A DNA stretch of 64,000 nucleotides from Hyalangium gracile (lineage in GTDB: Bacteria; Myxococcota; Myxococcia; Myxococcales; Myxococcaceae), in the NCBI RefSeq assembly GCF_020103725.1, contig NZ_JAHXBG010000030.1, positions 36,337-100,336 on the forward strand, in the 5' to 3' direction. The notes beneath the pieces are model-generated. The model saw only the letters and a program-made list of their open reading frames with translations, was not told the origin of the DNA and searched no databases. A program made the position numbers and the translations under genes. Below are positions 1-64,000 of the stretch, one piece after another (the stretch's first letter is position 1; every line of letters begins with the position of its first letter).

Positions 1-448
1 TCGAGGCGTCGCTGCGCGAGGGCTTCACGATGAGCGGGAACTCCAGATCGCCATTGGTCTCCACGGTGACGCCATCGAAGGTGGCGAAGTCCGCGGTGGG
101 GATCTCGTGGTACTCCAGCAGCTGCTTGGTGAGGATCTTGTCCTGCGCCAGCAGCAGCCCCGCCGTCCCCGAGCCGGTGAACTTCACCCGCGCCATCTCC
201 ATCAGCGCCGCGACGTTCACCTCCATCCGGTAGTCCTCGGCGAACGTCTCGCAGAGGTTGAACACCAGGTCGCACTTCGAGCGCTCGATCTCCTGGAGGA
301 TGTCGAAGACGCGATCACTCACCGCCACGGTGGAGACTTCATGCCCCAGCTGTCGCAGGGACTCGCCCACCTGAGTGACGACGGCATCCACCGGCTCTCC
401 GTCCGGCTGATAGTGAAGGATGGCGATCTTCAGGGGAGGTACCGGCAT
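1..448 (-). CDS. ATP-grasp family protein, N-terminal part (D-alanine--D-alanine ligase-like); 3' end lies outside the window
   Basis: Reverse-strand translation from the ATG at 448 gives MPVPPLKIAILHYQPDGEP...FPLIVKPSRSDAS. This resembles the Ddl-type N-domain and the start of the ATP-grasp fold. The ORF track omits it because there is no stop codon before the window edge. Confidence 0.5.
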   Translation of the reverse strand, partial: MPVPPLKIAILHYQPDGEPVDAVVTQVGESLRQLGHEVSTVAVSDRVFDILQEIERSKCDLVFNLCETFAEDYRMEVNVAALMEMARVKFTGSGTAGLLLAQDKILTKQLLEYHEIPTADFATFDGVTVETNGDLEFPLIVKPSRSDAS

Positions 449-523
449 GACAAAAGTGTAAGGCGTCATGCCGCCATGTGCATCCAGGCACTGGGGCGCT
501 CCCGCACTTTTTGCCCGCCGGCC

Positions 524-1591
524 TCAGTCCACTTCGAAGAAGCGGTCCGTATAGAGGTAGTTCATCGCCAGCGCCGTCACCAGTGAGGTGAGCTTGGTGA
601 GGTACTCGCGCGTCTTGTCCAGGTGGATGGCCAGCCGCAGCGCCACGGCGCGCTCGAGCAGGTGGTCCACCAGCGCCACCACCACCGGGCGGCCCACGCC
701 GCTGTACTGGGTGACGGACTGGATGAGGGACTGGCGCTCGGCGCGAATGAGCGTCTCCGCGCTGGCCGGCGCGGTGTCCGGCGGCTCGAACAGCCCGAGC
801 AGATCCTGGTCCAGGTGCTCGCGCAAGGACAGCTCCACGCGCTCCTCGAGCTGGCGCTGGCGGTAGTGATCGAGGACCGTCTCCTCCATGTCCTCCACGT
901 CGAGGTCCCGCTCGGCCAGCTGCACCAGCTGCGGCGCGCGGCCCAGGCGCTTCATCACCTCGTCCACGTACTGGAGCTTCTTGAGCGCGCCCCAGCCCGT
1001 GTACCGCCTGGCCCAGTCCAGCCCCGGGGTGAGCCACACGGCGAACGTCTCGGCGAAGTCCTCGTCCGGGTGCTTCTGCGCGTACCAGCCGCTGATGTGC
1101 ACCACGTACTTGCGGCTGAACGGCTGCGGCTTGTAGTTCTCCTGGTAGGGCTTGGAGTAGTCCCCGAAGATCTTCCGCCACTCGTCCGTGTCGTAGAGCT
1201 TGTAGGCGTAGTTGAACGCGTGCCCGGCCTCGTGGCGCAGGTACATGAGGATCTCGCGCTCCGTCTCCGCCTCGCCGCCCAGCTCCGCCTCGATGGAGTG
1301 CAGCCGAGGGTCCGCCAGGTAGAACGGCAGCCCGATCACCGGCACTCCGGACGGGCAGCCCCACTGATCCGACAGGTAGCACTCGGGCCGGAAGGAGATG
1401 CCCTTGGCCTCCAGCTCGGCGTAGAGCTGGTGGATGTAGCGCTCCAGGGCCGTGCCCTTGAGGTGGAGCTTGAGGTCCTTGATTCGCGCCTGGAGCAGCG
1501 CCTCGCGCTCGGGCCGGCGTGGTGAGTCGGCCGCCTCGTGCGGGTCGGCCAGCGTCTTTTCGCGGAAGGTGATCTGGGAGGAAGAGAGCAT
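524..1591 (-). CDS. hypothetical protein with HExxH (HEAGH) motif, putative zinc-dependent peptidase-like
   Basis: 355 aa ORF containing RHEAGHAF. It sits immediately upstream of the partial ATP-grasp gene on the same strand. Confidence 0.55.
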   Translation of the reverse strand: MLSSSQITFREKTLADPHEAADSPRRPEREALLQARIKDLKLHLKGTALERYIHQLYAELEAKGISFRPECYLSDQWGCPSGVPVIGLPFYLADPRLHSIEAELGGEAETEREILMYLRHEAGHAFNYAYKLYDTDEWRKIFGDYSKPYQENYKPQPFSRKYVVHISGWYAQKHPDEDFAETFAVWLTPGLDWARRYTGWGALKKLQYVDEVMKRLGRAPQLVQLAERDLDVEDMEETVLDHYRQRQLEERVELSLREHLDQDLLGLFEPPDTAPASAETLIRAERQSLIQSVTQYSGVGRPVVVALVDHLLERAVALRLAIHLDKTREYLTKLTSLVTALAMNYLYTDRFFEVD

Positions 1592-1701
1592 CGGGTCCCC
1601 GGAGGGCCTCGGAGTGTAGCGATGAGGCCTTCGGGGTAAATTGGCTCGCTTCCTACTGCATGCAAATGCTTGAAATGACTGAGTAATATGGCCTCAAACG
1701 A

Positions 1702-1714
1702 CCCCTCGAAGGGG
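1702..1714 (-). terminator. weak hairpin (CCCCTCGAAGGGG) downstream of the PEGA kinase gene
   Basis: 5-bp GC stem with a 3-nt loop and a short T-containing tail on the minus strand. Marginal. Confidence 0.2.
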
Positions 1715-1759
1715 CGCCGGGAGGCCATTCTGGCGAGTGTGTCAGTGTGCGCCCGCTGA

Positions 1760-3556
<1,797 letters not shown>

Positions 3557-3604
3557 ACAGGCCGTTCCCGAAGGGGCTCCGGGCTGTTACATCCCCCAGC
3601 CGCC

Positions 3605-5581
<1,977 letters not shown>

Positions 5582-5620
5582 CACGGTTGAGACGGCTCCC
5601 TGAAGCTCCTCGTAGAGTGA

Positions 5621-6448
5621 GTGCTGGGGCTTCAACGCCTGAAGGGAGGGTCTATCAACTTGCGTGGAGCCAGGATCCGCCCTGCCTTGCAGCTCATGGC
5701 TCCCGTGCTCTTGCTTTCCCTGTCATGCACTGGCGCCAGGCTCTACTACGTGCACAGTGAGGTGCCCAAGCTGGAGGGAAAGTGGGCTGTGGGCCCTGGA
5801 CCCTGGCCAGCAGTGCCTGCGGTGATCTCGGACGGGTCCTCTGTCCCCGATGCCTTGGTGCTGTCGGCTCTCAAGGCGTTGATGGCGCTACCTGGGGCAG
5901 CGGATTCCTGCGATGCGTGGGGGCAGCCACGTCCCGACGCGGCCGAGTACTGCATTGCAACCTATCGGACACCGCGGGACTGGCGTGTGACGTGGCCCAT
6001 CCGGAATCTGGTGGATGCGGCGAGCGCGTGCAGACCTCCTTTCGGCGGTGTCGAAGATGCGGACTTTGGACGAGACCTGCCCGTGTTTGGCTATGCCCAC
6101 AACCACACCTGCGGACTCTTCGCGAGCAGCACGGACCTGATGAGGTTTCCTGCCGCGAGAGCTCCGACAGGGGCATGGGTGGTCGTAGGGTATGCGACGG
6201 CTCCCAGCGGCGGGTTGGCCCGTGATTCACAAGGGGAGCTGATTCCAGCATGGCATTGGCTCGCCACGGGACATGCGACCGAGCCTCGGTTCTACAAGTG
6301 GAACCCAGCGGGCGAAGTCTTCAAATGGAGCGAGAACGGGGGACGTTGGGAGTTTCAGGCGATCTGCAAACCTGAGTCGTCCACTCTCCTCGAGGCTGAT
6401 CGCGCCCTCGCGCCAAACTGCACTCCTGCGTTGACAGACTGGTACTGA
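5621..6448 (+). CDS. hypothetical lipoprotein or secreted protein
   Basis: Signal peptide with an LSLSC lipobox-like motif; Trp-rich; no recognisable domain; slightly lower GC than the flanks. Confidence 0.45.
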   Translation: MLGLQRLKGGSINLRGARIRPALQLMAPVLLLSLSCTGARLYYVHSEVPKLEGKWAVGPGPWPAVPAVISDGSSVPDALVLSALKALMALPGAADSCDAWGQPRPDAAEYCIATYRTPRDWRVTWPIRNLVDAASACRPPFGGVEDADFGRDLPVFGYAHNHTCGLFASSTDLMRFPAARAPTGAWVVVGYATAPSGGLARDSQGELIPAWHWLATGHATEPRFYKWNPAGEVFKWSENGGRWEFQAICKPESSTLLEADRALAPNCTPALTDWY

Positions 6449-6461
6449 GTCAGGACTTCTT

Positions 6462-6998
6462 GTGGGTGGTTCTATGTTGAGACCTCATCTTTTGATTCTG
6501 CTCGGTTCGCTCTTGAGGGATGGCGGAGTGGGCGCGCCGCAACCCAGCTCCACGGGACCGGACGCAGGGATGATGGCGGCTCCAGCTCGCCCGTCAGAGG
6601 CTGATGCAGGGGTTGGGGCAGACCCGGCGCTTGCCTCGGAACGAGATGGTGGGGCTGTTGTGCGCAAGCCTGTCATCGCGGGAGGCATTCGTTGGCCAAC
6701 CGAAGTGCGGACTCTGGCCACGTTGGACGGGCCCGCTGTCCTTGCTGCTCATGCCGCGATGCAGCAGGTGCTGACACGTCTCGCGAAGAATTACTCGGGG
6801 GAGTGTGAGACCTCTGCCAAGGCCATGGAGGTGATCGTCGGCGAGGGTGACGGAATGTATATCGTCCGTATCAATCAACGCGTCGACAAGTGCGGATGGG
6901 TGGCTCCCCCCGGATTCAGCACCGAGACCGACTGGTTCGAGCTGTATGCCGTCTCTCCAGAAGGGAAAGTCCTCGCGCGCTATCCCTATCACCCCTGA
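6462..6998 (+). CDS. hypothetical secreted protein
   Basis: Hydrophobic N-terminal signal (LLILLGSLL); no recognisable domain. Confidence 0.4.
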   Translation: MGGSMLRPHLLILLGSLLRDGGVGAPQPSSTGPDAGMMAAPARPSEADAGVGADPALASERDGGAVVRKPVIAGGIRWPTEVRTLATLDGPAVLAAHAAMQQVLTRLAKNYSGECETSAKAMEVIVGEGDGMYIVRINQRVDKCGWVAPPGFSTETDWFELYAVSPEGKVLARYPYHP

Positions 6999-7014
6999 AA
7001 CGATTTGAAGGCGC

Positions 7015-8376
7015 TCACTTCGACTTGAGCTGCGCGGCAGGGGGGCTCGCGGGCTGGATGGGCTGCGGCTCTCCTCCCAGCCTCCAGGCCAGGAGCCCAC
7101 CTCCGGCAAGAAGCAGCCCCACGCAGGCAAGGGCCCACGCCAGCCCGGTCTTCTGGTGCGGCCTGAAGACCGCTCGGGCGGGCAGGGTCTCCGCCTCGGA
7201 GTCGACGGACTGGGTCGGTCTCGGAGCGGGCCTCGGCTTGGGCGCCGTGCTGACCCCGAGCTTCCCGGCGGACTCCACCTTCGTGATGGCCAGCCCCGGC
7301 CGAGGCGGCGGAGACATGCGCCGCGGTATCGGAACGAGCACCTCCCGGGGCGCCGGCGGAGGCGTGACCCTGGGCGCCGGAGGAAGCGTCTCCGTCTCGC
7401 TGGGCGGCGGAGGCGGTGTGGCGCGCGGCGGCTCGCTCGGTGGGGCCGGCGGCTCCTCCACCTTCACCTCGAGCATCTTCGACACGAAGTTCGCGGTCCG
7501 GTGCACGCCCACCTTCTTCCCGGTGGACAGCAGGTAGTCCTCCAGATCCGACAGGAACGCGCGGCAGTCCGCGTAGCGCTGATCCCGATCCTTGGCGAGC
7601 GCACGATCCAGGATCCGCGCCACCGCCTGGGGCAGATCCGGCCGCCGCTGCAACACCGGCACGGGCGGCTCGAAGAGGATGGCCTGCGCCATGCTGGCTT
7701 CCGTCGTCGCGTTGAACGGCTTGCGGCCGGTGAGCAGCTCGTAGAACACGACGCCCAGCGAGTACACGTCCACCCGCAGGTCCAGCGGCATGGCCCGGAT
7801 CTGCTCGGGCGCCATGTACGAGAGCTTGCCCTTGATGACCCCGGTCAGCGTCCGGTGGCTCTGGTTGGCCGCCTTGGCGATGCCGAAGTCCACGATCTTC
7901 AGCCCGCCCTCGCGCGACAGCAGGATGTTGTCCAGGCTCACGTCCCGGTGGATGAGCTCCAGCGGCTGCCCCGTCTCCGGCTCCCGGAGCGCATGGGCGA
8001 AGGCCAGCCCCTCGCACGCCATCGCGATCAGCTTCGCGCACAGCACCGGCGACAGCGCCATCTTCAGCGAGTTCACCCGCTTCATGAGCGCGCGCAGGTT
8101 CAGCCCGTCGATGTACTCCATCGCCAGGTAGTACGTGCCGTCGGCCTGGCCGAAGTCGAAGATCTGGACGATGTGCGGGTGATTGAGGCGAGCCGCCAGC
8201 CGGGCCTCGGTGAAGAACATCTCCACGAAGCCCCGGTCCTCCGCCAGGTGCGGCAGGACGCGCTTGACGACCACCTCTTTCTCGAACCCCATGGGGCCCG
8301 CGACCTTGGCCAGGTAGACCTCGGCCATACCCCCGGTGGCGAGCTTGCGGACGAGCTGGTACTTGCCGACTTGCAT
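7015..8376 (-). CDS. Ser/Thr protein kinase, membrane-anchored
   Basis: Start at MQVGKYQLV. Hanks motifs [21 protein letters not shown] and APE; Pro-rich linker; C-terminal TM helix. Confidence 0.85.
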
Positions 8377-8525
8377 CCCGGGCAACCTCGATCCGGGATC
8401 GCCAGACCGCGACCCCCGCTCACGCACGAACCGTGTGCACTGTCCGTGTCAGCACAGGACGAGTGACTCCGGCCGGACGGATCCGGCTGGCTCATCCTGG
8501 CCGTGCCATTTCTCGAGAAACGGCA

Positions 8526-9572
8526 TCAACTCCGCAGGCCCACCGACGGCATCGCTCCGGCGAGCGCGCGCATGGCCGCGGCCATCGCCTCGACCGTCAG
8601 CGACGTCTCCGAGGCGCCCATGCGGAGCGCCGCCTCGGGCATGTTGGAGACGACACATGTCTCCGGGTGCTGCACGAGCGCCATGCCCCCGGCGCGACGG
8701 ATGGCCAGCAGCCCCGAGGCGCCATCCATGCCCATGCCCGTGAGCACCGCGCCCCCGGCCCGGCTCCCATGGGCTCGGGCCAGCGACATCAGCAGCGTGT
8801 CTCCCACCGAGACGTGGCGCCCGTGGATCGGCTCCACCAGCAGATCTCCCGAGCTGAGCACCTGCAGCTGGTGCCCATCCGGAGGCAGGTACACGTGGCC
8901 CGCCTGCGGCTTCAGGCCCGTGCGCGCCAGCACCAGCTCCAGCGGAGAGGCCGCGGCCAGCCACTGGCGCAGGCCCGAGGTGAAGCCCACCGAGACGTGC
9001 TGGGCGATGAACACCGGATAGGGGAGGCTCGGGGGCAGCAGCGACAGCAGCATCGCCAGCGCGGGCGGCCCTCCGGTCGCGGCCACCAGTCCGAAACCGT
9101 TCACCCGCCCGCTCCGCAGGGCAGGGGGAGGCACCGGCTGGCCGATGAGCGGCCTGCGTGGGGACAGCGGTATCTCCGCCATGGCGCGGATGGTGTTGAT
9201 GAGCTGCGAGCCGAAGCCCGACAGGCCCCCGTCCTTGCCCGGCGTCGGCTTGGGCATCACCTCGAGCGCCCCGGCCTGCAGCGCCTTGAAGGACATCTCC
9301 GCGTCCATCGCGCCGGAGATGACGAGGATGCGGCTGGGCGCCTCGGCCATGATGCGCTCGGTGGCGTCGATGCCGTCCATCCGCGGCATCCGCACATCGA
9401 GCGTCACCACATCCGGCCGGAGCGACTGGGCCAGCGCCACCGCCTCTTTTCCATCGTTGGCGGTGCCGACGATGCGGATGTCCGGGGCCGGGGCCAGCAG
9501 TCCGGTGAACATCCGCAGGATGGTGGGAGAGTCATCAGCAAGGAGGACCTGGATCGGCTTGTTCATGTGCAC
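8526..9572 (-). CDS. CheB-like response regulator / methylesterase, paralog 1
   Basis: REC domain (DDSPT...TLDVRMPRMDG) followed by a CheB methylesterase domain (IAQHVS, GMGMDG). The position equivalent to the catalytic Ser reads AATGG. Confidence 0.85.
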   Translation of the reverse strand: MHMNKPIQVLLADDSPTILRMFTGLLAPAPDIRIVGTANDGKEAVALAQSLRPDVVTLDVRMPRMDGIDATERIMAEAPSRILVISGAMDAEMSFKALQAGALEVMPKPTPGKDGGLSGFGSQLINTIRAMAEIPLSPRRPLIGQPVPPPALRSGRVNGFGLVAATGGPPALAMLLSLLPPSLPYPVFIAQHVSVGFTSGLRQWLAAASPLELVLARTGLKPQAGHVYLPPDGHQLQVLSSGDLLVEPIHGRHVSVGDTLLMSLARAHGSRAGGAVLTGMGMDGASGLLAIRRAGGMALVQHPETCVVSNMPEAALRMGASETSLTVEAMAAAMRALAGAMPSVGLRS

Positions 9573-9728
9573 CTCGGGGGACCGACGAGTGCGCAGCGGA
9601 GAGGGTACGGAGCCTACTTGATGGATTCTACCCGCTGTCCAGCCACAAGCCTACGCCTCGGGTAGTATTGCGTCCCGCCCGGAGGCCACGAGGGTGTCCT
9701 CCGGGGAACGCCGAGGCGAGGGTTCTCC

Positions 9729-10778
9729 TCAGTTCTTGACGGTGGGAGTCGCCGGAGCCGCGCCGGAGAGCGCGCGCATGGCCGAGGCCAGGCCCTCCAG
9801 GGACAGCAGCGTCTCGGTGGCGCCGTTGCGCGTCGCCGCCTCGGGCATGCCGGGGACGACGCAGCTCTCCGGCGTCTGCGCGAAGGTGATGCCGCCCGCG
9901 CGGCGGATGGCCAGCAGCCCCGAGGCCCCATCCGAGCCCATGCCCGTGAGCACCGCGCCGCCGGCCCGGTTGCCGTAGGCGAGCGCCAGCGAGGCCAGCA
10001 GCGTGTCCCCGAGCGCCGTCTTCGCCGCCGGGATGGGCTCCACCAGCAGCTCCCCGCCCAGCGTCACCTGCAACTGGTGCCCGTCCGGCGGCAGGTACAC
10101 GTGGCCCGCCTGCGGACGGACGCCCGTCTGCGCCACCTCGAGCCGCAGCGTGGAGGCCGCGCCCAGCCACTGGCACAGGCCCGCGGTGAAGCCGTCCGAC
10201 ACGTGCTGGGCGATGAAGATGGGGTAGGGGAGCTTCGGAGGCAGCAGCGACAGCAGCAGGCAGAGCGCGGGCGGACCTCCCGTGGAGGCCACCAGCCCGA
10301 AGCCGTTGACCCGTCCCTGGGGCGCCACCGTTGGCGCCGCCGCCGCCGGCTGGGTGGGAGGCGTGGGCCGGCGCTCGGCCAGCGGCAGCTCCGCCATGGT
10401 GCGGATGATGTGGATCAGCTTCACGCCGAAGTTGGCCAGGCCCTCCAGGCCCGGCCGCGGCTTGGGCATCACCTCGAGCGCCCCGGCCTGCAGCGCCTTG
10501 AAGGACATCTCCGCATCCACCGCGCCGGAGATGACGAGGATGCGGCTGGGCGCCTCGCTCATGATGCGCGAGCTGGCCTCGATGCCATCCATCCGCGGCA
10601 TGCGGACATCCAGGGTGATGACATCCGGGTGGAGCGTGCGCGCCAGCTCCAGGGCCTCAGCCCCATCCTTCGCGGTGCCGATGACCTGGATGTCCGGAGC
10701 CGAAGACAGGAGCGCCGAGTACATCTTCAGCATGGTGGGCGAGTCGTCCGCGATGAGGACTCGGATGGTGGAGCTCAT
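9729..10778 (-). CDS. CheB-like response regulator / methylesterase, paralog 2
   Basis: REC plus methylesterase domain with the Ser, His and Asp positions intact (ASTGG, AQHVS, GMGSDG). Confidence 0.85.
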   Translation of the reverse strand: MSSTIRVLIADDSPTMLKMYSALLSSAPDIQVIGTAKDGAEALELARTLHPDVITLDVRMPRMDGIEASSRIMSEAPSRILVISGAVDAEMSFKALQAGALEVMPKPRPGLEGLANFGVKLIHIIRTMAELPLAERRPTPPTQPAAAAPTVAPQGRVNGFGLVASTGGPPALCLLLSLLPPKLPYPIFIAQHVSDGFTAGLCQWLGAASTLRLEVAQTGVRPQAGHVYLPPDGHQLQVTLGGELLVEPIPAAKTALGDTLLASLALAYGNRAGGAVLTGMGSDGASGLLAIRRAGGITFAQTPESCVVPGMPEAATRNGATETLLSLEGLASAMRALSGAAPATPTVKN

Positions 10779-10857
10779 GTACGCCTCGACGAGAGGGAAC
10801 GAGTGTGGCCAGCGGACCGTCTCATGCCTTGAACGGTCCGTCCTGGCCAGAGCAGAG

Positions 10858-11895
10858 TCAGATGCCCGGGGGAGAGCCCGGCGGGGGCATGCCCTCGAGC
10901 GAGCGGAGAATGGTGGCCAGCGCCTCCGGAGACACGGAGTGCTCGGTGGCCTTGTTGCGCAGCGCCGCCTCCGGCATGCCCGCCACCAGACACGTCTGCG
11001 GATCCTGCGCGAAGGTGAGACCGCCGGCGCGCTTGATGGCCATCAGGCCCACCGCGCCCTCCTCGCCCATGCCGCTGAGCACCGCGCCCGCCGCGTGGGC
11101 GCCATAGGCGCGTGACAGGGACGCCAGGAGCAGATCCCCCGAGGGGAAGGTGCTGCCGGAGGCCTTCTCGATGACGATCTCCCCCTGCATGCCCACCCTC
11201 AGGTGGTGGCCGTCCGGGGCCAGGTAGACGGTGCCGGCGCGGGGCTGCTCGGAGGCGCGGGCGATCTCCACCGGCAGCGGCGACAGCGAGGACAGCCAGC
11301 GGTGCAGGCCCACGGTGAAGCCCGGGGTGATGTGCTGGGCGATGAAGAGCGGGTAGGGCAGGCTGCGCGGCAGCAGCCACAGCAGCGAGGCCAGCGCCGT
11401 GGGGCCGCCGATGGACGAGGCCAGCGCGAAGCCCGCCACGCGCGCGTTCTCCGGCAGCTTGGGCGCGGTGGAGCGGCCCTCGTGGCGCTGGGTGACGAGC
11501 GGCACCTCCGCCAGCAGGCGGATGGCCGACAGCAGCCGCACGCCGAAGCGCGCCACGTCCTCGGGCGCGCCCTGCGGCTTGGCGATCACCTCCAGCGCTC
11601 CGGCCTGCAGCGCGCGGAAGGACAGGTCCGTGTCCGGCGCGCCGGACACCATGAGGATGCGGCAGGGCGTCTCCGCCATGATGCGCTCGGTGGCCCCCAG
11701 GCCATCCATGCCGGGCATCTGCACGTCCAGGGTGATGACGTCTGGCTTGAGCGAGCGCGCCAGCTTCACCGCCTCCTCTCCGTCGCGTGCGGTCCCCACC
11801 ACGGTCACGTCCGGTTGGGCCGACAGCAACCGCGTGAGGACCTGCAGCATCGTGGGGGAATCGTCGGTGAGAAGGACTTGAATCGGCTTGCTCAT
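10858..11895 (-). CDS. CheB-like response regulator / methylesterase, paralog 3
   Basis: Start at MSKPIQVLL. REC plus methylesterase domain with ASSIGG, AQHIT and GMGEEG (Asp position replaced by Glu). Confidence 0.8.
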   Translation of the reverse strand: MSKPIQVLLTDDSPTMLQVLTRLLSAQPDVTVVGTARDGEEAVKLARSLKPDVITLDVQMPGMDGLGATERIMAETPCRILMVSGAPDTDLSFRALQAGALEVIAKPQGAPEDVARFGVRLLSAIRLLAEVPLVTQRHEGRSTAPKLPENARVAGFALASSIGGPTALASLLWLLPRSLPYPLFIAQHITPGFTVGLHRWLSSLSPLPVEIARASEQPRAGTVYLAPDGHHLRVGMQGEIVIEKASGSTFPSGDLLLASLSRAYGAHAAGAVLSGMGEEGAVGLMAIKRAGGLTFAQDPQTCLVAGMPEAALRNKATEHSVSPEALATILRSLEGMPPPGSPPGI

Positions 11896-11988
11896 TCGGT
11901 TCTCCGAACTCCAAACTCCAGGTGGGTTTCTACCCCAGGGGTGGGCCGCTCGCCTACGACTCACCGTGTAGCAGTGTATCAAGCGCGC

Positions 11989-14226
11989 TCAGCCCGCCTT
12001 GCGCTTCTTTTCTCGTTTGGACCTGGCCTCGGGAGGCTTGGGAGTCGGGGTTTCCCGGGAGTCTTCCACGGGTGAGGGGAGCGCGGGAGGGGGGGCGGGC
12101 AGGGGCGTACCGTCTGTAGGAGGAGCCTCCACCGCCTGTGGCTCCGCTGGGAGCGCCGGCAGGCGGATGACGAAGGCGCACCCCTCTCCGGGCTTGCTGT
12201 GCACGGAGATGCTGCCCCCGTGGTTCTTGACGATGCGCTGACAGATGGCCAGCCCCAGGCCGGTGCCCTTCTGTTTGGTGGTGAAGAAGGGCACGAAGAT
12301 GTGCTGTTGCTGGTCCAACGGAATGCCGGGCCCGGTGTCGGACACGTGGACCTCGACGAACTCGTTGAGGTTGCCCCGGAACTCGCTGAAGCGGTCCTGC
12401 TTCACGGTGCCCACGGTGATGCGGCCGGGCACCTCGCCGATGGCCTGCACGGCGTTCTGCACCAGGTTGATGAGCACCTGCTTGAGCTGCTCGGCGTCCG
12501 CGTCCACCCGTGGCACGGCCAGGTCCATCTGCACCGCCAGCTCGATCTGCCTGGGCACGTCGTTCTGGATGAGGCGCATGGTGCGCGTCACCACCTCGTT
12601 GAGGTCCGTGGGCCCGAAGCTCTGCTTGAGCGGGCGCGCGTAGTCGAGGAACGCCGTCACCACGCCGTTGAGGCGGTTCACCTCCTCGACGATGACGCCC
12701 AGGAACTCGCCGTCCTCGCCCGGCAGCCGCTTGGGGTCCAGGCACTGCGCCGCGCCCTTGATGGCGCCCAGCGGGTTGCGGATCTCGTGCGCCAGGCCCG
12801 CCGCCATCTCGCCCAGGGCCGCCAGGCGGTCGCGCTCGCGGATCTTCTCGTACAGCTTGGAGTTCTCCAGCACCGTGGCCACGCGCTCGGCCACCGAGAG
12901 GATGAGGGCGATCTCGTCCGAGGCGTACGCCTCCGGCACGCGCTCGTCCCACAGGTTCAGGAAGCCGATGACGCGATCGTTGCCCACCAGCGGCACGGAG
13001 ATGCCGGACTTCATCTGCTTGAGCGCCGAGCGCGTGTCCTGCAGGCGCTTGATCTCGTCGCGGAAGCGCTTGCCCTCGGTGGCCTGCACCCGCAGGGCGG
13101 TGAGCCGGTGCTCCACGTTCTCCAGCAGCACGGCCTTCTGCCCGCTGGCGGCCGCCAGCAGCAGTCCACGCGCCGCGGCCGTGTCCAGGAAGCCCTCGGG
13201 CGGAGGGCCACGCGAGTCCAGCAGCCGGTAGCCGGGCCTGTCCTCGGCCAGCATGTACACGGAGGTGTGGGTGACACGGCCCGTCTCGTGGAGCGCGTCC
13301 AGCAGCAGCCGCGTGACTTCGGAGATGTCGATGACGGTGGCCATGCGCGCCCGGAGCGCTCCCAGCACGCGCAGCAGCTCGAAGCGCTCGCGGAAGAAGA
13401 TCGCCACCACGCGCTCCTCCACCTTCACCCTCAGCGGCTCCATGAGGATGATGATGACGAAGGCGGCCACCACCGTGGTGAAGACGTAGAGCCCCGTCTT
13501 CTCCTTCACCCAGACGGTGAGCACCATGAAGACGGCCGCCAGGATGGAGGCCAGCACCGTCTGCGAGGCGATCTTCCCCAGCAGCTCGTGCAGGTCCATC
13601 AGCCGCAGCCGCAGCAGCGTCTCCCGGAGGAAGAAGAGGTAGAGCGTGGAGAAGATGGGCCCCAGCGGCAGCAGGGGGATGTCGTAGCGCCGGCCGATCA
13701 AGTCCAGCGCCGTCAGCAGGATGGAGGCCCCCGCGCCGATGGCCAGGTACATGAGCCGCAGCCGCTCGATGCGCGACTCCTCGGTGCGAACCCGGTTCAG
13801 CAGCAGGCTCACCGAGGTGAGCAGGGTGACCAGCACCCACATGCCGGTGGCCACCCGCGCCCAGCCCGTCTGCGCCAGCGGCGTCACCGCGACGGCCAGC
13901 CCGAGCACGCTCGACAGCACGCCCAGCCGCCGGCCGAGCAGGTGCGTGCCCTTGCTGACGCCCAGGAACTCCAGGAAGAAGGAGACCGCCGTGCCGGGCA
14001 CCAGGGAGGCGAGCAGGATGGTGGCGCCCACGGCGATTCTGGACAGCCAGCCCGGCTCGGGGAAGATGCCCGCGAAGAAGAGTGCGAGGTAGTACCCCGC
14101 CACCGTAAGGGCGAAGACGGAATACAGCGTCCCCACCCGGGGCCTGCCTGGCCGGAGGAGCATCGACAGCGCAAGCGCCAGGCCGATGATCGACGCGAAC
14201 AGCGCGCTGAGGGTCCGGATGTCCAT
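11989..14226 (-). CDS. sensor histidine kinase: multi-TM N-terminal domain, GAF, HisKA, HATPase_c, Pro-rich tail
   Basis: About seven N-terminal hydrophobic helices; GAF-like segment; H-box LAHEIRNPL; N, G1 and G2 boxes; C-terminal Pro/Ala-rich tail. Confidence 0.85.
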   Translation of the reverse strand: MDIRTLSALFASIIGLALALSMLLRPGRPRVGTLYSVFALTVAGYYLALFFAGIFPEPGWLSRIAVGATILLASLVPGTAVSFFLEFLGVSKGTHLLGRRLGVLSSVLGLAVAVTPLAQTGWARVATGMWVLVTLLTSVSLLLNRVRTEESRIERLRLMYLAIGAGASILLTALDLIGRRYDIPLLPLGPIFSTLYLFFLRETLLRLRLMDLHELLGKIASQTVLASILAAVFMVLTVWVKEKTGLYVFTTVVAAFVIIILMEPLRVKVEERVVAIFFRERFELLRVLGALRARMATVIDISEVTRLLLDALHETGRVTHTSVYMLAEDRPGYRLLDSRGPPPEGFLDTAAARGLLLAAASGQKAVLLENVEHRLTALRVQATEGKRFRDEIKRLQDTRSALKQMKSGISVPLVGNDRVIGFLNLWDERVPEAYASDEIALILSVAERVATVLENSKLYEKIRERDRLAALGEMAAGLAHEIRNPLGAIKGAAQCLDPKRLPGEDGEFLGVIVEEVNRLNGVVTAFLDYARPLKQSFGPTDLNEVVTRTMRLIQNDVPRQIELAVQMDLAVPRVDADAEQLKQVLINLVQNAVQAIGEVPGRITVGTVKQDRFSEFRGNLNEFVEVHVSDTGPGIPLDQQQHIFVPFFTTKQKGTGLGLAICQRIVKNHGGSISVHSKPGEGCAFVIRLPALPAEPQAVEAPPTDGTPLPAPPPALPSPVEDSRETPTPKPPEARSKREKKRKAG

Positions 14227-14334
14227 GTTCGAGCGGACAGTCTAACCTGTGTTCACGTCCGGAAATTTTTAGACTGTCTCCCGTTGTCCTCGGGCGTGCC
14301 CGAGCGCATCCACCAGGGCCAACCGCCCGCCCCC

Positions 14335-16749
14335 ATGAAATCCGCCCTTTCGCTGATTGCCCTCGTCTCCTTCGCCACGCTGGCCTCCGCGCAGCAGGTG
14401 GCCTCCGAGCCTACCCACGCGCCGCAGCCCCGGACCGATGGCGCCCCTACCGAGGCCCAGCTCACGCCTCCGCCGGACGCGGAGAAGGAGCCGCTGCCCG
14501 ACGGCTATGTGGAGATCTTCAACCCCGCCTTCCCGTCGCCCGTGGTGGAGGCGCCTCGCAAGCCCGCCCCCGTCGTGAAGGTGGAGCTGGGCAAGGCCTA
14601 CGGCCTGGAGGATCTGACGCCCTACTTCGCCGAGGGGAAGAAGAAGGAGGCCAAGGCCGCCTTCGATCGCGGCTTCTACCTCAAGGCCCGCGAGCTGCTG
14701 CAGGGCGAGGGGGACTCGCCGCCGGTGCGCTACCTGCGCGCGCTGAGCGCCGTGCGCGCCGGGGATGACACCCGCGCGGCCGCGGAGATGGCGGCGCTGG
14801 CGGACGACTACCCGGCCCTGAAGGACAGGTGCCTGACGCACGCGGGCGTGGCGCTGGAGGATCTCGGCCGGTACGACGAGGCGGCGAAGCTGCTCGGCGC
14901 GGTGTCGGAGGACTCGAAGATGTACGTGGACGCCCGCCTGACGCTGGGCCGCGTGCTGCGCAAGAAGAAGGACTACGACGGGGCCATCGCCGCGCTCTCG
15001 CCGCTGGCGAACCGCCCCGCGCCGCTGTTCGGCCGCAACGTGGGCGCCGAGGCCCTCATCGGCATCGCCGACATCGCCGCGGAGAAGAAGGACAAGACGC
15101 GCGAGCGCGAGGCGCTGTGGCGGCTGTGGTCGCTGTACCCGCTCTCTCCGCTGACGAAGCAGGCGGACCGTCGCCTCAAGGGCATGAAGCCGCCGGTGGA
15201 GGCCCAGGTGGCGCGCGCCGAGCAGCTCATCGAGCTGCACCGCAACAAGCAGGGGCTCACGGTGCTGGAGCCGCTGCTGCCCACGCTGAAGCTGCCCGAG
15301 CCCATCGCCTGCCGCGCGCACTTCGCCTACGGCAAGGGCCAGCGCAAGGAGCGAAACCACACCAAGGCCATCGCCACGCTCACCCCGGTGGTGGAGCAGT
15401 GCCAGGACGCGGACCTGCTGCCGCGCGCCATGTACGTGCTGGGCTCCTCGCGCTCCATCGTGGACCAGAAGCGCGGGACGCAGACGTACGAGCGGCTCGC
15501 CAAGGAGTTCCCCGGCCACTCCTTCGCCGACGACGCGCTCTTCTACGCGGCGGACCTGTACGTGAAGACGGGCCAGCCGGAGCAGGCCGCGCTGCGGCTC
15601 GAGGAGCTGGCGAAGAACTACCCGCAGGGAGACTTCCTGGGCGAGGCGCTCTTCAAGTCCTTCTGGATCGCGCGCACCTCGAAGGCGGCCGATGGCGGGC
15701 TGGCGATCCTGGACCTGATCGAGCAGCGCTTCGCCGACGCGGACGAGACGTATGACGTGGAGCGGGCGCGCTACTGGCGGGCTCGGACGCTGCAGGAGCG
15801 CGGCCAGCTGGAGGGCGCGGAGGCCATCTTCGAGAAGCTCGCGCTGGAGCACCCGGCCACCTACTACGGGCTGATGGCGCGCGCGCAGCTGGGCGAGGTG
15901 GACAAGGAGCGCCTGGAGCGCATCGCGCCGCAGCTGGTGTTCACCGCGGAGACGGCCAGCCCGTGGCCCATGCACACCGGGCCCATCATGGAGAAGGATC
16001 CGCACTTCCTGGCCGGCGTGGAGCTGCTGCGCATGGGCTTCCCGGAGGCCGTGTCCTCCGAGCTGCTGGCCGTCAACCGCAACGGCCTGCCCGCCGAGTC
16101 CGCACGGCTGATCGTCCACCTGCTGTCCATGGCCGGGGACGAGCGCGCCGCGCACGCCGTGGCCCGCGTGGCGCTGCGTCGCGACTTGAGCGGTCGCATC
16201 ACCCCGCGCACCCGTCCGGTGTGGGAGATCGCCTATCCGAACGCGTACCGGGAGATGATCGAGAAGCACACCAAGGACGCCGGGGTGGAGCCGGATCTGC
16301 TCCAGGCGCTGATGCGCGAGGAGAGCGCGCTGGATCCCAAGGCGCTGTCCTGGGCCGGAGCGCTGGGGCTCACCCAGCTCATGCCGGCCACGGCGAAGTC
16401 GGTGGCCGCGCAGCTGAAGATCAAGCGCTTCCGCGTCGAGTCCCTGCTGGAGCCGGACCTCAACATCCGCCTGGGCGCGCACTACCTGGGAGAGCTCATC
16501 CGGAAGTTCGACGGCAACACCCCGTACGCGGTGGGCAGCTACAACGCGGGCTCCGGCGCCATCAACCGCTGGCGCTCCGAGCGCAAGGGCATGCCGCTGG
16601 ATGCGTGGGTGGAGGAGGTGCCGATCGCCGAGACGCGCGGCTACATCAAGCGCGTGCTGCGCTCCTACAACACCTACCAGCTCCTCTATGGTCGGACCGG
16701 CAAGGTCCCCATGGTCAAGTCCGCCGGGCTGTTGCCGGCGAAGCGCTGA
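14335..16749 (+). CDS. soluble lytic murein transglycosylase (Slt-like; TPR superhelix plus SLT domain)
   Basis: Signal peptide MKSALSLIALVSFATLASA; TPR-like superhelical region; C-terminal SLT catalytic domain (EESALDPKALSWAGALGLTQLMP...YNAGSG). Confidence 0.85.
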   Translation: MKSALSLIALVSFATLASAQQVASEPTHAPQPRTDGAPTEAQLTPPPDAEKEPLPDGYVEIFNPAFPSPVVEAPRKPAPVVKVELGKAYGLEDLTPYFAEGKKKEAKAAFDRGFYLKARELLQGEGDSPPVRYLRALSAVRAGDDTRAAAEMAALADDYPALKDRCLTHAGVALEDLGRYDEAAKLLGAVSEDSKMYVDARLTLGRVLRKKKDYDGAIAALSPLANRPAPLFGRNVGAEALIGIADIAAEKKDKTREREALWRLWSLYPLSPLTKQADRRLKGMKPPVEAQVARAEQLIELHRNKQGLTVLEPLLPTLKLPEPIACRAHFAYGKGQRKERNHTKAIATLTPVVEQCQDADLLPRAMYVLGSSRSIVDQKRGTQTYERLAKEFPGHSFADDALFYAADLYVKTGQPEQAALRLEELAKNYPQGDFLGEALFKSFWIARTSKAADGGLAILDLIEQRFADADETYDVERARYWRARTLQERGQLEGAEAIFEKLALEHPATYYGLMARAQLGEVDKERLERIAPQLVFTAETASPWPMHTGPIMEKDPHFLAGVELLRMGFPEAVSSELLAVNRNGLPAESARLIVHLLSMAGDERAAHAVARVALRRDLSGRITPRTRPVWEIAYPNAYREMIEKHTKDAGVEPDLLQALMREESALDPKALSWAGALGLTQLMPATAKSVAAQLKIKRFRVESLLEPDLNIRLGAHYLGELIRKFDGNTPYAVGSYNAGSGAINRWRSERKGMPLDAWVEEVPIAETRGYIKRVLRSYNTYQLLYGRTGKVPMVKSAGLLPAKR

Positions 16750-16869
16750 GGCACACACTTCGAGGGGCCTGGTCGCCGACTTCGGCCGAACTGGTCTGCT
16801 GGTAGGACCAGTTGGTACGCCGCTCGCGCCGGCTGGCGCCCGGCTCCCGGGTCTCCTAGACTCGGGGGC

Positions 16870-18266
<1,397 letters not shown>

Positions 18267-18270
<4 letters not shown>

Positions 18271-18860
18271 TCGAAAGCGCCGTCCTGGTCCTCAACCGGA
18301 ACTACCAACCGGTCCACGTCACCTCGGTGAAGCGAGCCTTCTCGCTGCTGTACCAGGGCGTGGCCAAAGCCATCGACGCCCAGTACAAGCTCTACGAGTT
18401 CGAGGACTGGGCCGCCCTGAGCGCCACGCACGACTGCATCACCACGGTGAACCGCTCCATCCGAGTGCCGCGCGTGCTGGTGCTCTCCGCGTACGAGTAC
18501 CTGCCCAAGGGTCGCGTGCGCTTCTCTCGCCTCAACATCTACGCGCGCGACGCGGACACCTGCCAGTACTGCGGGCGGACCCTCCCGCGCTCGGAGCTGA
18601 ACCTGGATCACGTGCTGCCCAGGTGCGAGGGCGGCAAGACGACGTGGGAGAACGTCGTCTGCTCCTGCGTGCCCTGCAACCTGAGGAAGGGCGGGCGCAC
18701 TCCCGAGCAGGCCGGCATGAAGCTCCTGCGTAAACCTTTCCGTCCCCGGTGGACGCCGCTGTTCCGCGGCGCCATCCGGCGCGTCACCTACCGCGAGTGG
18801 CTTCCGTTCCTGCGAGTGGAGGATGCCTCGTACTGGAACGTCGAACTGCTCGACGAGTAG
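18267..18860 (+). CDS. HNH endonuclease
   Basis: HNH motif (CQYCGR...LNLDHVLPRCEGGKTTWENVVCSCVPCNLRKG). The ATG overlaps the selA stop codon as ATGA. Confidence 0.8.
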
Positions 18861-19008
18861 CGCCCTGTCTCCCCGCAGCCTGGCGCCTGGCCGGCTGTGG
18901 CCGATTCCGGACTGATGGAGTCCCCCCTGGCGCACGGGTGTCCGTGCGCAGGAGTCCGGACCGGGGCGCGCCTTCCTTGGCGGACCGCCCCCAGGGAAGG
19001 GGAGACAC

Positions 19009-20682
19009 GTGAGAGAGGCAAACCGTCTGCTGTTGTTGGGCGCGCTCGCGGTGGCGTTCAGCATCGTGGGGTGTGACTGCGGGGGAGATGATCCGCCGCC
19101 CGAAGAGACCCCCGATGGAGGGAGCCAGACGGATGGAGGCGTGCTCCCGGTCCCCGACGCGGGGCCCGGCTCGGAGTGTCTGCTCGAGGGGGCCACGTGC
19201 AGCCGCACCTCCGGCAACCAGTGCTGTACCGGCGTGTGCGGGGACGACGGGCGCTGTCCGCCTCCCAATATCCTGTGCCGCAGCGCGGGCGAGGCCTGCC
19301 AGACGGGCGGCGACTGCTGCACCAACATCTGTGAGAACGGCACCTGCGCCACCAACCTGTGCCGCGACGTGGGCCAGGCGTGCACCGGCGCCGAGCAGTG
19401 CTGCACCAAGGTCTGCACCAACGGCACGTGCGCGGACATCCCCGGCAGCTCCTCCCAGTGCAAGGTGCTGGGCCAGGCCTGCGGGGCGGACTCCGACTGC
19501 TGCTCCACCAACTGCCAGGGCGGCCTGTGCACCCGCGCCTATACCTGCAAGGGCTACGGGGACGTGTGCCAGACCAACGCGGAGTGCTGCGGCAACGCGT
19601 GCTCGGCGCCTCCGGGCGGCGTGGGCCGCTGCGAGTTCGTCACCGGCGGTGGCGGTGGCGGGTGCCGGCAGGACGGCAACCCGTGCTCGGATCCGTCCAC
19701 GTGCTGCTCGCGCACCTGCGTGGATCTGGGCTACGGCGCAACGGTCTGCCAGCCCGTGGGTGGCTGCAAGCTCACCGGCAACTTTTGCGGCGACAACGAC
19801 GACTGCTGCGGCGGCGGCGTGAACCCCAACGGCTCGGTGAGGTGCGCCGGCGGCCGGTGCGACAACGGCAGCGCCTGCAACGGCGTGGGCAACATCTGTG
19901 GCTCCGGCAAGCTGCCTGACGGTGGCACCACGGACATCAACGCCTCGCAGAACTGCTGCGACGGCAAGAAGGCCGTGTGCAAGGTGGACTCGTCCGGCGT
20001 GCCGCGCTGCTTCGGCGGCGGCCAGATCACGGGCTGCAACGAGGGCTACACCGGGACGCCGCCGTGCTGCATCCAGGACAACCAGACGTGCCAGTTCTCC
20101 GATCAGTGCTGCAACGGCGCCCTGTGCCTGCCCAACGGCAGCGGGACGCTGTCCTGCCAGCGGCCAACGTGCTCTCCGCTGGGCTCGTCCTGCCAGAAGG
20201 GCGCGGACGGGGGCTCGGCGTGCTGCGCCGGCACGGAGTGCCGGGCGACGGACGAGGTCAACTTCGCCTGCCAGGCGCCCAGGCCGCCCACCGGGGGCAC
20301 GGATGGCGGCACGGCCGGCCCGGATGGCGGCTCGGGGACGCCGGACGCGGGGCCGACGTGCAAGGCCAACGAGACGGCCTGCACCTCGCCCTCCCAGTGC
20401 TGCTCGGGCATCTGCACGGGCGGTCTGTGCAAGCCGCCCTCCCTGTGCCAGCCGCAGAGCGGGGCCTGCACCTCGGGGGCGGACTGCTGCCAGGGCCTGC
20501 GCTGCGAGGTGCCCAACGGGGCCACCACGGGCTCCTGCCAGCCGGGCGCTACCTGCTCGGCCAGCGGCCAGGCGTGCTCCACCACCAGCCCCTGCTGCGC
20601 CGGGCTGAACTGCCTGGGAGAGAACACCGGCAATACGTGTAATGGCTCGGAGCCCTGTGTCTGCACGGTGATCATCCTGTAG
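19009..20682 (+). CDS. Cys-rich repeat lipoprotein (about 12 tandem six-cysteine modules)
   Basis: Lipobox FSIVGC; repeated pattern C-x3-G-x2-C-x5-6-CC-x3-C-x3-5-C (for example CRSAGEACQTGGDCCTNICENGTC). Confidence 0.75.
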   Translation: MREANRLLLLGALAVAFSIVGCDCGGDDPPPEETPDGGSQTDGGVLPVPDAGPGSECLLEGATCSRTSGNQCCTGVCGDDGRCPPPNILCRSAGEACQTGGDCCTNICENGTCATNLCRDVGQACTGAEQCCTKVCTNGTCADIPGSSSQCKVLGQACGADSDCCSTNCQGGLCTRAYTCKGYGDVCQTNAECCGNACSAPPGGVGRCEFVTGGGGGGCRQDGNPCSDPSTCCSRTCVDLGYGATVCQPVGGCKLTGNFCGDNDDCCGGGVNPNGSVRCAGGRCDNGSACNGVGNICGSGKLPDGGTTDINASQNCCDGKKAVCKVDSSGVPRCFGGGQITGCNEGYTGTPPCCIQDNQTCQFSDQCCNGALCLPNGSGTLSCQRPTCSPLGSSCQKGADGGSACCAGTECRATDEVNFACQAPRPPTGGTDGGTAGPDGGSGTPDAGPTCKANETACTSPSQCCSGICTGGLCKPPSLCQPQSGACTSGADCCQGLRCEVPNGATTGSCQPGATCSASGQACSTTSPCCAGLNCLGENTGNTCNGSEPCVCTVIIL

Positions 20683-20733
20683 CGGGGTCAGGGAGTCGAC
20701 GCGGAGGGCAGGACGGGTTTTGATGCGGGCGCT

Positions 20734-21738
20734 TTGAAGCCCGCACCTTCCGCCACCGCGTCGATCACCCCTGTTCCCTCTCCGAGTGCCGGTCCGCCCG
20801 GACTCTCCAAGCGCGCCCGTCCGCGGCGAGTCATCGCCGTGGGCGGCGGCAAGGGGGGGATCGGCAAGACGCTCGTCTCGGCCAACCTCGGGGTGGCCCT
20901 GGCCCAGGCCGGCATGCGCGTGCTGCTGGTGGATGCCGATCTGGGCGGGGCCAACCTGCACACCTGCCTCGGGGTAGGTCAGCCCAGCGCCACGCTGTCG
21001 GACTTCGTCCGCAACAGCAAGGTGGCCATCGAGAACATCATCATCCCCACGGGCGTGCCGCAGCTGTCGCTGATCGCCGGCGCGCAGGACGTGCTGGACG
21101 CGGCCAACATCAAGTACGCGCAGAAGCAGAAGCTGCTGCGCACGCTGCTGGCCCAGCCGGTGGACTACCTGCTGCTGGATCTGGGCGCCGGCACCAGCTT
21201 CAACACCCTGGACTTCTTCCTGGTGGCGGACCACGGCGTGCTGGTGGTGCTGCCGGAGCCCACCGCGGTGGAGAACGCGTACCGCTTCGTGAAGGCGGCC
21301 TTCTTCCGCCGGCTCCAGCAGGTGGAGGCCCAGTACGGCATCGAGGATCTCGTGGAGAGCGCCCTCACCACGCGCGAGGGAGCGCTGCGCACGCCGCACG
21401 ACTTCATCGCCCAGGTGCGCCAGCAGGATCCGGCGGCGGGGGCGCGGCTGGAGCGGGATCTGCAGTCGTTCCGCATCCGCCTGGTGGTGAACCAGGCCCG
21501 CACGGACGCGGACATGAACGTGGGCACCGCCGTGGTGTCCGCGTGGAAGAAGTTCTTCGGCCTGGAGATGGATGATCTGGGGGCCATTCGTTACGACGAC
21601 GAGGCGTGGCGCGCGGTGCGCAAGCGCCGGCCCGTGCTCCTGGAGCGGCCCGACTCGCCCGCCGCCCTGAGCCTCCAGCGCATCGCCGGGCGTATCCTGA
21701 CCATCGACGGTAACGGCAGCGGTTCCTCCACACCATGA
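20734..21738 (+). CDS. ParA/MinD family P-loop ATPase
   Basis: Deviant Walker A (GGGKGGIGKT) and the overall ParA/MinD fold. The N-terminal about 30 residues are Pro/Ser-rich, so the true start may be further downstream. Confidence 0.8.
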   Translation: MKPAPSATASITPVPSPSAGPPGLSKRARPRRVIAVGGGKGGIGKTLVSANLGVALAQAGMRVLLVDADLGGANLHTCLGVGQPSATLSDFVRNSKVAIENIIIPTGVPQLSLIAGAQDVLDAANIKYAQKQKLLRTLLAQPVDYLLLDLGAGTSFNTLDFFLVADHGVLVVLPEPTAVENAYRFVKAAFFRRLQQVEAQYGIEDLVESALTTREGALRTPHDFIAQVRQQDPAAGARLERDLQSFRIRLVVNQARTDADMNVGTAVVSAWKKFFGLEMDDLGAIRYDDEAWRAVRKRRPVLLERPDSPAALSLQRIAGRILTIDGNGSGSSTP

Positions 21739-23516
21739 AGCCCTTCGAGCAGCAGACCTACTACGAGCTCCTCGAGATCCCCGTCACCGCACCGGAGGCG
21801 GAGATCCGCGCGGCCTATGCGCGCGCGATCGAGACGTACTCGCCCGACTCCGTCGCGGTGTACACGCTGGTGGACCCGGGGCAGATCGACGCCCTGCGCG
21901 CCCGCCTCACCGAGGCGATGGAGATCCTCACCGAGCCGGACCTGCGCGCCGAGTACGATCGGATGATCGGCGTGAGCTCCGGCGCGAGCGCCGTGGTGAC
22001 CCTGGCGCCCGCGCTGGCGGCGGCCGCCCAGGCCTCCTCGCCCCAGGACTCGGCCCCATCCAAGTCCTCCTCCAAAGCCCCCGCGAGCGCGCCGGCTTCC
22101 GCTCCCGCGGCGACGCCTCCCTCGAGCGAGGCGCGCGCTGAGTCGGTTCCTACGGCCGCGGCGCCGGTGCCTGCTCCAGCGCCTGCCGCGCCCGAGCCGT
22201 CTGCTCCGGCGGTGGCTGCTGCCGCGCCCGAGGCTCCGACCGCTCCCGCTCCAGCGGCTGCGTCCCCGGCGACCGCTCCCACCGTCACCCAGGCGCCGGA
22301 ACCGGCCGCGCCCCCGCCGGCGGCGGCCCCCACGGCGACTCCCGCGGAGCCCGCCCCCGCCCAGAAGGGCACGGAGGCCGAGCCACCCCCCGCCATGCCC
22401 ATCGCGCCTCCCGGGCAGTTCGTGCTCCCGGGCGGGGTGACGCCGAGCCAGATCCACGCGGCGTTCCGCAGCTACGCCATCTCCTACGTGCCGGTCCTGG
22501 TGCCTGCGCCTTCGCTGTCCACGGGCTCCGCGTTCTTCTCTCCGTTCTCGCCCCCGGCGCAGACGGAGGCGCCTCCGCCCGCGCCGGAGGTGGCTCAGGC
22601 GAAGGCTGCCGCGCCATCGGCTCCTGCCGCGCCACCCGCTCCAGAGGCCCCTGCCTCCCAGGCTCCGACGCCTGCCACCGAGCCGGCCGAGGCCGCTCCT
22701 CGGACCCCGAGCGTTGCCGCGCCCGTGGCCAGCGCTCCTATCGCCGAGCCTTCCCCGGCCCCCTCGGCTCCTGCCGCCGCGGCGGAGCCCCTGCCCGTCC
22801 CGCCCGCGCAGGCGGCCGCCGAGCCTCCGCGCGCTCCGGAGCCCACGCCCCCGCCCGCGCAGGCCGCCCCCGAGCCGTCTGCTCCCGTGGTCGTGCACCA
22901 CGACGACGACGAGGTCTCCGGCATGCGCGCGCCGATGCCGAAGCCTGGAGAGGGCCCGTCCGCCGCCAGGCCGGCCACTGCGCCGCACGCCCAGCCGGGG
23001 CGGCCCGGCAGAACCTTCGTCACGCCTCCGCCGCTGCCTCTGGGAGGCCGCCGTTCCCACCGCCCGTCGCCCACGGAGCCGCCGGCGGCCACGGCCGCTG
23101 ACGCAGGCAAGGGGAGTGCTCGCCCGGCGCATGCCGCGGGCACGAGCCTGGATGAAGCCCAGCAGCTCGCCCAGGAGTCCGCGATCGCGACGGCCGAGGC
23201 CGCGCTCGCCCAGGTGGCGGCGAAGGCGCGCGAGCCCAGGCCCAAGCCCGTCGAGCTGCCGCCCAACACCGAGTTCAACGGCGAGCTGCTGCGGCGGGTG
23301 CGCGAGAGCCGCAACCTGTCCCTCGCCCAGCTGGCCGAGCGCACGCGCATCTCCTCCAAGCACCTGGAGAACGTGGAAGCCGACCGCTACGCCGCGCTCC
23401 CGGCCACGGTGTACCTGCGCGGCATCCTCATGAACATCGCGCGTGAGCTCGGGCTGGATCCGCTCCGAGTGTCGAGGAGTTATCTGGCCCTGGCCGCGGA
23501 TCCGAAGAAGAAGTGA
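21735..23516 (+). CDS. J-domain-like protein with a long Pro/Ala low-complexity region and a C-terminal HTH (XRE/RodZ-like) domain
   Basis: N-terminal YYELLEIPVTAPEAEIRAAYAR resembles a J-domain. About 350 residues are P/A/S-rich. The C-terminus carries an HTH (LLRRVRESRNLSLAQLAERTRISSKHLENVE). Start overlaps the ParA stop codon. Confidence 0.6.
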   Translation: MKPFEQQTYYELLEIPVTAPEAEIRAAYARAIETYSPDSVAVYTLVDPGQIDALRARLTEAMEILTEPDLRAEYDRMIGVSSGASAVVTLAPALAAAAQASSPQDSAPSKSSSKAPASAPASAPAATPPSSEARAESVPTAAAPVPAPAPAAPEPSAPAVAAAAPEAPTAPAPAAASPATAPTVTQAPEPAAPPPAAAPTATPAEPAPAQKGTEAEPPPAMPIAPPGQFVLPGGVTPSQIHAAFRSYAISYVPVLVPAPSLSTGSAFFSPFSPPAQTEAPPPAPEVAQAKAAAPSAPAAPPAPEAPASQAPTPATEPAEAAPRTPSVAAPVASAPIAEPSPAPSAPAAAAEPLPVPPAQAAAEPPRAPEPTPPPAQAAPEPSAPVVVHHDDDEVSGMRAPMPKPGEGPSAARPATAPHAQPGRPGRTFVTPPPLPLGGRRSHRPSPTEPPAATAADAGKGSARPAHAAGTSLDEAQQLAQESAIATAEAALAQVAAKAREPRPKPVELPPNTEFNGELLRRVRESRNLSLAQLAERTRISSKHLENVEADRYAALPATVYLRGILMNIARELGLDPLRVSRSYLALAADPKKK

Positions 23517-23594
23517 GACGCCCACACCTGCGGTGAAGTAGGACGTGGAAGCAATGTTGACTCCCCGCATTGCCGTGCATATGAAAGAAGTGCA

Positions 23595-23858
23595 ATGACA
23601 GAAGAAGAAAAGGTCAAAGCGATGCGGCTCGCCCGCGCGATCGCCTCGGATATCTCGCTCTACAACGAGCAGAAGATCATCAAGGGCATCGAGCAGGACA
23701 ACCTCTTCGAGATCCTGAAGGACGAGCTGGACGAGGGGCGCGAGCTCTACAAGAGCCGCGTGAGCTCCGAGATCTTCACCCGGGCCAACTTCTTCGAGCG
23801 GGCCATCAACGACATCGTGCTGCGCTCGAAGGCGCACGTGAAGTCGAAGATTTGGTAG
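23595..23858 (+). CDS. hypothetical small protein
   Basis: 87 aa ORF; lower GC than the flanks; no recognisable domain. Confidence 0.35.
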   Translation: MTEEEKVKAMRLARAIASDISLYNEQKIIKGIEQDNLFEILKDELDEGRELYKSRVSSEIFTRANFFERAINDIVLRSKAHVKSKIW

Positions 23859-24796
23859 CCGCCGAGGCGCGCGAGCACCGAGCCCCGCCCGAGGCCCGAG
23901 GCGAGCGGCTGGATCAGCACCTCGCGCGCACGTTCCCCGATCTCACCCGCTCCCGCATCCAGGGGCTGATCGAAGCCGGCCACGTGCTGGCGGACGGTCG
24001 CCCCGCGAAGGCGGCGCTGCGCCTGCGGGGTGGGGAGCTGCTCTGCGTGCACATCCCCGCGCCCGTGGCGGCCGTGCCGCTGGCGGAGGAGCTGCCGCTG
24101 GAGGTGCTGCACGAGGATCGGGACCTGGTGGTGGTGAACAAGGCGGCGGGCATGGTGGTGCACCCGGGAGCGGGGCACGCGTCCGGGACGCTGGTGAACG
24201 CGCTGCTGCACCGGGTGAAGGATCTCGCCGGAGTGGGCGGAGAGCTGCGCCCGGGGATCGTCCACCGCCTGGACAAGGACACGACGGGGTGCCTCGTCGT
24301 GGCGAAGAACGAGAAGACGCTCGTCGCGCTGCAGAAGGCCTTCAAGACGCGCGCGGTGGAGAAGACGTACCTGGCGCTGGTGCACGGGCACCCGAAGCCG
24401 GAGGGGCGCATCGAGACGCTGTACGGGCGGCACCCGGTGCACCGGCAGAAGTTCACGGGCAAGGTGAAGGAGGGCAAGCCGGCCATCACGGTGTTCCGGA
24501 CGCGGGAGCTCTTCGAGGGCGCGGCGCTGGTGGAGGTGGATCTGCTGACGGGCCGCACGCACCAGATCCGGGTGCACCTGTCCGAGTCCGGCCACCCGCT
24601 GCTGTGCGACGCGCTGTACGGCGCGGGGCGCAAGGCGAAGGGCAGGGTGGCCGAGGCGCAGGAGGCGCTGGGGCGTCAGGCGCTGCACGCGTGGCGGCTG
24701 GCCTTCACGCACCCCAGGACGGGCAAGGCGCTGAAGCTGGAGGCGCCCCTGCCCGGGGACTTCGAGTCCGCCATCGCTTGCCTGCGAGGCGCCTGA
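23852..24796 (+). CDS. RluA-family (RluD-like) 23S rRNA pseudouridine synthase
   Basis: S4-like N-terminus and the catalytic HRLDKDTTG motif. Confidence 0.85.
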   Translation: MVAAEAREHRAPPEARGERLDQHLARTFPDLTRSRIQGLIEAGHVLADGRPAKAALRLRGGELLCVHIPAPVAAVPLAEELPLEVLHEDRDLVVVNKAAGMVVHPGAGHASGTLVNALLHRVKDLAGVGGELRPGIVHRLDKDTTGCLVVAKNEKTLVALQKAFKTRAVEKTYLALVHGHPKPEGRIETLYGRHPVHRQKFTGKVKEGKPAITVFRTRELFEGAALVEVDLLTGRTHQIRVHLSESGHPLLCDALYGAGRKAKGRVAEAQEALGRQALHAWRLAFTHPRTGKALKLEAPLPGDFESAIACLRGA

Positions 24797-24805
24797 CGAA
24801 GCCGG

Positions 24806-25555
24806 TCAGATCTGCGCCGAGCCGCCATCGGCGAACAGCTCGACGCCGTTGATGAAGCTGCTGTCGTCCGAGGCGAGGAAGGACACCACCTTGGCGATCT
24901 CGTCCGGCTGACCCAGCCGCCCCAGGGGAATGGTGGACAGCAGCTGGGCCTTGAGCTGCGCCTTCTGCTCCGGCGTCTTCGCCAGCGAGTCGAGTCCCGG
25001 GGTGTCGATCGGCCCGGGGCTGACGACGTTGACGCGGAGCTTTCGCTCCTTCAGCTCGAGGATCCACGAGCGGGCGAAGGATCGCACGGCGGCCTTGGTC
25101 GCGGCGTACACGCTGAAGGCCGCGACGCCCTTGATGGAGACGTTCGAGGCATTGAGGATGATCGAGCCGCCCTCGCGCAGCAGCGGGAGCGCCTTCTGCA
25201 CGGTGAAGACCACCCCCTTCACGTTGCTGTCGAAGGTGGCGTCGAAGTGCTCCTCGGTGATGTCGCTCAGCGGGAGGAACTCGCCGCCGCCGGCGTTGGT
25301 GAAGAGGATGTCGATGTGCCCGGCCTCCCGCTTCACCGTGGCGTACAGCCGGTCCAGATCGGCGAGCTTGGAGGTGTCGCCCTGCACGCCGATGGCGTTC
25401 TTTCCAATCCGCTTCACCGCCGCGTCCAGCTCGCCCTGACGCCGGCCCGTGATGAACACCCGCGCTCCCTCGTTGGCCAGGCGCTGTGCCGCGGCGAAGC
25501 CGATGCCCGAGGTACCACCCGTGACGACAGCCACCTTCCCTTGGTGCTTGCTCAT
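24806..25555 (-). CDS. SDR family oxidoreductase
   Basis: TGGTSGIG Rossmann motif and NAG...Y-x3-K catalytic signature. Confidence 0.85.
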
Positions 25556-25618
25556 GACCTTCCGTCCTTTCGACCGCCGAGCCCGGCTTGCCTTCGCTTC
25601 CGCCCGGCTCTACATCTA

Positions 25619-25670
25619 TTGATGACGGTCACCATCATTGGTTGCGGCTCTTTAATGATGACCGTCATTT
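25619..25670. promoter_or_regulatory. two related imperfect palindromes (TGATGAC-G-GTCAcCATCA and ATGAC-C-GTCAT) in the SDR/TetR divergent intergenic region; candidate TetR operators
   Basis: Inverted repeats read directly from the sequence, located between the divergent genes. Confidence 0.4.
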
Positions 25671-25719
25671 TAGTTGTCAACCGAACCTGCTCCGCTCTCG
25701 GGCGGAAGGAGGAGGAACG

Positions 25720-26313
25720 ATGCGACTCACCCAGGAGCAGGCGGCGGAGAACCGCCGGAAGATCCTCGAGACCGCGGGGCGGCTCTTTCGGGAGCGCGGG
25801 TTCGATGGAGTGGGGGTCGCGGACCTGATGAAGGCCGCGGGCTTCACGCACGGGGGCTTCTACAACCACTTCCCGTCCAAGCAGGCGCTGGCCGCGGAGG
25901 CCTGCTCGGGAGCCTTCGAGCGATCGGCCTCGAAGCTGGCGTGTGAGCTCGAGCAGGCACCGGCCCGCGCCTGGAGGGACTTCCTGGAGCACTACCTCTC
26001 ACCCGAGCACCGCGATGATCCCGGGCAGGGGTGTACCCTTGCCGCGCTGGCGGCCGACGCGGGGCGGCAGGGCAAGGAGGTCCAGGAGAGCTTCTCCGAG
26101 GGGCTCGAGAAGGTCTTCGCGCTGGCCCAGGAGCACCTGTCCACGGCGGCTCCCGACAAGCGCAAGGGGACGGAGGCCTCGACGCGCGAGCGCGCCATCC
26201 AGATGATGAGCGAGGTGGTGGGCGCGGTGGTACTGGCCCGCGCGGTGGCCGAGGCCGACCCGGAGCTCTCCGACGAGATCCTCGAGGCGAGCCGGCGCAA
26301 GTTCCTCAAATGA
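25720..26313 (+). CDS. TetR family transcriptional regulator
   Basis: N-terminal TetR HTH (GFDGVGVADLMKAAGFTHGGFYNHF); RBS GGAAGGAGGAGG upstream of the ATG; divergent from the SDR gene. Confidence 0.85.
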   Translation: MRLTQEQAAENRRKILETAGRLFRERGFDGVGVADLMKAAGFTHGGFYNHFPSKQALAAEACSGAFERSASKLACELEQAPARAWRDFLEHYLSPEHRDDPGQGCTLAALAADAGRQGKEVQESFSEGLEKVFALAQEHLSTAAPDKRKGTEASTRERAIQMMSEVVGAVVLARAVAEADPELSDEILEASRRKFLK

Positions 26314-26343
26314 GGGGGAAATCTCGCCCGGCCGCTCCCGGAT

Positions 26344-27888
26344 TTGACCCCCAGTATCGCCGAACCAACGCGGCGTGTCATGATGATCCCCGCAGCCGTG
26401 ATGCGGAGGATCTCGATGAGAAGGATGCTCGTCCCGGGGCTGTTCGACGACTATGCCGTCGCGCCCGGGACCTTCGATGAGCTGTTCGAGGCCAGTGGTA
26501 CCGCCCGCTCCCACTTCCTCCGCATGTTCGCCATGCTGGCGGGGCGCAGCGCCGAGGAGTTCGCCCGCATCCAGGCGCTGGCCGAGCGGGCCCTGCTGAA
26601 CCAGGGCGTCACCTTCTCGGTGTACTCGGACTCGCGGGGCACCGAGAAGATCTTCCCCTTCTGCCTCATCCCCCGCATCGTCTCGAGCGTGGACTGGATG
26701 CGTCTGGAGCGCGGGCTGGAGCAGCGCACCCGGGCGCTGGGCCTCTTCCTGGATGACGTCTACGGCCCGCAGCGGATGCTCGCGGAGCGGCCCGAGCTGC
26801 GAGACATCGTCCTGGGCACGAAGCTGTACCTGCCCCAGCTGCGCCACGTGCGGCCCCCAGGCGGCGTGCGCATCCACGTGGCGGGCATCGATCTCATCCG
26901 GGACGAGCGCGGCACCTTCCGGGTGCTCGAGGACAACCTGCGCACCCCGTCGGGTGTCTCCTACGTGATGGAGAACCGCATCATCTCCAAGCGGGTGATG
27001 CCGGAGATCTTCGAGCAGGCGCGGATCCGCCAGGTGGACCACTACCCCGCGCGGCTGGCGGAGACGCTGCGCGCCGTCTCGCCCGAGGATCCCGAGCACT
27101 CCACGCTGGTGGTGCTCACGCCCGGGCCCTACAACTCCGCCTACTTCGAGCACTCGTTCCTGGCGCGCACCATGGGCGTGGAGCTGGTGCAGCCGGCCGA
27201 TCTCTTCGTGGAGCGCGATCAGGTGTTCGTGCGCACCACCCGGGGGCCGCGCCGCGTGCACGTCATCTACCGGCGCATCGATGACGCCTTCCTGGATCCC
27301 GAGGCCTTCCGCCCGGACAGCCTGCTGGGCGTGCGCGGGCTGATGCGGGCGTACGCCGCGGGCAACGTGGCGCTGGCCAACGCGCCGGGCAACGGGGTGG
27401 CGGACGACAAGGCCGTGTACGCCTTCGTGCCGGAGATGATCCGCTTCTACCTCTCCGAGGAGCCGCTGCTGGAGCAGGTGCCCACCTACGTCTGCGCGCG
27501 CAGGCAGGAGCGCGACTACGTGGTGGATCACCTGGAGCAACTGGTGGTGAAGGCGGTGGACGAGGCCGGTGGCTACGGGATGCTGATGGGCCCGCAGTCC
27601 ACGCCCGAGGCGCGCGAGGAGTTCCGCGCCCGCATCCTCGCCGAGCCGCGCAAGTACGTGGCCCAGCCGCGTGTGGAGCTGTCCACCTGTCCCACGTGGG
27701 ACGCGGGGAAGGGCAGGGTGGCGCCGCGCCGGGTGGATCTGCGGCCCTACATCCTCACCGGGCCGCAGGGCCCGTGGGTGCTCCCCGGCGGGCTGAGCCG
27801 GGTGGCGCTGCGCGAGGGCTCATACGTCGTGAACTCCAGCCAGGGGGGTGGCTCGAAGGACACCTGGGTGCAGCGGGAGGTCGCATGA
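26344..27888 (+). CDS. circularly permuted type-2 ATP-grasp protein (COG2308/DUF404 family)
   Basis: Family-typical sequence (VTFSVYSD...FPFCLIPRIV; NAPGNGVADDKAVYAFVPEMIRFYL). Confidence 0.8.
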   Translation: MTPSIAEPTRRVMMIPAAVMRRISMRRMLVPGLFDDYAVAPGTFDELFEASGTARSHFLRMFAMLAGRSAEEFARIQALAERALLNQGVTFSVYSDSRGTEKIFPFCLIPRIVSSVDWMRLERGLEQRTRALGLFLDDVYGPQRMLAERPELRDIVLGTKLYLPQLRHVRPPGGVRIHVAGIDLIRDERGTFRVLEDNLRTPSGVSYVMENRIISKRVMPEIFEQARIRQVDHYPARLAETLRAVSPEDPEHSTLVVLTPGPYNSAYFEHSFLARTMGVELVQPADLFVERDQVFVRTTRGPRRVHVIYRRIDDAFLDPEAFRPDSLLGVRGLMRAYAAGNVALANAPGNGVADDKAVYAFVPEMIRFYLSEEPLLEQVPTYVCARRQERDYVVDHLEQLVVKAVDEAGGYGMLMGPQSTPEAREEFRARILAEPRKYVAQPRVELSTCPTWDAGKGRVAPRRVDLRPYILTGPQGPWVLPGGLSRVALREGSYVVNSSQGGGSKDTWVQREVA

Positions 27889-28868
27889 TCGCGCGAGTGG
27901 CGGAGCTTTGCTTCTGGCTCGGGCGCTACCTGGAGCGCGCCGAGAGCACGGCCCGGGTGCTCCAGGTGACGGGGACGCTGGCGCTGGATGCGGGGCTGGC
28001 CCCCGAGCAGTGCTGGCGGCCGGTGCTGGCCGTCTTCGGCGAGCGGCTGCGCTTCGCCTCGCGAGGCGCCAGCGCGGCCGAGGACGACGGCGAGCAGGTC
28101 CAGCGCTTCATGGTCTGGGATGAGGACAACCCCTCCAGCATCCAGGCCTCGGTGGCCGCGGCCCGGGAGAACGCGCGCGCCATCCGCGAGGTGGTGAGCA
28201 TCGAGTGCTGGGAGGTCATCAACGAGCTGTTCCTGTGGATGCGCGGCGAGGAGGCGAAGGAGGAGTACGCCCACCACCGCTACGGCTTCTACCGGCACGT
28301 CCGCCGCTCGGTGCAGCTGTGCCTGGGGCTGTTGCGCAGCACCATGCTGCACGACACGCCCCTGGACTTCATCTGGACGGGCGTGCTGCTGGAGCGGGCG
28401 GGGCAGACGGCGCGCGTGCTGGATGTGCACCACCACGCCTTCTCGCAGCTTCCGAGCGGCCACCAGGTGGTGGAGACGTCGCTCTGGCTCTCGCTGCTGC
28501 GGGCGTGCTCGGGCTTCGAGCCCTTCATGAAGCGCCACCAGGGCCGCGTCACGGGCAACGCGGTGGCGGCGTTCCTGCTCTTCGAGCAGGAGTTCCCGCG
28601 CTCGCTGCGCTACTGCCTGAAGTCGGCCCACAAGTACCTGATCGAGTTCCACCCGCCTGGCACGCAGGGGCTGCCCGGCGCCGAGACGGTGGCCCTGAGC
28701 ACGCGGCTGCTGGAGCGGCTCCAGCCGACGGCGCTCTCGGCTCCCGGAGCCACCGTGCACGGGCTGCTCACACAGGTGGTCGAGGACACCGGCGCGCTCT
28801 GTGACATTCTGGCCGCTGAGTTCTTCGGGGCGGCAAGAGCGCTGGGCTCACAGGCGATGGCCCAGTAG
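27885..28868 (+). CDS. alpha-E domain protein (COG2307/DUF403 family)
   Basis: MIARVAELCFWLGRYLERAE N-terminus typical of the alpha-E family; ATGA overlap with the upstream ATP-grasp gene. Confidence 0.75.
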   Translation: MIARVAELCFWLGRYLERAESTARVLQVTGTLALDAGLAPEQCWRPVLAVFGERLRFASRGASAAEDDGEQVQRFMVWDEDNPSSIQASVAAARENARAIREVVSIECWEVINELFLWMRGEEAKEEYAHHRYGFYRHVRRSVQLCLGLLRSTMLHDTPLDFIWTGVLLERAGQTARVLDVHHHAFSQLPSGHQVVETSLWLSLLRACSGFEPFMKRHQGRVTGNAVAAFLLFEQEFPRSLRYCLKSAHKYLIEFHPPGTQGLPGAETVALSTRLLERLQPTALSAPGATVHGLLTQVVEDTGALCDILAAEFFGAARALGSQAMAQ

Positions 28869-28880
28869 AGTCCCGCGGCC

Positions 28881-30641
28881 ATGCCCAACCTCCTCGCCAT
28901 GTCCTTCGAGGGAGAGCTCGCGCCCAGCCTGGACCTGCGGTGCCTGGCTCCCGGCAACAAGCCTCCGGACGGCTGGGGCGTGGGCTACTACCCGGGCAGC
29001 GAGCCCGCCGCGGCGGTGCTCAAGGAGCCTCGGCCGCCTCCGGGGGGCAGCATCCGCAGCGAGCTGGTGAAGGCCTGGGAGCACCTGGAGTCCTCCCTGC
29101 TCCTGCTGCACATCCGCACGGCGAGCTGGGGCGCCATCACCGACGCCAACACCCAGCCGTTCTGCCGCAGCTACGCGGGGCGGGACTGGCTGTTCGGACA
29201 CAGCGGCACCCTGCGTCAGGCCGTGCAGCTGCCCGTGGACCCGGCCTTCGAGCCGGTGGGCTCCAGCGACTCGGAGAGCGTCTTCTGCGCGCTGCTGAGC
29301 TGGATCCAGGCCTCTGGCTGGAAGCGGCTGGGAGACGTGGATCTGGAGCGCCTGCGGGCCTGGCTCGAGGAGATGAACGGCCTGGGGCCGCTCACCGTGG
29401 TCTTCACGGACGGACACGATCTCTGCATCTACGCGGACCGGGAGCAGTCCACGAAGGCGTGGATGTGGCGGGTGGCGCCGCCCTACGAGCGGCTGGTCAT
29501 CGGCGATGACGACGTCGAGGTGGACCTGACGAAGCGCGGGGCCAAGAGCCGCAAGGGCGTCATCTTCAGCACCCAGCCCATCGAGTCCCGCACGGCGGAG
29601 GTGAAGGCGAACTGGACGCCCATCGTCCCCGGAGGGCTGGTGATGGTGCGGCAGGGCGCCATCCGCGCCGAGGTGCTGCCGCCTGGCGTGAAGCGCGAGC
29701 CGGGTAAGGACACCAGCACCGCCGCCGAGCTGGCCGCGCGCGGCACCCTGAGGCGGCCTCCCGTCGCGCCGGTGCGAGTCATGGACGTGCGGCACCGCAC
29801 GGTCTACCGCTACGAGCGGCCCGTGGAGCGCAGCGCCCACGTGCTTCGGCTGACGCCGGTGCATGACCGGCTGCAGAGCCTGCGCTCGCACGAGCTGCGG
29901 ATGTCGCCGGGGGTGCTGCAGAGCGAGTACGAGGACGTCTTCGGCAACCATGTGCGCAAGGCGCTCATCGAGACGCCCTACACGGAGCTGGTCATCGAGG
30001 CGAACTCGCGGGTGGAGCTGCGGGACACGGATCCGCTCGGCCACCGCGCGCCCCACATCCGCACGACGTTCCCGGTGCTGTGGATGCCGTCGCAGCAGGT
30101 GATGCTCCAGCCGTACCTCCAGCCGCCGCCGCTGCCGGACAGCGAGCTGGAGGAGCTGCTCGAGTACGCGATGAGCTTCGCGCGCCGCAACGACTTCGAT
30201 CTGCTGGACACGCTGCTGGACCTCAACTTCAGCATCTACAAGGAGTACCAGTACATCCAGGGGGTGACGCACCTGAACACGTCGGCGTTCGAGGTGTACT
30301 CGGCGCGGCGCGGCGTGTGCCAGGACTTCACCAACCTGTTCCTGTGCCTGGCGCGGCTGCTGGGGCTGCCGGCGCGCTACACCTGCGGCTACATCTATAC
30401 GGGCCCCAAGCACGCCAACACGCAGCAGGCGGAGGCCTCGCACGCGTGGGCGCAGGTGTACCTGCCCGAGCGAGGCTGGAGGGGCTTCGATCCCACCAAC
30501 GGCGTGCTCACGCAGACGAACCACGTGCGCGTGGCCACGGGGCGGACGCACCGGGACGCGACGCCCACCTCGGGCACCATCTACGTGGGCGGCAGCATCG
30601 AGCGGCTCGAGGTCACGGTCGTCTGCGAGCCCGTCGAGTAG
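28881..30641 (+). CDS. fusion protein: class-II glutamine amidotransferase-like (YafJ-like) domain, bacterial transglutaminase N-terminal domain, and transglutaminase-like core
   Basis: N-terminus MPNLLAMS...DGWGVGYY...HIRTASWG...NTQPF resembles YafJ/GATase_6 but has Pro where the Ntn nucleophile Cys should be. The middle region is VRHRTVYRYERP. The C-terminal transglutaminase core has Cys/His/Asp (RRGVCQDF...SHAWAQVY...FDPTNG). Confidence 0.8.
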   Translation: MPNLLAMSFEGELAPSLDLRCLAPGNKPPDGWGVGYYPGSEPAAAVLKEPRPPPGGSIRSELVKAWEHLESSLLLLHIRTASWGAITDANTQPFCRSYAGRDWLFGHSGTLRQAVQLPVDPAFEPVGSSDSESVFCALLSWIQASGWKRLGDVDLERLRAWLEEMNGLGPLTVVFTDGHDLCIYADREQSTKAWMWRVAPPYERLVIGDDDVEVDLTKRGAKSRKGVIFSTQPIESRTAEVKANWTPIVPGGLVMVRQGAIRAEVLPPGVKREPGKDTSTAAELAARGTLRRPPVAPVRVMDVRHRTVYRYERPVERSAHVLRLTPVHDRLQSLRSHELRMSPGVLQSEYEDVFGNHVRKALIETPYTELVIEANSRVELRDTDPLGHRAPHIRTTFPVLWMPSQQVMLQPYLQPPPLPDSELEELLEYAMSFARRNDFDLLDTLLDLNFSIYKEYQYIQGVTHLNTSAFEVYSARRGVCQDFTNLFLCLARLLGLPARYTCGYIYTGPKHANTQQAEASHAWAQVYLPERGWRGFDPTNGVLTQTNHVRVATGRTHRDATPTSGTIYVGGSIERLEVTVVCEPVE

Positions 30642-30902
30642 CCGTCGCGCGAGGTGCTCCAGGATGGAGCAACCTGGCTCAGTCTGGAGCAGGCGAGAGA
30701 TCCAAACTGGGCGGGAATTCCTCCGTTTTCGAGCGGCTCCCGTCTGAAACGGCGTGGGCACGCGGCTGGCATTGAGGGGCGGTGAACTCTCACCGAGCAG
30801 GTATCCCTGTGCCCCCCCTCGAACAACAGCAGCGAAGCCATCCAGCGCATCTCCCTGAAGAACCGCGAGTACGCTTACATCGAGGACGCGAACCGCGGCG
30901 TC

Positions 30903-33098
30903 GTGCTGGTGGAGATCGGCCCCAAGGTCCTGACGCTGGAGGCCCACCTCACGCTCGTGACCAAGAGCCGGATGATCGAGCTGGGCACGGGCAGCTGGTG
31001 CGTCGTGCGCAACCCGGTGGTGCGCGAGGGTGGCAAGGTGTCGCTCGACGACTTCGGCCAGGCCCGCATCGCCGTGGGCGATCGCGAGGTCCGCGTCGGT
31101 CCCCAGGTGTTCCCGCTCTACCCGGGCGAGGAGCTGGAGGGAGAGATCACCCCCGAGTACGTGCTCGGCGTCTACGACGCGCTGCGCCTGCGGGCCCTCA
31201 CGGCCTTCAGCGATGAGCGGGCTCCGGGTGGGCCGCGCACGCGCGAGGCCGGTGACGAGTGGCTGGTCCGAGGGCCCGGACGCTACGTGCCCAGCGCGGC
31301 GGTGATCGTCGTCTCCGCGGAGAAGGCGCGCGTCCTCAAGGAGACGGAGTACTGCGTCGTGCTGAACCCGGTGGACCGGACCACGGGGAAGATCCAGGAG
31401 GGCCGCCGCAAGGTCATCTCCGGCCCGGACGTCTTCTTCCTGGAGCCGGGCGAGGCGCTGGAGGGAGACGTCCGCCGCAAGCACGTGCTGTCCGAGATGC
31501 AGGGGCTCAAGCTCCAGGCGCTCGATGACTTCTCCGAGACGGAGGAGGGCGGGGAGCTTCGGACGCGCAAGGCGGGTGACACCTGGATCGTCCGGGGCCC
31601 GCGGACCTACGTGCCCAACGAGCGGGTGCTGATCCACAAGGAGATCGTCGCGCTCTCGCTGGGGCAGGGCGAGGGCCTGTACGTGAGGGATCTGCGCTCC
31701 GGCAAGGTGTCGCTGGTCCAGGGCCCGTGCCAGTTCATGCCCGAGGCCCACCAGGAGCTGCACGAGAAGCGGCTCTCTGCCGACGCCGAGGCGCTGCTGG
31801 GGCTGGCTCCGGCGCAGCAGGGCGCGCACCTGGCCGCCGTGGATGGGAAGGACGCCAAGGCGCCACGCCCGGCAGCCGCGTCCGCGGAGCGGATCGACCG
31901 CACGCGAGCCATCGTCCTGCGCATCGAGGACAACACGGCGGTGCTGATCAACGACTTCGAGACCAACCACGCCCGGGTGGAGTTCGGCCCGGCGAAGGTG
32001 ATGCTGCGCCCGTACGAGGACGTGACGGTGCTGGATCTGTCCGGCGGGACGCCCAAGCGCCCCAGGCAGCTCAAGGTGCTCATGCTGCGGCTGGGGCCGG
32101 ACTTCGCCACGGACTTGTTCGAGGTGGCGACGAGGGATCACGCCCGGCTGCGCATCAAGCTCTCGTACAAGTGGCAGTTCGACGTGGAGGGGGACTCGGA
32201 GAAGGACAAGGCCATCTTCCGGGTGAACGACTTCATCGGGTACGTGTGCGAGAACCTCGCGTCGCGCATCCGCCAGGTGGCGGCGGAGAACGACTTCGAG
32301 ACGTTCCACAAGAACGCGAGCGTGCTCATCCGCCGGGCCATCTTCGGCGTGGATGAGGCCGGCAAGGCGCGCAAGGATCGGCTGTTCTCCGAGAACCAGC
32401 TGCGCATCATCGACATCGACATCAAGGACATCGCTCCGGTCGATGACAAGACGGCGCTCAAGCTGCGCGAGGCCATCGACACGAACATCCAGATCCAGCT
32501 GGATGCCTCGAAGCAGGAGGCGCAGGCGTCGGCGGAGCTCAAGCGCATCCGGAGCGAGGAGGAGAAGCAGCTGGCGGACATCTCCAGCCACCGGAAGTCG
32601 GAGGCCGAGCGGCAGTCGCTCATCGAGCTGCAGAACAAGAACCACCAGCTGGCCACGCTGAGCCACGCCAAGGTGGAGGCGGAGGCGCAGCTCGAGAAGG
32701 CTCGGGTGGAGAGCGAGGAGGCGCTGGCCCGCGCGGAGGCAGAGGCCCGGGCGTCCCGCATCCGCACCGAGGCGGAGCTGGAGCGCGAGCGGCTGATGAG
32801 CGAGGTGGCGCTGGAGCGGCAGAAGCGGATGAACGATCTCGAGGTGGACCGGCAGGCGCGGCTCGCCGCGGTGGAGGCCGATCAGTTCCGCAAGCGAGTG
32901 GAGGCGCTCGGGGGCGGAGAGAACTTCGTCAAGGCGGTGGCGGCCCAGGCGCAGGCGGCGGTCGTCGGCGGGCTGGACAAGGTGGTGTTCCTGCCCACTG
33001 GCTCCAACCTCAACCTCTTCGACTCCATGCAGGGGCTGCTGGGGCCTGGGAGCCGCAACGCCCTCGCGGCGGACAAGGGCGCCGGCGGTACGAACTGA
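30903..33098 (+). CDS. major vault protein (MVP) homolog
   Basis: Repeated MVP-repeat modules (FPLYPGEELEGEITP; REAGDEWLVRGPGRYVP; RKAGDTWIVRGPRTYVP); shoulder-domain match (LGPDFATDLFEVATRDHARLRIKLSYKWQFDV compared with eukaryotic LGPDFFTD...DHARLQLQLAYNWHF); coiled-coil cap-helix region. The GTG at 30903 is the first canonical in-frame start, but conserved N-terminal residues are encoded upstream of it, back to the stop codon at 30783. Confidence 0.8.
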   Translation: MLVEIGPKVLTLEAHLTLVTKSRMIELGTGSWCVVRNPVVREGGKVSLDDFGQARIAVGDREVRVGPQVFPLYPGEELEGEITPEYVLGVYDALRLRALTAFSDERAPGGPRTREAGDEWLVRGPGRYVPSAAVIVVSAEKARVLKETEYCVVLNPVDRTTGKIQEGRRKVISGPDVFFLEPGEALEGDVRRKHVLSEMQGLKLQALDDFSETEEGGELRTRKAGDTWIVRGPRTYVPNERVLIHKEIVALSLGQGEGLYVRDLRSGKVSLVQGPCQFMPEAHQELHEKRLSADAEALLGLAPAQQGAHLAAVDGKDAKAPRPAAASAERIDRTRAIVLRIEDNTAVLINDFETNHARVEFGPAKVMLRPYEDVTVLDLSGGTPKRPRQLKVLMLRLGPDFATDLFEVATRDHARLRIKLSYKWQFDVEGDSEKDKAIFRVNDFIGYVCENLASRIRQVAAENDFETFHKNASVLIRRAIFGVDEAGKARKDRLFSENQLRIIDIDIKDIAPVDDKTALKLREAIDTNIQIQLDASKQEAQASAELKRIRSEEEKQLADISSHRKSEAERQSLIELQNKNHQLATLSHAKVEAEAQLEKARVESEEALARAEAEARASRIRTEAELERERLMSEVALERQKRMNDLEVDRQARLAAVEADQFRKRVEALGGGENFVKAVAAQAQAAVVGGLDKVVFLPTGSNLNLFDSMQGLLGPGSRNALAADKGAGGTN

Positions 33099-33106
33099 GG
33101 CCAGGG

Positions 33107-33194
33107 GCGGGGCGAAGCCATCCTCATTCCATTGGACAGAAGCGCCGCCGGCGACTTGATGGGGCGTGCGCATTCGTTCGTAGGATGGCTTCGC
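33107..33194. repeat. 14-bp perfect inverted repeat (GGCGAAGCCATCCT ... AGGATGGCTTCGCC) with about 60 nt between the arms
   Basis: Read directly from the sequence. The right arm abuts the ATG at 33196. Confidence 0.4.
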
Positions 33195-33195
33195 C

Positions 33196-33603
33196 ATGGC
33201 CATCGCAGAAGTCCACGTACGCATCGGGAAGCTGCTCGCCGCCATCGACGAGCTGCTGGAGACGTCCTCCACCGACATCCGGCTGATCGAGCGGGTGGTC
33301 GATCTGGCTCGCTGGTCGAAGCTCTACATCGACCTGGAGCTGGCCTATAAGCCCTACCGGGACGTCCGGGATGCCGAGTGGACGACGCGGAAGTTCACCA
33401 CGGAGGAGAGTGCGCGAAAGCTCCTCGTGGAGTTCCGCGACACGCTTCGCGACGTGGAGGCGTCGACGACCGGCCACGTCGAGCAGCGCAACCTGCGAGC
33501 GCGAGTCGAGGGCGTGCTGAACGTCACGCAGGAGTGGTGGAAGCAGTCGGCCGAGAAGAAGCAGGGGAGCGCTACCGGGGCAGGCGGGACTCGACCTGCT
33601 TGA
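33196..33603 (+). CDS. hypothetical protein
   Basis: 135 aa ORF; no recognisable domain; its start is embedded in the right arm of an inverted repeat. Confidence 0.4.
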   Translation: MAIAEVHVRIGKLLAAIDELLETSSTDIRLIERVVDLARWSKLYIDLELAYKPYRDVRDAEWTTRKFTTEESARKLLVEFRDTLRDVEASTTGHVEQRNLRARVEGVLNVTQEWWKQSAEKKQGSATGAGGTRPA

Positions 33604-34753
33604 GGTGGCGCTGTGCCTGGGTGAGAGCCTTCTCCGTGGCCTGGGCCTGCTGCTCCACGCGCGAGACCTCCTCCGCCTGGGCGCGTTCAGCCTCCACAGC
33701 CGCCGCCAGCGTCTCGCGAGCCTGACGGGCCTGCTCCTCCGCGGTCTCGAGCGCCTCACGGGCGCGCCGAGCTCGGGCCTCCGCGGCTTCGAGGGCACCG
33801 CGTGCGTAGCGGCTCTTCGCCTCCGCGGTCCTGAGCACGGCCTTCGTGCGCACCACCTCCTGGCGTGAGAGCCGCTCGGCTCGCTGGGCCTCCGCTGCCT
33901 GCTGTCTGGCGTCCCGCCGGAGCTGTCGGAGCTCCACCTCGCGCTCGCGGCGCGTCTCGGCCCTGGCCTCGTCACGGAGCTGGCGCTTGGAGGGGCGGGG
34001 CGGAGATGCCGGCCGCTTCGGTGGTGGCGGCGGACGCGCTGGGGCTTTCTCCTCGCGAACACGAGGCGTCCAGGGGCCATGCAGCACCTTGCCGCCGGCG
34101 GGAGTCGAAGGCTCCACGGACTTCGCCGGGCGCTGACTCGGGGGCGGCTTTGCGGGTCTGCGAGGGGCGCGCTCCGGCAGCGGGCCGACGAGCTCCAGGG
34201 CCGAGAAATCCCCGAACCCTCCCGAGCTTCGCAGCGGCCGCGTCAACATGCCCTGAGTCAGCATGGTTCGCTCCTCTTCCGAGCCGAGGGAGGCGGTGCG
34301 CAGCGTCTCGTCGACCTGGCGGATGAGCTCGCCCGAGGGTGGGCGGCCCGTGGCGGCCAGCGAGTCGTTGACGTCCTTCATCAAGGCATCGAGTGCCCGC
34401 TGGAAGGCGCGGTTGGCCTCCTTGAGCGGCTCCGCCGCCAGCCCGGACATGGCCCGGCGCTGAGCCTTCTCGAGGTCACGGGCGGCGGAGAGGAGCTCCT
34501 CGATGTGATCCGGGTGCTGGTGGGCCAGCTGATTGACGACCCAGGCGGTGACGACGGGGCGCTTGAGCTTGCGAATGGCCTGCGCGTCCTTGGATTGACC
34601 CTTTGACGCGAGTTCCTTGGCGAGAGCGTCGCGGGCCCGGGTGAAGTCCGAGAGGGGCAGGGCGTAGAGCTCCCGCTGCCGAGCCAGGAGTTCGGCTCCG
34701 TTACTCCCCCGCTTGCCCCCCGATCGAGGGGGCGCTTTCGAGTGAGAAGCCAC
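33572..34753 (-). CDS. hypothetical protein (Pro-rich centre, C-terminal Arg/Glu/Ala coiled coil)
   Basis: 393 aa ORF with plausible codon usage; no recognisable catalytic domain. Confidence 0.5.
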   Translation of the reverse strand: MASHSKAPPRSGGKRGSNGAELLARQRELYALPLSDFTRARDALAKELASKGQSKDAQAIRKLKRPVVTAWVVNQLAHQHPDHIEELLSAARDLEKAQRRAMSGLAAEPLKEANRAFQRALDALMKDVNDSLAATGRPPSGELIRQVDETLRTASLGSEEERTMLTQGMLTRPLRSSGGFGDFSALELVGPLPERAPRRPAKPPPSQRPAKSVEPSTPAGGKVLHGPWTPRVREEKAPARPPPPPKRPASPPRPSKRQLRDEARAETRREREVELRQLRRDARQQAAEAQRAERLSRQEVVRTKAVLRTAEAKSRYARGALEAAEARARRAREALETAEEQARQARETLAAAVEAERAQAEEVSRVEQQAQATEKALTQAQRHLKQVESRLPR

Positions 34754-34962
34754 CGCTCAAGGTGCGATCCAGCACTCCAGGATGGCAAGTCGCCCACCTG
34801 ACCCGTTTGGGGGAAGGGAGGTGCCCGTGTCGGGCGAGAGCGCCATCAACTGGTATGCTTGTCATACCAGTTGGGAACCAGTTCGACCGACTACCCGTCC
34901 TGGGCCTGCTGGGCCTTGATGGCGCGCAGCAACTCCTCGTCGGAGAGGGACTTACCCGTGGG

Positions 34963-36282
34963 TCAGACGCCGGCCAGCGACACGTTCTGCTGGCGCTTCG
35001 AGAGCACCTTCACCGGCTGGATCGCCATCACGCGCATGAACACCTGGAGCAGCTCCGGGTCGAACTTGTTGCGCATCTCCGTCCACATCAGCATCAGCGC
35101 CACCTCGGGCCCGTACGCGTCCCGATACGGCCGCTTGCTCGTCAGCGCGTCGAACGCGTCGCAGATCGCGATGATCTTCGCGAACACCCCCAGGTTCGTC
35201 TTGGGGATGATCATCTGGATGTTGCCTCGCGAGTCCCGCACCGCCGTCCCGAAGTCCGCCTTGTGCTCGAACGTCGTCACCACCCGCAGCAGCGTCGAGC
35301 GCGAGAAGCCCTTCTCCATCAGGATGTTGCGCACCGAGATCAGCGGCGCCTTCTGGATCTGCGCCTTCTCCTCCGGCGTCAGCGCTCCGCGCTTCGTCGC
35401 CAGCTCCTCCGGCAGCGTCGTCATCCCCGCGTCGTGGAACAGCGCGATGTACCCCAGGTCCCGCAGCTGCGGCTTCGTCAGTCCCAGCTCCGCGCCGAAC
35501 ACGATGCTCATCAGCGCCACGTTCACCTGATGGAAGACCAGGTACTCCGCCTCGCGCTTCGTCGTGGTCATCCCCAGGAAGTGCGTCCGCTGGTCGAAGG
35601 AGATGTCCACCAGATCCTGCACGATGCGCAGCGCCTTGGACGAGTTCATCGGCTTGCCGGCCCGCACCGACTCCAGGTACTTCTGCAGGAAGAACACCGC
35701 GCGCGCGTACACCGTCATCGCGTACTTCTTCCGGTCCACCTTCTGGTCGTCCGGGTTCTCGAGCCGGTCGGCTTCCTTGTTCAGCCGCTCGCGCAGCTTG
35801 GAGAACTTGGCGACCTTCATGTTCAGCAGCTTCCGGTTCGCCAGCCCCTCCTCCTCCACCTGCTGCGTCTGCTCCTTGCTGAAGATCCACACGAAGTTCT
35901 TCAGCTCCGGCAGGGTGATGGGCTTGGTGACGGTGATGCCGCCCACGTCCTTGGCCCGCATCTCCGTCAGCAGGTAGCGCTGGTTCTCGATGGAGTTCAG
36001 GTCCACCTTCACCAGCATGTTGTTCAGGTAGAAGGAGTCCTTCACCCCCACCAGTTCCAGCCGCCCCTCCTTGGAGATGATCTGGTTGATGATGTCCTGC
36101 AGCTGCACCAGCGGCTTCTCGAACACGGCGTTGTCCGGATCGTACATCTTCACGGACCGCACCAGCATGTAGAGCCCGGACACCATGCCGCGCGCCAGCG
36201 ACTGCAGCTTCTCCGAGTGGGCGCGGCCGTACTCGCCGATGTTCTCGCTCTGGCCCTGGGTGATCTTCAGGTTCTCGGCCAT
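34963..36282 (-). CDS. HD-domain protein (HD-GYP-like, GYP motif degenerate)
   Basis: HD motif IALFHDAGM and ICDAFDALTSKRPYR, typical of HD-GYP phosphohydrolases. The HHExxDGxGYP position reads FEHKADFGTAV. Confidence 0.7.
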   Translation of the reverse strand: MAENLKITQGQSENIGEYGRAHSEKLQSLARGMVSGLYMLVRSVKMYDPDNAVFEKPLVQLQDIINQIISKEGRLELVGVKDSFYLNNMLVKVDLNSIENQRYLLTEMRAKDVGGITVTKPITLPELKNFVWIFSKEQTQQVEEEGLANRKLLNMKVAKFSKLRERLNKEADRLENPDDQKVDRKKYAMTVYARAVFFLQKYLESVRAGKPMNSSKALRIVQDLVDISFDQRTHFLGMTTTKREAEYLVFHQVNVALMSIVFGAELGLTKPQLRDLGYIALFHDAGMTTLPEELATKRGALTPEEKAQIQKAPLISVRNILMEKGFSRSTLLRVVTTFEHKADFGTAVRDSRGNIQMIIPKTNLGVFAKIIAICDAFDALTSKRPYRDAYGPEVALMLMWTEMRNKFDPELLQVFMRVMAIQPVKVLSKRQQNVSLAGV

Positions 36283-36286
36283 GACT

Positions 36287-38059
36287 TCATGCCTCCTCGG
36301 CGGCGCCGGCGTCTCCGAACAGCGCCTTCTTCGTCTGGTACATCGCCTTGCGCGCCGCGGTGAGCACCTCCGTCGGCTGCGACTTGTCCTCCACCACGCC
36401 CTGCAGCACCTTGTACGAGTGGATGTTGCTCGCCGCCGCCAGCCCCTGGATGGCCAGCAGCTTGTCGTCCATCACCTTCTTCTTGTTCAGCAGTGACGGC
36501 TTCACCGACAGCAGCTGCGTCATCCACGTCAGCGCGTTGGGCGTCGCCGTGGAGCCCAGCGCCGCGTAGAACGCCATGCGCTCGTCCGGCGTCTTCTTCT
36601 CGAAGTTGGAGCTGTCCTTGATGATGCGCAGCAGGTCCAGGTACGCCTTGTCGTGATCGAACTCCGGCAGCAGCTTCGCCGCCTGCATCCGCACCTGCGA
36701 GATGGGATCGTTGAGCAGGTCCGAGATCAGCTTGCGCGCCTCGTTGGTGTGGCCCCGGGCGACGATGTTCATCACCTCCAGCTTCACCACCAGGTTCTTC
36801 CCCTTGAGCACCTGCCCGAACATCTTCAGCCGGTCCGGGTGCTGGCACTTCTCCAGGATGTAGACCATGTCGCGCACCGTCTGCGGCCGGTCCGACTGCA
36901 GCCGGATGACGAACGGATCCGGCCGGTTCTTGGCGAACCCCGCCAGCACGTCGCACAGGAGCACCCGGTTCTCCTGCACCTCGATCGTCTCCAGCACCGT
37001 GAGCAGGGGGATGATGGCCGGCTCGTCCAGCACCTGGAGGTAGCGGGTGATGTCCGCCGCGTTCCTCGCCTTGGCGTACTTGAGCGACTCGCCCATCCGG
37101 ATCAGCCGCTGCTCATCGCCCATCTTCTGCACGAAGTAGGAGAGCAGCCGCGCGATGGGGTTGCCCTCCGCGTCCTCGCGCTGGGACAGGGCGCGCAGCT
37201 TGAGCACCATCTGGTTGATGGTGCCGTAGTCGTCCTGGATGAGCATGGCGTCCAGCAGCTGGACGAAGATCTCCTCCAGCAGCCCCACGTCCTCCACGCC
37301 GCCTTCCACCACCTGGAAGATGGCGCTCACCAGCTTGGGGAAGAGGCGCGCTCCCTCCTCCTCCTCGATCTCCTTCTGGATGCGGGCCTTCAGCGTGTCC
37401 GAGGCGTAGGTGCCTCCCACCACGACGCCGCGGATCTGCTCCACGCCTTCCATCTGCGCGTCGAGATCCTCCGTCGACACGCGCGCGAAGCGCAGGTAGT
37501 CCTCCGAGTTCGTCTTCAGGCGGGCGTAGAGGTAGCCCACCACCTTGTCCACCTCGACCTGCACCTCCTCCGCGGAGGCGCCGTCCATGGAGAAGCCCTC
37601 CACCACCACGTACTCCACGTGCTCCATGCCCGCCTTCCACAATTGGGCGAGCACGTCGTCCGCGCCGCGCTCCGGCTCCGAGAGCGCGATCAGCGTGAAG
37701 GTGACCAGCTCCTCCAGCGTCATCCCCGGCCGGAAGATCAGCTGGCGGATGCCGTCGCGGAAGAACTTGTAGGGCAGCGGGGTGGACTCGGAGAACAGCG
37801 GCTCGCCGTGCAGCAGGAAGTTCTGCTGCTCGATCTTCAAGGACAGCGGGCCATGCTTCTGCGTGTACTCGCCAATGGCCTCCAGCGCCCGGCCGAGGAA
37901 CTCCGGGAACTTCGCCTCGTTGTGGCGGTACATCCCGATCTGCTTGATGCCTTTGAGGAGCTGGAACGTGAAGTTCCGTGCAAGGTCCACCTTCTCGCGT
38001 ATCACTGGATCCGCGGAAGACTCCTGTGTTGTCTCCTTGGCGTTCTGGGGCGAGGCCAT
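36287..38059 (-). CDS. HEAT-repeat protein
   Basis: C-terminal PBS-lyase/HEAT-like repeats (DPISQVRMQAAKLL...). Lies 4 bp upstream of the HD-domain gene on the same strand. Confidence 0.6.
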   Translation of the reverse strand: MASPQNAKETTQESSADPVIREKVDLARNFTFQLLKGIKQIGMYRHNEAKFPEFLGRALEAIGEYTQKHGPLSLKIEQQNFLLHGEPLFSESTPLPYKFFRDGIRQLIFRPGMTLEELVTFTLIALSEPERGADDVLAQLWKAGMEHVEYVVVEGFSMDGASAEEVQVEVDKVVGYLYARLKTNSEDYLRFARVSTEDLDAQMEGVEQIRGVVVGGTYASDTLKARIQKEIEEEEGARLFPKLVSAIFQVVEGGVEDVGLLEEIFVQLLDAMLIQDDYGTINQMVLKLRALSQREDAEGNPIARLLSYFVQKMGDEQRLIRMGESLKYAKARNAADITRYLQVLDEPAIIPLLTVLETIEVQENRVLLCDVLAGFAKNRPDPFVIRLQSDRPQTVRDMVYILEKCQHPDRLKMFGQVLKGKNLVVKLEVMNIVARGHTNEARKLISDLLNDPISQVRMQAAKLLPEFDHDKAYLDLLRIIKDSSNFEKKTPDERMAFYAALGSTATPNALTWMTQLLSVKPSLLNKKKVMDDKLLAIQGLAAASNIHSYKVLQGVVEDKSQPTEVLTAARKAMYQTKKALFGDAGAAEEA

Positions 38060-38205
38060 GCGTCCTGGACGGTCCGAGCAGAGGGTGGGGGGAACCCCAG
38101 TCTACTCTCTCGGACGTCTCAGGAGAGTCCTGTAACCAAAGAACTACCCGCAGGCCATGTAGGGCGAGGGCCTACCCATCGTGAGGGCCCTCGCCGAGCA
38201 GGCGA

Positions 38206-39096
38206 CTACTGGGCGGCGGCGGTGGTCTCGGGATCCACCTCGGCCATGAGCGCGGCCAGCTCCGCCTTGAGCTTGTCCTTGGCGCGGATCTCCAGCTGGC
38301 GGGCGCGCTCGCGCGAGAAGCCGAAGTGCTCGCCCAGCTCCTTGAGCGTCATGGGGCGCTCGTTCATGACTCGCTGCTCGATGATGAAGCGCTCGCGCGG
38401 ATCCAGCCGCATGAGGGCGGTGCGCACGCGGGTGTTGATGAGGCCCGCCTCCTCCTTGTCGGCGAACTCGTCGTCCTGCGGAGCGGAGGCGCTCACCACG
38501 AAGTCCACGTGGCTGTTGCCGCCGTCCTCGCCCATGGGGGCGTCCAGGGACAGGTCCCGCCCGCCCATGCGCTGCTCCATCTCGCGCACCTCGCCGGGCT
38601 TCACGTGGAGCTTCTTGGCGATGTCATCCACGTTGACGATGGCGCCGTCCGGCGTGCCGAACTTCTCCAGCTCGCGGCGCGTGCGCGCCAGACTGAAGAA
38701 CAGCTTGCGCTGGGCCTGCGTGGTGCCGAGCTTCACCAGCGACCACGACTTGAGGATGTAGTTCTGGATGTAGGCGCGGATCCACCACACCGCGTAGGAG
38801 ATGAGCCGGATGCCCTTGTCGGGGTCGAACTTCTGCACGGCCTTCATCAGGCCGATGTTCCCCTCCTGGATGAGATCGCTCATCTTGATGCCGTAGGAGC
38901 GGTACTCGTAGGCCACCTTCACGACGAAGCGCAGGTTGGAAGTCACCAACCGGTGGCCCGCGGACAGGTCGCCCTTGATGAACTTCCGGGCCAGCGTCTG
39001 CTCCTCCTCCACGGAGAGCAGGGCGTACTGGTTGATCTCCGAGAGGTACATCGCCAGGGAGCCGGAGTTGGACGACTGCTCGTGGGTGTTCTGCAT
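38206..39096 (-). CDS. RpoH-like (sigma-32 family) RNA polymerase sigma factor
   Basis: Sigma-70 regions 2 to 4 plus the RpoH box [19 protein letters not shown]. Start at MQNTHEQ. Confidence 0.85.
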
Positions 39097-39462
39097 GGTT
39101 GATTTCTCCCGACGTGGGGCCTCTGAGGGCCGGTGGAGTGGGTTGGCACCGCTTGACGACCGCACGCTCCATGCCATGAGCAACCGCGGTGCCAGCCTCG
39201 TTTGCGAAAAATCCCCAGGAAGAGCGGGGGGTTGACTCGGAGCCTGCGCGGACCGGATTGACAGGGTGGAAACCGTTACAGGCCACCGCCGGAAACCCCG
39301 GTCCACTCGGGCTGTAGAACTTGCGCCATTTTCAGCCAGGCACCTCCAAGCCCAGGGGATGAGATGGTGCGTGCGTCCCTGCTTTCCAACCCTGTAACGG
39401 GGTGGGCTTGTGTCGTCCGGAGTCGTTTACGTGCTCGAACGCTCGAGGGCCGAGCGGGCGGC

Positions 39463-41496
39463 TCAGGAGGCGCTGCGCTGGGAGCCCGCTCCCGAGGACG
39501 GAGCGGGGGCACGGCGCGCCTCGAGGTAGCGGCGCAGGGGCGTGAGCAGGCGCTCCGCCTCGCCGGCCTCGAGGGGGCGCTGGCCAAAGCGGGCCTCCAG
39601 GTAGCGGCGGGTGACGGGCGCCAGGGGCTCGGCCAGGGAGTGGTGCTCGCGGACGAGGCGGGCGGTGAGGTCCTCCAGCGTCTCGCCCTCATGGGGGCGC
39701 ACGCCGGCCTCGCGCAGCATGCGCTCCACCGTGTCCACCAGCCGGGTGGCCGTGTGGGGCCTGGGCGCGGACAGCCGCGCCGCGAGGAAGCGCCACGTGC
39801 CGTAGGTGACGAGGCCCGCCAGCAGCGCCACGCCCCAGACGCGCGCCGGCGGCAGCCGGGTGGAGGAGCGGCCCGAGTCTCGCGGCGGGCGGATGAACCT
39901 CTGCGCCACATCCATCTGGTCTCGCAGGGAGAAGTCGACGACGGCGGAGCGCCAGTGCGACTCGAGCGTCTCGTACAGGCCGGTGAGGAGCTGGAGCGCG
40001 GCCATGGACTGGCTGGCCCGGTTGCCCGGAGGCGTCGCGTCCACGGTGACGAAGCCCCGGTCCGGCACCAGCACGTGCGTCCAGGCGTGGGCGTCTCCGG
40101 CCCGGAGGATGTAGTCCTCGTCCGAGCGCTCTCCGCCGAAGAAGCCCGAGGCCAGGCGCGCCGAGAAGCCCTGGGTGCGCAGCATGAGGGTGAGCGCGGT
40201 GGCGAAGTGCTCGCAGTGGCCCGCCTTGCGCACGAAGAGGAAGTCGGCGAGCGGATCCTCCACGTCCCCCTGCAGCTCCAGGGTGTACGCGTACTCGCGC
40301 TGCAGCCAGCTGGAGAGCTTGCGCGCGGCGGCCAGCGGCTCCTTCTCTCCGTCGAGCACCGTGCGGGCCAGCTCCGCCACGCGGGGATCCAGCCGGTCCG
40401 GCAGCGCCAGGAGCTGGCCGAGCTCCGCCTCCGTCATCTTCGTGGAGGCGTCCTCCTCCGGCGGAAGGCTGGTGGCCTCGTAGGAGTAGCCCAGGCCGGC
40501 ATCCACGAAGCGCACCTCTCCGCCGCCCAGCTCCATCAGCGAGGTGCGCCGGTTGCCGCTGGCGGTGTGCGCCACCGCGTTGCCCATGCGCGTGGGCGTC
40601 TCCAGCGCCACCAGGGTGCGGGCGCCGTACGCGGGCAGCAGCTCGATGCGCTGGTGGAGCGAGCTCTCCCCACCGGGCCGCAGCGTCACCCGCTGGCGCG
40701 AGCGCTTGGGGCCGCCGACGCTCGTCCACTCCTGGCCGTCGAAGGTGTCGTAGGTGCGAGCCACCCAGTACGAGCCGAGCTGATCCACGCCGGGATCCGG
40801 GGTGATGTGGGCGCGCAGCACCACGCGCGGGTTGCTCTTGAGCGTGCCGGCGCCGCCCAGCCGCACCGTGTCCGACAGGCCGGTGGTGGCTCCCAGGCCC
40901 GGCGAGGCGCGCCGCGCGGCCACGTTCCAGTTGAGGCGCGGGAAGAGGATGAAGAAGGCCACCGCGCCGCTCACCGCGAAGAGCAGGCCCACCGAGAGCG
41001 GCCGCACCACCGAGCGCACCGGCAGCGGCTCGCCCTCGGGGACGGCGGCCTCCACCACCGCCAGCCCCATGGAGAGGCTGGCGAAGACGCAGAAGGCCAC
41101 CAGGAAGACGGCGAAGATCAGCTCGCCGGAGAGCGCCGCGCCGCCCGCCACCATCAGCAGGCCGGCCAGCTGCACCTGGCCATCCGTCCGGGCCTCCGGC
41201 GTGGACAGCATCCGGTGGCCGGCGATGAGGCCCGCGAACGAGCACGCGGCCACCACCAGATCCAGCTGCCCCACATACACGGAGAAGCCGAGCAGGCCGG
41301 CCATGCCCAGCAGCAGCACCGCGGTGGCCTTCGCGCGCTTGGCGAACACGCGCCAGCCCAGCAGCGCGAACACCAGGGACAGGGCGAAGGCGGCGACCGT
41401 CCATACCGGGAGCTGGCCGGACACGACCATGGAGCCGAAGGCCGCTCCGGCGCCGAGATCGCGCAGGGCCAGCCGCAGGCGGGAGGGCGCGCTCAT
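39463..41496 (-). CDS. transglutaminase-like domain membrane protein (DUF3488/TGase/DUF4129 type)
   Basis: N-terminal multi-TM region; TGase core (GHCEHFATAL...DAHAWTHV...VDATP). ATGA overlap with the upstream DUF58 gene. Confidence 0.8.
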   Translation of the reverse strand: MSAPSRLRLALRDLGAGAAFGSMVVSGQLPVWTVAAFALSLVFALLGWRVFAKRAKATAVLLLGMAGLLGFSVYVGQLDLVVAACSFAGLIAGHRMLSTPEARTDGQVQLAGLLMVAGGAALSGELIFAVFLVAFCVFASLSMGLAVVEAAVPEGEPLPVRSVVRPLSVGLLFAVSGAVAFFILFPRLNWNVAARRASPGLGATTGLSDTVRLGGAGTLKSNPRVVLRAHITPDPGVDQLGSYWVARTYDTFDGQEWTSVGGPKRSRQRVTLRPGGESSLHQRIELLPAYGARTLVALETPTRMGNAVAHTASGNRRTSLMELGGGEVRFVDAGLGYSYEATSLPPEEDASTKMTEAELGQLLALPDRLDPRVAELARTVLDGEKEPLAAARKLSSWLQREYAYTLELQGDVEDPLADFLFVRKAGHCEHFATALTLMLRTQGFSARLASGFFGGERSDEDYILRAGDAHAWTHVLVPDRGFVTVDATPPGNRASQSMAALQLLTGLYETLESHWRSAVVDFSLRDQMDVAQRFIRPPRDSGRSSTRLPPARVWGVALLAGLVTYGTWRFLAARLSAPRPHTATRLVDTVERMLREAGVRPHEGETLEDLTARLVREHHSLAEPLAPVTRRYLEARFGQRPLEAGEAERLLTPLRRYLEARRAPAPSSGAGSQRSAS

Positions 41497-42578
41497 GCCG
41501 CCTCCTCCTTCTGGCGCTCCTCGCGCAGCTCCTCGAAGCCCACCCAGGCCAGGGCCCGCAGGATGTTGCGCTCCTGCACATGGCCCGAGGCGGGGCGCAG
41601 GCGCTCGGTGGGCGTCTCCAGCCCCACCTCGTGACCGGCCTCGAGCAGCTGGTGGGAGAGGGCGGCCACCTCCTCGCAGCGCCGCTCCAGGGCCGCGTCC
41701 TCGAGGCCGGCGTCCACGGAGAGCTGATAGGTGCGGCGCTCCTCGCGCTCGCGCTCCACCTTGATCAGCTTCCCCATGGCGGCGCTCTTGCGCCAGTGCA
41801 CGCGCCGAGCGTCCTCGGTGGGGCCCAGCTCGCGCAGGCCGGCCACGTCCCCGGTGCCATCGTTGCGGCGCGGGGTGCTCGAGTCGCCGAAGGCGCCCTG
41901 GAGCGCCTCCGTGGGCACGTGGCAGGCGTAGCCGCGCCGGGGATAGACGAGCAGGATGCCCTCCAGCTCGAAGACGCGCGTCTTGGCGAAGAGGCCCAGC
42001 GGCCACGTGGTGGTGACGCGCACGCCGCTCAGCCGCAGCGGCCCTCGCTGGGGCGTGGTGAGGTCCGCGCGCACCACGTGCTCCACGCCCGAGCGCAGGT
42101 AGCCCACGCGCCCCTCGCCCGTGAGCGGCGTGTCCACCTCGGCCAGGGTGAGGGCGAAGGCGTGGCCCTGCTTGCGGGTGATGGCCCAGCGGTAGGCGAA
42201 GGGCTCGCCGGCGAAGGCGGACTCGGTGCCCAGGCGGCGCACGCTCAGGTGGCGCAGGCAGCGCTCGGAGAGCACGCCGGACACCACCACCATGGACAGC
42301 AGCAGGCCCAGCACCAGGTAGAGCAGGTTGTTGCCCGTGTTGAGCGCGCCCAGCCCCACGCCGAACGTCACCACCAGGTACGTGCGCCCCGTGCGCGTCA
42401 CCTTCAAGGTGCGCGGAGGGCGCAGCAGGACGCGCAGCCGCGCCCAGGAGGATGAGGCCTTCGCCTTCACCGCGGCGCCGCCACCTTGCGGGAGAGCTCC
42501 TCGAGCAGGTGCGAGGCCTCCTCCCGGGCCGCGGCTCCCTGCACGTTGCTGCGCAGCATCAGCCGGTGCGCCAGGCAC
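41493..42578 (-). CDS. DUF58 family protein (vWA-like, MoxR-associated); start uncertain, probably near 42480
   Basis: LNTGNNLLYLVLGLLL TM hairpin followed by the DUF58 region. The track ORF overlaps the MoxR gene, so the true start is probably later. Confidence 0.7.
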   Translation of the reverse strand: MPGAPADAAQQRAGSRGPGGGLAPARGALPQGGGAAVKAKASSSWARLRVLLRPPRTLKVTRTGRTYLVVTFGVGLGALNTGNNLLYLVLGLLLSMVVVSGVLSERCLRHLSVRRLGTESAFAGEPFAYRWAITRKQGHAFALTLAEVDTPLTGEGRVGYLRSGVEHVVRADLTTPQRGPLRLSGVRVTTTWPLGLFAKTRVFELEGILLVYPRRGYACHVPTEALQGAFGDSSTPRRNDGTGDVAGLRELGPTEDARRVHWRKSAAMGKLIKVEREREERRTYQLSVDAGLEDAALERRCEEVAALSHQLLEAGHEVGLETPTERLRPASGHVQERNILRALAWVGFEELREERQKEEAA

Positions 42579-43447
42579 GGCACCAGCACCGCCCGCACAT
42601 CCCCCGGCGTCACGAAGTCACGCCCCTCCCACAGGGCATGGGCCCGCGCCGCCGCTCCCACCGCCAGCACCGCGCGGGTGGAGGCGCCACGCTCGATGTC
42701 CCCGTGCTCGCGCGTCGCCTTGGCCAGCCGCACCACGTACTCCGCCACGGCCGCGTCCATCCGCAGCTCCGAGGCGAGCCCCCGCAGGCCGAGCAGCTCC
42801 TCGGGCCCCGTCACCGGCTCCAGCTCCTCCACCGGCGGCGTCCGCCCGCGGGTGATGAGCAGCCGTGCCTCCACCTCCGGCGACGGGTGGCCCAGCGACA
42901 GGCGCATGAGGAAGCGATCCAGCTGCGAGTCCGGCAGCGGGTATGTGCCGGTGAGATCCAGCGGGTTCTGCGTGGCCACCACCGTGAAGGGGGAGGGCAG
43001 CGGATGGGTGTTGCCGTCCAGCGACACCTGGCCCTGGGCCATGCCCTCCAGCAGCGCGGACTGGGTGCGCGGCGGAGCGCGGTTGAGCTCGTCGGCCAGC
43101 ACGAGCTGCCGGAAGATGGGGCCCTGTCGGAAGCTGAACGTCGCGCTGGAGGCGTGGAACACCTGCGCGCCCAGGATATCGGCGGGCATCAGGTCCGCGG
43201 TGAACTGGATGCGCGCGAAGCTCAGCCCGCACGAGCGCGCCAGCGCCTCGGCCAGCGTCGTCTTTCCGACACCAGGCACGTCCTCCAGCAGGAGGTGGCC
43301 TCCGGCGATCAGGCTGGTGACGGTGAGGCGGGCTTGCGTCTCCTTGCCCTGCACCACGCGCGAGAGGTGGGCGGCGATCCGCTCCAGGATCGAGCGCGCG
43401 GAGGAGACAGTGGGTGCGGAGACGAGTGCGCGGGCGGGTTGGTTCAT
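42467..43447 (-). CDS. MoxR-family AAA+ ATPase
   Basis: GVPGVGKTTLAEALA Walker A; DELNRAPPRTQSALLE Walker B/sensor region. Start at MNQPARAL. Confidence 0.85.
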   Translation of the reverse strand: MNQPARALVSAPTVSSARSILERIAAHLSRVVQGKETQARLTVTSLIAGGHLLLEDVPGVGKTTLAEALARSCGLSFARIQFTADLMPADILGAQVFHASSATFSFRQGPIFRQLVLADELNRAPPRTQSALLEGMAQGQVSLDGNTHPLPSPFTVVATQNPLDLTGTYPLPDSQLDRFLMRLSLGHPSPEVEARLLITRGRTPPVEELEPVTGPEELLGLRGLASELRMDAAVAEYVVRLAKATREHGDIERGASTRAVLAVGAAARAHALWEGRDFVTPGDVRAVLVPCLAHRLMLRSNVQGAAAREEASHLLEELSRKVAAPR

Positions 43448-43541
43448 CTGTCCGCGCAGTCTACCCGAGGCGTCCCCTCGGCGGGGCGCCATGCCGGGCA
43501 GCGGGGCCTTCAGGCCCGCTCGCTGCCCGGGCGAGCGACTC

Positions 43542-43871
43542 TCAGGCCAGAATCTCTTCCGGGGTGTAGTAGGCGCGCGGCGCGGAGCCCGTGCTCACCC
43601 CGAAATACCGGAACATCCGCTCGTGGTGCCCCGCCAGCCCGCGGAACTGCACCTTCTGGTGCGCCGGCAGGCTCTGGGTCAGCACCCCCACCGCCGTGTC
43701 CTTGAACTCGCGCAGGTGGGTGAAGTCCAGCATCACCTCGCGAGGGCCCAGAGCCTCCAGCGAGTGACGCAGCTGCGCCGCCGTGCGCCAGTCCAGCGTC
43801 CCCTCGAGCCGGAGGGTGATGCGCCCCGCAAGCTCTTCCTGGTGGATCTGCAGCCCCGCCATCATTGTCAT
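43542..43871 (-). CDS. STAS domain protein (anti-sigma-factor antagonist-like)
   Basis: About 110 aa, start at MTMMAGLQ, SpoIIAA-like fold signature (LRLEGTLDWRTAAQL...VMLDFTHL). Confidence 0.65.
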   Translation of the reverse strand: MTMMAGLQIHQEELAGRITLRLEGTLDWRTAAQLRHSLEALGPREVMLDFTHLREFKDTAVGVLTQSLPAHQKVQFRGLAGHHERMFRYFGVSTGSAPRAYYTPEEILA

Positions 43872-44090
43872 CTCCCCTTGTCGCCGAATCGGTGAGCGTG
43901 CCGTCCCACGGACGGACACGGTGCTTGCTGCATTTTCCGGGCCGACCAGGACCCATCGAACCCTTGGAAATTCCAAGGAAGAATCCCGTGCGGCCGGAAC
44001 AATTCGCGCAAAGCAGGAGATTTTGCAGCCCCCCCCGGAAAGATTTGCGCGAACTGTCCGCAATCCATCGGAAGGGGTGTTGCGCAGCGG

Positions 44091-44831
44091 TCAGCCCTGG
44101 GTCTGGTTCGTCTGCTGCTGAGCACGCAGGGTGAGCTCGCGCTCCTGGCGCTCCTTGAGCTTACGGAACTCGCGGACGACCTTGGTCGGGTAGCCGGCGA
44201 TGAACTTCTTCCGGACATCGCGCTTGGCGAGGATCTTCTTCGCCATGCCCGGCCCCGCGTTGTAGGCCACCAGGGCGTGCTCCAGCGAGCCGAAGCGCTC
44301 GATGAGGTTGGCCAGGTACGCGGTGCCCAGCTCGATGTTGGTCTCCGCGTCGAAGAGGTTGGTGGAGCGGCCCAGCCGGAAGCCGGCCTTGTCCGCCAGG
44401 TAGGTGCCCGTGTCCGGCATCACCTGCATCAGCCCCATGGCGCCCACGTGAGACACCGCGTAGTTGTTGAACGAGCTCTCGCAGCGGATGAGCGCGATCA
44501 CCAGCATGGGGTCCACGTTGTTGCGCTGGGCCTCGCGGATGATGGCCACCGCCACGCGGCGCTGCTGGCGCACCGGCAGCCCCGAGGCCTTCACCGCATC
44601 CGTCACGCCCAGGCGCACCGCCTCCTGGTAGTGGGCCTCGTCCTGGTACTCCTGCAGCCGCGTCTGCGCCTCCTTCAGCGCCGCCTCCCGCTCGGCCAGC
44701 AGCACGCGCAGCTCCGCGAGCTCCGGCGACTCCACCACCGACCCCTCCGGGAGCTGGAACGGGAAGCTGGGGACCGCCGCCGCCCCCGTCAACAACCCCA
44801 CCGCCGCTACCGCCACCATCCACCGCCTCAT
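44091..44831 (-). CDS. lytic transglycosylase domain protein (MltE/Slt-like)
   Basis: Signal peptide; SLT catalytic motif (ESSFNNYAVSHVGAMGLMQV...AYNAGPG). Confidence 0.8.
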   Translation of the reverse strand: MRRWMVAVAAVGLLTGAAAVPSFPFQLPEGSVVESPELAELRVLLAEREAALKEAQTRLQEYQDEAHYQEAVRLGVTDAVKASGLPVRQQRRVAVAIIREAQRNNVDPMLVIALIRCESSFNNYAVSHVGAMGLMQVMPDTGTYLADKAGFRLGRSTNLFDAETNIELGTAYLANLIERFGSLEHALVAYNAGPGMAKKILAKRDVRKKFIAGYPTKVVREFRKLKERQERELTLRAQQQTNQTQG

Positions 44832-45143
44832 GTTGCAATCCCCCTGCGCCCCGAACTCGCGCCCCTCGACACCTGCGCCGTGCTCAAGCACCCGGCGTGC
44901 CAGCGTCCCCAGCGTGTCCCTATGTCATTAAGATCCAGGGAACTCGCGGAGGCATGGAGGGCCGGGAGGGGGCGGGGAAGGGCGGTAGAAATGCCCGGAT
45001 GTGGAAGGGCTTTACCCACGACGAGGCTGTCGAAAGCACTGGCGCTCCCGTCTCGAGGACTTGCCGTGGCGAGCAAGCCTCCCTAGCTTGGCCGGCATCC
45101 GACGGGCGTGTGTGGCCAGGAGGCGGGCGGCGTGTTCTGGACG

Positions 45144-45287
45144 ATGAGCATCATCCTCTTCGTGTTGTGGGCGCTGGGAATGACGACCGGCTCCACGGAG
45201 GGACACTGGGTTCACCTGTTGTTGCTCTTCTCGATGGTGGCCCTGACGGTGGCGGTGGCTCAGCGCGGGCGGCGGTTGTCGGCATGA
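45144..45287 (+). CDS. small membrane protein, lmo0937-family-like (47 aa); not in the ORF track
   Basis: MSIILFVLWALGMTTGSTEGHWVHLLLLFSMVALTVAVAQRGRRLSA. Two TM helices with a basic tail. The TGA stop overlaps the next ATG. An alternative GTG start exists at 45133. Confidence 0.45.
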   Translation: MSIILFVLWALGMTTGSTEGHWVHLLLLFSMVALTVAVAQRGRRLSA

Positions 45288-45841
45288 GCGCGACGCAGAG
45301 TCTGGAGGTCGAGCTGCCGAGGGACTCCTCCGGGTTCATCCGCCGGCAGTGTCCGAGCTGCCAGCGCATCTTCAAGACGCGGCCCAGCCGCTTCGACGCG
45401 CGAGCGCTGCACCGGCGGCTGGTGACGCTCTTTCCCTTCGAGAATCCGCACGAGGGCTACGAGTCGGTGCCCGCGTGGACGTGCTTCTACTGCGGCCACC
45501 AGGCCGACGCGGACGAGTGGCTGGTGCGAGAGCACGTGGCCTATCTGGAGTCGCTCGCCCGGGGGCTGGCCAACCACGTGCGCTACGAGCAGCTGGCGCA
45601 CGTCTCGCGCACGCTGGGGCAGAACCCGCGGCCCACCTTCGTGGCGGTGGCGCCCGAGGCGCTGCCGGAGGGCATGCCGGACGAGCCGGAGGATCTGCGC
45701 CCCATCCACCTGGTGTGCTGCAGCGACGAGGTGAAGGCGCTGTGGGACTGGGACGGCCCGTTCTACTGCCCGCGCTGCGGGGCACACCACGGGGGGCTGA
45801 GCGGCCGGCAGCAAGTCCACCTGGAGTTCATCCAGGAGTAG
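45284..45841 (+). CDS. hypothetical Cys-rich (multi-CxxC) zinc-ribbon-like protein
   Basis: CPSC, CFYC, CC and CPRC pairs. The upstream extension of the track ORF (44897..45283) looks like a GC artefact. Confidence 0.5.
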   Translation: MSATQSLEVELPRDSSGFIRRQCPSCQRIFKTRPSRFDARALHRRLVTLFPFENPHEGYESVPAWTCFYCGHQADADEWLVREHVAYLESLARGLANHVRYEQLAHVSRTLGQNPRPTFVAVAPEALPEGMPDEPEDLRPIHLVCCSDEVKALWDWDGPFYCPRCGAHHGGLSGRQQVHLEFIQE

Positions 45842-45877
45842 ACGGGGCCCGGCGGCTCGAAGCAGGCTGTCCGCCGC

Positions 45878-46942
45878 ATGCGGATGGCTCGACTCGGGGT
45901 ACCGCTCGCCCTGGTGCTCGCCGTGGGCGTGGCGCACGCGCACGACGCGGACATCATCTACGCGCGGGTGCAGCGCTCCCAGGCCAGCGGGCCCGAGGTG
46001 CGGGCGGTGCTGACCATGACGGGCAGCACGCTGAGCCTGCTGTTGCCCGCGGACGCGGACGGGAATGGCTCCGTCTCTCAGGCGGATCTGGACGCGCGTC
46101 GCCCCGCGCTGGAGGTGGGGCTGTGGGACGCGCTACCGCTCACCGCGGGCGGCGCCCCGTGCACGCGCCAGGAGCACTCGGCGCTGGTGCGCGAGACGTT
46201 CGTGGAGCTGCGCGCCGTCTTCCACTGTCCGCCGGGGCCGCTGCGGCAGACGTACACGGTGCTCAGCCTGCTGCCGTCCAACTACCGGGTGGTGCTGGGG
46301 GCCTATGGCGAGGGAGGCCAGCTCTTCGCGGATGCCCTCCGGCCGAGCCTGGACATCCCCGAGCCTGGGGCCTCGAGCTCGCGCGGCCTCACCCGGGGCT
46401 TCGGCGGCTGGGTCCAGCTGGGCATGAAGCACATCTTCGAGGGCATCGATCACCTGGCCTTCCTGCTGGCGCTCCTGCTGGTGGGCGGGCGCCTGCGGCA
46501 GATCCTGGGGATGGTGACGGCCTTCACGGTGGCGCACTCGCTCACGCTGGGCGCCACGGCGCTGGGCTTCATCCTGCTGGACGCGGCGCGGGCCCGCTGG
46601 GTGGAGGCCGCCATCGCCGTCTCCATCATCTATGTGGCGGTGGAGAACCTGGTGCGGCGCGATCACCGCCACCGCGCCCTCATCACCTTCCTCTTCGGGC
46701 TGGTGCACGGCTTCGGCTTCGCCAGCGTGCTGAGCTCCTACGGCCTGGGAGAGCAGGTGGTGTCCGGCCTGCTCGGCTTCAACCTCGGCGTGGAGGTGGG
46801 GCAGGCCCTCATCGTCATGGCCCTGCTGCCGCTCATGCGGCTGATCCAGCGCCGGCCGACGGTCAATCTCTGGACGGTTCGAGTGCTCTCCACCGTCATC
46901 CTCTGCTCCGGCGCGTGGTGGTTCGTGGAGCGCGTCGGTTGA
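45878..46942 (+). CDS. HupE/UreJ family membrane protein
   Basis: Signal peptide and the HupE_UreJ_2 signature (EGIDHLAFLLALLL...TAFTVAHSLTL). Confidence 0.75.
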   Translation: MRMARLGVPLALVLAVGVAHAHDADIIYARVQRSQASGPEVRAVLTMTGSTLSLLLPADADGNGSVSQADLDARRPALEVGLWDALPLTAGGAPCTRQEHSALVRETFVELRAVFHCPPGPLRQTYTVLSLLPSNYRVVLGAYGEGGQLFADALRPSLDIPEPGASSSRGLTRGFGGWVQLGMKHIFEGIDHLAFLLALLLVGGRLRQILGMVTAFTVAHSLTLGATALGFILLDAARARWVEAAIAVSIIYVAVENLVRRDHRHRALITFLFGLVHGFGFASVLSSYGLGEQVVSGLLGFNLGVEVGQALIVMALLPLMRLIQRRPTVNLWTVRVLSTVILCSGAWWFVERVG

Positions 46943-47005
46943 ATCCCCGCGAACCCATCCCTAACTTGCCGCGAAAGGTCGAAGGTAGGGAGAAGGGGGA
47001 CGCAG

Positions 47006-47476
47006 ATGGGAGCGAGGCATACTCGCCTGGCGGCCGCACTGGCCGCGGCATGGGAGGCCGAGGTGGTCTCGGCACGGCGCATGACGGCGCTGGCCGAGCG
47101 CGTCGGAGATCCGCGTGCGCGGGCGCGTCTGATGGTGCTCGCGGCGTTCTGCCGGGCCCACGCCTCTCGCCTGCTGGCTCGCCTGGCCGCGCTGGGCCGA
47201 GGGCCGCTGCCGGTGCCGCCCGAGGACGTGGAGGTGGGCTCGGATCTGGCCCTGGAGCTGCGCAGGGAGGGGGCGTTCGCCCGCACCGCCGCGGCGCGCT
47301 ATGAGTCCACCGCGGAGATGGCCCGCCAGCACGCGGACCTGTCCTCCGCCTGGGTCTGCGAGCTCAACCGGACCGAGGAGCAGGACCGCTCCCGCGAGCT
47401 GCTCTCCCTGGCCGAGGGGACCCTGCCGGCGGTGGGCTTCGGGGACTCGGCGGCCGCCTCTCCGGCCGATTCCTAG
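47006..47476 (+). CDS. hypothetical protein
   Basis: 156 aa ORF; Ala/Arg-rich; no recognisable domain. Confidence 0.4.
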   Translation: MGARHTRLAAALAAAWEAEVVSARRMTALAERVGDPRARARLMVLAAFCRAHASRLLARLAALGRGPLPVPPEDVEVGSDLALELRREGAFARTAAARYESTAEMARQHADLSSAWVCELNRTEEQDRSRELLSLAEGTLPAVGFGDSAAASPADS

Positions 47477-47532
47477 GCCTGGGCCCGCACTCCTGCTGAC
47501 AGGCCACGCGCCTTGGGCGTAGAAATGCGCCC

Positions 47533-48306
47533 ATGGCGAAGGCAGAGAGCTACGACGATCTCATCTTCCAGCTGGGCGACCTGGCGCGCGATCGGCTGCC
47601 GGGCAAGCCCAACTGCCCGCGCACCATGGACCGCGTCTACCGCGCCGAGGAGGCGCTGGTGGCGCGCCGGGACGAGCTGGCGGCGCTCGAGCAGGAGATG
47701 AACGACGAGGACGCGGCCTACCAGGACTTCCTCGCCCAGCAGGAGCAGGAGCGCGCCGAGCTCCTCGTCACGGTGAAGAAGTACAAGAAGGCCGTGGACG
47801 CCATCGAGGGCAAGGTGAAGGACATGCGCAAGAACCTGTCCTCCAAGAAGGCGGAGGTGCGCTACGGCACCGACAGCCTCAGGAAGCAGGAGGCGAAGAT
47901 CCACGACATGGAGATGACGCGTCGGGATCCGATGGACATCGCCACCGCGCGCGAGAACCTGAAGAAGAACCGCCTCAAGCTGATGCGCCAGCAGCGCGAC
48001 ATCGAGGCCATCCAGGACGATCTGAACAACGCGCTCACCCCGCTGCCCGGCCAGCCCGGCGCGCAAGGCATCCTGGCGCACAAGCGCATGCTGGAGATGG
48101 AGGACGAGAGCGAGGAGCGCGAGTCCGCCCACAAGGAGCGCATGGCCGAGCTCGACCAGGCAATCGCCCAGAAGGAGGAAGAACTGCAGGCCGCGGAAGA
48201 CTACCTGGATCAGGCGTTGTTCCTGCTCGGCGAAGATGTCTATAAGCAGCGCATCTCGGATGCTCAGCTCGCGCCGTTCTACCCCCGGCTCGATCGCGCC
48301 CAGTAA
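47533..48306 (+). CDS. hypothetical coiled-coil protein
   Basis: 257 aa, strongly charged, heptad-like composition. Confidence 0.5.
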   Translation: MAKAESYDDLIFQLGDLARDRLPGKPNCPRTMDRVYRAEEALVARRDELAALEQEMNDEDAAYQDFLAQQEQERAELLVTVKKYKKAVDAIEGKVKDMRKNLSSKKAEVRYGTDSLRKQEAKIHDMEMTRRDPMDIATARENLKKNRLKLMRQQRDIEAIQDDLNNALTPLPGQPGAQGILAHKRMLEMEDESEERESAHKERMAELDQAIAQKEEELQAAEDYLDQALFLLGEDVYKQRISDAQLAPFYPRLDRAQ

Positions 48307-48440
48307 GGGCACGTTCTGCTATCGGTGCTTGACGCGAGGGGCGTGTCTGCTAGATTGCGCCGCTTCCTGCCGCCCGGGATGGGCCAGGCAGTGGATTTCA
48401 TTGGGTTTTCTGCGCCACGGGCGCTCGCAGTGAGGATGAC

Positions 48441-49109
48441 GTGAAGGGTCTGATTGGCAAGAAGATCGGCATGACCCAGGTGTTCAACGAGGAAGGTAAC
48501 CTCGTCCCGGTCACCGTGATCGACGTGAACACCTGCCAGGTGGTTGGCAAGCGGACGCCGGAGAAGGATCAGTACTCGGCGGTGACGCTGGGCTTCGGCG
48601 CGATTCGCGAGAAGGTGCTGACCAACGCGCAGAAGGGGTTCTTCAAGAAGAACAACGCCCCTGCGCGCCGGCACCTGAAGGAGTTCCGCGTGACGCCCGA
48701 GGACGCCGCGACGTTCAACGTCGGCGACCAGGTCAAGGCGAGCATGTTCACCAAGGGGCAGCTGGTGGACGTGACGGGCACCACCAAGGGCCGCGGCTTC
48801 CAGGGCGTCATGCGCCGGTGGAGCTTCAAGGGCTCGCAGACGAAGACGCACGGTACGCACGAGTATCAGCGTCACCCGGGCGCCATCGGTCAGCGTAAGA
48901 CGCCGGGCCGCACCTACCCCAACAAGAAGATGCCGGGCCACTACGGCGTGGAGCAGGTGACCACCCAGAACCTGACCATCGTCGACGTGGACGACGAGAA
49001 GGGGCTGCTGCTGGTCAAGGGCGCCATCCCCGGCCACAATGAGGCCATCGTCTACGTGAAGCCCGCCATCAAGGTTGCGATGCGCGAGCAGCACAAGGCC
49101 GCCCGCTAG
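48441..49109 (+). CDS. rplC: 50S ribosomal protein L3
   Basis: Full-length L3 (GKKIGMTQVF...GTTKGRGFQGVMRRW...PGAIGQRKTPGRTYPNKKMPGHYG). GTG start. Confidence 0.85.
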   Translation: MKGLIGKKIGMTQVFNEEGNLVPVTVIDVNTCQVVGKRTPEKDQYSAVTLGFGAIREKVLTNAQKGFFKKNNAPARRHLKEFRVTPEDAATFNVGDQVKASMFTKGQLVDVTGTTKGRGFQGVMRRWSFKGSQTKTHGTHEYQRHPGAIGQRKTPGRTYPNKKMPGHYGVEQVTTQNLTIVDVDDEKGLLLVKGAIPGHNEAIVYVKPAIKVAMREQHKAAR

Positions 49110-49340
49110 TCCCTGACGGCGCCGCGGTACCGACGCCCCGTGCTGGAGCCCTCGAGGGTTCCAGGCGGGGCGTTCGCTTTTTCCGACCCTCCCGTGATTC
49201 GCTCCCTTGCTGCGCAGGCCCGCTGACCGGCGCTGCGCCGCACGGAGTGCGCCCTGGGTGTTGACAGTGGAAACATGACGTGTTTACATCGTCAACATGA
49301 TGGGCGGACACGAAGTGCCCGCGCCCTGCCGAGGTGGCCC

Positions 49341-49793
49341 ATGAATGAAGAGCTGATCCTGAAGGTGCTGAACGTGCCGGTGCTGCTGGGGTGGCTGGCG
49401 ATGGTGCTGTTTCCGCGTTCTCGGGTGACGCGGTGGGTGCTGGAGAGCGACGCGCTGCCGCTGGGCATCGGCGTGCTCTACCTGGTGCTGGTGGCGCCCC
49501 ACCTGCCGGGCCTGCTGCGTGAGTTCGACACGCTGGAGCACATCGGGGCGGCGCTGCAGCGTCCCGGCATGCTGCTGGCCGGGTGGATCCACTACCTGGC
49601 GTTCGACTTCATGGTGGGCCGGGTGGTGCTCGCGGATGCGCAGCGCCGGGGCATCCCGCACCTGCTCATCGTGCCGTGCCTGCTGCTGACCTTCATGCTC
49701 GGGCCGGTGGGCTACCTGGCCTACGCGCTCGTCCGGCTGGTGTCTCGACGCTTCCGGCCCGCCGTCGCGCCGCTGCCCGAGCCCGCTCACTGA
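49341..49793 (+). CDS. DUF4281/ABA4-like membrane protein
   Basis: Four-TM small protein with MNEELILKVLNVPVLLGWL... resembling ABA4-like proteins. Confidence 0.5.
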   Translation: MNEELILKVLNVPVLLGWLAMVLFPRSRVTRWVLESDALPLGIGVLYLVLVAPHLPGLLREFDTLEHIGAALQRPGMLLAGWIHYLAFDFMVGRVVLADAQRRGIPHLLIVPCLLLTFMLGPVGYLAYALVRLVSRRFRPAVAPLPEPAH

Positions 49794-49820
49794 TTCCAGC
49801 TCGCTTCCCGGAGAACCGTC

Positions 49821-50834
49821 ATGTCCAAGAACGCTTCCGATTCCTCCCTGGGTCGCCTCTGGCGCAAGGCCTGGGCGCTCTCACCCGCGCTCGCCGTGGG
49901 CACGGTGGTGATGGTGCTCGGCGCCGTGTTCACCACGCTCGGCCTGCTGATCGACTCGCGCCAGTTGCTGGGCGAGCCCCTCTGGCTCAAGCCGACGAAG
50001 TTCTACGTCTCGCTGGCCATCTACAACGTCACCGTCCTGTACCTGCTCAGCTTCCTGTCCGAGCGCCGCCGGTTCGTGCGCGTCGTGGGAGCCATCCTGT
50101 CCGCGTGCGGCGTGCTGGAGATGGTCGCCATCACGCTCCAGGCGGCGCGGGGCGTGCGCAGCCACTTCAACGTCGCCACGCCGTTCGACGGCTTCATCTT
50201 CTCGTCCATGGGCATCACCATCACGGTCCTGTGGGTGACGATGATGGTGCTCGGGGTCGCGCTGCTGAGGGCGAAGCTCTCGGATCGCCCGCTGGGCTCG
50301 GCGCTGCGCATGGGCCTGCTGGTGGGGGTGGTGGGCGCCGGGCTGGGGTTCTTCATGACGACGCCGCGTCCCGCGCAGATCGAGAACATGAAGACAGGGC
50401 AGCAGCCGATGGAGGCGGGCTCGCACACCATCGGTGGCCAGGATGGAGGCCCGGGGCTGCCGGTCGTGGGCTGGAGCACCACCGCGGGTGACATGCGGCC
50501 TGCGCACTTCCTCGGGCTGCACGGCATGCAGGTGCTGCCGCTGCTCGCGGTGCTGCTCGGGCGTCGGCGGAAGCACTCCGAGGGGCTTCGGCTGGCGCTG
50601 GTCCGCGCCTCGGGCGTGGTCTACCTCGGCCTGACGCTGGCGACCGCGCTCCAGGCCCTGCGCGGCCAGCCCATCATCCACTGGGACGCGATCGGTGCGG
50701 CGAGCCTGTCGCTGGTGGTCCTGGCCAGCCTCGCCACGTTCGCGGTCAGCCTCGCACGAACGCGGAGCCAGCCAGCGCGGGGGATGGAGCCGATGGGGCC
50801 GCAGAGCACTCCTTCGGCCCTCACGGGCGGGTGA
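49821..50834 (+). CDS. hypothetical polytopic membrane protein
   Basis: Multiple hydrophobic helices; no recognisable domain. Confidence 0.55.
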   Translation: MSKNASDSSLGRLWRKAWALSPALAVGTVVMVLGAVFTTLGLLIDSRQLLGEPLWLKPTKFYVSLAIYNVTVLYLLSFLSERRRFVRVVGAILSACGVLEMVAITLQAARGVRSHFNVATPFDGFIFSSMGITITVLWVTMMVLGVALLRAKLSDRPLGSALRMGLLVGVVGAGLGFFMTTPRPAQIENMKTGQQPMEAGSHTIGGQDGGPGLPVVGWSTTAGDMRPAHFLGLHGMQVLPLLAVLLGRRRKHSEGLRLALVRASGVVYLGLTLATALQALRGQPIIHWDAIGAASLSLVVLASLATFAVSLARTRSQPARGMEPMGPQSTPSALTGG

Positions 50835-50874
50835 TGCGCGGGGGCCGCGGTGCGACGAAGCGTGAGGGGCGGAC

Positions 50875-51960
50875 TCAGGCGCCCTCGAACTCGATCTTCG
50901 CGCGCTTCATGACGTAGTCCACCGCCATGAGGTGCATGGCCACCTGCTCGAGGCGGGCGCGGGCCTGGGCGTCGGCCTTGAACGCGGCGGCCACGTCGGC
51001 GGGAGCCAGGCCCTGGGACTCGGCCTCGTCGCGCAGCACCTTGTCCACGAACTCGGGGGTGAGCTTCAGGCCGTCGCGCTTGACGATGGCGCCGAGCGCC
51101 AGGCCGATGCGCAGCCGCAGCTCCACCTCCGCGCGCATCTCCTCGTCCTGGAGCCAGCTGTTGAGCGACTCCTCCTGCTCCTCGTCGGTGAAGTTCAGCT
51201 CGGCCACCGAGGCGCCCTCGGTGGCGCCCCAGCGACGGCGGATCTCCTCGTCGATGAGCTCGGGGGGAACGTCCACCTCGGTGCGCCGGGCCACCTCGCC
51301 GAGCACCATCTGGCGGGCCTGGAGCAGCAGCAGCTGGGCGTGCTCGTCGGCCATCTGCTGGACGACGCTCTGGGTGGCCTCTTCGATCGTCTTGCCGCGA
51401 CCGAAAGCCTCGAGGAACTCGGGGCTCTCCAGGTCCGGGTACTTCACCTCGCGCGCCGCCTGGATGTGCACCAGGAAGCGCGCGGGGGCGCCGCGCAGCG
51501 ACTCCACGGGGTAGTCGTCCGGCAGGGTGATGTCCACGACGATGCCCTCGGTGGGGACCTGGCCCGCAATGGCCTCGTAGAGCCCGGGCAGCAGGGGCTC
51601 GGGCTCCAGCGGCATCCACACGTCCGTCTTCACGCTGAACGGAATGAGCTTGCCGTTGGAGTAGCCCGCAAGGTTGAGCAGCACCTCATCCCCCCAAGCG
51701 ATCTGCTCGGTGGGGAGACGTGCACGCTCGGTGGCGAAGGGGCGCGCCAGCTCCAGGAAGCGCTCCTGCACCTCCTCCGCGGTGAAGCCCTCCGGGGCGG
51801 GGACCTTGATCTCCAGTCCCTCCAACGAAGGGGCGTTCACGACCTCCGGCAGCTGCACCTCCTTGCCCTGAGCCGCCTGCTTGGCGGGGGGGACGTACAG
51901 GGGAACTTCGAGGGGCTTCTTGCCGGAGGGTGTGGTGGGCGGGCTCTTCTTGGAATCCAT
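50875..51960 (-). CDS. hypothetical protein, weak trigger-factor C-terminal-domain-like
   Basis: Acidic 361 aa ORF. The resemblance to the trigger-factor C-domain is weak, and there is no ribosome-binding GFRxGxxP motif. Confidence 0.4.
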
Positions 51961-51986
51961 TCAGTGCGCTCCCTGGCGCCGAGAGA

Positions 51987-53198
51987 CTACCAGCCGCTGA
52001 AGATCTTCTTCGCGCCGTCGGCGATGGCCGATCCTACCTTCTTCGCGCCGTCGGCGATGGCCGAACCGACCTTCTTGGCGCCTTCCTTGATGGCGTCGAA
52101 GTTCTCGATGGCGGCGCCCACGGCGGTGGAGGCGATGGAGACGGCCGCGCCCACCTGGGACACGATGGGGATGTTGGTGGCGGCGGCCACCGAGCCCAGG
52201 GCGGTGATGCCCGACGTCACCTTGGAGGCGATGCTCGCCTTGGGGTCGGTGATCGTCTTGATGGCGATGCCGACGTCCAGGGCGGCGATGCCCACGTTGA
52301 GGCCGGGGGCGAAGCGGCCGGCCAGCTTGGCGGCGGTGCCCGCGCCCTTGGCGGCGGCGCCGGCGGCCTTGGTGGCCGTCTCCGCCGTCTTGAGCGCGGT
52401 GGCCACGCCCTTGGCGTTGCCGCCGAGCGCCAGCGCGCCGGTCTTGATGATGTTGGAGTTGAGCTTGCCGGCCAGCTTGGCGGCGGTGCTCCCGGGCAGC
52501 TTGCCCAGCAGGCCCGCGGCGCCGGACTTGAGCGTGGTGCCCAGCTTGCCGAGGAAGCCCGTGGACTTGGCGGCGTGGCCGAGCACGTCCAGCTTGGTCA
52601 GGTCCTTGCCCAGGTGCACGGCCTCGGCGGCGGACTTGGCGATCGTCTTGGTGAGCTTGGAGCCATCGCCGACGGCCGCCAGGGCGGCCTTCTCGAGGCC
52701 CTTGAGGGCCAGCTTGGACTCGATGGCGGCGGCGGTGGCCAGGCCACCCTTGACGGTGCCGAGCACGCCCTTGGTGGCGGCCAGGGCGCCGCCGGCGATC
52801 TGGTGGCCGTCACCGTTCTTGATGCCCTCGGCGAAGTTCTTCACGCCGTTGTAGATGCCGAAGACGCCGCCGGCCACGCCGCCAGCGCTCTTGAGGACGC
52901 CGAGCTTGCCCACGCCCGAGGCGACCGCCTCCTTGGTGGCGTTGGCGACGGCGCCCGCGTGCCAGTTCTTCGCGGCGTCCTTCAGCTTGCTGAAGAAGCT
53001 GCCCGCGCTGGAGGCGATGGAGGAGCGGGCGCCAGCGGCCCGGGTGTCCATGCCGTCGCGCACCTGCTGGGGCCGGACCTGGTTGGCCGGAGCGGAGTTG
53101 GTGCGCTGCACCTGGGGCCGAGGCTCGGTGCGCTGAACGGGAGCGGTGTTGGCGCGGGTGAGCGGACGAGGACGGTTGCTGTCGATGGGCGAGGACAT
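51987..53198 (-). CDS. Ala/Gly/Lys-rich low-complexity repeat protein
   Basis: 403 aa with K-x-x-G/A repeats and a C-terminal exact 11-aa tandem repeat (GAKKVGSAIAD, two copies). Confidence 0.55.
   Translation of the reverse strand: MSSPIDSNRPRPLTRANTAPVQRTEPRPQVQRTNSAPANQVRPQQVRDGMDTRAAGARSSIASSAGSFFSKLKDAAKNWHAGAVANATKEAVASGVGKLGVLKSAGGVAGGVFGIYNGVKNFAEGIKNGDGHQIAGGALAATKGVLGTVKGGLATAAAIESKLALKGLEKAALAAVGDGSKLTKTIAKSAAEAVHLGKDLTKLDVLGHAAKSTGFLGKLGTTLKSGAAGLLGKLPGSTAAKLAGKLNSNIIKTGALALGGNAKGVATALKTAETATKAAGAAAKGAGTAAKLAGRFAPGLNVGIAALDVGIAIKTITDPKASIASKVTSGITALGSVAAATNIPIVSQVGAAVSIASTAVGAAIENFDAIKEGAKKVGSAIADGAKKVGSAIADGAKKIFSGW
52003..52068. repeat. 33-bp near-perfect tandem duplication inside the 51987..53198 CDS
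   Basis: cttcttcgcgccgtcggcgatggccgatcctac followed by cttcttcgcgccgtcggcgatggccgaaccgac. Confidence 0.6.
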
Positions 53199-53390
53199 GG
53201 GAGCCTCCTGGGCGGCCGGGGGGCCGAGGCGCGAAGCGGGTGGAGATTCTTACAACGATGTCGGTCCGGCAAAACAGGCCTTGCCGGAAATTGTGAGGGC
53301 TGATGGAGTTATCGCGCGCACACGGCGGGAAGTTTCCTCCTGACTTTTCGGGAGGGGGGAGAGCGCTCGGAGCCCTCTCCCGCCGCCGGG

Positions 53391-54947
53391 GTGGGAGGCG
53401 GCATGGAGCGTCTGGAAGAAGCCCTGGAGGCCTGGAGGCAGGCGATTGGCGCCGAGCACGTGCGGGTGGACGCGGGGACGCTGGCGGAGGTGGAGCGGGC
53501 GACGTTCGCCACCACCCAGCGGGTGCCGGCGGTGCTTCGGCCCGGGAGCCGGGAAGAGGTGCAGGCATGTATGCGCATCGCCCACACGATGCGAGTGCCC
53601 GTCTTTCCAGTAAGTGGGGGGCGCAACTACGGGTATGGCTCGAGGGTGCCGGCGCGGACGGGGAGCGTGGTGCTGGAACTGGGGCGGATGAACCGGGTGC
53701 TCGACTGGGACGAGGACCTGGCCTACCTGACGGTGGAGCCGGGGGTGACGTTCGCGCAGGCGCACGCGTTCCTGGAGGAGCGCGAGTCGTGGCTGCAGCT
53801 GGCGACGATTGGCGGGCCGCCGCAGGCGAGCCTGATCGGCAACGCGCTGGAGCGGGGTGACGGGGGCGGGCCGCACGGGGACATCTTCCAGTTCGTCTGT
53901 GACTTGGAGGTGGTGCTGCCGACGGGGGAGTTGCTGCGGACGGGGCTGGGGCGCTACCCGGAGGCGTACGCGGCGCCGGTGCTGCGCTGGGGGCCTGGGC
54001 CGGGGCTGGACGGGCTGTTCAGCCAGTCGAACCTGGGGGTGGTGACGCGGATGACGTTCTGGCTGGCGCCGCGGGCGACGAGCGTGCGGATCGTCTCGGG
54101 AGCGCTGGAGGACGCGTCGCAGCTGGGAGAGGTGGTGGATCGGCTGCGGCTGTTGCGGCTGGAGGGGACGCTGCGCGAGGCGTACTCGCTGTGGAACGAC
54201 TTCAAGATGTTCTCGGTGCTGGGGCAGTACCCGTGGGAGGCGACGGAGGGACGGACGCCGCTGCCGGAGACGCTGCGCCAGAGGCTGCGAGAGGAGCAGG
54301 GGCTGGGGTCGTGGCACCTGAGCTTCCTGCTGCAGGCGCCGAGCGAGGAGCAGGTACAGGCGGCGTGGGGCAGGGCGGAGGCGGTGCTCAAGGGAGTGTT
54401 GCCGACGCTGACGTGCTACCGGGAGGAAGAGGTGGAGCAGGACGCGCTGCGGAGGGTGCCCTCGGCGCGCAACCTGCGGATGATGTACTGGCGGCAGCGC
54501 ACGCCGATGCCAGCGGATCCGGATCCGGACCGAGATGGCTGCGGGTTCGTGTGGCTGTCGTGCGCGGTGCCGATGAAGGGAGGGCACGTGGAGCGGGCGC
54601 TGGCGATCGCCGAGCCGCTGCCGCTCGAGTACGGCTTCGAGCCCAACCTGTGCGTGCTGGGGGTCGTTCCGCGGTGCGCGTACCTGGTGGTGGCCCTGGC
54701 GTACGACCGGAAGGTGGAGGGCGAGGATGCGCGAGCCCTGGCCTGCTACGAGGCGCTCCAGAAGGCGATGAACGAGGCGGGCTACTACCCGGCACGCCTG
54801 GGCATCCAGGCGCCGGTGCTCATGGCCACTGCGGAAGACGACTCATCGCGGGTGCTGGGAGCGCTCAAGGCAGCGCTGGATCCGCACGGCATCCTGGCGC
54901 CAGGGCGCTACCTGCCGGCCATTGATGACGAAGGTCTTGTTCGATGA
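53391..54947 (+). CDS. FAD-binding (PCMH-type / FAD_binding_4) oxidoreductase
   Basis: FAD-binding domain (PAVLRPGSREEVQACMRIAHTMRVPVFPVSGGRNYGYG). An alternative ATG exists at 53403. Confidence 0.8.
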   Translation: MGGGMERLEEALEAWRQAIGAEHVRVDAGTLAEVERATFATTQRVPAVLRPGSREEVQACMRIAHTMRVPVFPVSGGRNYGYGSRVPARTGSVVLELGRMNRVLDWDEDLAYLTVEPGVTFAQAHAFLEERESWLQLATIGGPPQASLIGNALERGDGGGPHGDIFQFVCDLEVVLPTGELLRTGLGRYPEAYAAPVLRWGPGPGLDGLFSQSNLGVVTRMTFWLAPRATSVRIVSGALEDASQLGEVVDRLRLLRLEGTLREAYSLWNDFKMFSVLGQYPWEATEGRTPLPETLRQRLREEQGLGSWHLSFLLQAPSEEQVQAAWGRAEAVLKGVLPTLTCYREEEVEQDALRRVPSARNLRMMYWRQRTPMPADPDPDRDGCGFVWLSCAVPMKGGHVERALAIAEPLPLEYGFEPNLCVLGVVPRCAYLVVALAYDRKVEGEDARALACYEALQKAMNEAGYYPARLGIQAPVLMATAEDDSSRVLGALKAALDPHGILAPGRYLPAIDDEGLVR

Positions 54948-55109
54948 CGACAAACTGGATGCGGTGCGCACGGACCCTTCAGATTCCAGGGTAAGAAGGA
55001 TCAACTGCGCCGGATCATCGGCCGGTAGAACACTCCTCGCTTGACGCCACTCAGCCCATCCTGGATTGCAAAGCCCCAGGCAGGTCGAATGCTTTTCGTG
55101 CGCTCCGTC

Positions 55110-58100
55110 CTATGCATGAGGAGATGGCCACGGCGCCACCTGCTGGATGCGCTCGGTGACTTCCTGCCGAACACGAGCGTAGTCCTCGATGAGCTTTGCC
55201 ACCGTCGGGCTTTGCCGCGTCTCATTATCCTTCTTGAGCTTCTCTTCCCTGATTGCGAGCCAGTTTTGGGCCTCCCGAGCCTGCTCCAACAAGGCCTTGG
55301 CCGGGTCCTCCACGCTCGTGAGCGAGGGCTGTCCTCCGGCAACGCCTGATTCGGCGGCCTTCCGCAGAGCGAGCCCCGCCTGGAGCGTGCACTGAACCAA
55401 ATCCCCCAAGTACGAGGGCTGGACGTTGCCGTCGAACATGCGGATGGCCTCCCACATTCGCTCGATACCTACCATCGGCTCGTTCTTCCGCGCTAGGATC
55501 TTGCCCCACTCGAACCGGGACGAGGGCCGCCGTTCCGCCGCTTTCTTGAAGTAATCGGCTGCTTGGTCGTGGTCCGTTGGCTCTCGAGAGGCGAAGTAGA
55601 AGCCGTACTCCTCGTTCACCAGCGGGTCATCCGGGTTGATTTGGGAGGCACGTTTGAGCGCGCGCTCGGCGTACTCCTCCCAGCGTGGCCAGTTCGCTTG
55701 GCGGTACACTCGCGCCAAGCAGGTGTGCGCTGCGATGAGGTCGGGCAGGTAGGTGAGCGCGCGTTGCATGAGCGCCTCGCTATCTTTTCGGACCACCCGC
55801 TGGAGCGCTTCCCGGCTTCGCGAGTCCAGCTTTTCCGGGGAAAGGCTCGGCAACTCGTTCTCCAACTTGGAACGTGCCTCTTGCAACTGCTCGGAAGAGA
55901 ACTCCATCAACTCGGCCTGATCCAGACGTCGCCGGCCCATGACATAGAGTGCGTAGCCGCGCACTGGAGCGAACTCCTTCTCGGTGACGCCCTTCGGAGG
56001 AGTGCTCTTCTCGAAGAAGGCCTCCAACTCCCGGATCTGTGCATCCAAATCGGCGGATTCCTCGGCGGTGAGTTGGTGCCGCGTGGACTTCCCCGTTCGC
56101 ATCTTCCCGCAGACCTCCAAGAGGCAGGCTTTTGCGTCCAGCGCGAGCCTTCCCTCGTGCGCTGCTAGCTCCTTGAAGACCTTGTGTGCGCCCCTGAGCG
56201 CGGCGAGCCATCGTCCCTGAGCTTGGAGCAGTGCGGAGTGATACTTCTTCTCGTCCGAGAGCTGCCCTTCGGGCAGCTCTTCCAGCAGTGCGCGGGCGAC
56301 CTCGGGCTCGCGCAGCTTCCGCATGACGATCGCCAGCTTCAGCTTGGCGTGCGCCATCCGCGGATCATGGGCCAGGGCCGCCTGCAAAAGGTCTCGGGCC
56401 TTCTTGAGAGCTTGCGCCCGGTCATCTTGCGGCAGGACACCATCCATCACGAGTAGCGCCTGATAGTACGCGGCGAAGGCATCGGGACTCTTCGTCATCT
56501 GCTTGTCTGCCGGGAACTTTTGGTGCGCGAGCTTGAGTGCAAGCTGCCGGAAGGCGTCGTTGGTGGCGGCAGCAGTGATCCCTGTGGCTATCGCGGTCCA
56601 GCGGCCGATTTCCTTCCCGGTCGCGTTGTCGAACTTCCGGATGAACACCCGGATGTTCCCGCCTTCCACGGAGACGACCCCCGTCAGTTGATAGCGCCGC
56701 TGCTTAAAAGCAAGCTGCGCGAGGATGTTCCAAAGCGCTTTGGCTGGGACCGACAGCGGCCCGACAGTTACCTTCTGCTCATCGCCCAGGTACTGCGCGA
56801 AGTCCTTGAGGCTCTCATAAGCGGTGGAGTCCCACTGGGGCAGCGCCTCGCCGAGGTTCGCCTCGTGTCCGGTTACCGGCACCGTGGGCTGGAGGGCAAC
56901 TTCCTGGAAGCAGACTTTGAGCCTCGCCATCTGCAGCTCACTCGCACCGGGCCTCGCCTCGTCGCTCAGGTCGTAGATCACCAGCTCAGAGTCTTCCCGC
57001 CGTTTCAGGAAGAGGCGCTGGATCCACGCCTTGCACTGCAGCAGCAGGGATACCAGCAGAAGAAGGACGATGACCCCGAGCAACACGAGCACTGGGGTCT
57101 TAAAGGGAGCCACAACCTCCTTGAGCCAGTGCCAGAGCGATAGGATGAGATGATCCTGCTCCTCGATCATTGCCCTGCCGCTTGCAATCTCCTCGATGAG
57201 GGTTGGTACGCCCTGCGCGAGAGGCTCCATCTCGGCATAGAGCTTCTTGGCCTCCTCAAAATTTCGGGAGTCGACGGCAGCTTTCACCTTCGCGCGGAGT
57301 GCGTTGTAGTCCGTGCTCCATTTCTCCAGGTGGTAGACGTAGGCGATCAGCTCTGGAAAGTCCTTGAGCTTGCTGGAACCCCTCAGTGTGGTCAGCATCT
57401 CTGCGATGCTTTGATGCGCGCCGTAGGCAAGCTTGATCAGGTTCTCCTGCCGCCGGATCTCAGCGAGCGCATCCTGGTACCGGCCTAGGATGAGCCGGGC
57501 GGGAGCGTTGCCGGGGGTGGGCATGGTGGCCGTCAGGGTCTTCTGGAGCAACTCGGACGCTCCGTCCACCGGCTTGCCGTCCTTACCAGTATCCGTCCAC
57601 ATTCGGCCGGCGGCTGCGGCCGCGCGGACCTCCGAGAACCCTTTCAACCAAGCATCAGTCATGCCAGCTGCATAGGTCGCACGAGCCGTGTTGTAGGCTG
57701 CGGCCGCGAATTCGATCTCCTCCTTTAGCTTGGGCGTGAGGGCCGTCTGGGCGAGCGGTTGCACTTGGGCTTGCTCGTACAGCAGCATTGCTTGCGCGAG
57801 GTCTCCTCGGCTCAGGGCCTCGCTGGCTGCCTTCCGGAGGGCTTCGAGGTCCGCTTGCCAACGCTGGAGCCGGTAAACGTGGGCGAGGAGTTCCGGCTGG
57901 TTCTCCAGCTTCTTGGAAGCCTTGAGATGGGCCAAGAGTTCCGCAGTTCCAGTTCCATCGGTTGTTGTATAGATGTAGCGGAAGCGCATCTCGCCGCTTC
58001 GCAGTTCCTCAAGCGCCTCCTTATATTGGAGCAGCTCATCGGTTTGTGGCTGGGCACTGCCCACGATATCCAGAGCCCCCCCAGGGACGAACAGCCGGCC

Positions 58101-58208
58101 CTCTGCGGCTGCCACTTTCGCCTGCTGTAGGGGCGTGGCAGACCCCTGGGGCTGAGCGCTGATCGCTAGGAGAGTTAGCACACGGACGAATAGGAGGGAC
58201 GATGCCAT
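55110..58208 (-). CDS. large membrane-anchored TPR-repeat protein
   Basis: Signal peptide (MASSLLFVRVLTLLAISAQ), internal TM helix (VLVLLGVIVLLLLVSLLL), many TPR-like helical repeats. GC lower than the genome backbone. Confidence 0.65.
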   Translation of the reverse strand: MASSLLFVRVLTLLAISAQPQGSATPLQQAKVAAAEGRLFVPGGALDIVGSAQPQTDELLQYKEALEELRSGEMRFRYIYTTTDGTGTAELLAHLKASKKLENQPELLAHVYRLQRWQADLEALRKAASEALSRGDLAQAMLLYEQAQVQPLAQTALTPKLKEEIEFAAAAYNTARATYAAGMTDAWLKGFSEVRAAAAAGRMWTDTGKDGKPVDGASELLQKTLTATMPTPGNAPARLILGRYQDALAEIRRQENLIKLAYGAHQSIAEMLTTLRGSSKLKDFPELIAYVYHLEKWSTDYNALRAKVKAAVDSRNFEEAKKLYAEMEPLAQGVPTLIEEIASGRAMIEEQDHLILSLWHWLKEVVAPFKTPVLVLLGVIVLLLLVSLLLQCKAWIQRLFLKRREDSELVIYDLSDEARPGASELQMARLKVCFQEVALQPTVPVTGHEANLGEALPQWDSTAYESLKDFAQYLGDEQKVTVGPLSVPAKALWNILAQLAFKQRRYQLTGVVSVEGGNIRVFIRKFDNATGKEIGRWTAIATGITAAATNDAFRQLALKLAHQKFPADKQMTKSPDAFAAYYQALLVMDGVLPQDDRAQALKKARDLLQAALAHDPRMAHAKLKLAIVMRKLREPEVARALLEELPEGQLSDEKKYHSALLQAQGRWLAALRGAHKVFKELAAHEGRLALDAKACLLEVCGKMRTGKSTRHQLTAEESADLDAQIRELEAFFEKSTPPKGVTEKEFAPVRGYALYVMGRRRLDQAELMEFSSEQLQEARSKLENELPSLSPEKLDSRSREALQRVVRKDSEALMQRALTYLPDLIAAHTCLARVYRQANWPRWEEYAERALKRASQINPDDPLVNEEYGFYFASREPTDHDQAADYFKKAAERRPSSRFEWGKILARKNEPMVGIERMWEAIRMFDGNVQPSYLGDLVQCTLQAGLALRKAAESGVAGGQPSLTSVEDPAKALLEQAREAQNWLAIREEKLKKDNETRQSPTVAKLIEDYARVRQEVTERIQQVAPWPSPHA

Positions 58209-58301
58209 GCTCTGCTCCACCTTCCGGAAGTGCGGCGCATCATGGGCCCTGGTGCCCTTCCCCGAAAGAGGAGACGAGCAGCTAGGGGCCAGACGATTTC
58301 C

Positions 58302-60251
58302 TCATCCAGCTCCGCCGCCGCTCTTGCTGATAGTGCGAAGGATGGCGTAGCGCCTGGAAACCCATTGCCCTGGTTTCGTGAAGTCAAGCTGCCTGCGTTC
58401 ATCGAGAGTGACCAGCTTCTTGTAGAAGCTAAGATGCGGCGGCTGGCGCAGATAGTCACCGAGCTTTTCGGCGGCCTCATCCTGCGAATTGTAGAACGCC
58501 ACCGTCTTTGTCTTCACCGGCTCCGTGCTCACCAGGATCTCACCGCGCCCTTCATTGAAGTACCGGTTCAGGATGTAGGTATCCACGATGGGCACCTCGT
58601 CGATGATCTGCAGGGACCCGAGCGCCGAGTTCAAGACCACGCAGCACTCAATCGAGACCGCCGCCGGATCCACGTTGCCACCTACCTTGTTCACCTCGTC
58701 GGCGAGCCAGGCTGGGTTTTCGCGGACATACTTCACCTTGCCCTGAAGCTGCTTGACGGCGTCGCGGATGCGCTCCTCATGCAGGAACCATTCATGCGAC
58801 GTGGCCGGCCGCCGGAAGCATTTGATCTCACCCACCAGGATCTTGTTGCCGATCCACACCACTAGGTCGAGGTCGCCCACGGAGGAATCGGGGGGCTGGA
58901 GTTTGTGGGGAACAACCCCGGAGAAGTTCCAGTGCGGCTTGCCCTTTATCTTCTTCGCGAGCGAGGCCCGGACATGGTCTTCGTAGGAGGTGCCGCGTTT
59001 TCCCAAATCCCATCCTCCTTCGCTCATCCAGTACTCGAGCGAACGCCGCAGATTGGGGGATTGGAGCGCGGCAAGCACGATGACCCGGTGCTCGGGACCG
59101 ACACTCACAAGGGGCCTGAACCAAAGGCTGTCACGGACTGTCCGCCACGTGAGCGCATCGATGATAGTGCGGCACCGCTCGTCCGCGAGACCGGTGGCCT
59201 TGGCGAGTGCGGCAACCAGCGCTCGTACTGGGATGAGTGGGGCAAGCTCCTCGAACTGCGCTGGGTGGGTGAGGGGGATTCGGGGCATGCGAGAGGCAAT
59301 GTCCATAGTCAGGGGGACGAGGGCCGCCCAAGCCTCCAGCATCTCGAGGAGCGTCACCCCACCGAGCGACTCCAAGGGCTCTTTCGCGTGTGGGTCGAGA
59401 TCGGGCTCGCTCGCGACCATCCGCCAGAGGTGGATCTGAACCGCCATGTCTTCGGTGGTCTCTCCGACGTGAACCTTTCCGCTCAACTTCCTGAAGCGGA
59501 TGGCCTTTCGGCGCAGGATGGCGTCAAGCACGCGGGGTAACTTGCGAAGTCCCTCGATGCCGTGCTGCATCATTTCCTGTACCAGCATGGTCTCCCGATC
59601 CAAGCCGAGGGCACGCGCACTGGCACGCTCAAGGTCACGAGGAACCAGCTGGGTAGGCTGATCCTCCGGCATCTCCACCGCCAGATCGTGATGAAGACAC
59701 TCCATCCAGTCCTCCTCAAGCCCGTGATAGGCGATCGTGAAATTGAGCCGCAGGAACATCTGGCGCAGCTGTCCCAGCCCGTCGAGCTCGTTAGCGAAGG
59801 TGCGCGGAGTGCTCGCCGTCAAGGCCGCCAGCTCGAAGCGGAGCCCGTCCACGGTTCCCTCCACTGTAGCCTCGGCGGGGGCCACGTTCACATTCCCGGC
59901 GAGAGAAATCCTGCTCTCCACTATATCCCGCTGCGTGATCGTGCCACGAGTCGCGGCAAGGTTTCGTTGGACGGTCTCCGCCACCGTCAGGCATTCACGG
60001 TTGACCAGTCCAACCGCGCGCCGGATGATTTGATCGGGACGGCCTGGGGGCACGGGGGTTGCCTCGAAATACGCGCGTAGCCCCTCAAATTGGGAGTCGA
60101 ACCAGAGTGCTGCCGCGAACAGACGCAGATCTTCCAGACTGGGGGATGGGATGGCACGAAGCGCGGAGAGCCACTGCTCTGGCTCGAAGCCCTTCTGTGA
60201 CGGTCCCTTAAGGTCTCCCTCAAGGACACGGGTGCGAAGCGTCTTTTGCAT
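58302..60251 (-). CDS. hypothetical protein with C-terminal PD-(D/E)xK / NERD-like nuclease motif
   Basis: 650 aa from MQKTLRTRV. The C-terminus has GDLDLVVWIGNKILVGEIKC (D...E-x-K arrangement). GC lower than the backbone. Confidence 0.5.
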   Translation of the reverse strand: MQKTLRTRVLEGDLKGPSQKGFEPEQWLSALRAIPSPSLEDLRLFAAALWFDSQFEGLRAYFEATPVPPGRPDQIIRRAVGLVNRECLTVAETVQRNLAATRGTITQRDIVESRISLAGNVNVAPAEATVEGTVDGLRFELAALTASTPRTFANELDGLGQLRQMFLRLNFTIAYHGLEEDWMECLHHDLAVEMPEDQPTQLVPRDLERASARALGLDRETMLVQEMMQHGIEGLRKLPRVLDAILRRKAIRFRKLSGKVHVGETTEDMAVQIHLWRMVASEPDLDPHAKEPLESLGGVTLLEMLEAWAALVPLTMDIASRMPRIPLTHPAQFEELAPLIPVRALVAALAKATGLADERCRTIIDALTWRTVRDSLWFRPLVSVGPEHRVIVLAALQSPNLRRSLEYWMSEGGWDLGKRGTSYEDHVRASLAKKIKGKPHWNFSGVVPHKLQPPDSSVGDLDLVVWIGNKILVGEIKCFRRPATSHEWFLHEERIRDAVKQLQGKVKYVRENPAWLADEVNKVGGNVDPAAVSIECCVVLNSALGSLQIIDEVPIVDTYILNRYFNEGRGEILVSTEPVKTKTVAFYNSQDEAAEKLGDYLRQPPHLSFYKKLVTLDERRQLDFTKPGQWVSRRYAILRTISKSGGGAG

Positions 60252-60600
60252 GTGAGTCGGGCAGCATCCACCTGGAGCCCTCGGACGTCGAGCACTTCTA
60301 GCAAGGCTGCTCGCTCGCCCTGTTAGGGGCGTGTCGGGGTATTGCCTGAGATTGGCTCCTACATACGATCCATAGCGGTATGCAAAGATCGCACCACTCA
60401 TCCTATAGTGGGTTGTTGGGATTCCCTGACAGACTCCTAGACGAAAGTGGCGCTGGTGGACAGGTGGGAACTATGGACAACTCGGAAGGGTGCCGTGGAA
60501 AGCCACTGAATTCGATGGGGTGGGTACGGACATGCGATCTTCTCCACCAAATCGCTCGGTGATTCCCGGCCGGGTGGCAGTAAGCGAGACGAGGGGGACC

Positions 60601-63600
60601 ATGAGCGAAGTGGAGATGAATCGATGGGCACAGTCGCTGAACGCATACAACGGCTGGGAACTCCTGTCGGGAACTGCCGGGCTCCAGTTGATGCGGGAGA
60701 ACGTGGATCGTGTGCTCAGGTTGGAGGCTGCGGCAGCTCTCGTGGCCTCGATGCCGCCTAAGCGGGACGGCGCTCGGATGACGCCACATCGCTGGGGTAC
60801 GTGGCTGAACGATTCTAAACTAGTAGCAGCAGTGGCGCCCAGCGAAGATCCGTTCGCCTACCCGCTCGTCGAGGAGATCGTGTTCTACGGAGGCTCATTC
60901 AGGGTATTTCCTGGCTCCTTTGACGAATCGGCCTACATCATTCGAAACCTGTTGAAGGCGATGTTTCTCGCGCGAGATTTTCCCGATATCGCTTTCGCTG
61001 ATTCGATGCGCCAGATCTGTGGCGCCGTGCTTCGAATCAGTGATTGCGTCGCCAAACGAGCGGGAGTGACCCGGGGGACCTTCGCGTCGCATGAGGGGAC
61101 GGGTGTGACGATTCCGCCATCAGCCCGGTTCGAGGAACTCAGGCGTGCCGTGGCCTTCACGCAGGAGGATTTGAGCCAGCTTCTGTCCGACATTGAGGAC
61201 GGCGTTTCCATCCTGGTGCCTCTGATGGCCAAGTGGGGAGAAATCCGGTTTGACTCCGTTGATCCATCCTTAAATCCTCTGCTTCCACAGCCGCTTGTGG
61301 ACTGCGGCGACACGATCGTGGTCGCAGCGCCTCATGCCCTCTTGGCCGCGCTCCGGCATCACATCTTGTCAGAAGCGTCCAAGGCAGGATGCTCCGAAGA
61401 ACTCGCCAAGCGCTACCACCTTGCGATCCTCGATTCTGTCGATCACTCATTCGAGTTCATGAGCGCTCGGCCTGCCCCATTTCCGTTGAGTACAACGACT
61501 CAGGGAGGGCTCATCTCTTCGGATCGCCTCTTTCAATTCGATACCGATAAGATCTTGTCTGTCATGCTTGCAACCAATTCTTTAGCTGATTACGAGGGAC
61601 AACCCATCGTTGGCACATGGAACCCTGATTCGCTAGAGGATGTGGTGATGCAGCGGCTCCGTTGCGTGGAGTCGTCGGTGATGCAACAGAAGACACCACC
61701 CAACGAGATCCTTCATGTGATCGTGATTCACAGCGCTGGGCTCATGGCCAGTATGGGGCTTCGTTCTGGCGTGTCCTCTATCGAGGCTCCCATTCTCCTG
61801 ATGTCAGCGGCGGAACTGGAGATCATCGCCCAACTGGAGATGGGGCACCAACTTGCGCTGTATGATTTTGTGCGTGCACGTGAATGGACTCGGGGCAGAA
61901 CGAACATCTTCGTGTGGGGGGTGCTCGATGAGTTCGCAATGTATAGAAAGAACAAGTACAGTTATTACGCCTCTGACGAATGGCAGCCCCACATGCTTAG
62001 TGTACAGGCGGGGTTCGCGGAGGAACTTCGGCGCCAAGTCATAGAGAAACGTGACGTGCACGGTGTCCGTTTCCCTGGCACGTCCGGCTTCGGTGAGGTA
62101 ACCCTCTCCGCAGACGATCGCTCCATCCCGACATACGTCCCATTTCCGCTTAGGGAACGAGCGATGTTCTTAGTCGAAGGACTCCCGCTGCCCATCTGGG
62201 TGACTGGACCGGAGCAGACGGCGGACAAACGCTATCGCTCGCTTCAGTTCAACTTCGCGGACACGATCGCTTACTGGATCTGGCAATTTACTCCTGTGTT
62301 GGCGAAGATGCTTGAGCGCTGCGCGCCGGTCCAAGAAATCCAGATAGAGGTCGACCTTCAGCCCGGTGAGACTTGGTTCCGAGCGGACGAGGGGGTGCAG
62401 TCGCAATTGCCCAAGGATGAGATTACGTGCGAAGTCACCGGACCGACGCGGCTTACTCTCCGCTTGTACGCGGGACTTCTGACCCTGATGGCGGGCCCGG
62501 ACAATCGGGGCGAGCGCGACCTCATGATCTCCGTTCTGGCGGGAATCGCCAAGCTTCTGGCTAGGAATGGTGTCGAGGCGTCCGGTTTGGCGCGCGAGGA
62601 GTTGGCTCAAGTTATCGACGTCCATGCCCCCCTGGGGTTGAAGAAAAAGATGGTCATCGTACCGAAGAGGCTTGCCTTCGACCTAATGGCTGATGGCTTG
62701 CCTTCCTATCGGAAGCTACATCGGTCGCACGATGATGAACTACTGGATGGCATGGCGAACGTCGTAGCCAAGAAGTACAACCTCCGGGTTGGGCCGATTC
62801 CGGAATCAATCGTGTCGGCGGTGCTCCGAGATGCCGTGGCGTACTACTTCGATGCGCTGAAGAGGCTGATCTCCACACTTCAGCCAGTGCAGTTGCTGAA
62901 CTGGTTGGTCGCGCAAAACGAGAGCATCATTCGTGAATGGCGCGACAAGGATTTCTCTGCCGCCACGCGAATGGCCTGCTTTGCGACCCAAACGGCAATG
63001 GTTCAGCGCCTCGTGGAAGAGGTTCCGGAGTTGAACAGCACGTGGCTGCCTAGTCGGTTTCTTATCGAATTTGCGACAGCGTGTCCTCCCAAGGGGCTGC
63101 GGCCTATGAGCTTCAGCGTCTACGACCGGTTGATCTCGCTGGCGTCCATGGTCTTCAATTGGGGGTTTGCGAGCGACATGGTGTACTACAAACTCGGCGA
63201 CGTTCGGGTCGACATGCTTCGCTCCGGTCGATTGGGCATTGATTGGAGGACCTATGACAAGGCGCGAGATCAATTCCTCGGGAGCCACCTGCTAGGTCAA
63301 ATCGACGCGAGCATTCGCTCGTTCCCTGAGCGCTGGGAAGAGGTCGAGGAGCCATCTGGCGAGGGCGAAGCGCCCGCGCTCATTCGCAGGATCGATGACG
63401 CGGCTCTGAAGGAGTTCGGCTTCACCTTATCCGAACTTTTCGCATTTCTAGTCGAGGTCATGAACGTCGGTTTGGAGATGGAACATGAGCCGAAGCGCTG
63501 TGAACTCGGCTGGTTCATGTCACAAATGGCGGCGAGGCTGGGCTGGACGGTCGACAAGGTGCGGCTCGCCTTCGAACTGTTCGCGCTACCTCCACGGGAG

Positions 63601-64000
63601 GCCTTCCTGTCTCCGCCGGCTCCATTTAGCCGTGAGGATGTGTACCCCTGGCGATTCAACCGCGCGCTTTCGTATCTCCGCAAGCCGCTGCTTTTGTATC
63701 GTGAGCGCGACGTCGAGGAGGTGATCTGGGGCACCCGGGCCGTGACCGTCGCGGGAGAGTATCTTCAGCGGATCTGCGTGGATGGTCAGCTGCGCGCGCG
63801 CACGCCCGAGATGCGGCGCTGCAACGGACATTTGAACAACCGGTGGGGTCGCGGGTTCAATGACACGGTGACGAAGGTTCTGGCGGGCATGCCTGGATAC
63901 TTGGTTCGGCCCAGAGTCGCGAAGGTCGGCTCTCTCAAGTTTGCACGCGACAATGGAGAAGATCTGGGCGATATCGACGTGTTGGTGGCGATCCCGGACC
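60601..64000 (+). CDS. very large hypothetical protein (over 1130 aa; 3' end lies outside the window), possible C-terminal PD-(D/E)xK/NERD-like region
   Basis: ATG at 60601 preceded by GAGGGGG. No in-frame stop codon through position 64000 on manual translation. The last residues (GDIDVLVAIPD) resemble the start of a PD-(D/E)xK core. Absent from the ORF track because it is an open-ended ORF. Confidence 0.6.
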   Translation, partial: MSEVEMNRWAQSLNAYNGWELLSGTAGLQLMRENVDRVLRLEAAAALVASMPPKRDGARMTPHRWGTWLNDSKLVAAVAPSEDPFAYPLVEEIVFYGGSFRVFPGSFDESAYIIRNLLKAMFLARDFPDIAFADSMRQICGAVLRISDCVAKRAGVTRGTFASHEGTGVTIPPSARFEELRRAVAFTQEDLSQLLSDIEDGVSILVPLMAKWGEIRFDSVDPSLNPLLPQPLVDCGDTIVVAAPHALLAALRHHILSEASKAGCSEELAKRYHLAILDSVDHSFEFMSARPAPFPLSTTTQGGLISSDRLFQFDTDKILSVMLATNSLADYEGQPIVGTWNPDSLEDVVMQRLRCVESSVMQQKTPPNEILHVIVIHSAGLMASMGLRSGVSSIEAPILLMSAAELEIIAQLEMGHQLALYDFVRAREWTRGRTNIFVWGVLDEFAMYRKNKYSYYASDEWQPHMLSVQAGFAEELRRQVIEKRDVHGVRFPGTSGFGEVTLSADDRSIPTYVPFPLRERAMFLVEGLPLPIWVTGPEQTADKRYRSLQFNFADTIAYWIWQFTPVLAKMLERCAPVQEIQIEVDLQPGETWFRADEGVQSQLPKDEITCEVTGPTRLTLRLYAGLLTLMAGPDNRGERDLMISVLAGIAKLLARNGVEASGLAREELAQVIDVHAPLGLKKKMVIVPKRLAFDLMADGLPSYRKLHRSHDDELLDGMANVVAKKYNLRVGPIPESIVSAVLRDAVAYYFDALKRLISTLQPVQLLNWLVAQNESIIREWRDKDFSAATRMACFATQTAMVQRLVEEVPELNSTWLPSRFLIEFATACPPKGLRPMSFSVYDRLISLASMVFNWGFASDMVYYKLGDVRVDMLRSGRLGIDWRTYDKARDQFLGSHLLGQIDASIRSFPERWEEVEEPSGEGEAPALIRRIDDAALKEFGFTLSELFAFLVEVMNVGLEMEHEPKRCELGWFMSQMAARLGWTVDKVRLAFELFALPPREAFLSPPAPFSREDVYPWRFNRALSYLRKPLLLYRERDVEEVIWGTRAVTVAGEYLQRICVDGQLRARTPEMRRCNGHLNNRWGRGFNDTVTKVLAGMPGYLVRPRVAKVGSLKFARDNGEDLGDIDVLVAIPD

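Follow-up and report, generated by a model that had tools for sequence, protein, structure and literature searches.

The window, by which we mean the whole 64,000-nucleotide stretch of Hyalangium gracile DNA analysed here, ends within a large forward-strand gene, transcribed divergently from an adjacent operon that shares its low-GC island (Table 1). Translated computationally from its ATG, this frame runs for 1133 sense codons with zero stops. This leaves no stop overlooked in the preliminary description, where the region had been read as a genuine large gene leaving the window. The five remaining frames contain 48, 40, 40, 19, and 30 stops over the same 3.4 kb (mean ~35), and the probability that one stop-free frame arose here by chance is ~4e-16. 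GC content at the three codon positions (0.62/0.43/0.69) follows a coding pattern along the entire length, and the longest minus-strand ORFs within the region reach at most 160 aa. Stop counts, coding GC pattern, and short minus-strand ORFs together rule out both a chance ORF and a more convincing gene on the other strand. The nearest in-frame stop 5′ of the ATG lies at 60427–60429, and the ATG itself is the annotated start of an identical NCBI protein, WP_224248958.1. Start positions agree within a few residues in ~30 homologues, with family conservation setting in at residues 13–16; by extrapolation, the gene would end at ~64326, beyond the window.

Why, then, was this gene missing from the supplied ORF track? 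As had been supposed, it is open-ended, and ORFs running off an end of the window go unlisted. It had also been called the largest gene in the window. Two longer stop-free frames exist (1760–5581 and 12076–16749); in both, however, the GC-rich codon position shifts from 1 to 3 midway, and neither is a single gene, since each combines a shorter real gene with the antisense shadow of a gene on the minus strand. The ORF at 60601 thus stands as the largest real one. The island as a whole has a GC content of 58%, as compared to 70% in the rest of the window, and a GC3 of 0.69 as compared to 0.85–0.95. We here show that the ORF is a real gene, intact and horizontally acquired. A consensus scan of the intergenic region upstream of it returned neither a sigma-70-like promoter nor a terminator.

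Table 1. Features of the island at the end of the window (window coordinates; aa, amino acids).
Feature	Position	Strand	Basis
1036-aa protein, second gene of the neighbouring operon, same island	55110..58220	-	Pfam TPR_19 E 1.3e-4; NCBIfam PilW-like TPR E 2.3e-8
649-aa uncharacterised protein (P0154, 100% identical), same low-GC island; neighbour gene	58302..60251	-	residues 291-575 resemble Upx C-terminal nuclease module
Intergenic region between the divergent Upx gene and 649-aa neighbour	60252..60600	.	NCBI start of P0154 and ATG 60601
GAGGGGG, purine-rich, likely ribosome-binding site	60591..60597	+	read in the sequence; 3 nt 5′ of ATG
Upx-family gene, codons 1-1133 of 1241	60601..64000	+	stop-free; identity to WP_224248958.1; NCBIfam and PADLOC matches
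N-terminal domain (approximate), residues 1 to ~480, putative phage-protein sensor	60601..62040	+	profile 20-269 vs SeUpx (9wuf_A) 53-292, domain E 5e-11
Middle domain (approximate), residues ~481-686, invariant AYWxWQ and DNxGER	62041..62658	+	profile 530-656 vs SeUpx 566-690
C-terminal domain, residues ~687-1133 of ~687-1241, cut by the window	62659..64000	+	profile 736-1189 vs SeUpx 764-1228, domain E 2.2e-32
G1123-D-I-D1126 (GDID), first half of PD-(D/E)XK site	63967..63978	+	alignment to 9wuf_A; D1126 = SeUpx D1161

What does the gene encode? The ORF is 100% identical to residues 1–1133 of WP_224248958.1 (P0001), a 1241-aa "hypothetical protein" of H. gracile; the last 108 residues, including the ExK motif, lie outside the window and are known only via this identical database entry. 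Precomputed annotation places Pfam family PF28173 ("Upx-like") on WP_224248958.1 and all its close relatives, whereas our direct Pfam search of the ORF gave no match because PF28173 is newer than the Pfam version used. The sole NCBIfam family to match was NF042954 (Upx_antiphage; E 1.6e-36 for the window part), and the sole PADLOC match was Upx (PDLC02221; E 3e-30 for the window part and 1.9e-37 at full length). Upx_antiphage is also the only NCBIfam family that matches all 28 aligned clade members, with a best E of 5e-79. The NCBIfam score of 125 bits compares with an equivalog cut-off of 1900, so the model does not assign same-function orthology to enterobacterial Upx. This fits a distant Upx subfamily member and agrees with the name "hypothetical protein" given by NCBI.

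A single-sequence search of the PDB returned 9wuf_A (E 1.9e-17), and a profile built from five relatives retrieved this entry alone—Salmonella Upx (SeUpx), solved by cryo-EM—at E 2.6e-49, with the match running through the N-terminal (NTD), middle (MD), and C-terminal (CTD) domains as three collinear segments. An AF2 model based on a six-sequence alignment was poor (low confidence; mean pLDDT 45.2, pTM 0.30). Foldseek with this low-confidence model again found 9wuf as the only significant PDB match (E 1.4e-14, 1189 columns, TM-score 0.14), and the same alignment of the low-confidence model puts identity to SeUpx at ~17%. A word-indexed protein search yielded only five relatives, even with a profile; an exhaustive HMMER scan, in contrast, revealed a large family of 2014 clusters at 50% identity (E<=1e-3), with hundreds of ~1240-aa relatives at 30–40% identity. 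For comparison, 2093 Upx sequences have been catalogued (PMC13601566). Upx loci are present in at least six phyla, with a patchy distribution; PMC13099982 credits Gao et al. 2020 with the original description of SeUpx. Remote homology, one of the checks suggested at the outset, has therefore given the protein a family; the preliminary description had proposed no function. In all likelihood, the ORF represents the first 1133 of the 1241 codons of a divergent myxobacterial Upx-family protein, a single-protein anti-phage nuclease whose mechanism would be that of other Upx proteins. On this reading, the gene is an unremarkable defence gene from a family already described, and no new kind of system.

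The three domains differ in how clearly they emerge. The boundary of the N-terminal domain, which carries a conserved block (E82-D83-P84 ... G97-G98 ... P104-G105), was extrapolated from the domain limits of SeUpx (PMC13099982). Taken alone, the middle-domain match is weak (i-E 4.8), yet it is collinear with the other two stretches; the invariant columns of this domain are Y558, W559, W561, Q562, N635, E638, and R639. In the C-terminal domain, D1126, E1141, and K1143 match the catalytic residues D1161, E1176, and K1178 of SeUpx (PMC13099982, PMC13601566), and all 29 homologues carry them unchanged; the ExK half (E1141, K1143) lies 15 codons past the window end. This PD-(D/E)XK site is the sole diagnostic motif of the protein, and it is split by the window end. 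That no motif could be recognised by eye in the first reading is thus understandable, because only D1126 of the catalytic D…ExK falls within the window. The absence of a P-loop, likewise noted then, extends to the full-length 1241-aa protein, in which the pattern [AG]x4GK[ST] is not found anywhere.

How might such a protein act? Upx is a bacterial anti-phage immune protein that stands alone, uniting sensor and effector in one chain. In a mechanism borrowed from 2026 experiments with other Upx proteins (SeUpx, HpUpx, and PbUpx), the large N-terminal region may bind a phage protein made in infection, for which the ATPase domain of the large terminase subunit is the likeliest candidate; sensor binding would release the C-terminal Mg-dependent nuclease, the freed nuclease would degrade DNA (ssDNA or replication-intermediate DNA in vitro for other Upx), and this degradation would halt the making of new phage, probably sacrificing the infected cell. 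If true, this makes the H. gracile protein a candidate terminase sensor against myxophages. To our knowledge, phage defence in myxobacteria has been little studied. Phage resistance and activation via the terminase ATPase domain are known only for SeUpx, HpUpx, and PbUpx, three divergent proteins that are activated by diverse large terminases (PMC13601566). The CTD of SeUpx is a Mg-dependent 3′–5′ ssDNA exonuclease (PMC13099982). Its E1176A exchange abolishes defence (PMC13099982, PMC13601566), and in the nuclease-dead mutant terminase-induced toxicity is lost as well (PMC13601566).

The trigger of SeUpx is disputed, being gp16 in one account (PMC13099982) and the large terminase in another (PMC13601566). 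In the model that Zhou et al. put forward ("dual nuclease"), the N-terminal domain is itself a minimal PD-(D/E)XK-like exonuclease that is auto-inhibited by the middle domain, freed by a gp16-like phage ejection or structural protein, and attacks replication intermediates jointly with the C-terminal nuclease. The model was published for SeUpx on the basis of in-vitro nuclease assays, mutagenesis, and pull-downs (PMC13099982), and an N-terminal block near SeUpx residues 109–133 can indeed be aligned to the present protein at high posterior probability, with E82-D83-P84, G98, and G105 conserved. However, the five catalytic positions of the SeUpx NTD correspond here to V94 (D122), S99 (D127), R101 (R129), K119 (E147; a low-confidence correspondence), and D148 (D173). 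Across 29 clade members the same columns hold mostly V/T/P/A, S/G, T/R/I, K/R/E, and D/N/E, with no conserved acidic set. Moreover, in a genome-wide toxicity screen, SeUpx and HpUpx were activated by the terminase alone and not by gp16 (PMC13601566). We therefore consider it improbable that the model of Zhou et al. describes the H. gracile protein.

Since the residues of the reported second nuclease are unconserved in this clade, we expect its N-terminal domain to serve as a sensor only. The invariant C-terminal D...ExK and the unconserved N-terminal catalytic positions of these 29 divergent homologues also favour an N-terminal sensor across the Upx family over a universal second nuclease. In this respect, our data bear modestly on the disagreement between the two 2026 papers (PMC13099982, PMC13601566). 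The N-terminal nuclease site is not used in PMC13601566 to define Upx, and its absence is no argument against membership.

Might the protein instead be a nuclease unrelated to defence, be it a restriction endonuclease or an enzyme of DNA repair or recombination? The PDB entry 9wuf_A was deposited as "Restriction endonuclease", and the PD-(D/E)XK fold is common to many repair and restriction enzymes. Against this, no methyltransferase is seen across the 5.5 kb of island upstream of the Upx gene, and members of the Upx family have been directly tested as anti-phage proteins (PMC13099982, PMC13601566). The patchy spread over several phyla, the low-GC island, and an IS/integrase neighbourhood likewise suit a mobile defence gene: in M. 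fulvus, the genes around the Upx orthologue (52% identity) encode an OLD-family nuclease, an HTH_17 protein, an IS66 transposase, and an integrase. A role outside defence thus appears extremely improbable.

The Upx-family reading leaves the two minus-strand neighbours to be accounted for. The 649-aa protein carries a nuclease-like motif (GDLDLV...GEIKC) and resembles the Upx family profile in a profile–profile comparison (hhalign probability 96.5%, E 9.9e-10). This relationship is seen only at that level, pairwise BLASTP between the 649-aa protein and Upx being not significant. Its Pfam NERD match reaches only E 0.05, and its poor structure model gave only sub-threshold Foldseek matches, all of them to PD-(D/E)XK nucleases (among them VC1899, McrC, Can2, and Bax1). 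The 1036-aa protein has one predicted membrane segment (~368–400, by hydropathy) and TPR repeats at its C-terminus. A Walker A pattern was found neither in the Upx homologue nor in the 649-aa neighbour. The TPR protein contains a single Walker-A-like pattern (GKMRTGKS at 705), which is unconserved in the M. fulvus orthologue, and searches of Pfam, PADLOC, and NCBIfam returned no Avs or NTPase matches for the Upx gene or its neighbours. Lacking a conserved NTPase motif, the TPR protein is not an Avs. A "split-TPR Avs1" of the kind reported beside some Upx genes was considered for the neighbours and ruled out, the NTPase domain being absent.

Could the myxobacterial Upx nonetheless be part of a three-gene module, in which the 649-aa nuclease resembling the Upx CTD and the membrane TPR protein contribute, for example, shared sensing or membrane anchoring? 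The trio is adjacent in H. gracile and M. fulvus (locus L038), and amino acid identity between the two species is similar for all three products (50–60% for the 649-aa protein, 54% for the TPR protein, which adjoins Upx in M. fulvus, and 52% for Upx). Adjacency is kept despite inversion of the neighbour pair relative to Upx, all three genes lie below host GC in both genomes, and the 649-aa neighbour possesses the Upx effector module. Some genomes, moreover, pair Upx with a second Upx or with split-TPR Avs1 (PMC13601566). On the other hand, the trio occurs in two related genomes only, for which common ancestry of one island suffices, and the M. fulvus homologue of the 649-aa protein is broken by an insertion of ~125 nt. 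Among 40 other Upx loci examined, 39 lack both neighbours, and the exception is the locus of the related M. fulvus; loci L039, L042, and L045 hold relatives of the 649-aa protein but neither Upx nor a TPR partner; and SeUpx, HpUpx, and PbUpx need no partner, functioning alone in E. coli (PMC13601566). With the TPR protein not being an Avs either, we regard such a three-gene module as very improbable. By these loci, Upx is a one-gene system in which no conserved partner is obligatory. Given the conserved neighbour pair in two myxobacteria, however, the H. gracile copy may not act alone.

A more speculative thought, and a rather unlikely one, is that the Upx effector module—some 300 residues ending in the PD-(D/E)XK core—could be a transferable cassette that also arms a second, undescribed family of ~650–670-aa proteins with an unrelated N-terminal region. 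The myxobacterial trio of Upx, back-to-back 649-aa protein, and membrane TPR protein might then be a co-inherited defence island, whose members would either sense different phage cues or cooperate.

Compared to SeUpx (Salmonella enterica NCTC6026; SQI81149.1), the H. gracile protein shares a single chain of ~1240–1270 aa with collinear NTD, MD, and CTD, the same C-terminal D...ExK triad, the lack of an NTPase domain, and a location in a mobile or defence-type island. It differs in its low identity and bit score, in its myxobacterial host, and in the replacement of most of the reported N-terminal catalytic residues (D122, D127, and E147). With Avs1–3, Upx has in common the proposed logic of one protein sensing the phage large terminase and then firing a nuclease effector (PMC13601566). 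Unlike those proteins, however, the present Upx has neither a STAND/P-loop NTPase nor a TPR sensor, and Upx is reported to be monomeric and not homologous to Avs in either sequence or structure (PMC13601566, PMC13099982).

The closest company of the H. gracile protein is an environmental Upx clade (PF28173) to which it belongs, with homologues from Pyrinomonadaceae/Acidobacteriota, Dehalococcoidia, Planctomycetota, and Solirubrobacterales. These proteins are equal in size, 27–40% identical over their full length, and invariant at AYWxWQ, DNxGER, PWRFNR, and GDIDVL...ExK. The name Upx-family anti-phage nuclease can be given to the "hypothetical protein" of H. gracile, to its orthologue in M. 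fulvus, and to environmental relatives numbering in the hundreds, proteins that the enterobacterial equivalog model places far under its cut-off. A Pyrinomonadaceae member, PbUpx, is among those tested experimentally (PMC13601566). One Pyrinomonadaceae locus (L002) holds two tandem Upx copies, unlike the window, where one Upx is accompanied by a shorter CTD-like paralogue.

What does the reading frame that opens at 60601 encode? On translation in frame +1, the ATG at 60601 is followed by 1133 codons without a stop, running to the window end as had been claimed, and the closest in-frame stop upstream lies at 60427-60429. With ~35 stops expected, such a run has a probability of ~4e-16; over these 3.4 kb the remaining frames contain 48, 40, 40, 19 and 30. 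GC at the three codon positions (0.62/0.43/0.69) is constant along the ORF and is a coding signature. The opposite strand offers nothing better, the mechanical ORF list holding no minus-strand ORF above 160 aa within 60601-64000, and the frame itself is missing from that list because ORFs running off an end go unlisted, just as the preliminary description had supposed. Two longer stop-free frames occur in the window, at 1760-5581(+) and 12076-16749(+). Since the GC-rich codon position shifts from 1 to 3 partway through both, each is a composite in which a minus-strand gene's antisense shadow runs into a shorter real gene; over their full length they are high-GC artefacts, and the frame at 60601 is therefore indeed the window's largest gene. 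In the shadow parts of these composites, which come first, GC peaks at codon position 1, and the GC3 of a real gene is seen only in the second parts, from ~3.6 kb and ~14.3 kb, respectively.

The window translation is identical (100%) to residues 1-1133 of WP_224248958.1, a 1241-aa Hyalangium gracile protein named "hypothetical protein", for which the precomputed Pfam family is PF28173, "Upx-like". The final 108 codons thus fall outside the window, and by extrapolation the gene would end near 64326. The annotated start of this protein is the same ATG; the starts of ~30 homologues differ from it by no more than a few residues, and conservation in the family sets in at residues 13-16. Our search of a Pfam copy with the ORF gave no match, whereas the remote-homology searches called for earlier returned Upx as the single family in NCBIfam (NF042954, "anti-phage protein Upx"; E 1.6e-36, 125 bits, far under the equivalog cut-off of 1900 bits) and in PADLOC (E 3e-30 for the window part, 1.9e-37 at full length). 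Upx_antiphage was likewise the sole match for 28/28 aligned clade members (best E 5e-79). The gene is thus a divergent but typical member of an already described, recently characterised anti-phage family; the preliminary observation is confirmed and its limited interpretation supported.

The PDB contains a single relative, Salmonella Upx (SeUpx; cryo-EM structure 9wuf_A), found at E 1.9e-17 with the single sequence and at E 2.6e-49 with a profile of five close relatives, which aligns in three collinear stretches (see table) within the N-terminal (NTD, 1-515), middle (MD, 516-714) and C-terminal (CTD, 715-1272) domains of SeUpx (PMC13099982). In the profile alignment, D1126, E1141 and K1143 pair with SeUpx D1161, E1176 and K1178, and all three are invariant across 29 full-length homologues from many phyla. 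Only D1126 (nt 63976-63978) lies within the window, the ExK half of the site following 15 codons beyond its end, which explains why no motif had been visible by eye; that the protein has no P-loop holds as well. A predicted structure of the 1133-aa fragment, built from a six-sequence alignment, reached a pLDDT of 45, and Foldseek with this model gave 9wuf as the only significant PDB match (E 1.4e-14) but at a TM of 0.14, which does not amount to independent confirmation of the fold. The sub-threshold matches besides 9wuf were mostly winged-helix regulators (MarR/ArsR-type, Cdt1 C-terminal domain; ~130 columns, E 0.4-4), a hint from an unreliable, low-confidence model that a winged-helix-like element may exist somewhere in the protein.

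How might the protein act? SeUpx, a monomer (Zhou et al., PMC13099982), and HpUpx protect E. coli, and a genome-wide screen identified the phage large terminase as their sole toxic partner; SeUpx, HpUpx and PbUpx, all divergent, are activated by diverse terminases, the terminase ATPase domain suffices for activation, and SeUpx E1176A loses both defence and toxicity (Evans et al., PMC13601566). A second nuclease site has been proposed in the SeUpx NTD (D122, D127, R129, E147, D173; PMC13099982). The equivalents here are V94, S99, R101, K119 and D148; for V94, S99, R101 and D148 the posterior probability of the alignment is high. All five columns vary among 29 homologues, whereas E82-D83-P84, G98 and G105 in the same N-terminal block are nearly invariant; the family as a whole does not conserve the residues proposed for an N-terminal nuclease. 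We therefore favour a sensor-plus-single-effector model for this clade, wherein recognition of a phage protein, most likely the terminase, would fall to the N-terminal and middle domains and execution to the C-terminal PD-(D/E)XK nuclease. The mechanism is inferred from the two 2026 studies, our own analysis establishing the homology, the intact catalytic triad and the island context.

Features in the window, in the M. fulvus locus and in the alignment to Salmonella Upx
Feature	Position	Strand	Remarks
FAD-binding oxidase gene	53391-54947		adjoins left border of island
TPR protein gene	55110-58220	-	1036 aa; one predicted membrane segment (~368-400), C-terminal TPR repeats
P0154 gene	58302-60251	-	649 aa by NCBI start; hypothetical protein; divergent from Upx
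GAGGGGG	60591-60597		5' of ATG 60601
M. fulvus trio	L038 4217-13708 (JALPKM010000025.1)	one strand	in the order 649-aa homologue, TPR protein, Upx
Profile 20-269	9wuf_A 53-292		in NTD
Profile 530-656	9wuf_A 566-690		in MD
Profile 736-1189	9wuf_A 764-1228		in CTD

That context is one of low GC. From ~54.95 kb, GC falls from ~70% to 58-62% across the last three genes (window ~54948-64000; Upx gene 58%, window 68%), and GC3 is 0.69-0.77 in these against 0.85-0.95 in upstream housekeeping genes, which include a trigger-factor-like gene, ribosomal protein L3 and the FAD-binding oxidase. This fall indicates a horizontally acquired island with its left border near 54948-55109 and its right border beyond the window end. 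The left border shows neither a tRNA nor an integrase; the window's only tRNA, tRNA-Ala (CGC) at 23258-23337(-), is far away and apparently unrelated.

Family searches with P0154, the 649-aa neighbour, gave nothing except a sub-threshold NERD match. In a comparison by hhalign, its residues 291-575 match the Upx family profile over columns 936-1248 (probability 96.5%, E 9.9e-10) and include a GDLDLV...GEIKC site resembling GDIDVL...VETKC of Upx, whereas the first 290 residues are unrelated. Judged by sequence, this region is a homologue of the C-terminal Upx module, PD-(D/E)XK site included, and an uncharacterised protein family next to Upx would possess the Upx effector module. Relatives of P0154 are rare, ~660 aa long and found in metagenomes. 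Downstream of P0154 and co-oriented with it lies the TPR gene. We asked whether its product is the 'split-TPR Avs1' that has been described beside some Upx genes and rejected this: the protein lacks an NTPase domain, and its Walker-A-like string is not preserved in the M. fulvus orthologue, which rules out an Avs.

Both genes likewise adjoin Upx in M. fulvus (identities 50-60% for P0154, 54% for the TPR protein), where the 649-aa homologue is broken by a ~125-nt insertion between PALRAPN and PPNLRRSLEYW. M. fulvus aside, both are absent from the other 39 Upx loci examined, and the 649-aa protein also has relatives in places where neither Upx nor a TPR partner occurs. The simplest reading is that independent defence genes were inherited together as one island; a functional link between Upx and its neighbours is possible, if weakly supported. 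Near the M. fulvus Upx orthologue lie an OLD-family ATPase/TOPRIM nuclease, an HTH_17 protein, an IS66 transposase and an integrase, and the orthologue is GC-poor relative to the transposase and integrase genes of its contig.

When 1.84 billion representative proteins were scanned exhaustively with HMMER, 2014 clusters passed E<=1e-3 and 900 of them E<=1e-30; lengths of ~1200-1260 aa and full-length identities of 30-40% characterise most of the top 150 matches. With one genome per species, 37 loci were obtained, assigned by record titles to Acidobacteriota, Dehalococcoidia, Tepidiformaceae, Planctomycetota, Solirubrobacterales, Clostridia, Syntrophaceae and Myxococcaceae; a family-size ORF is uninterrupted in 24/37. 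Nearest to the window protein are a copy in a Myxococcaceae MAG (79% identity) and, at 52%, M. fulvus WP_248546288.1. The former (L001 10001-14091, DATHBR010000029.1) is a pseudogene, with an IS66-family transposase gene (10331-11788, minus strand) inserted after ~residue 117 and a reading frame that ends after residue 833. A Pyrinomonadaceae MAG (L002 10001-17424, JAVEDP010000042.1) carries two full-length tandem Upx paralogues, which share 36% and 34% identity with the window protein, matching the 'second Upx' association of PMC13601566.
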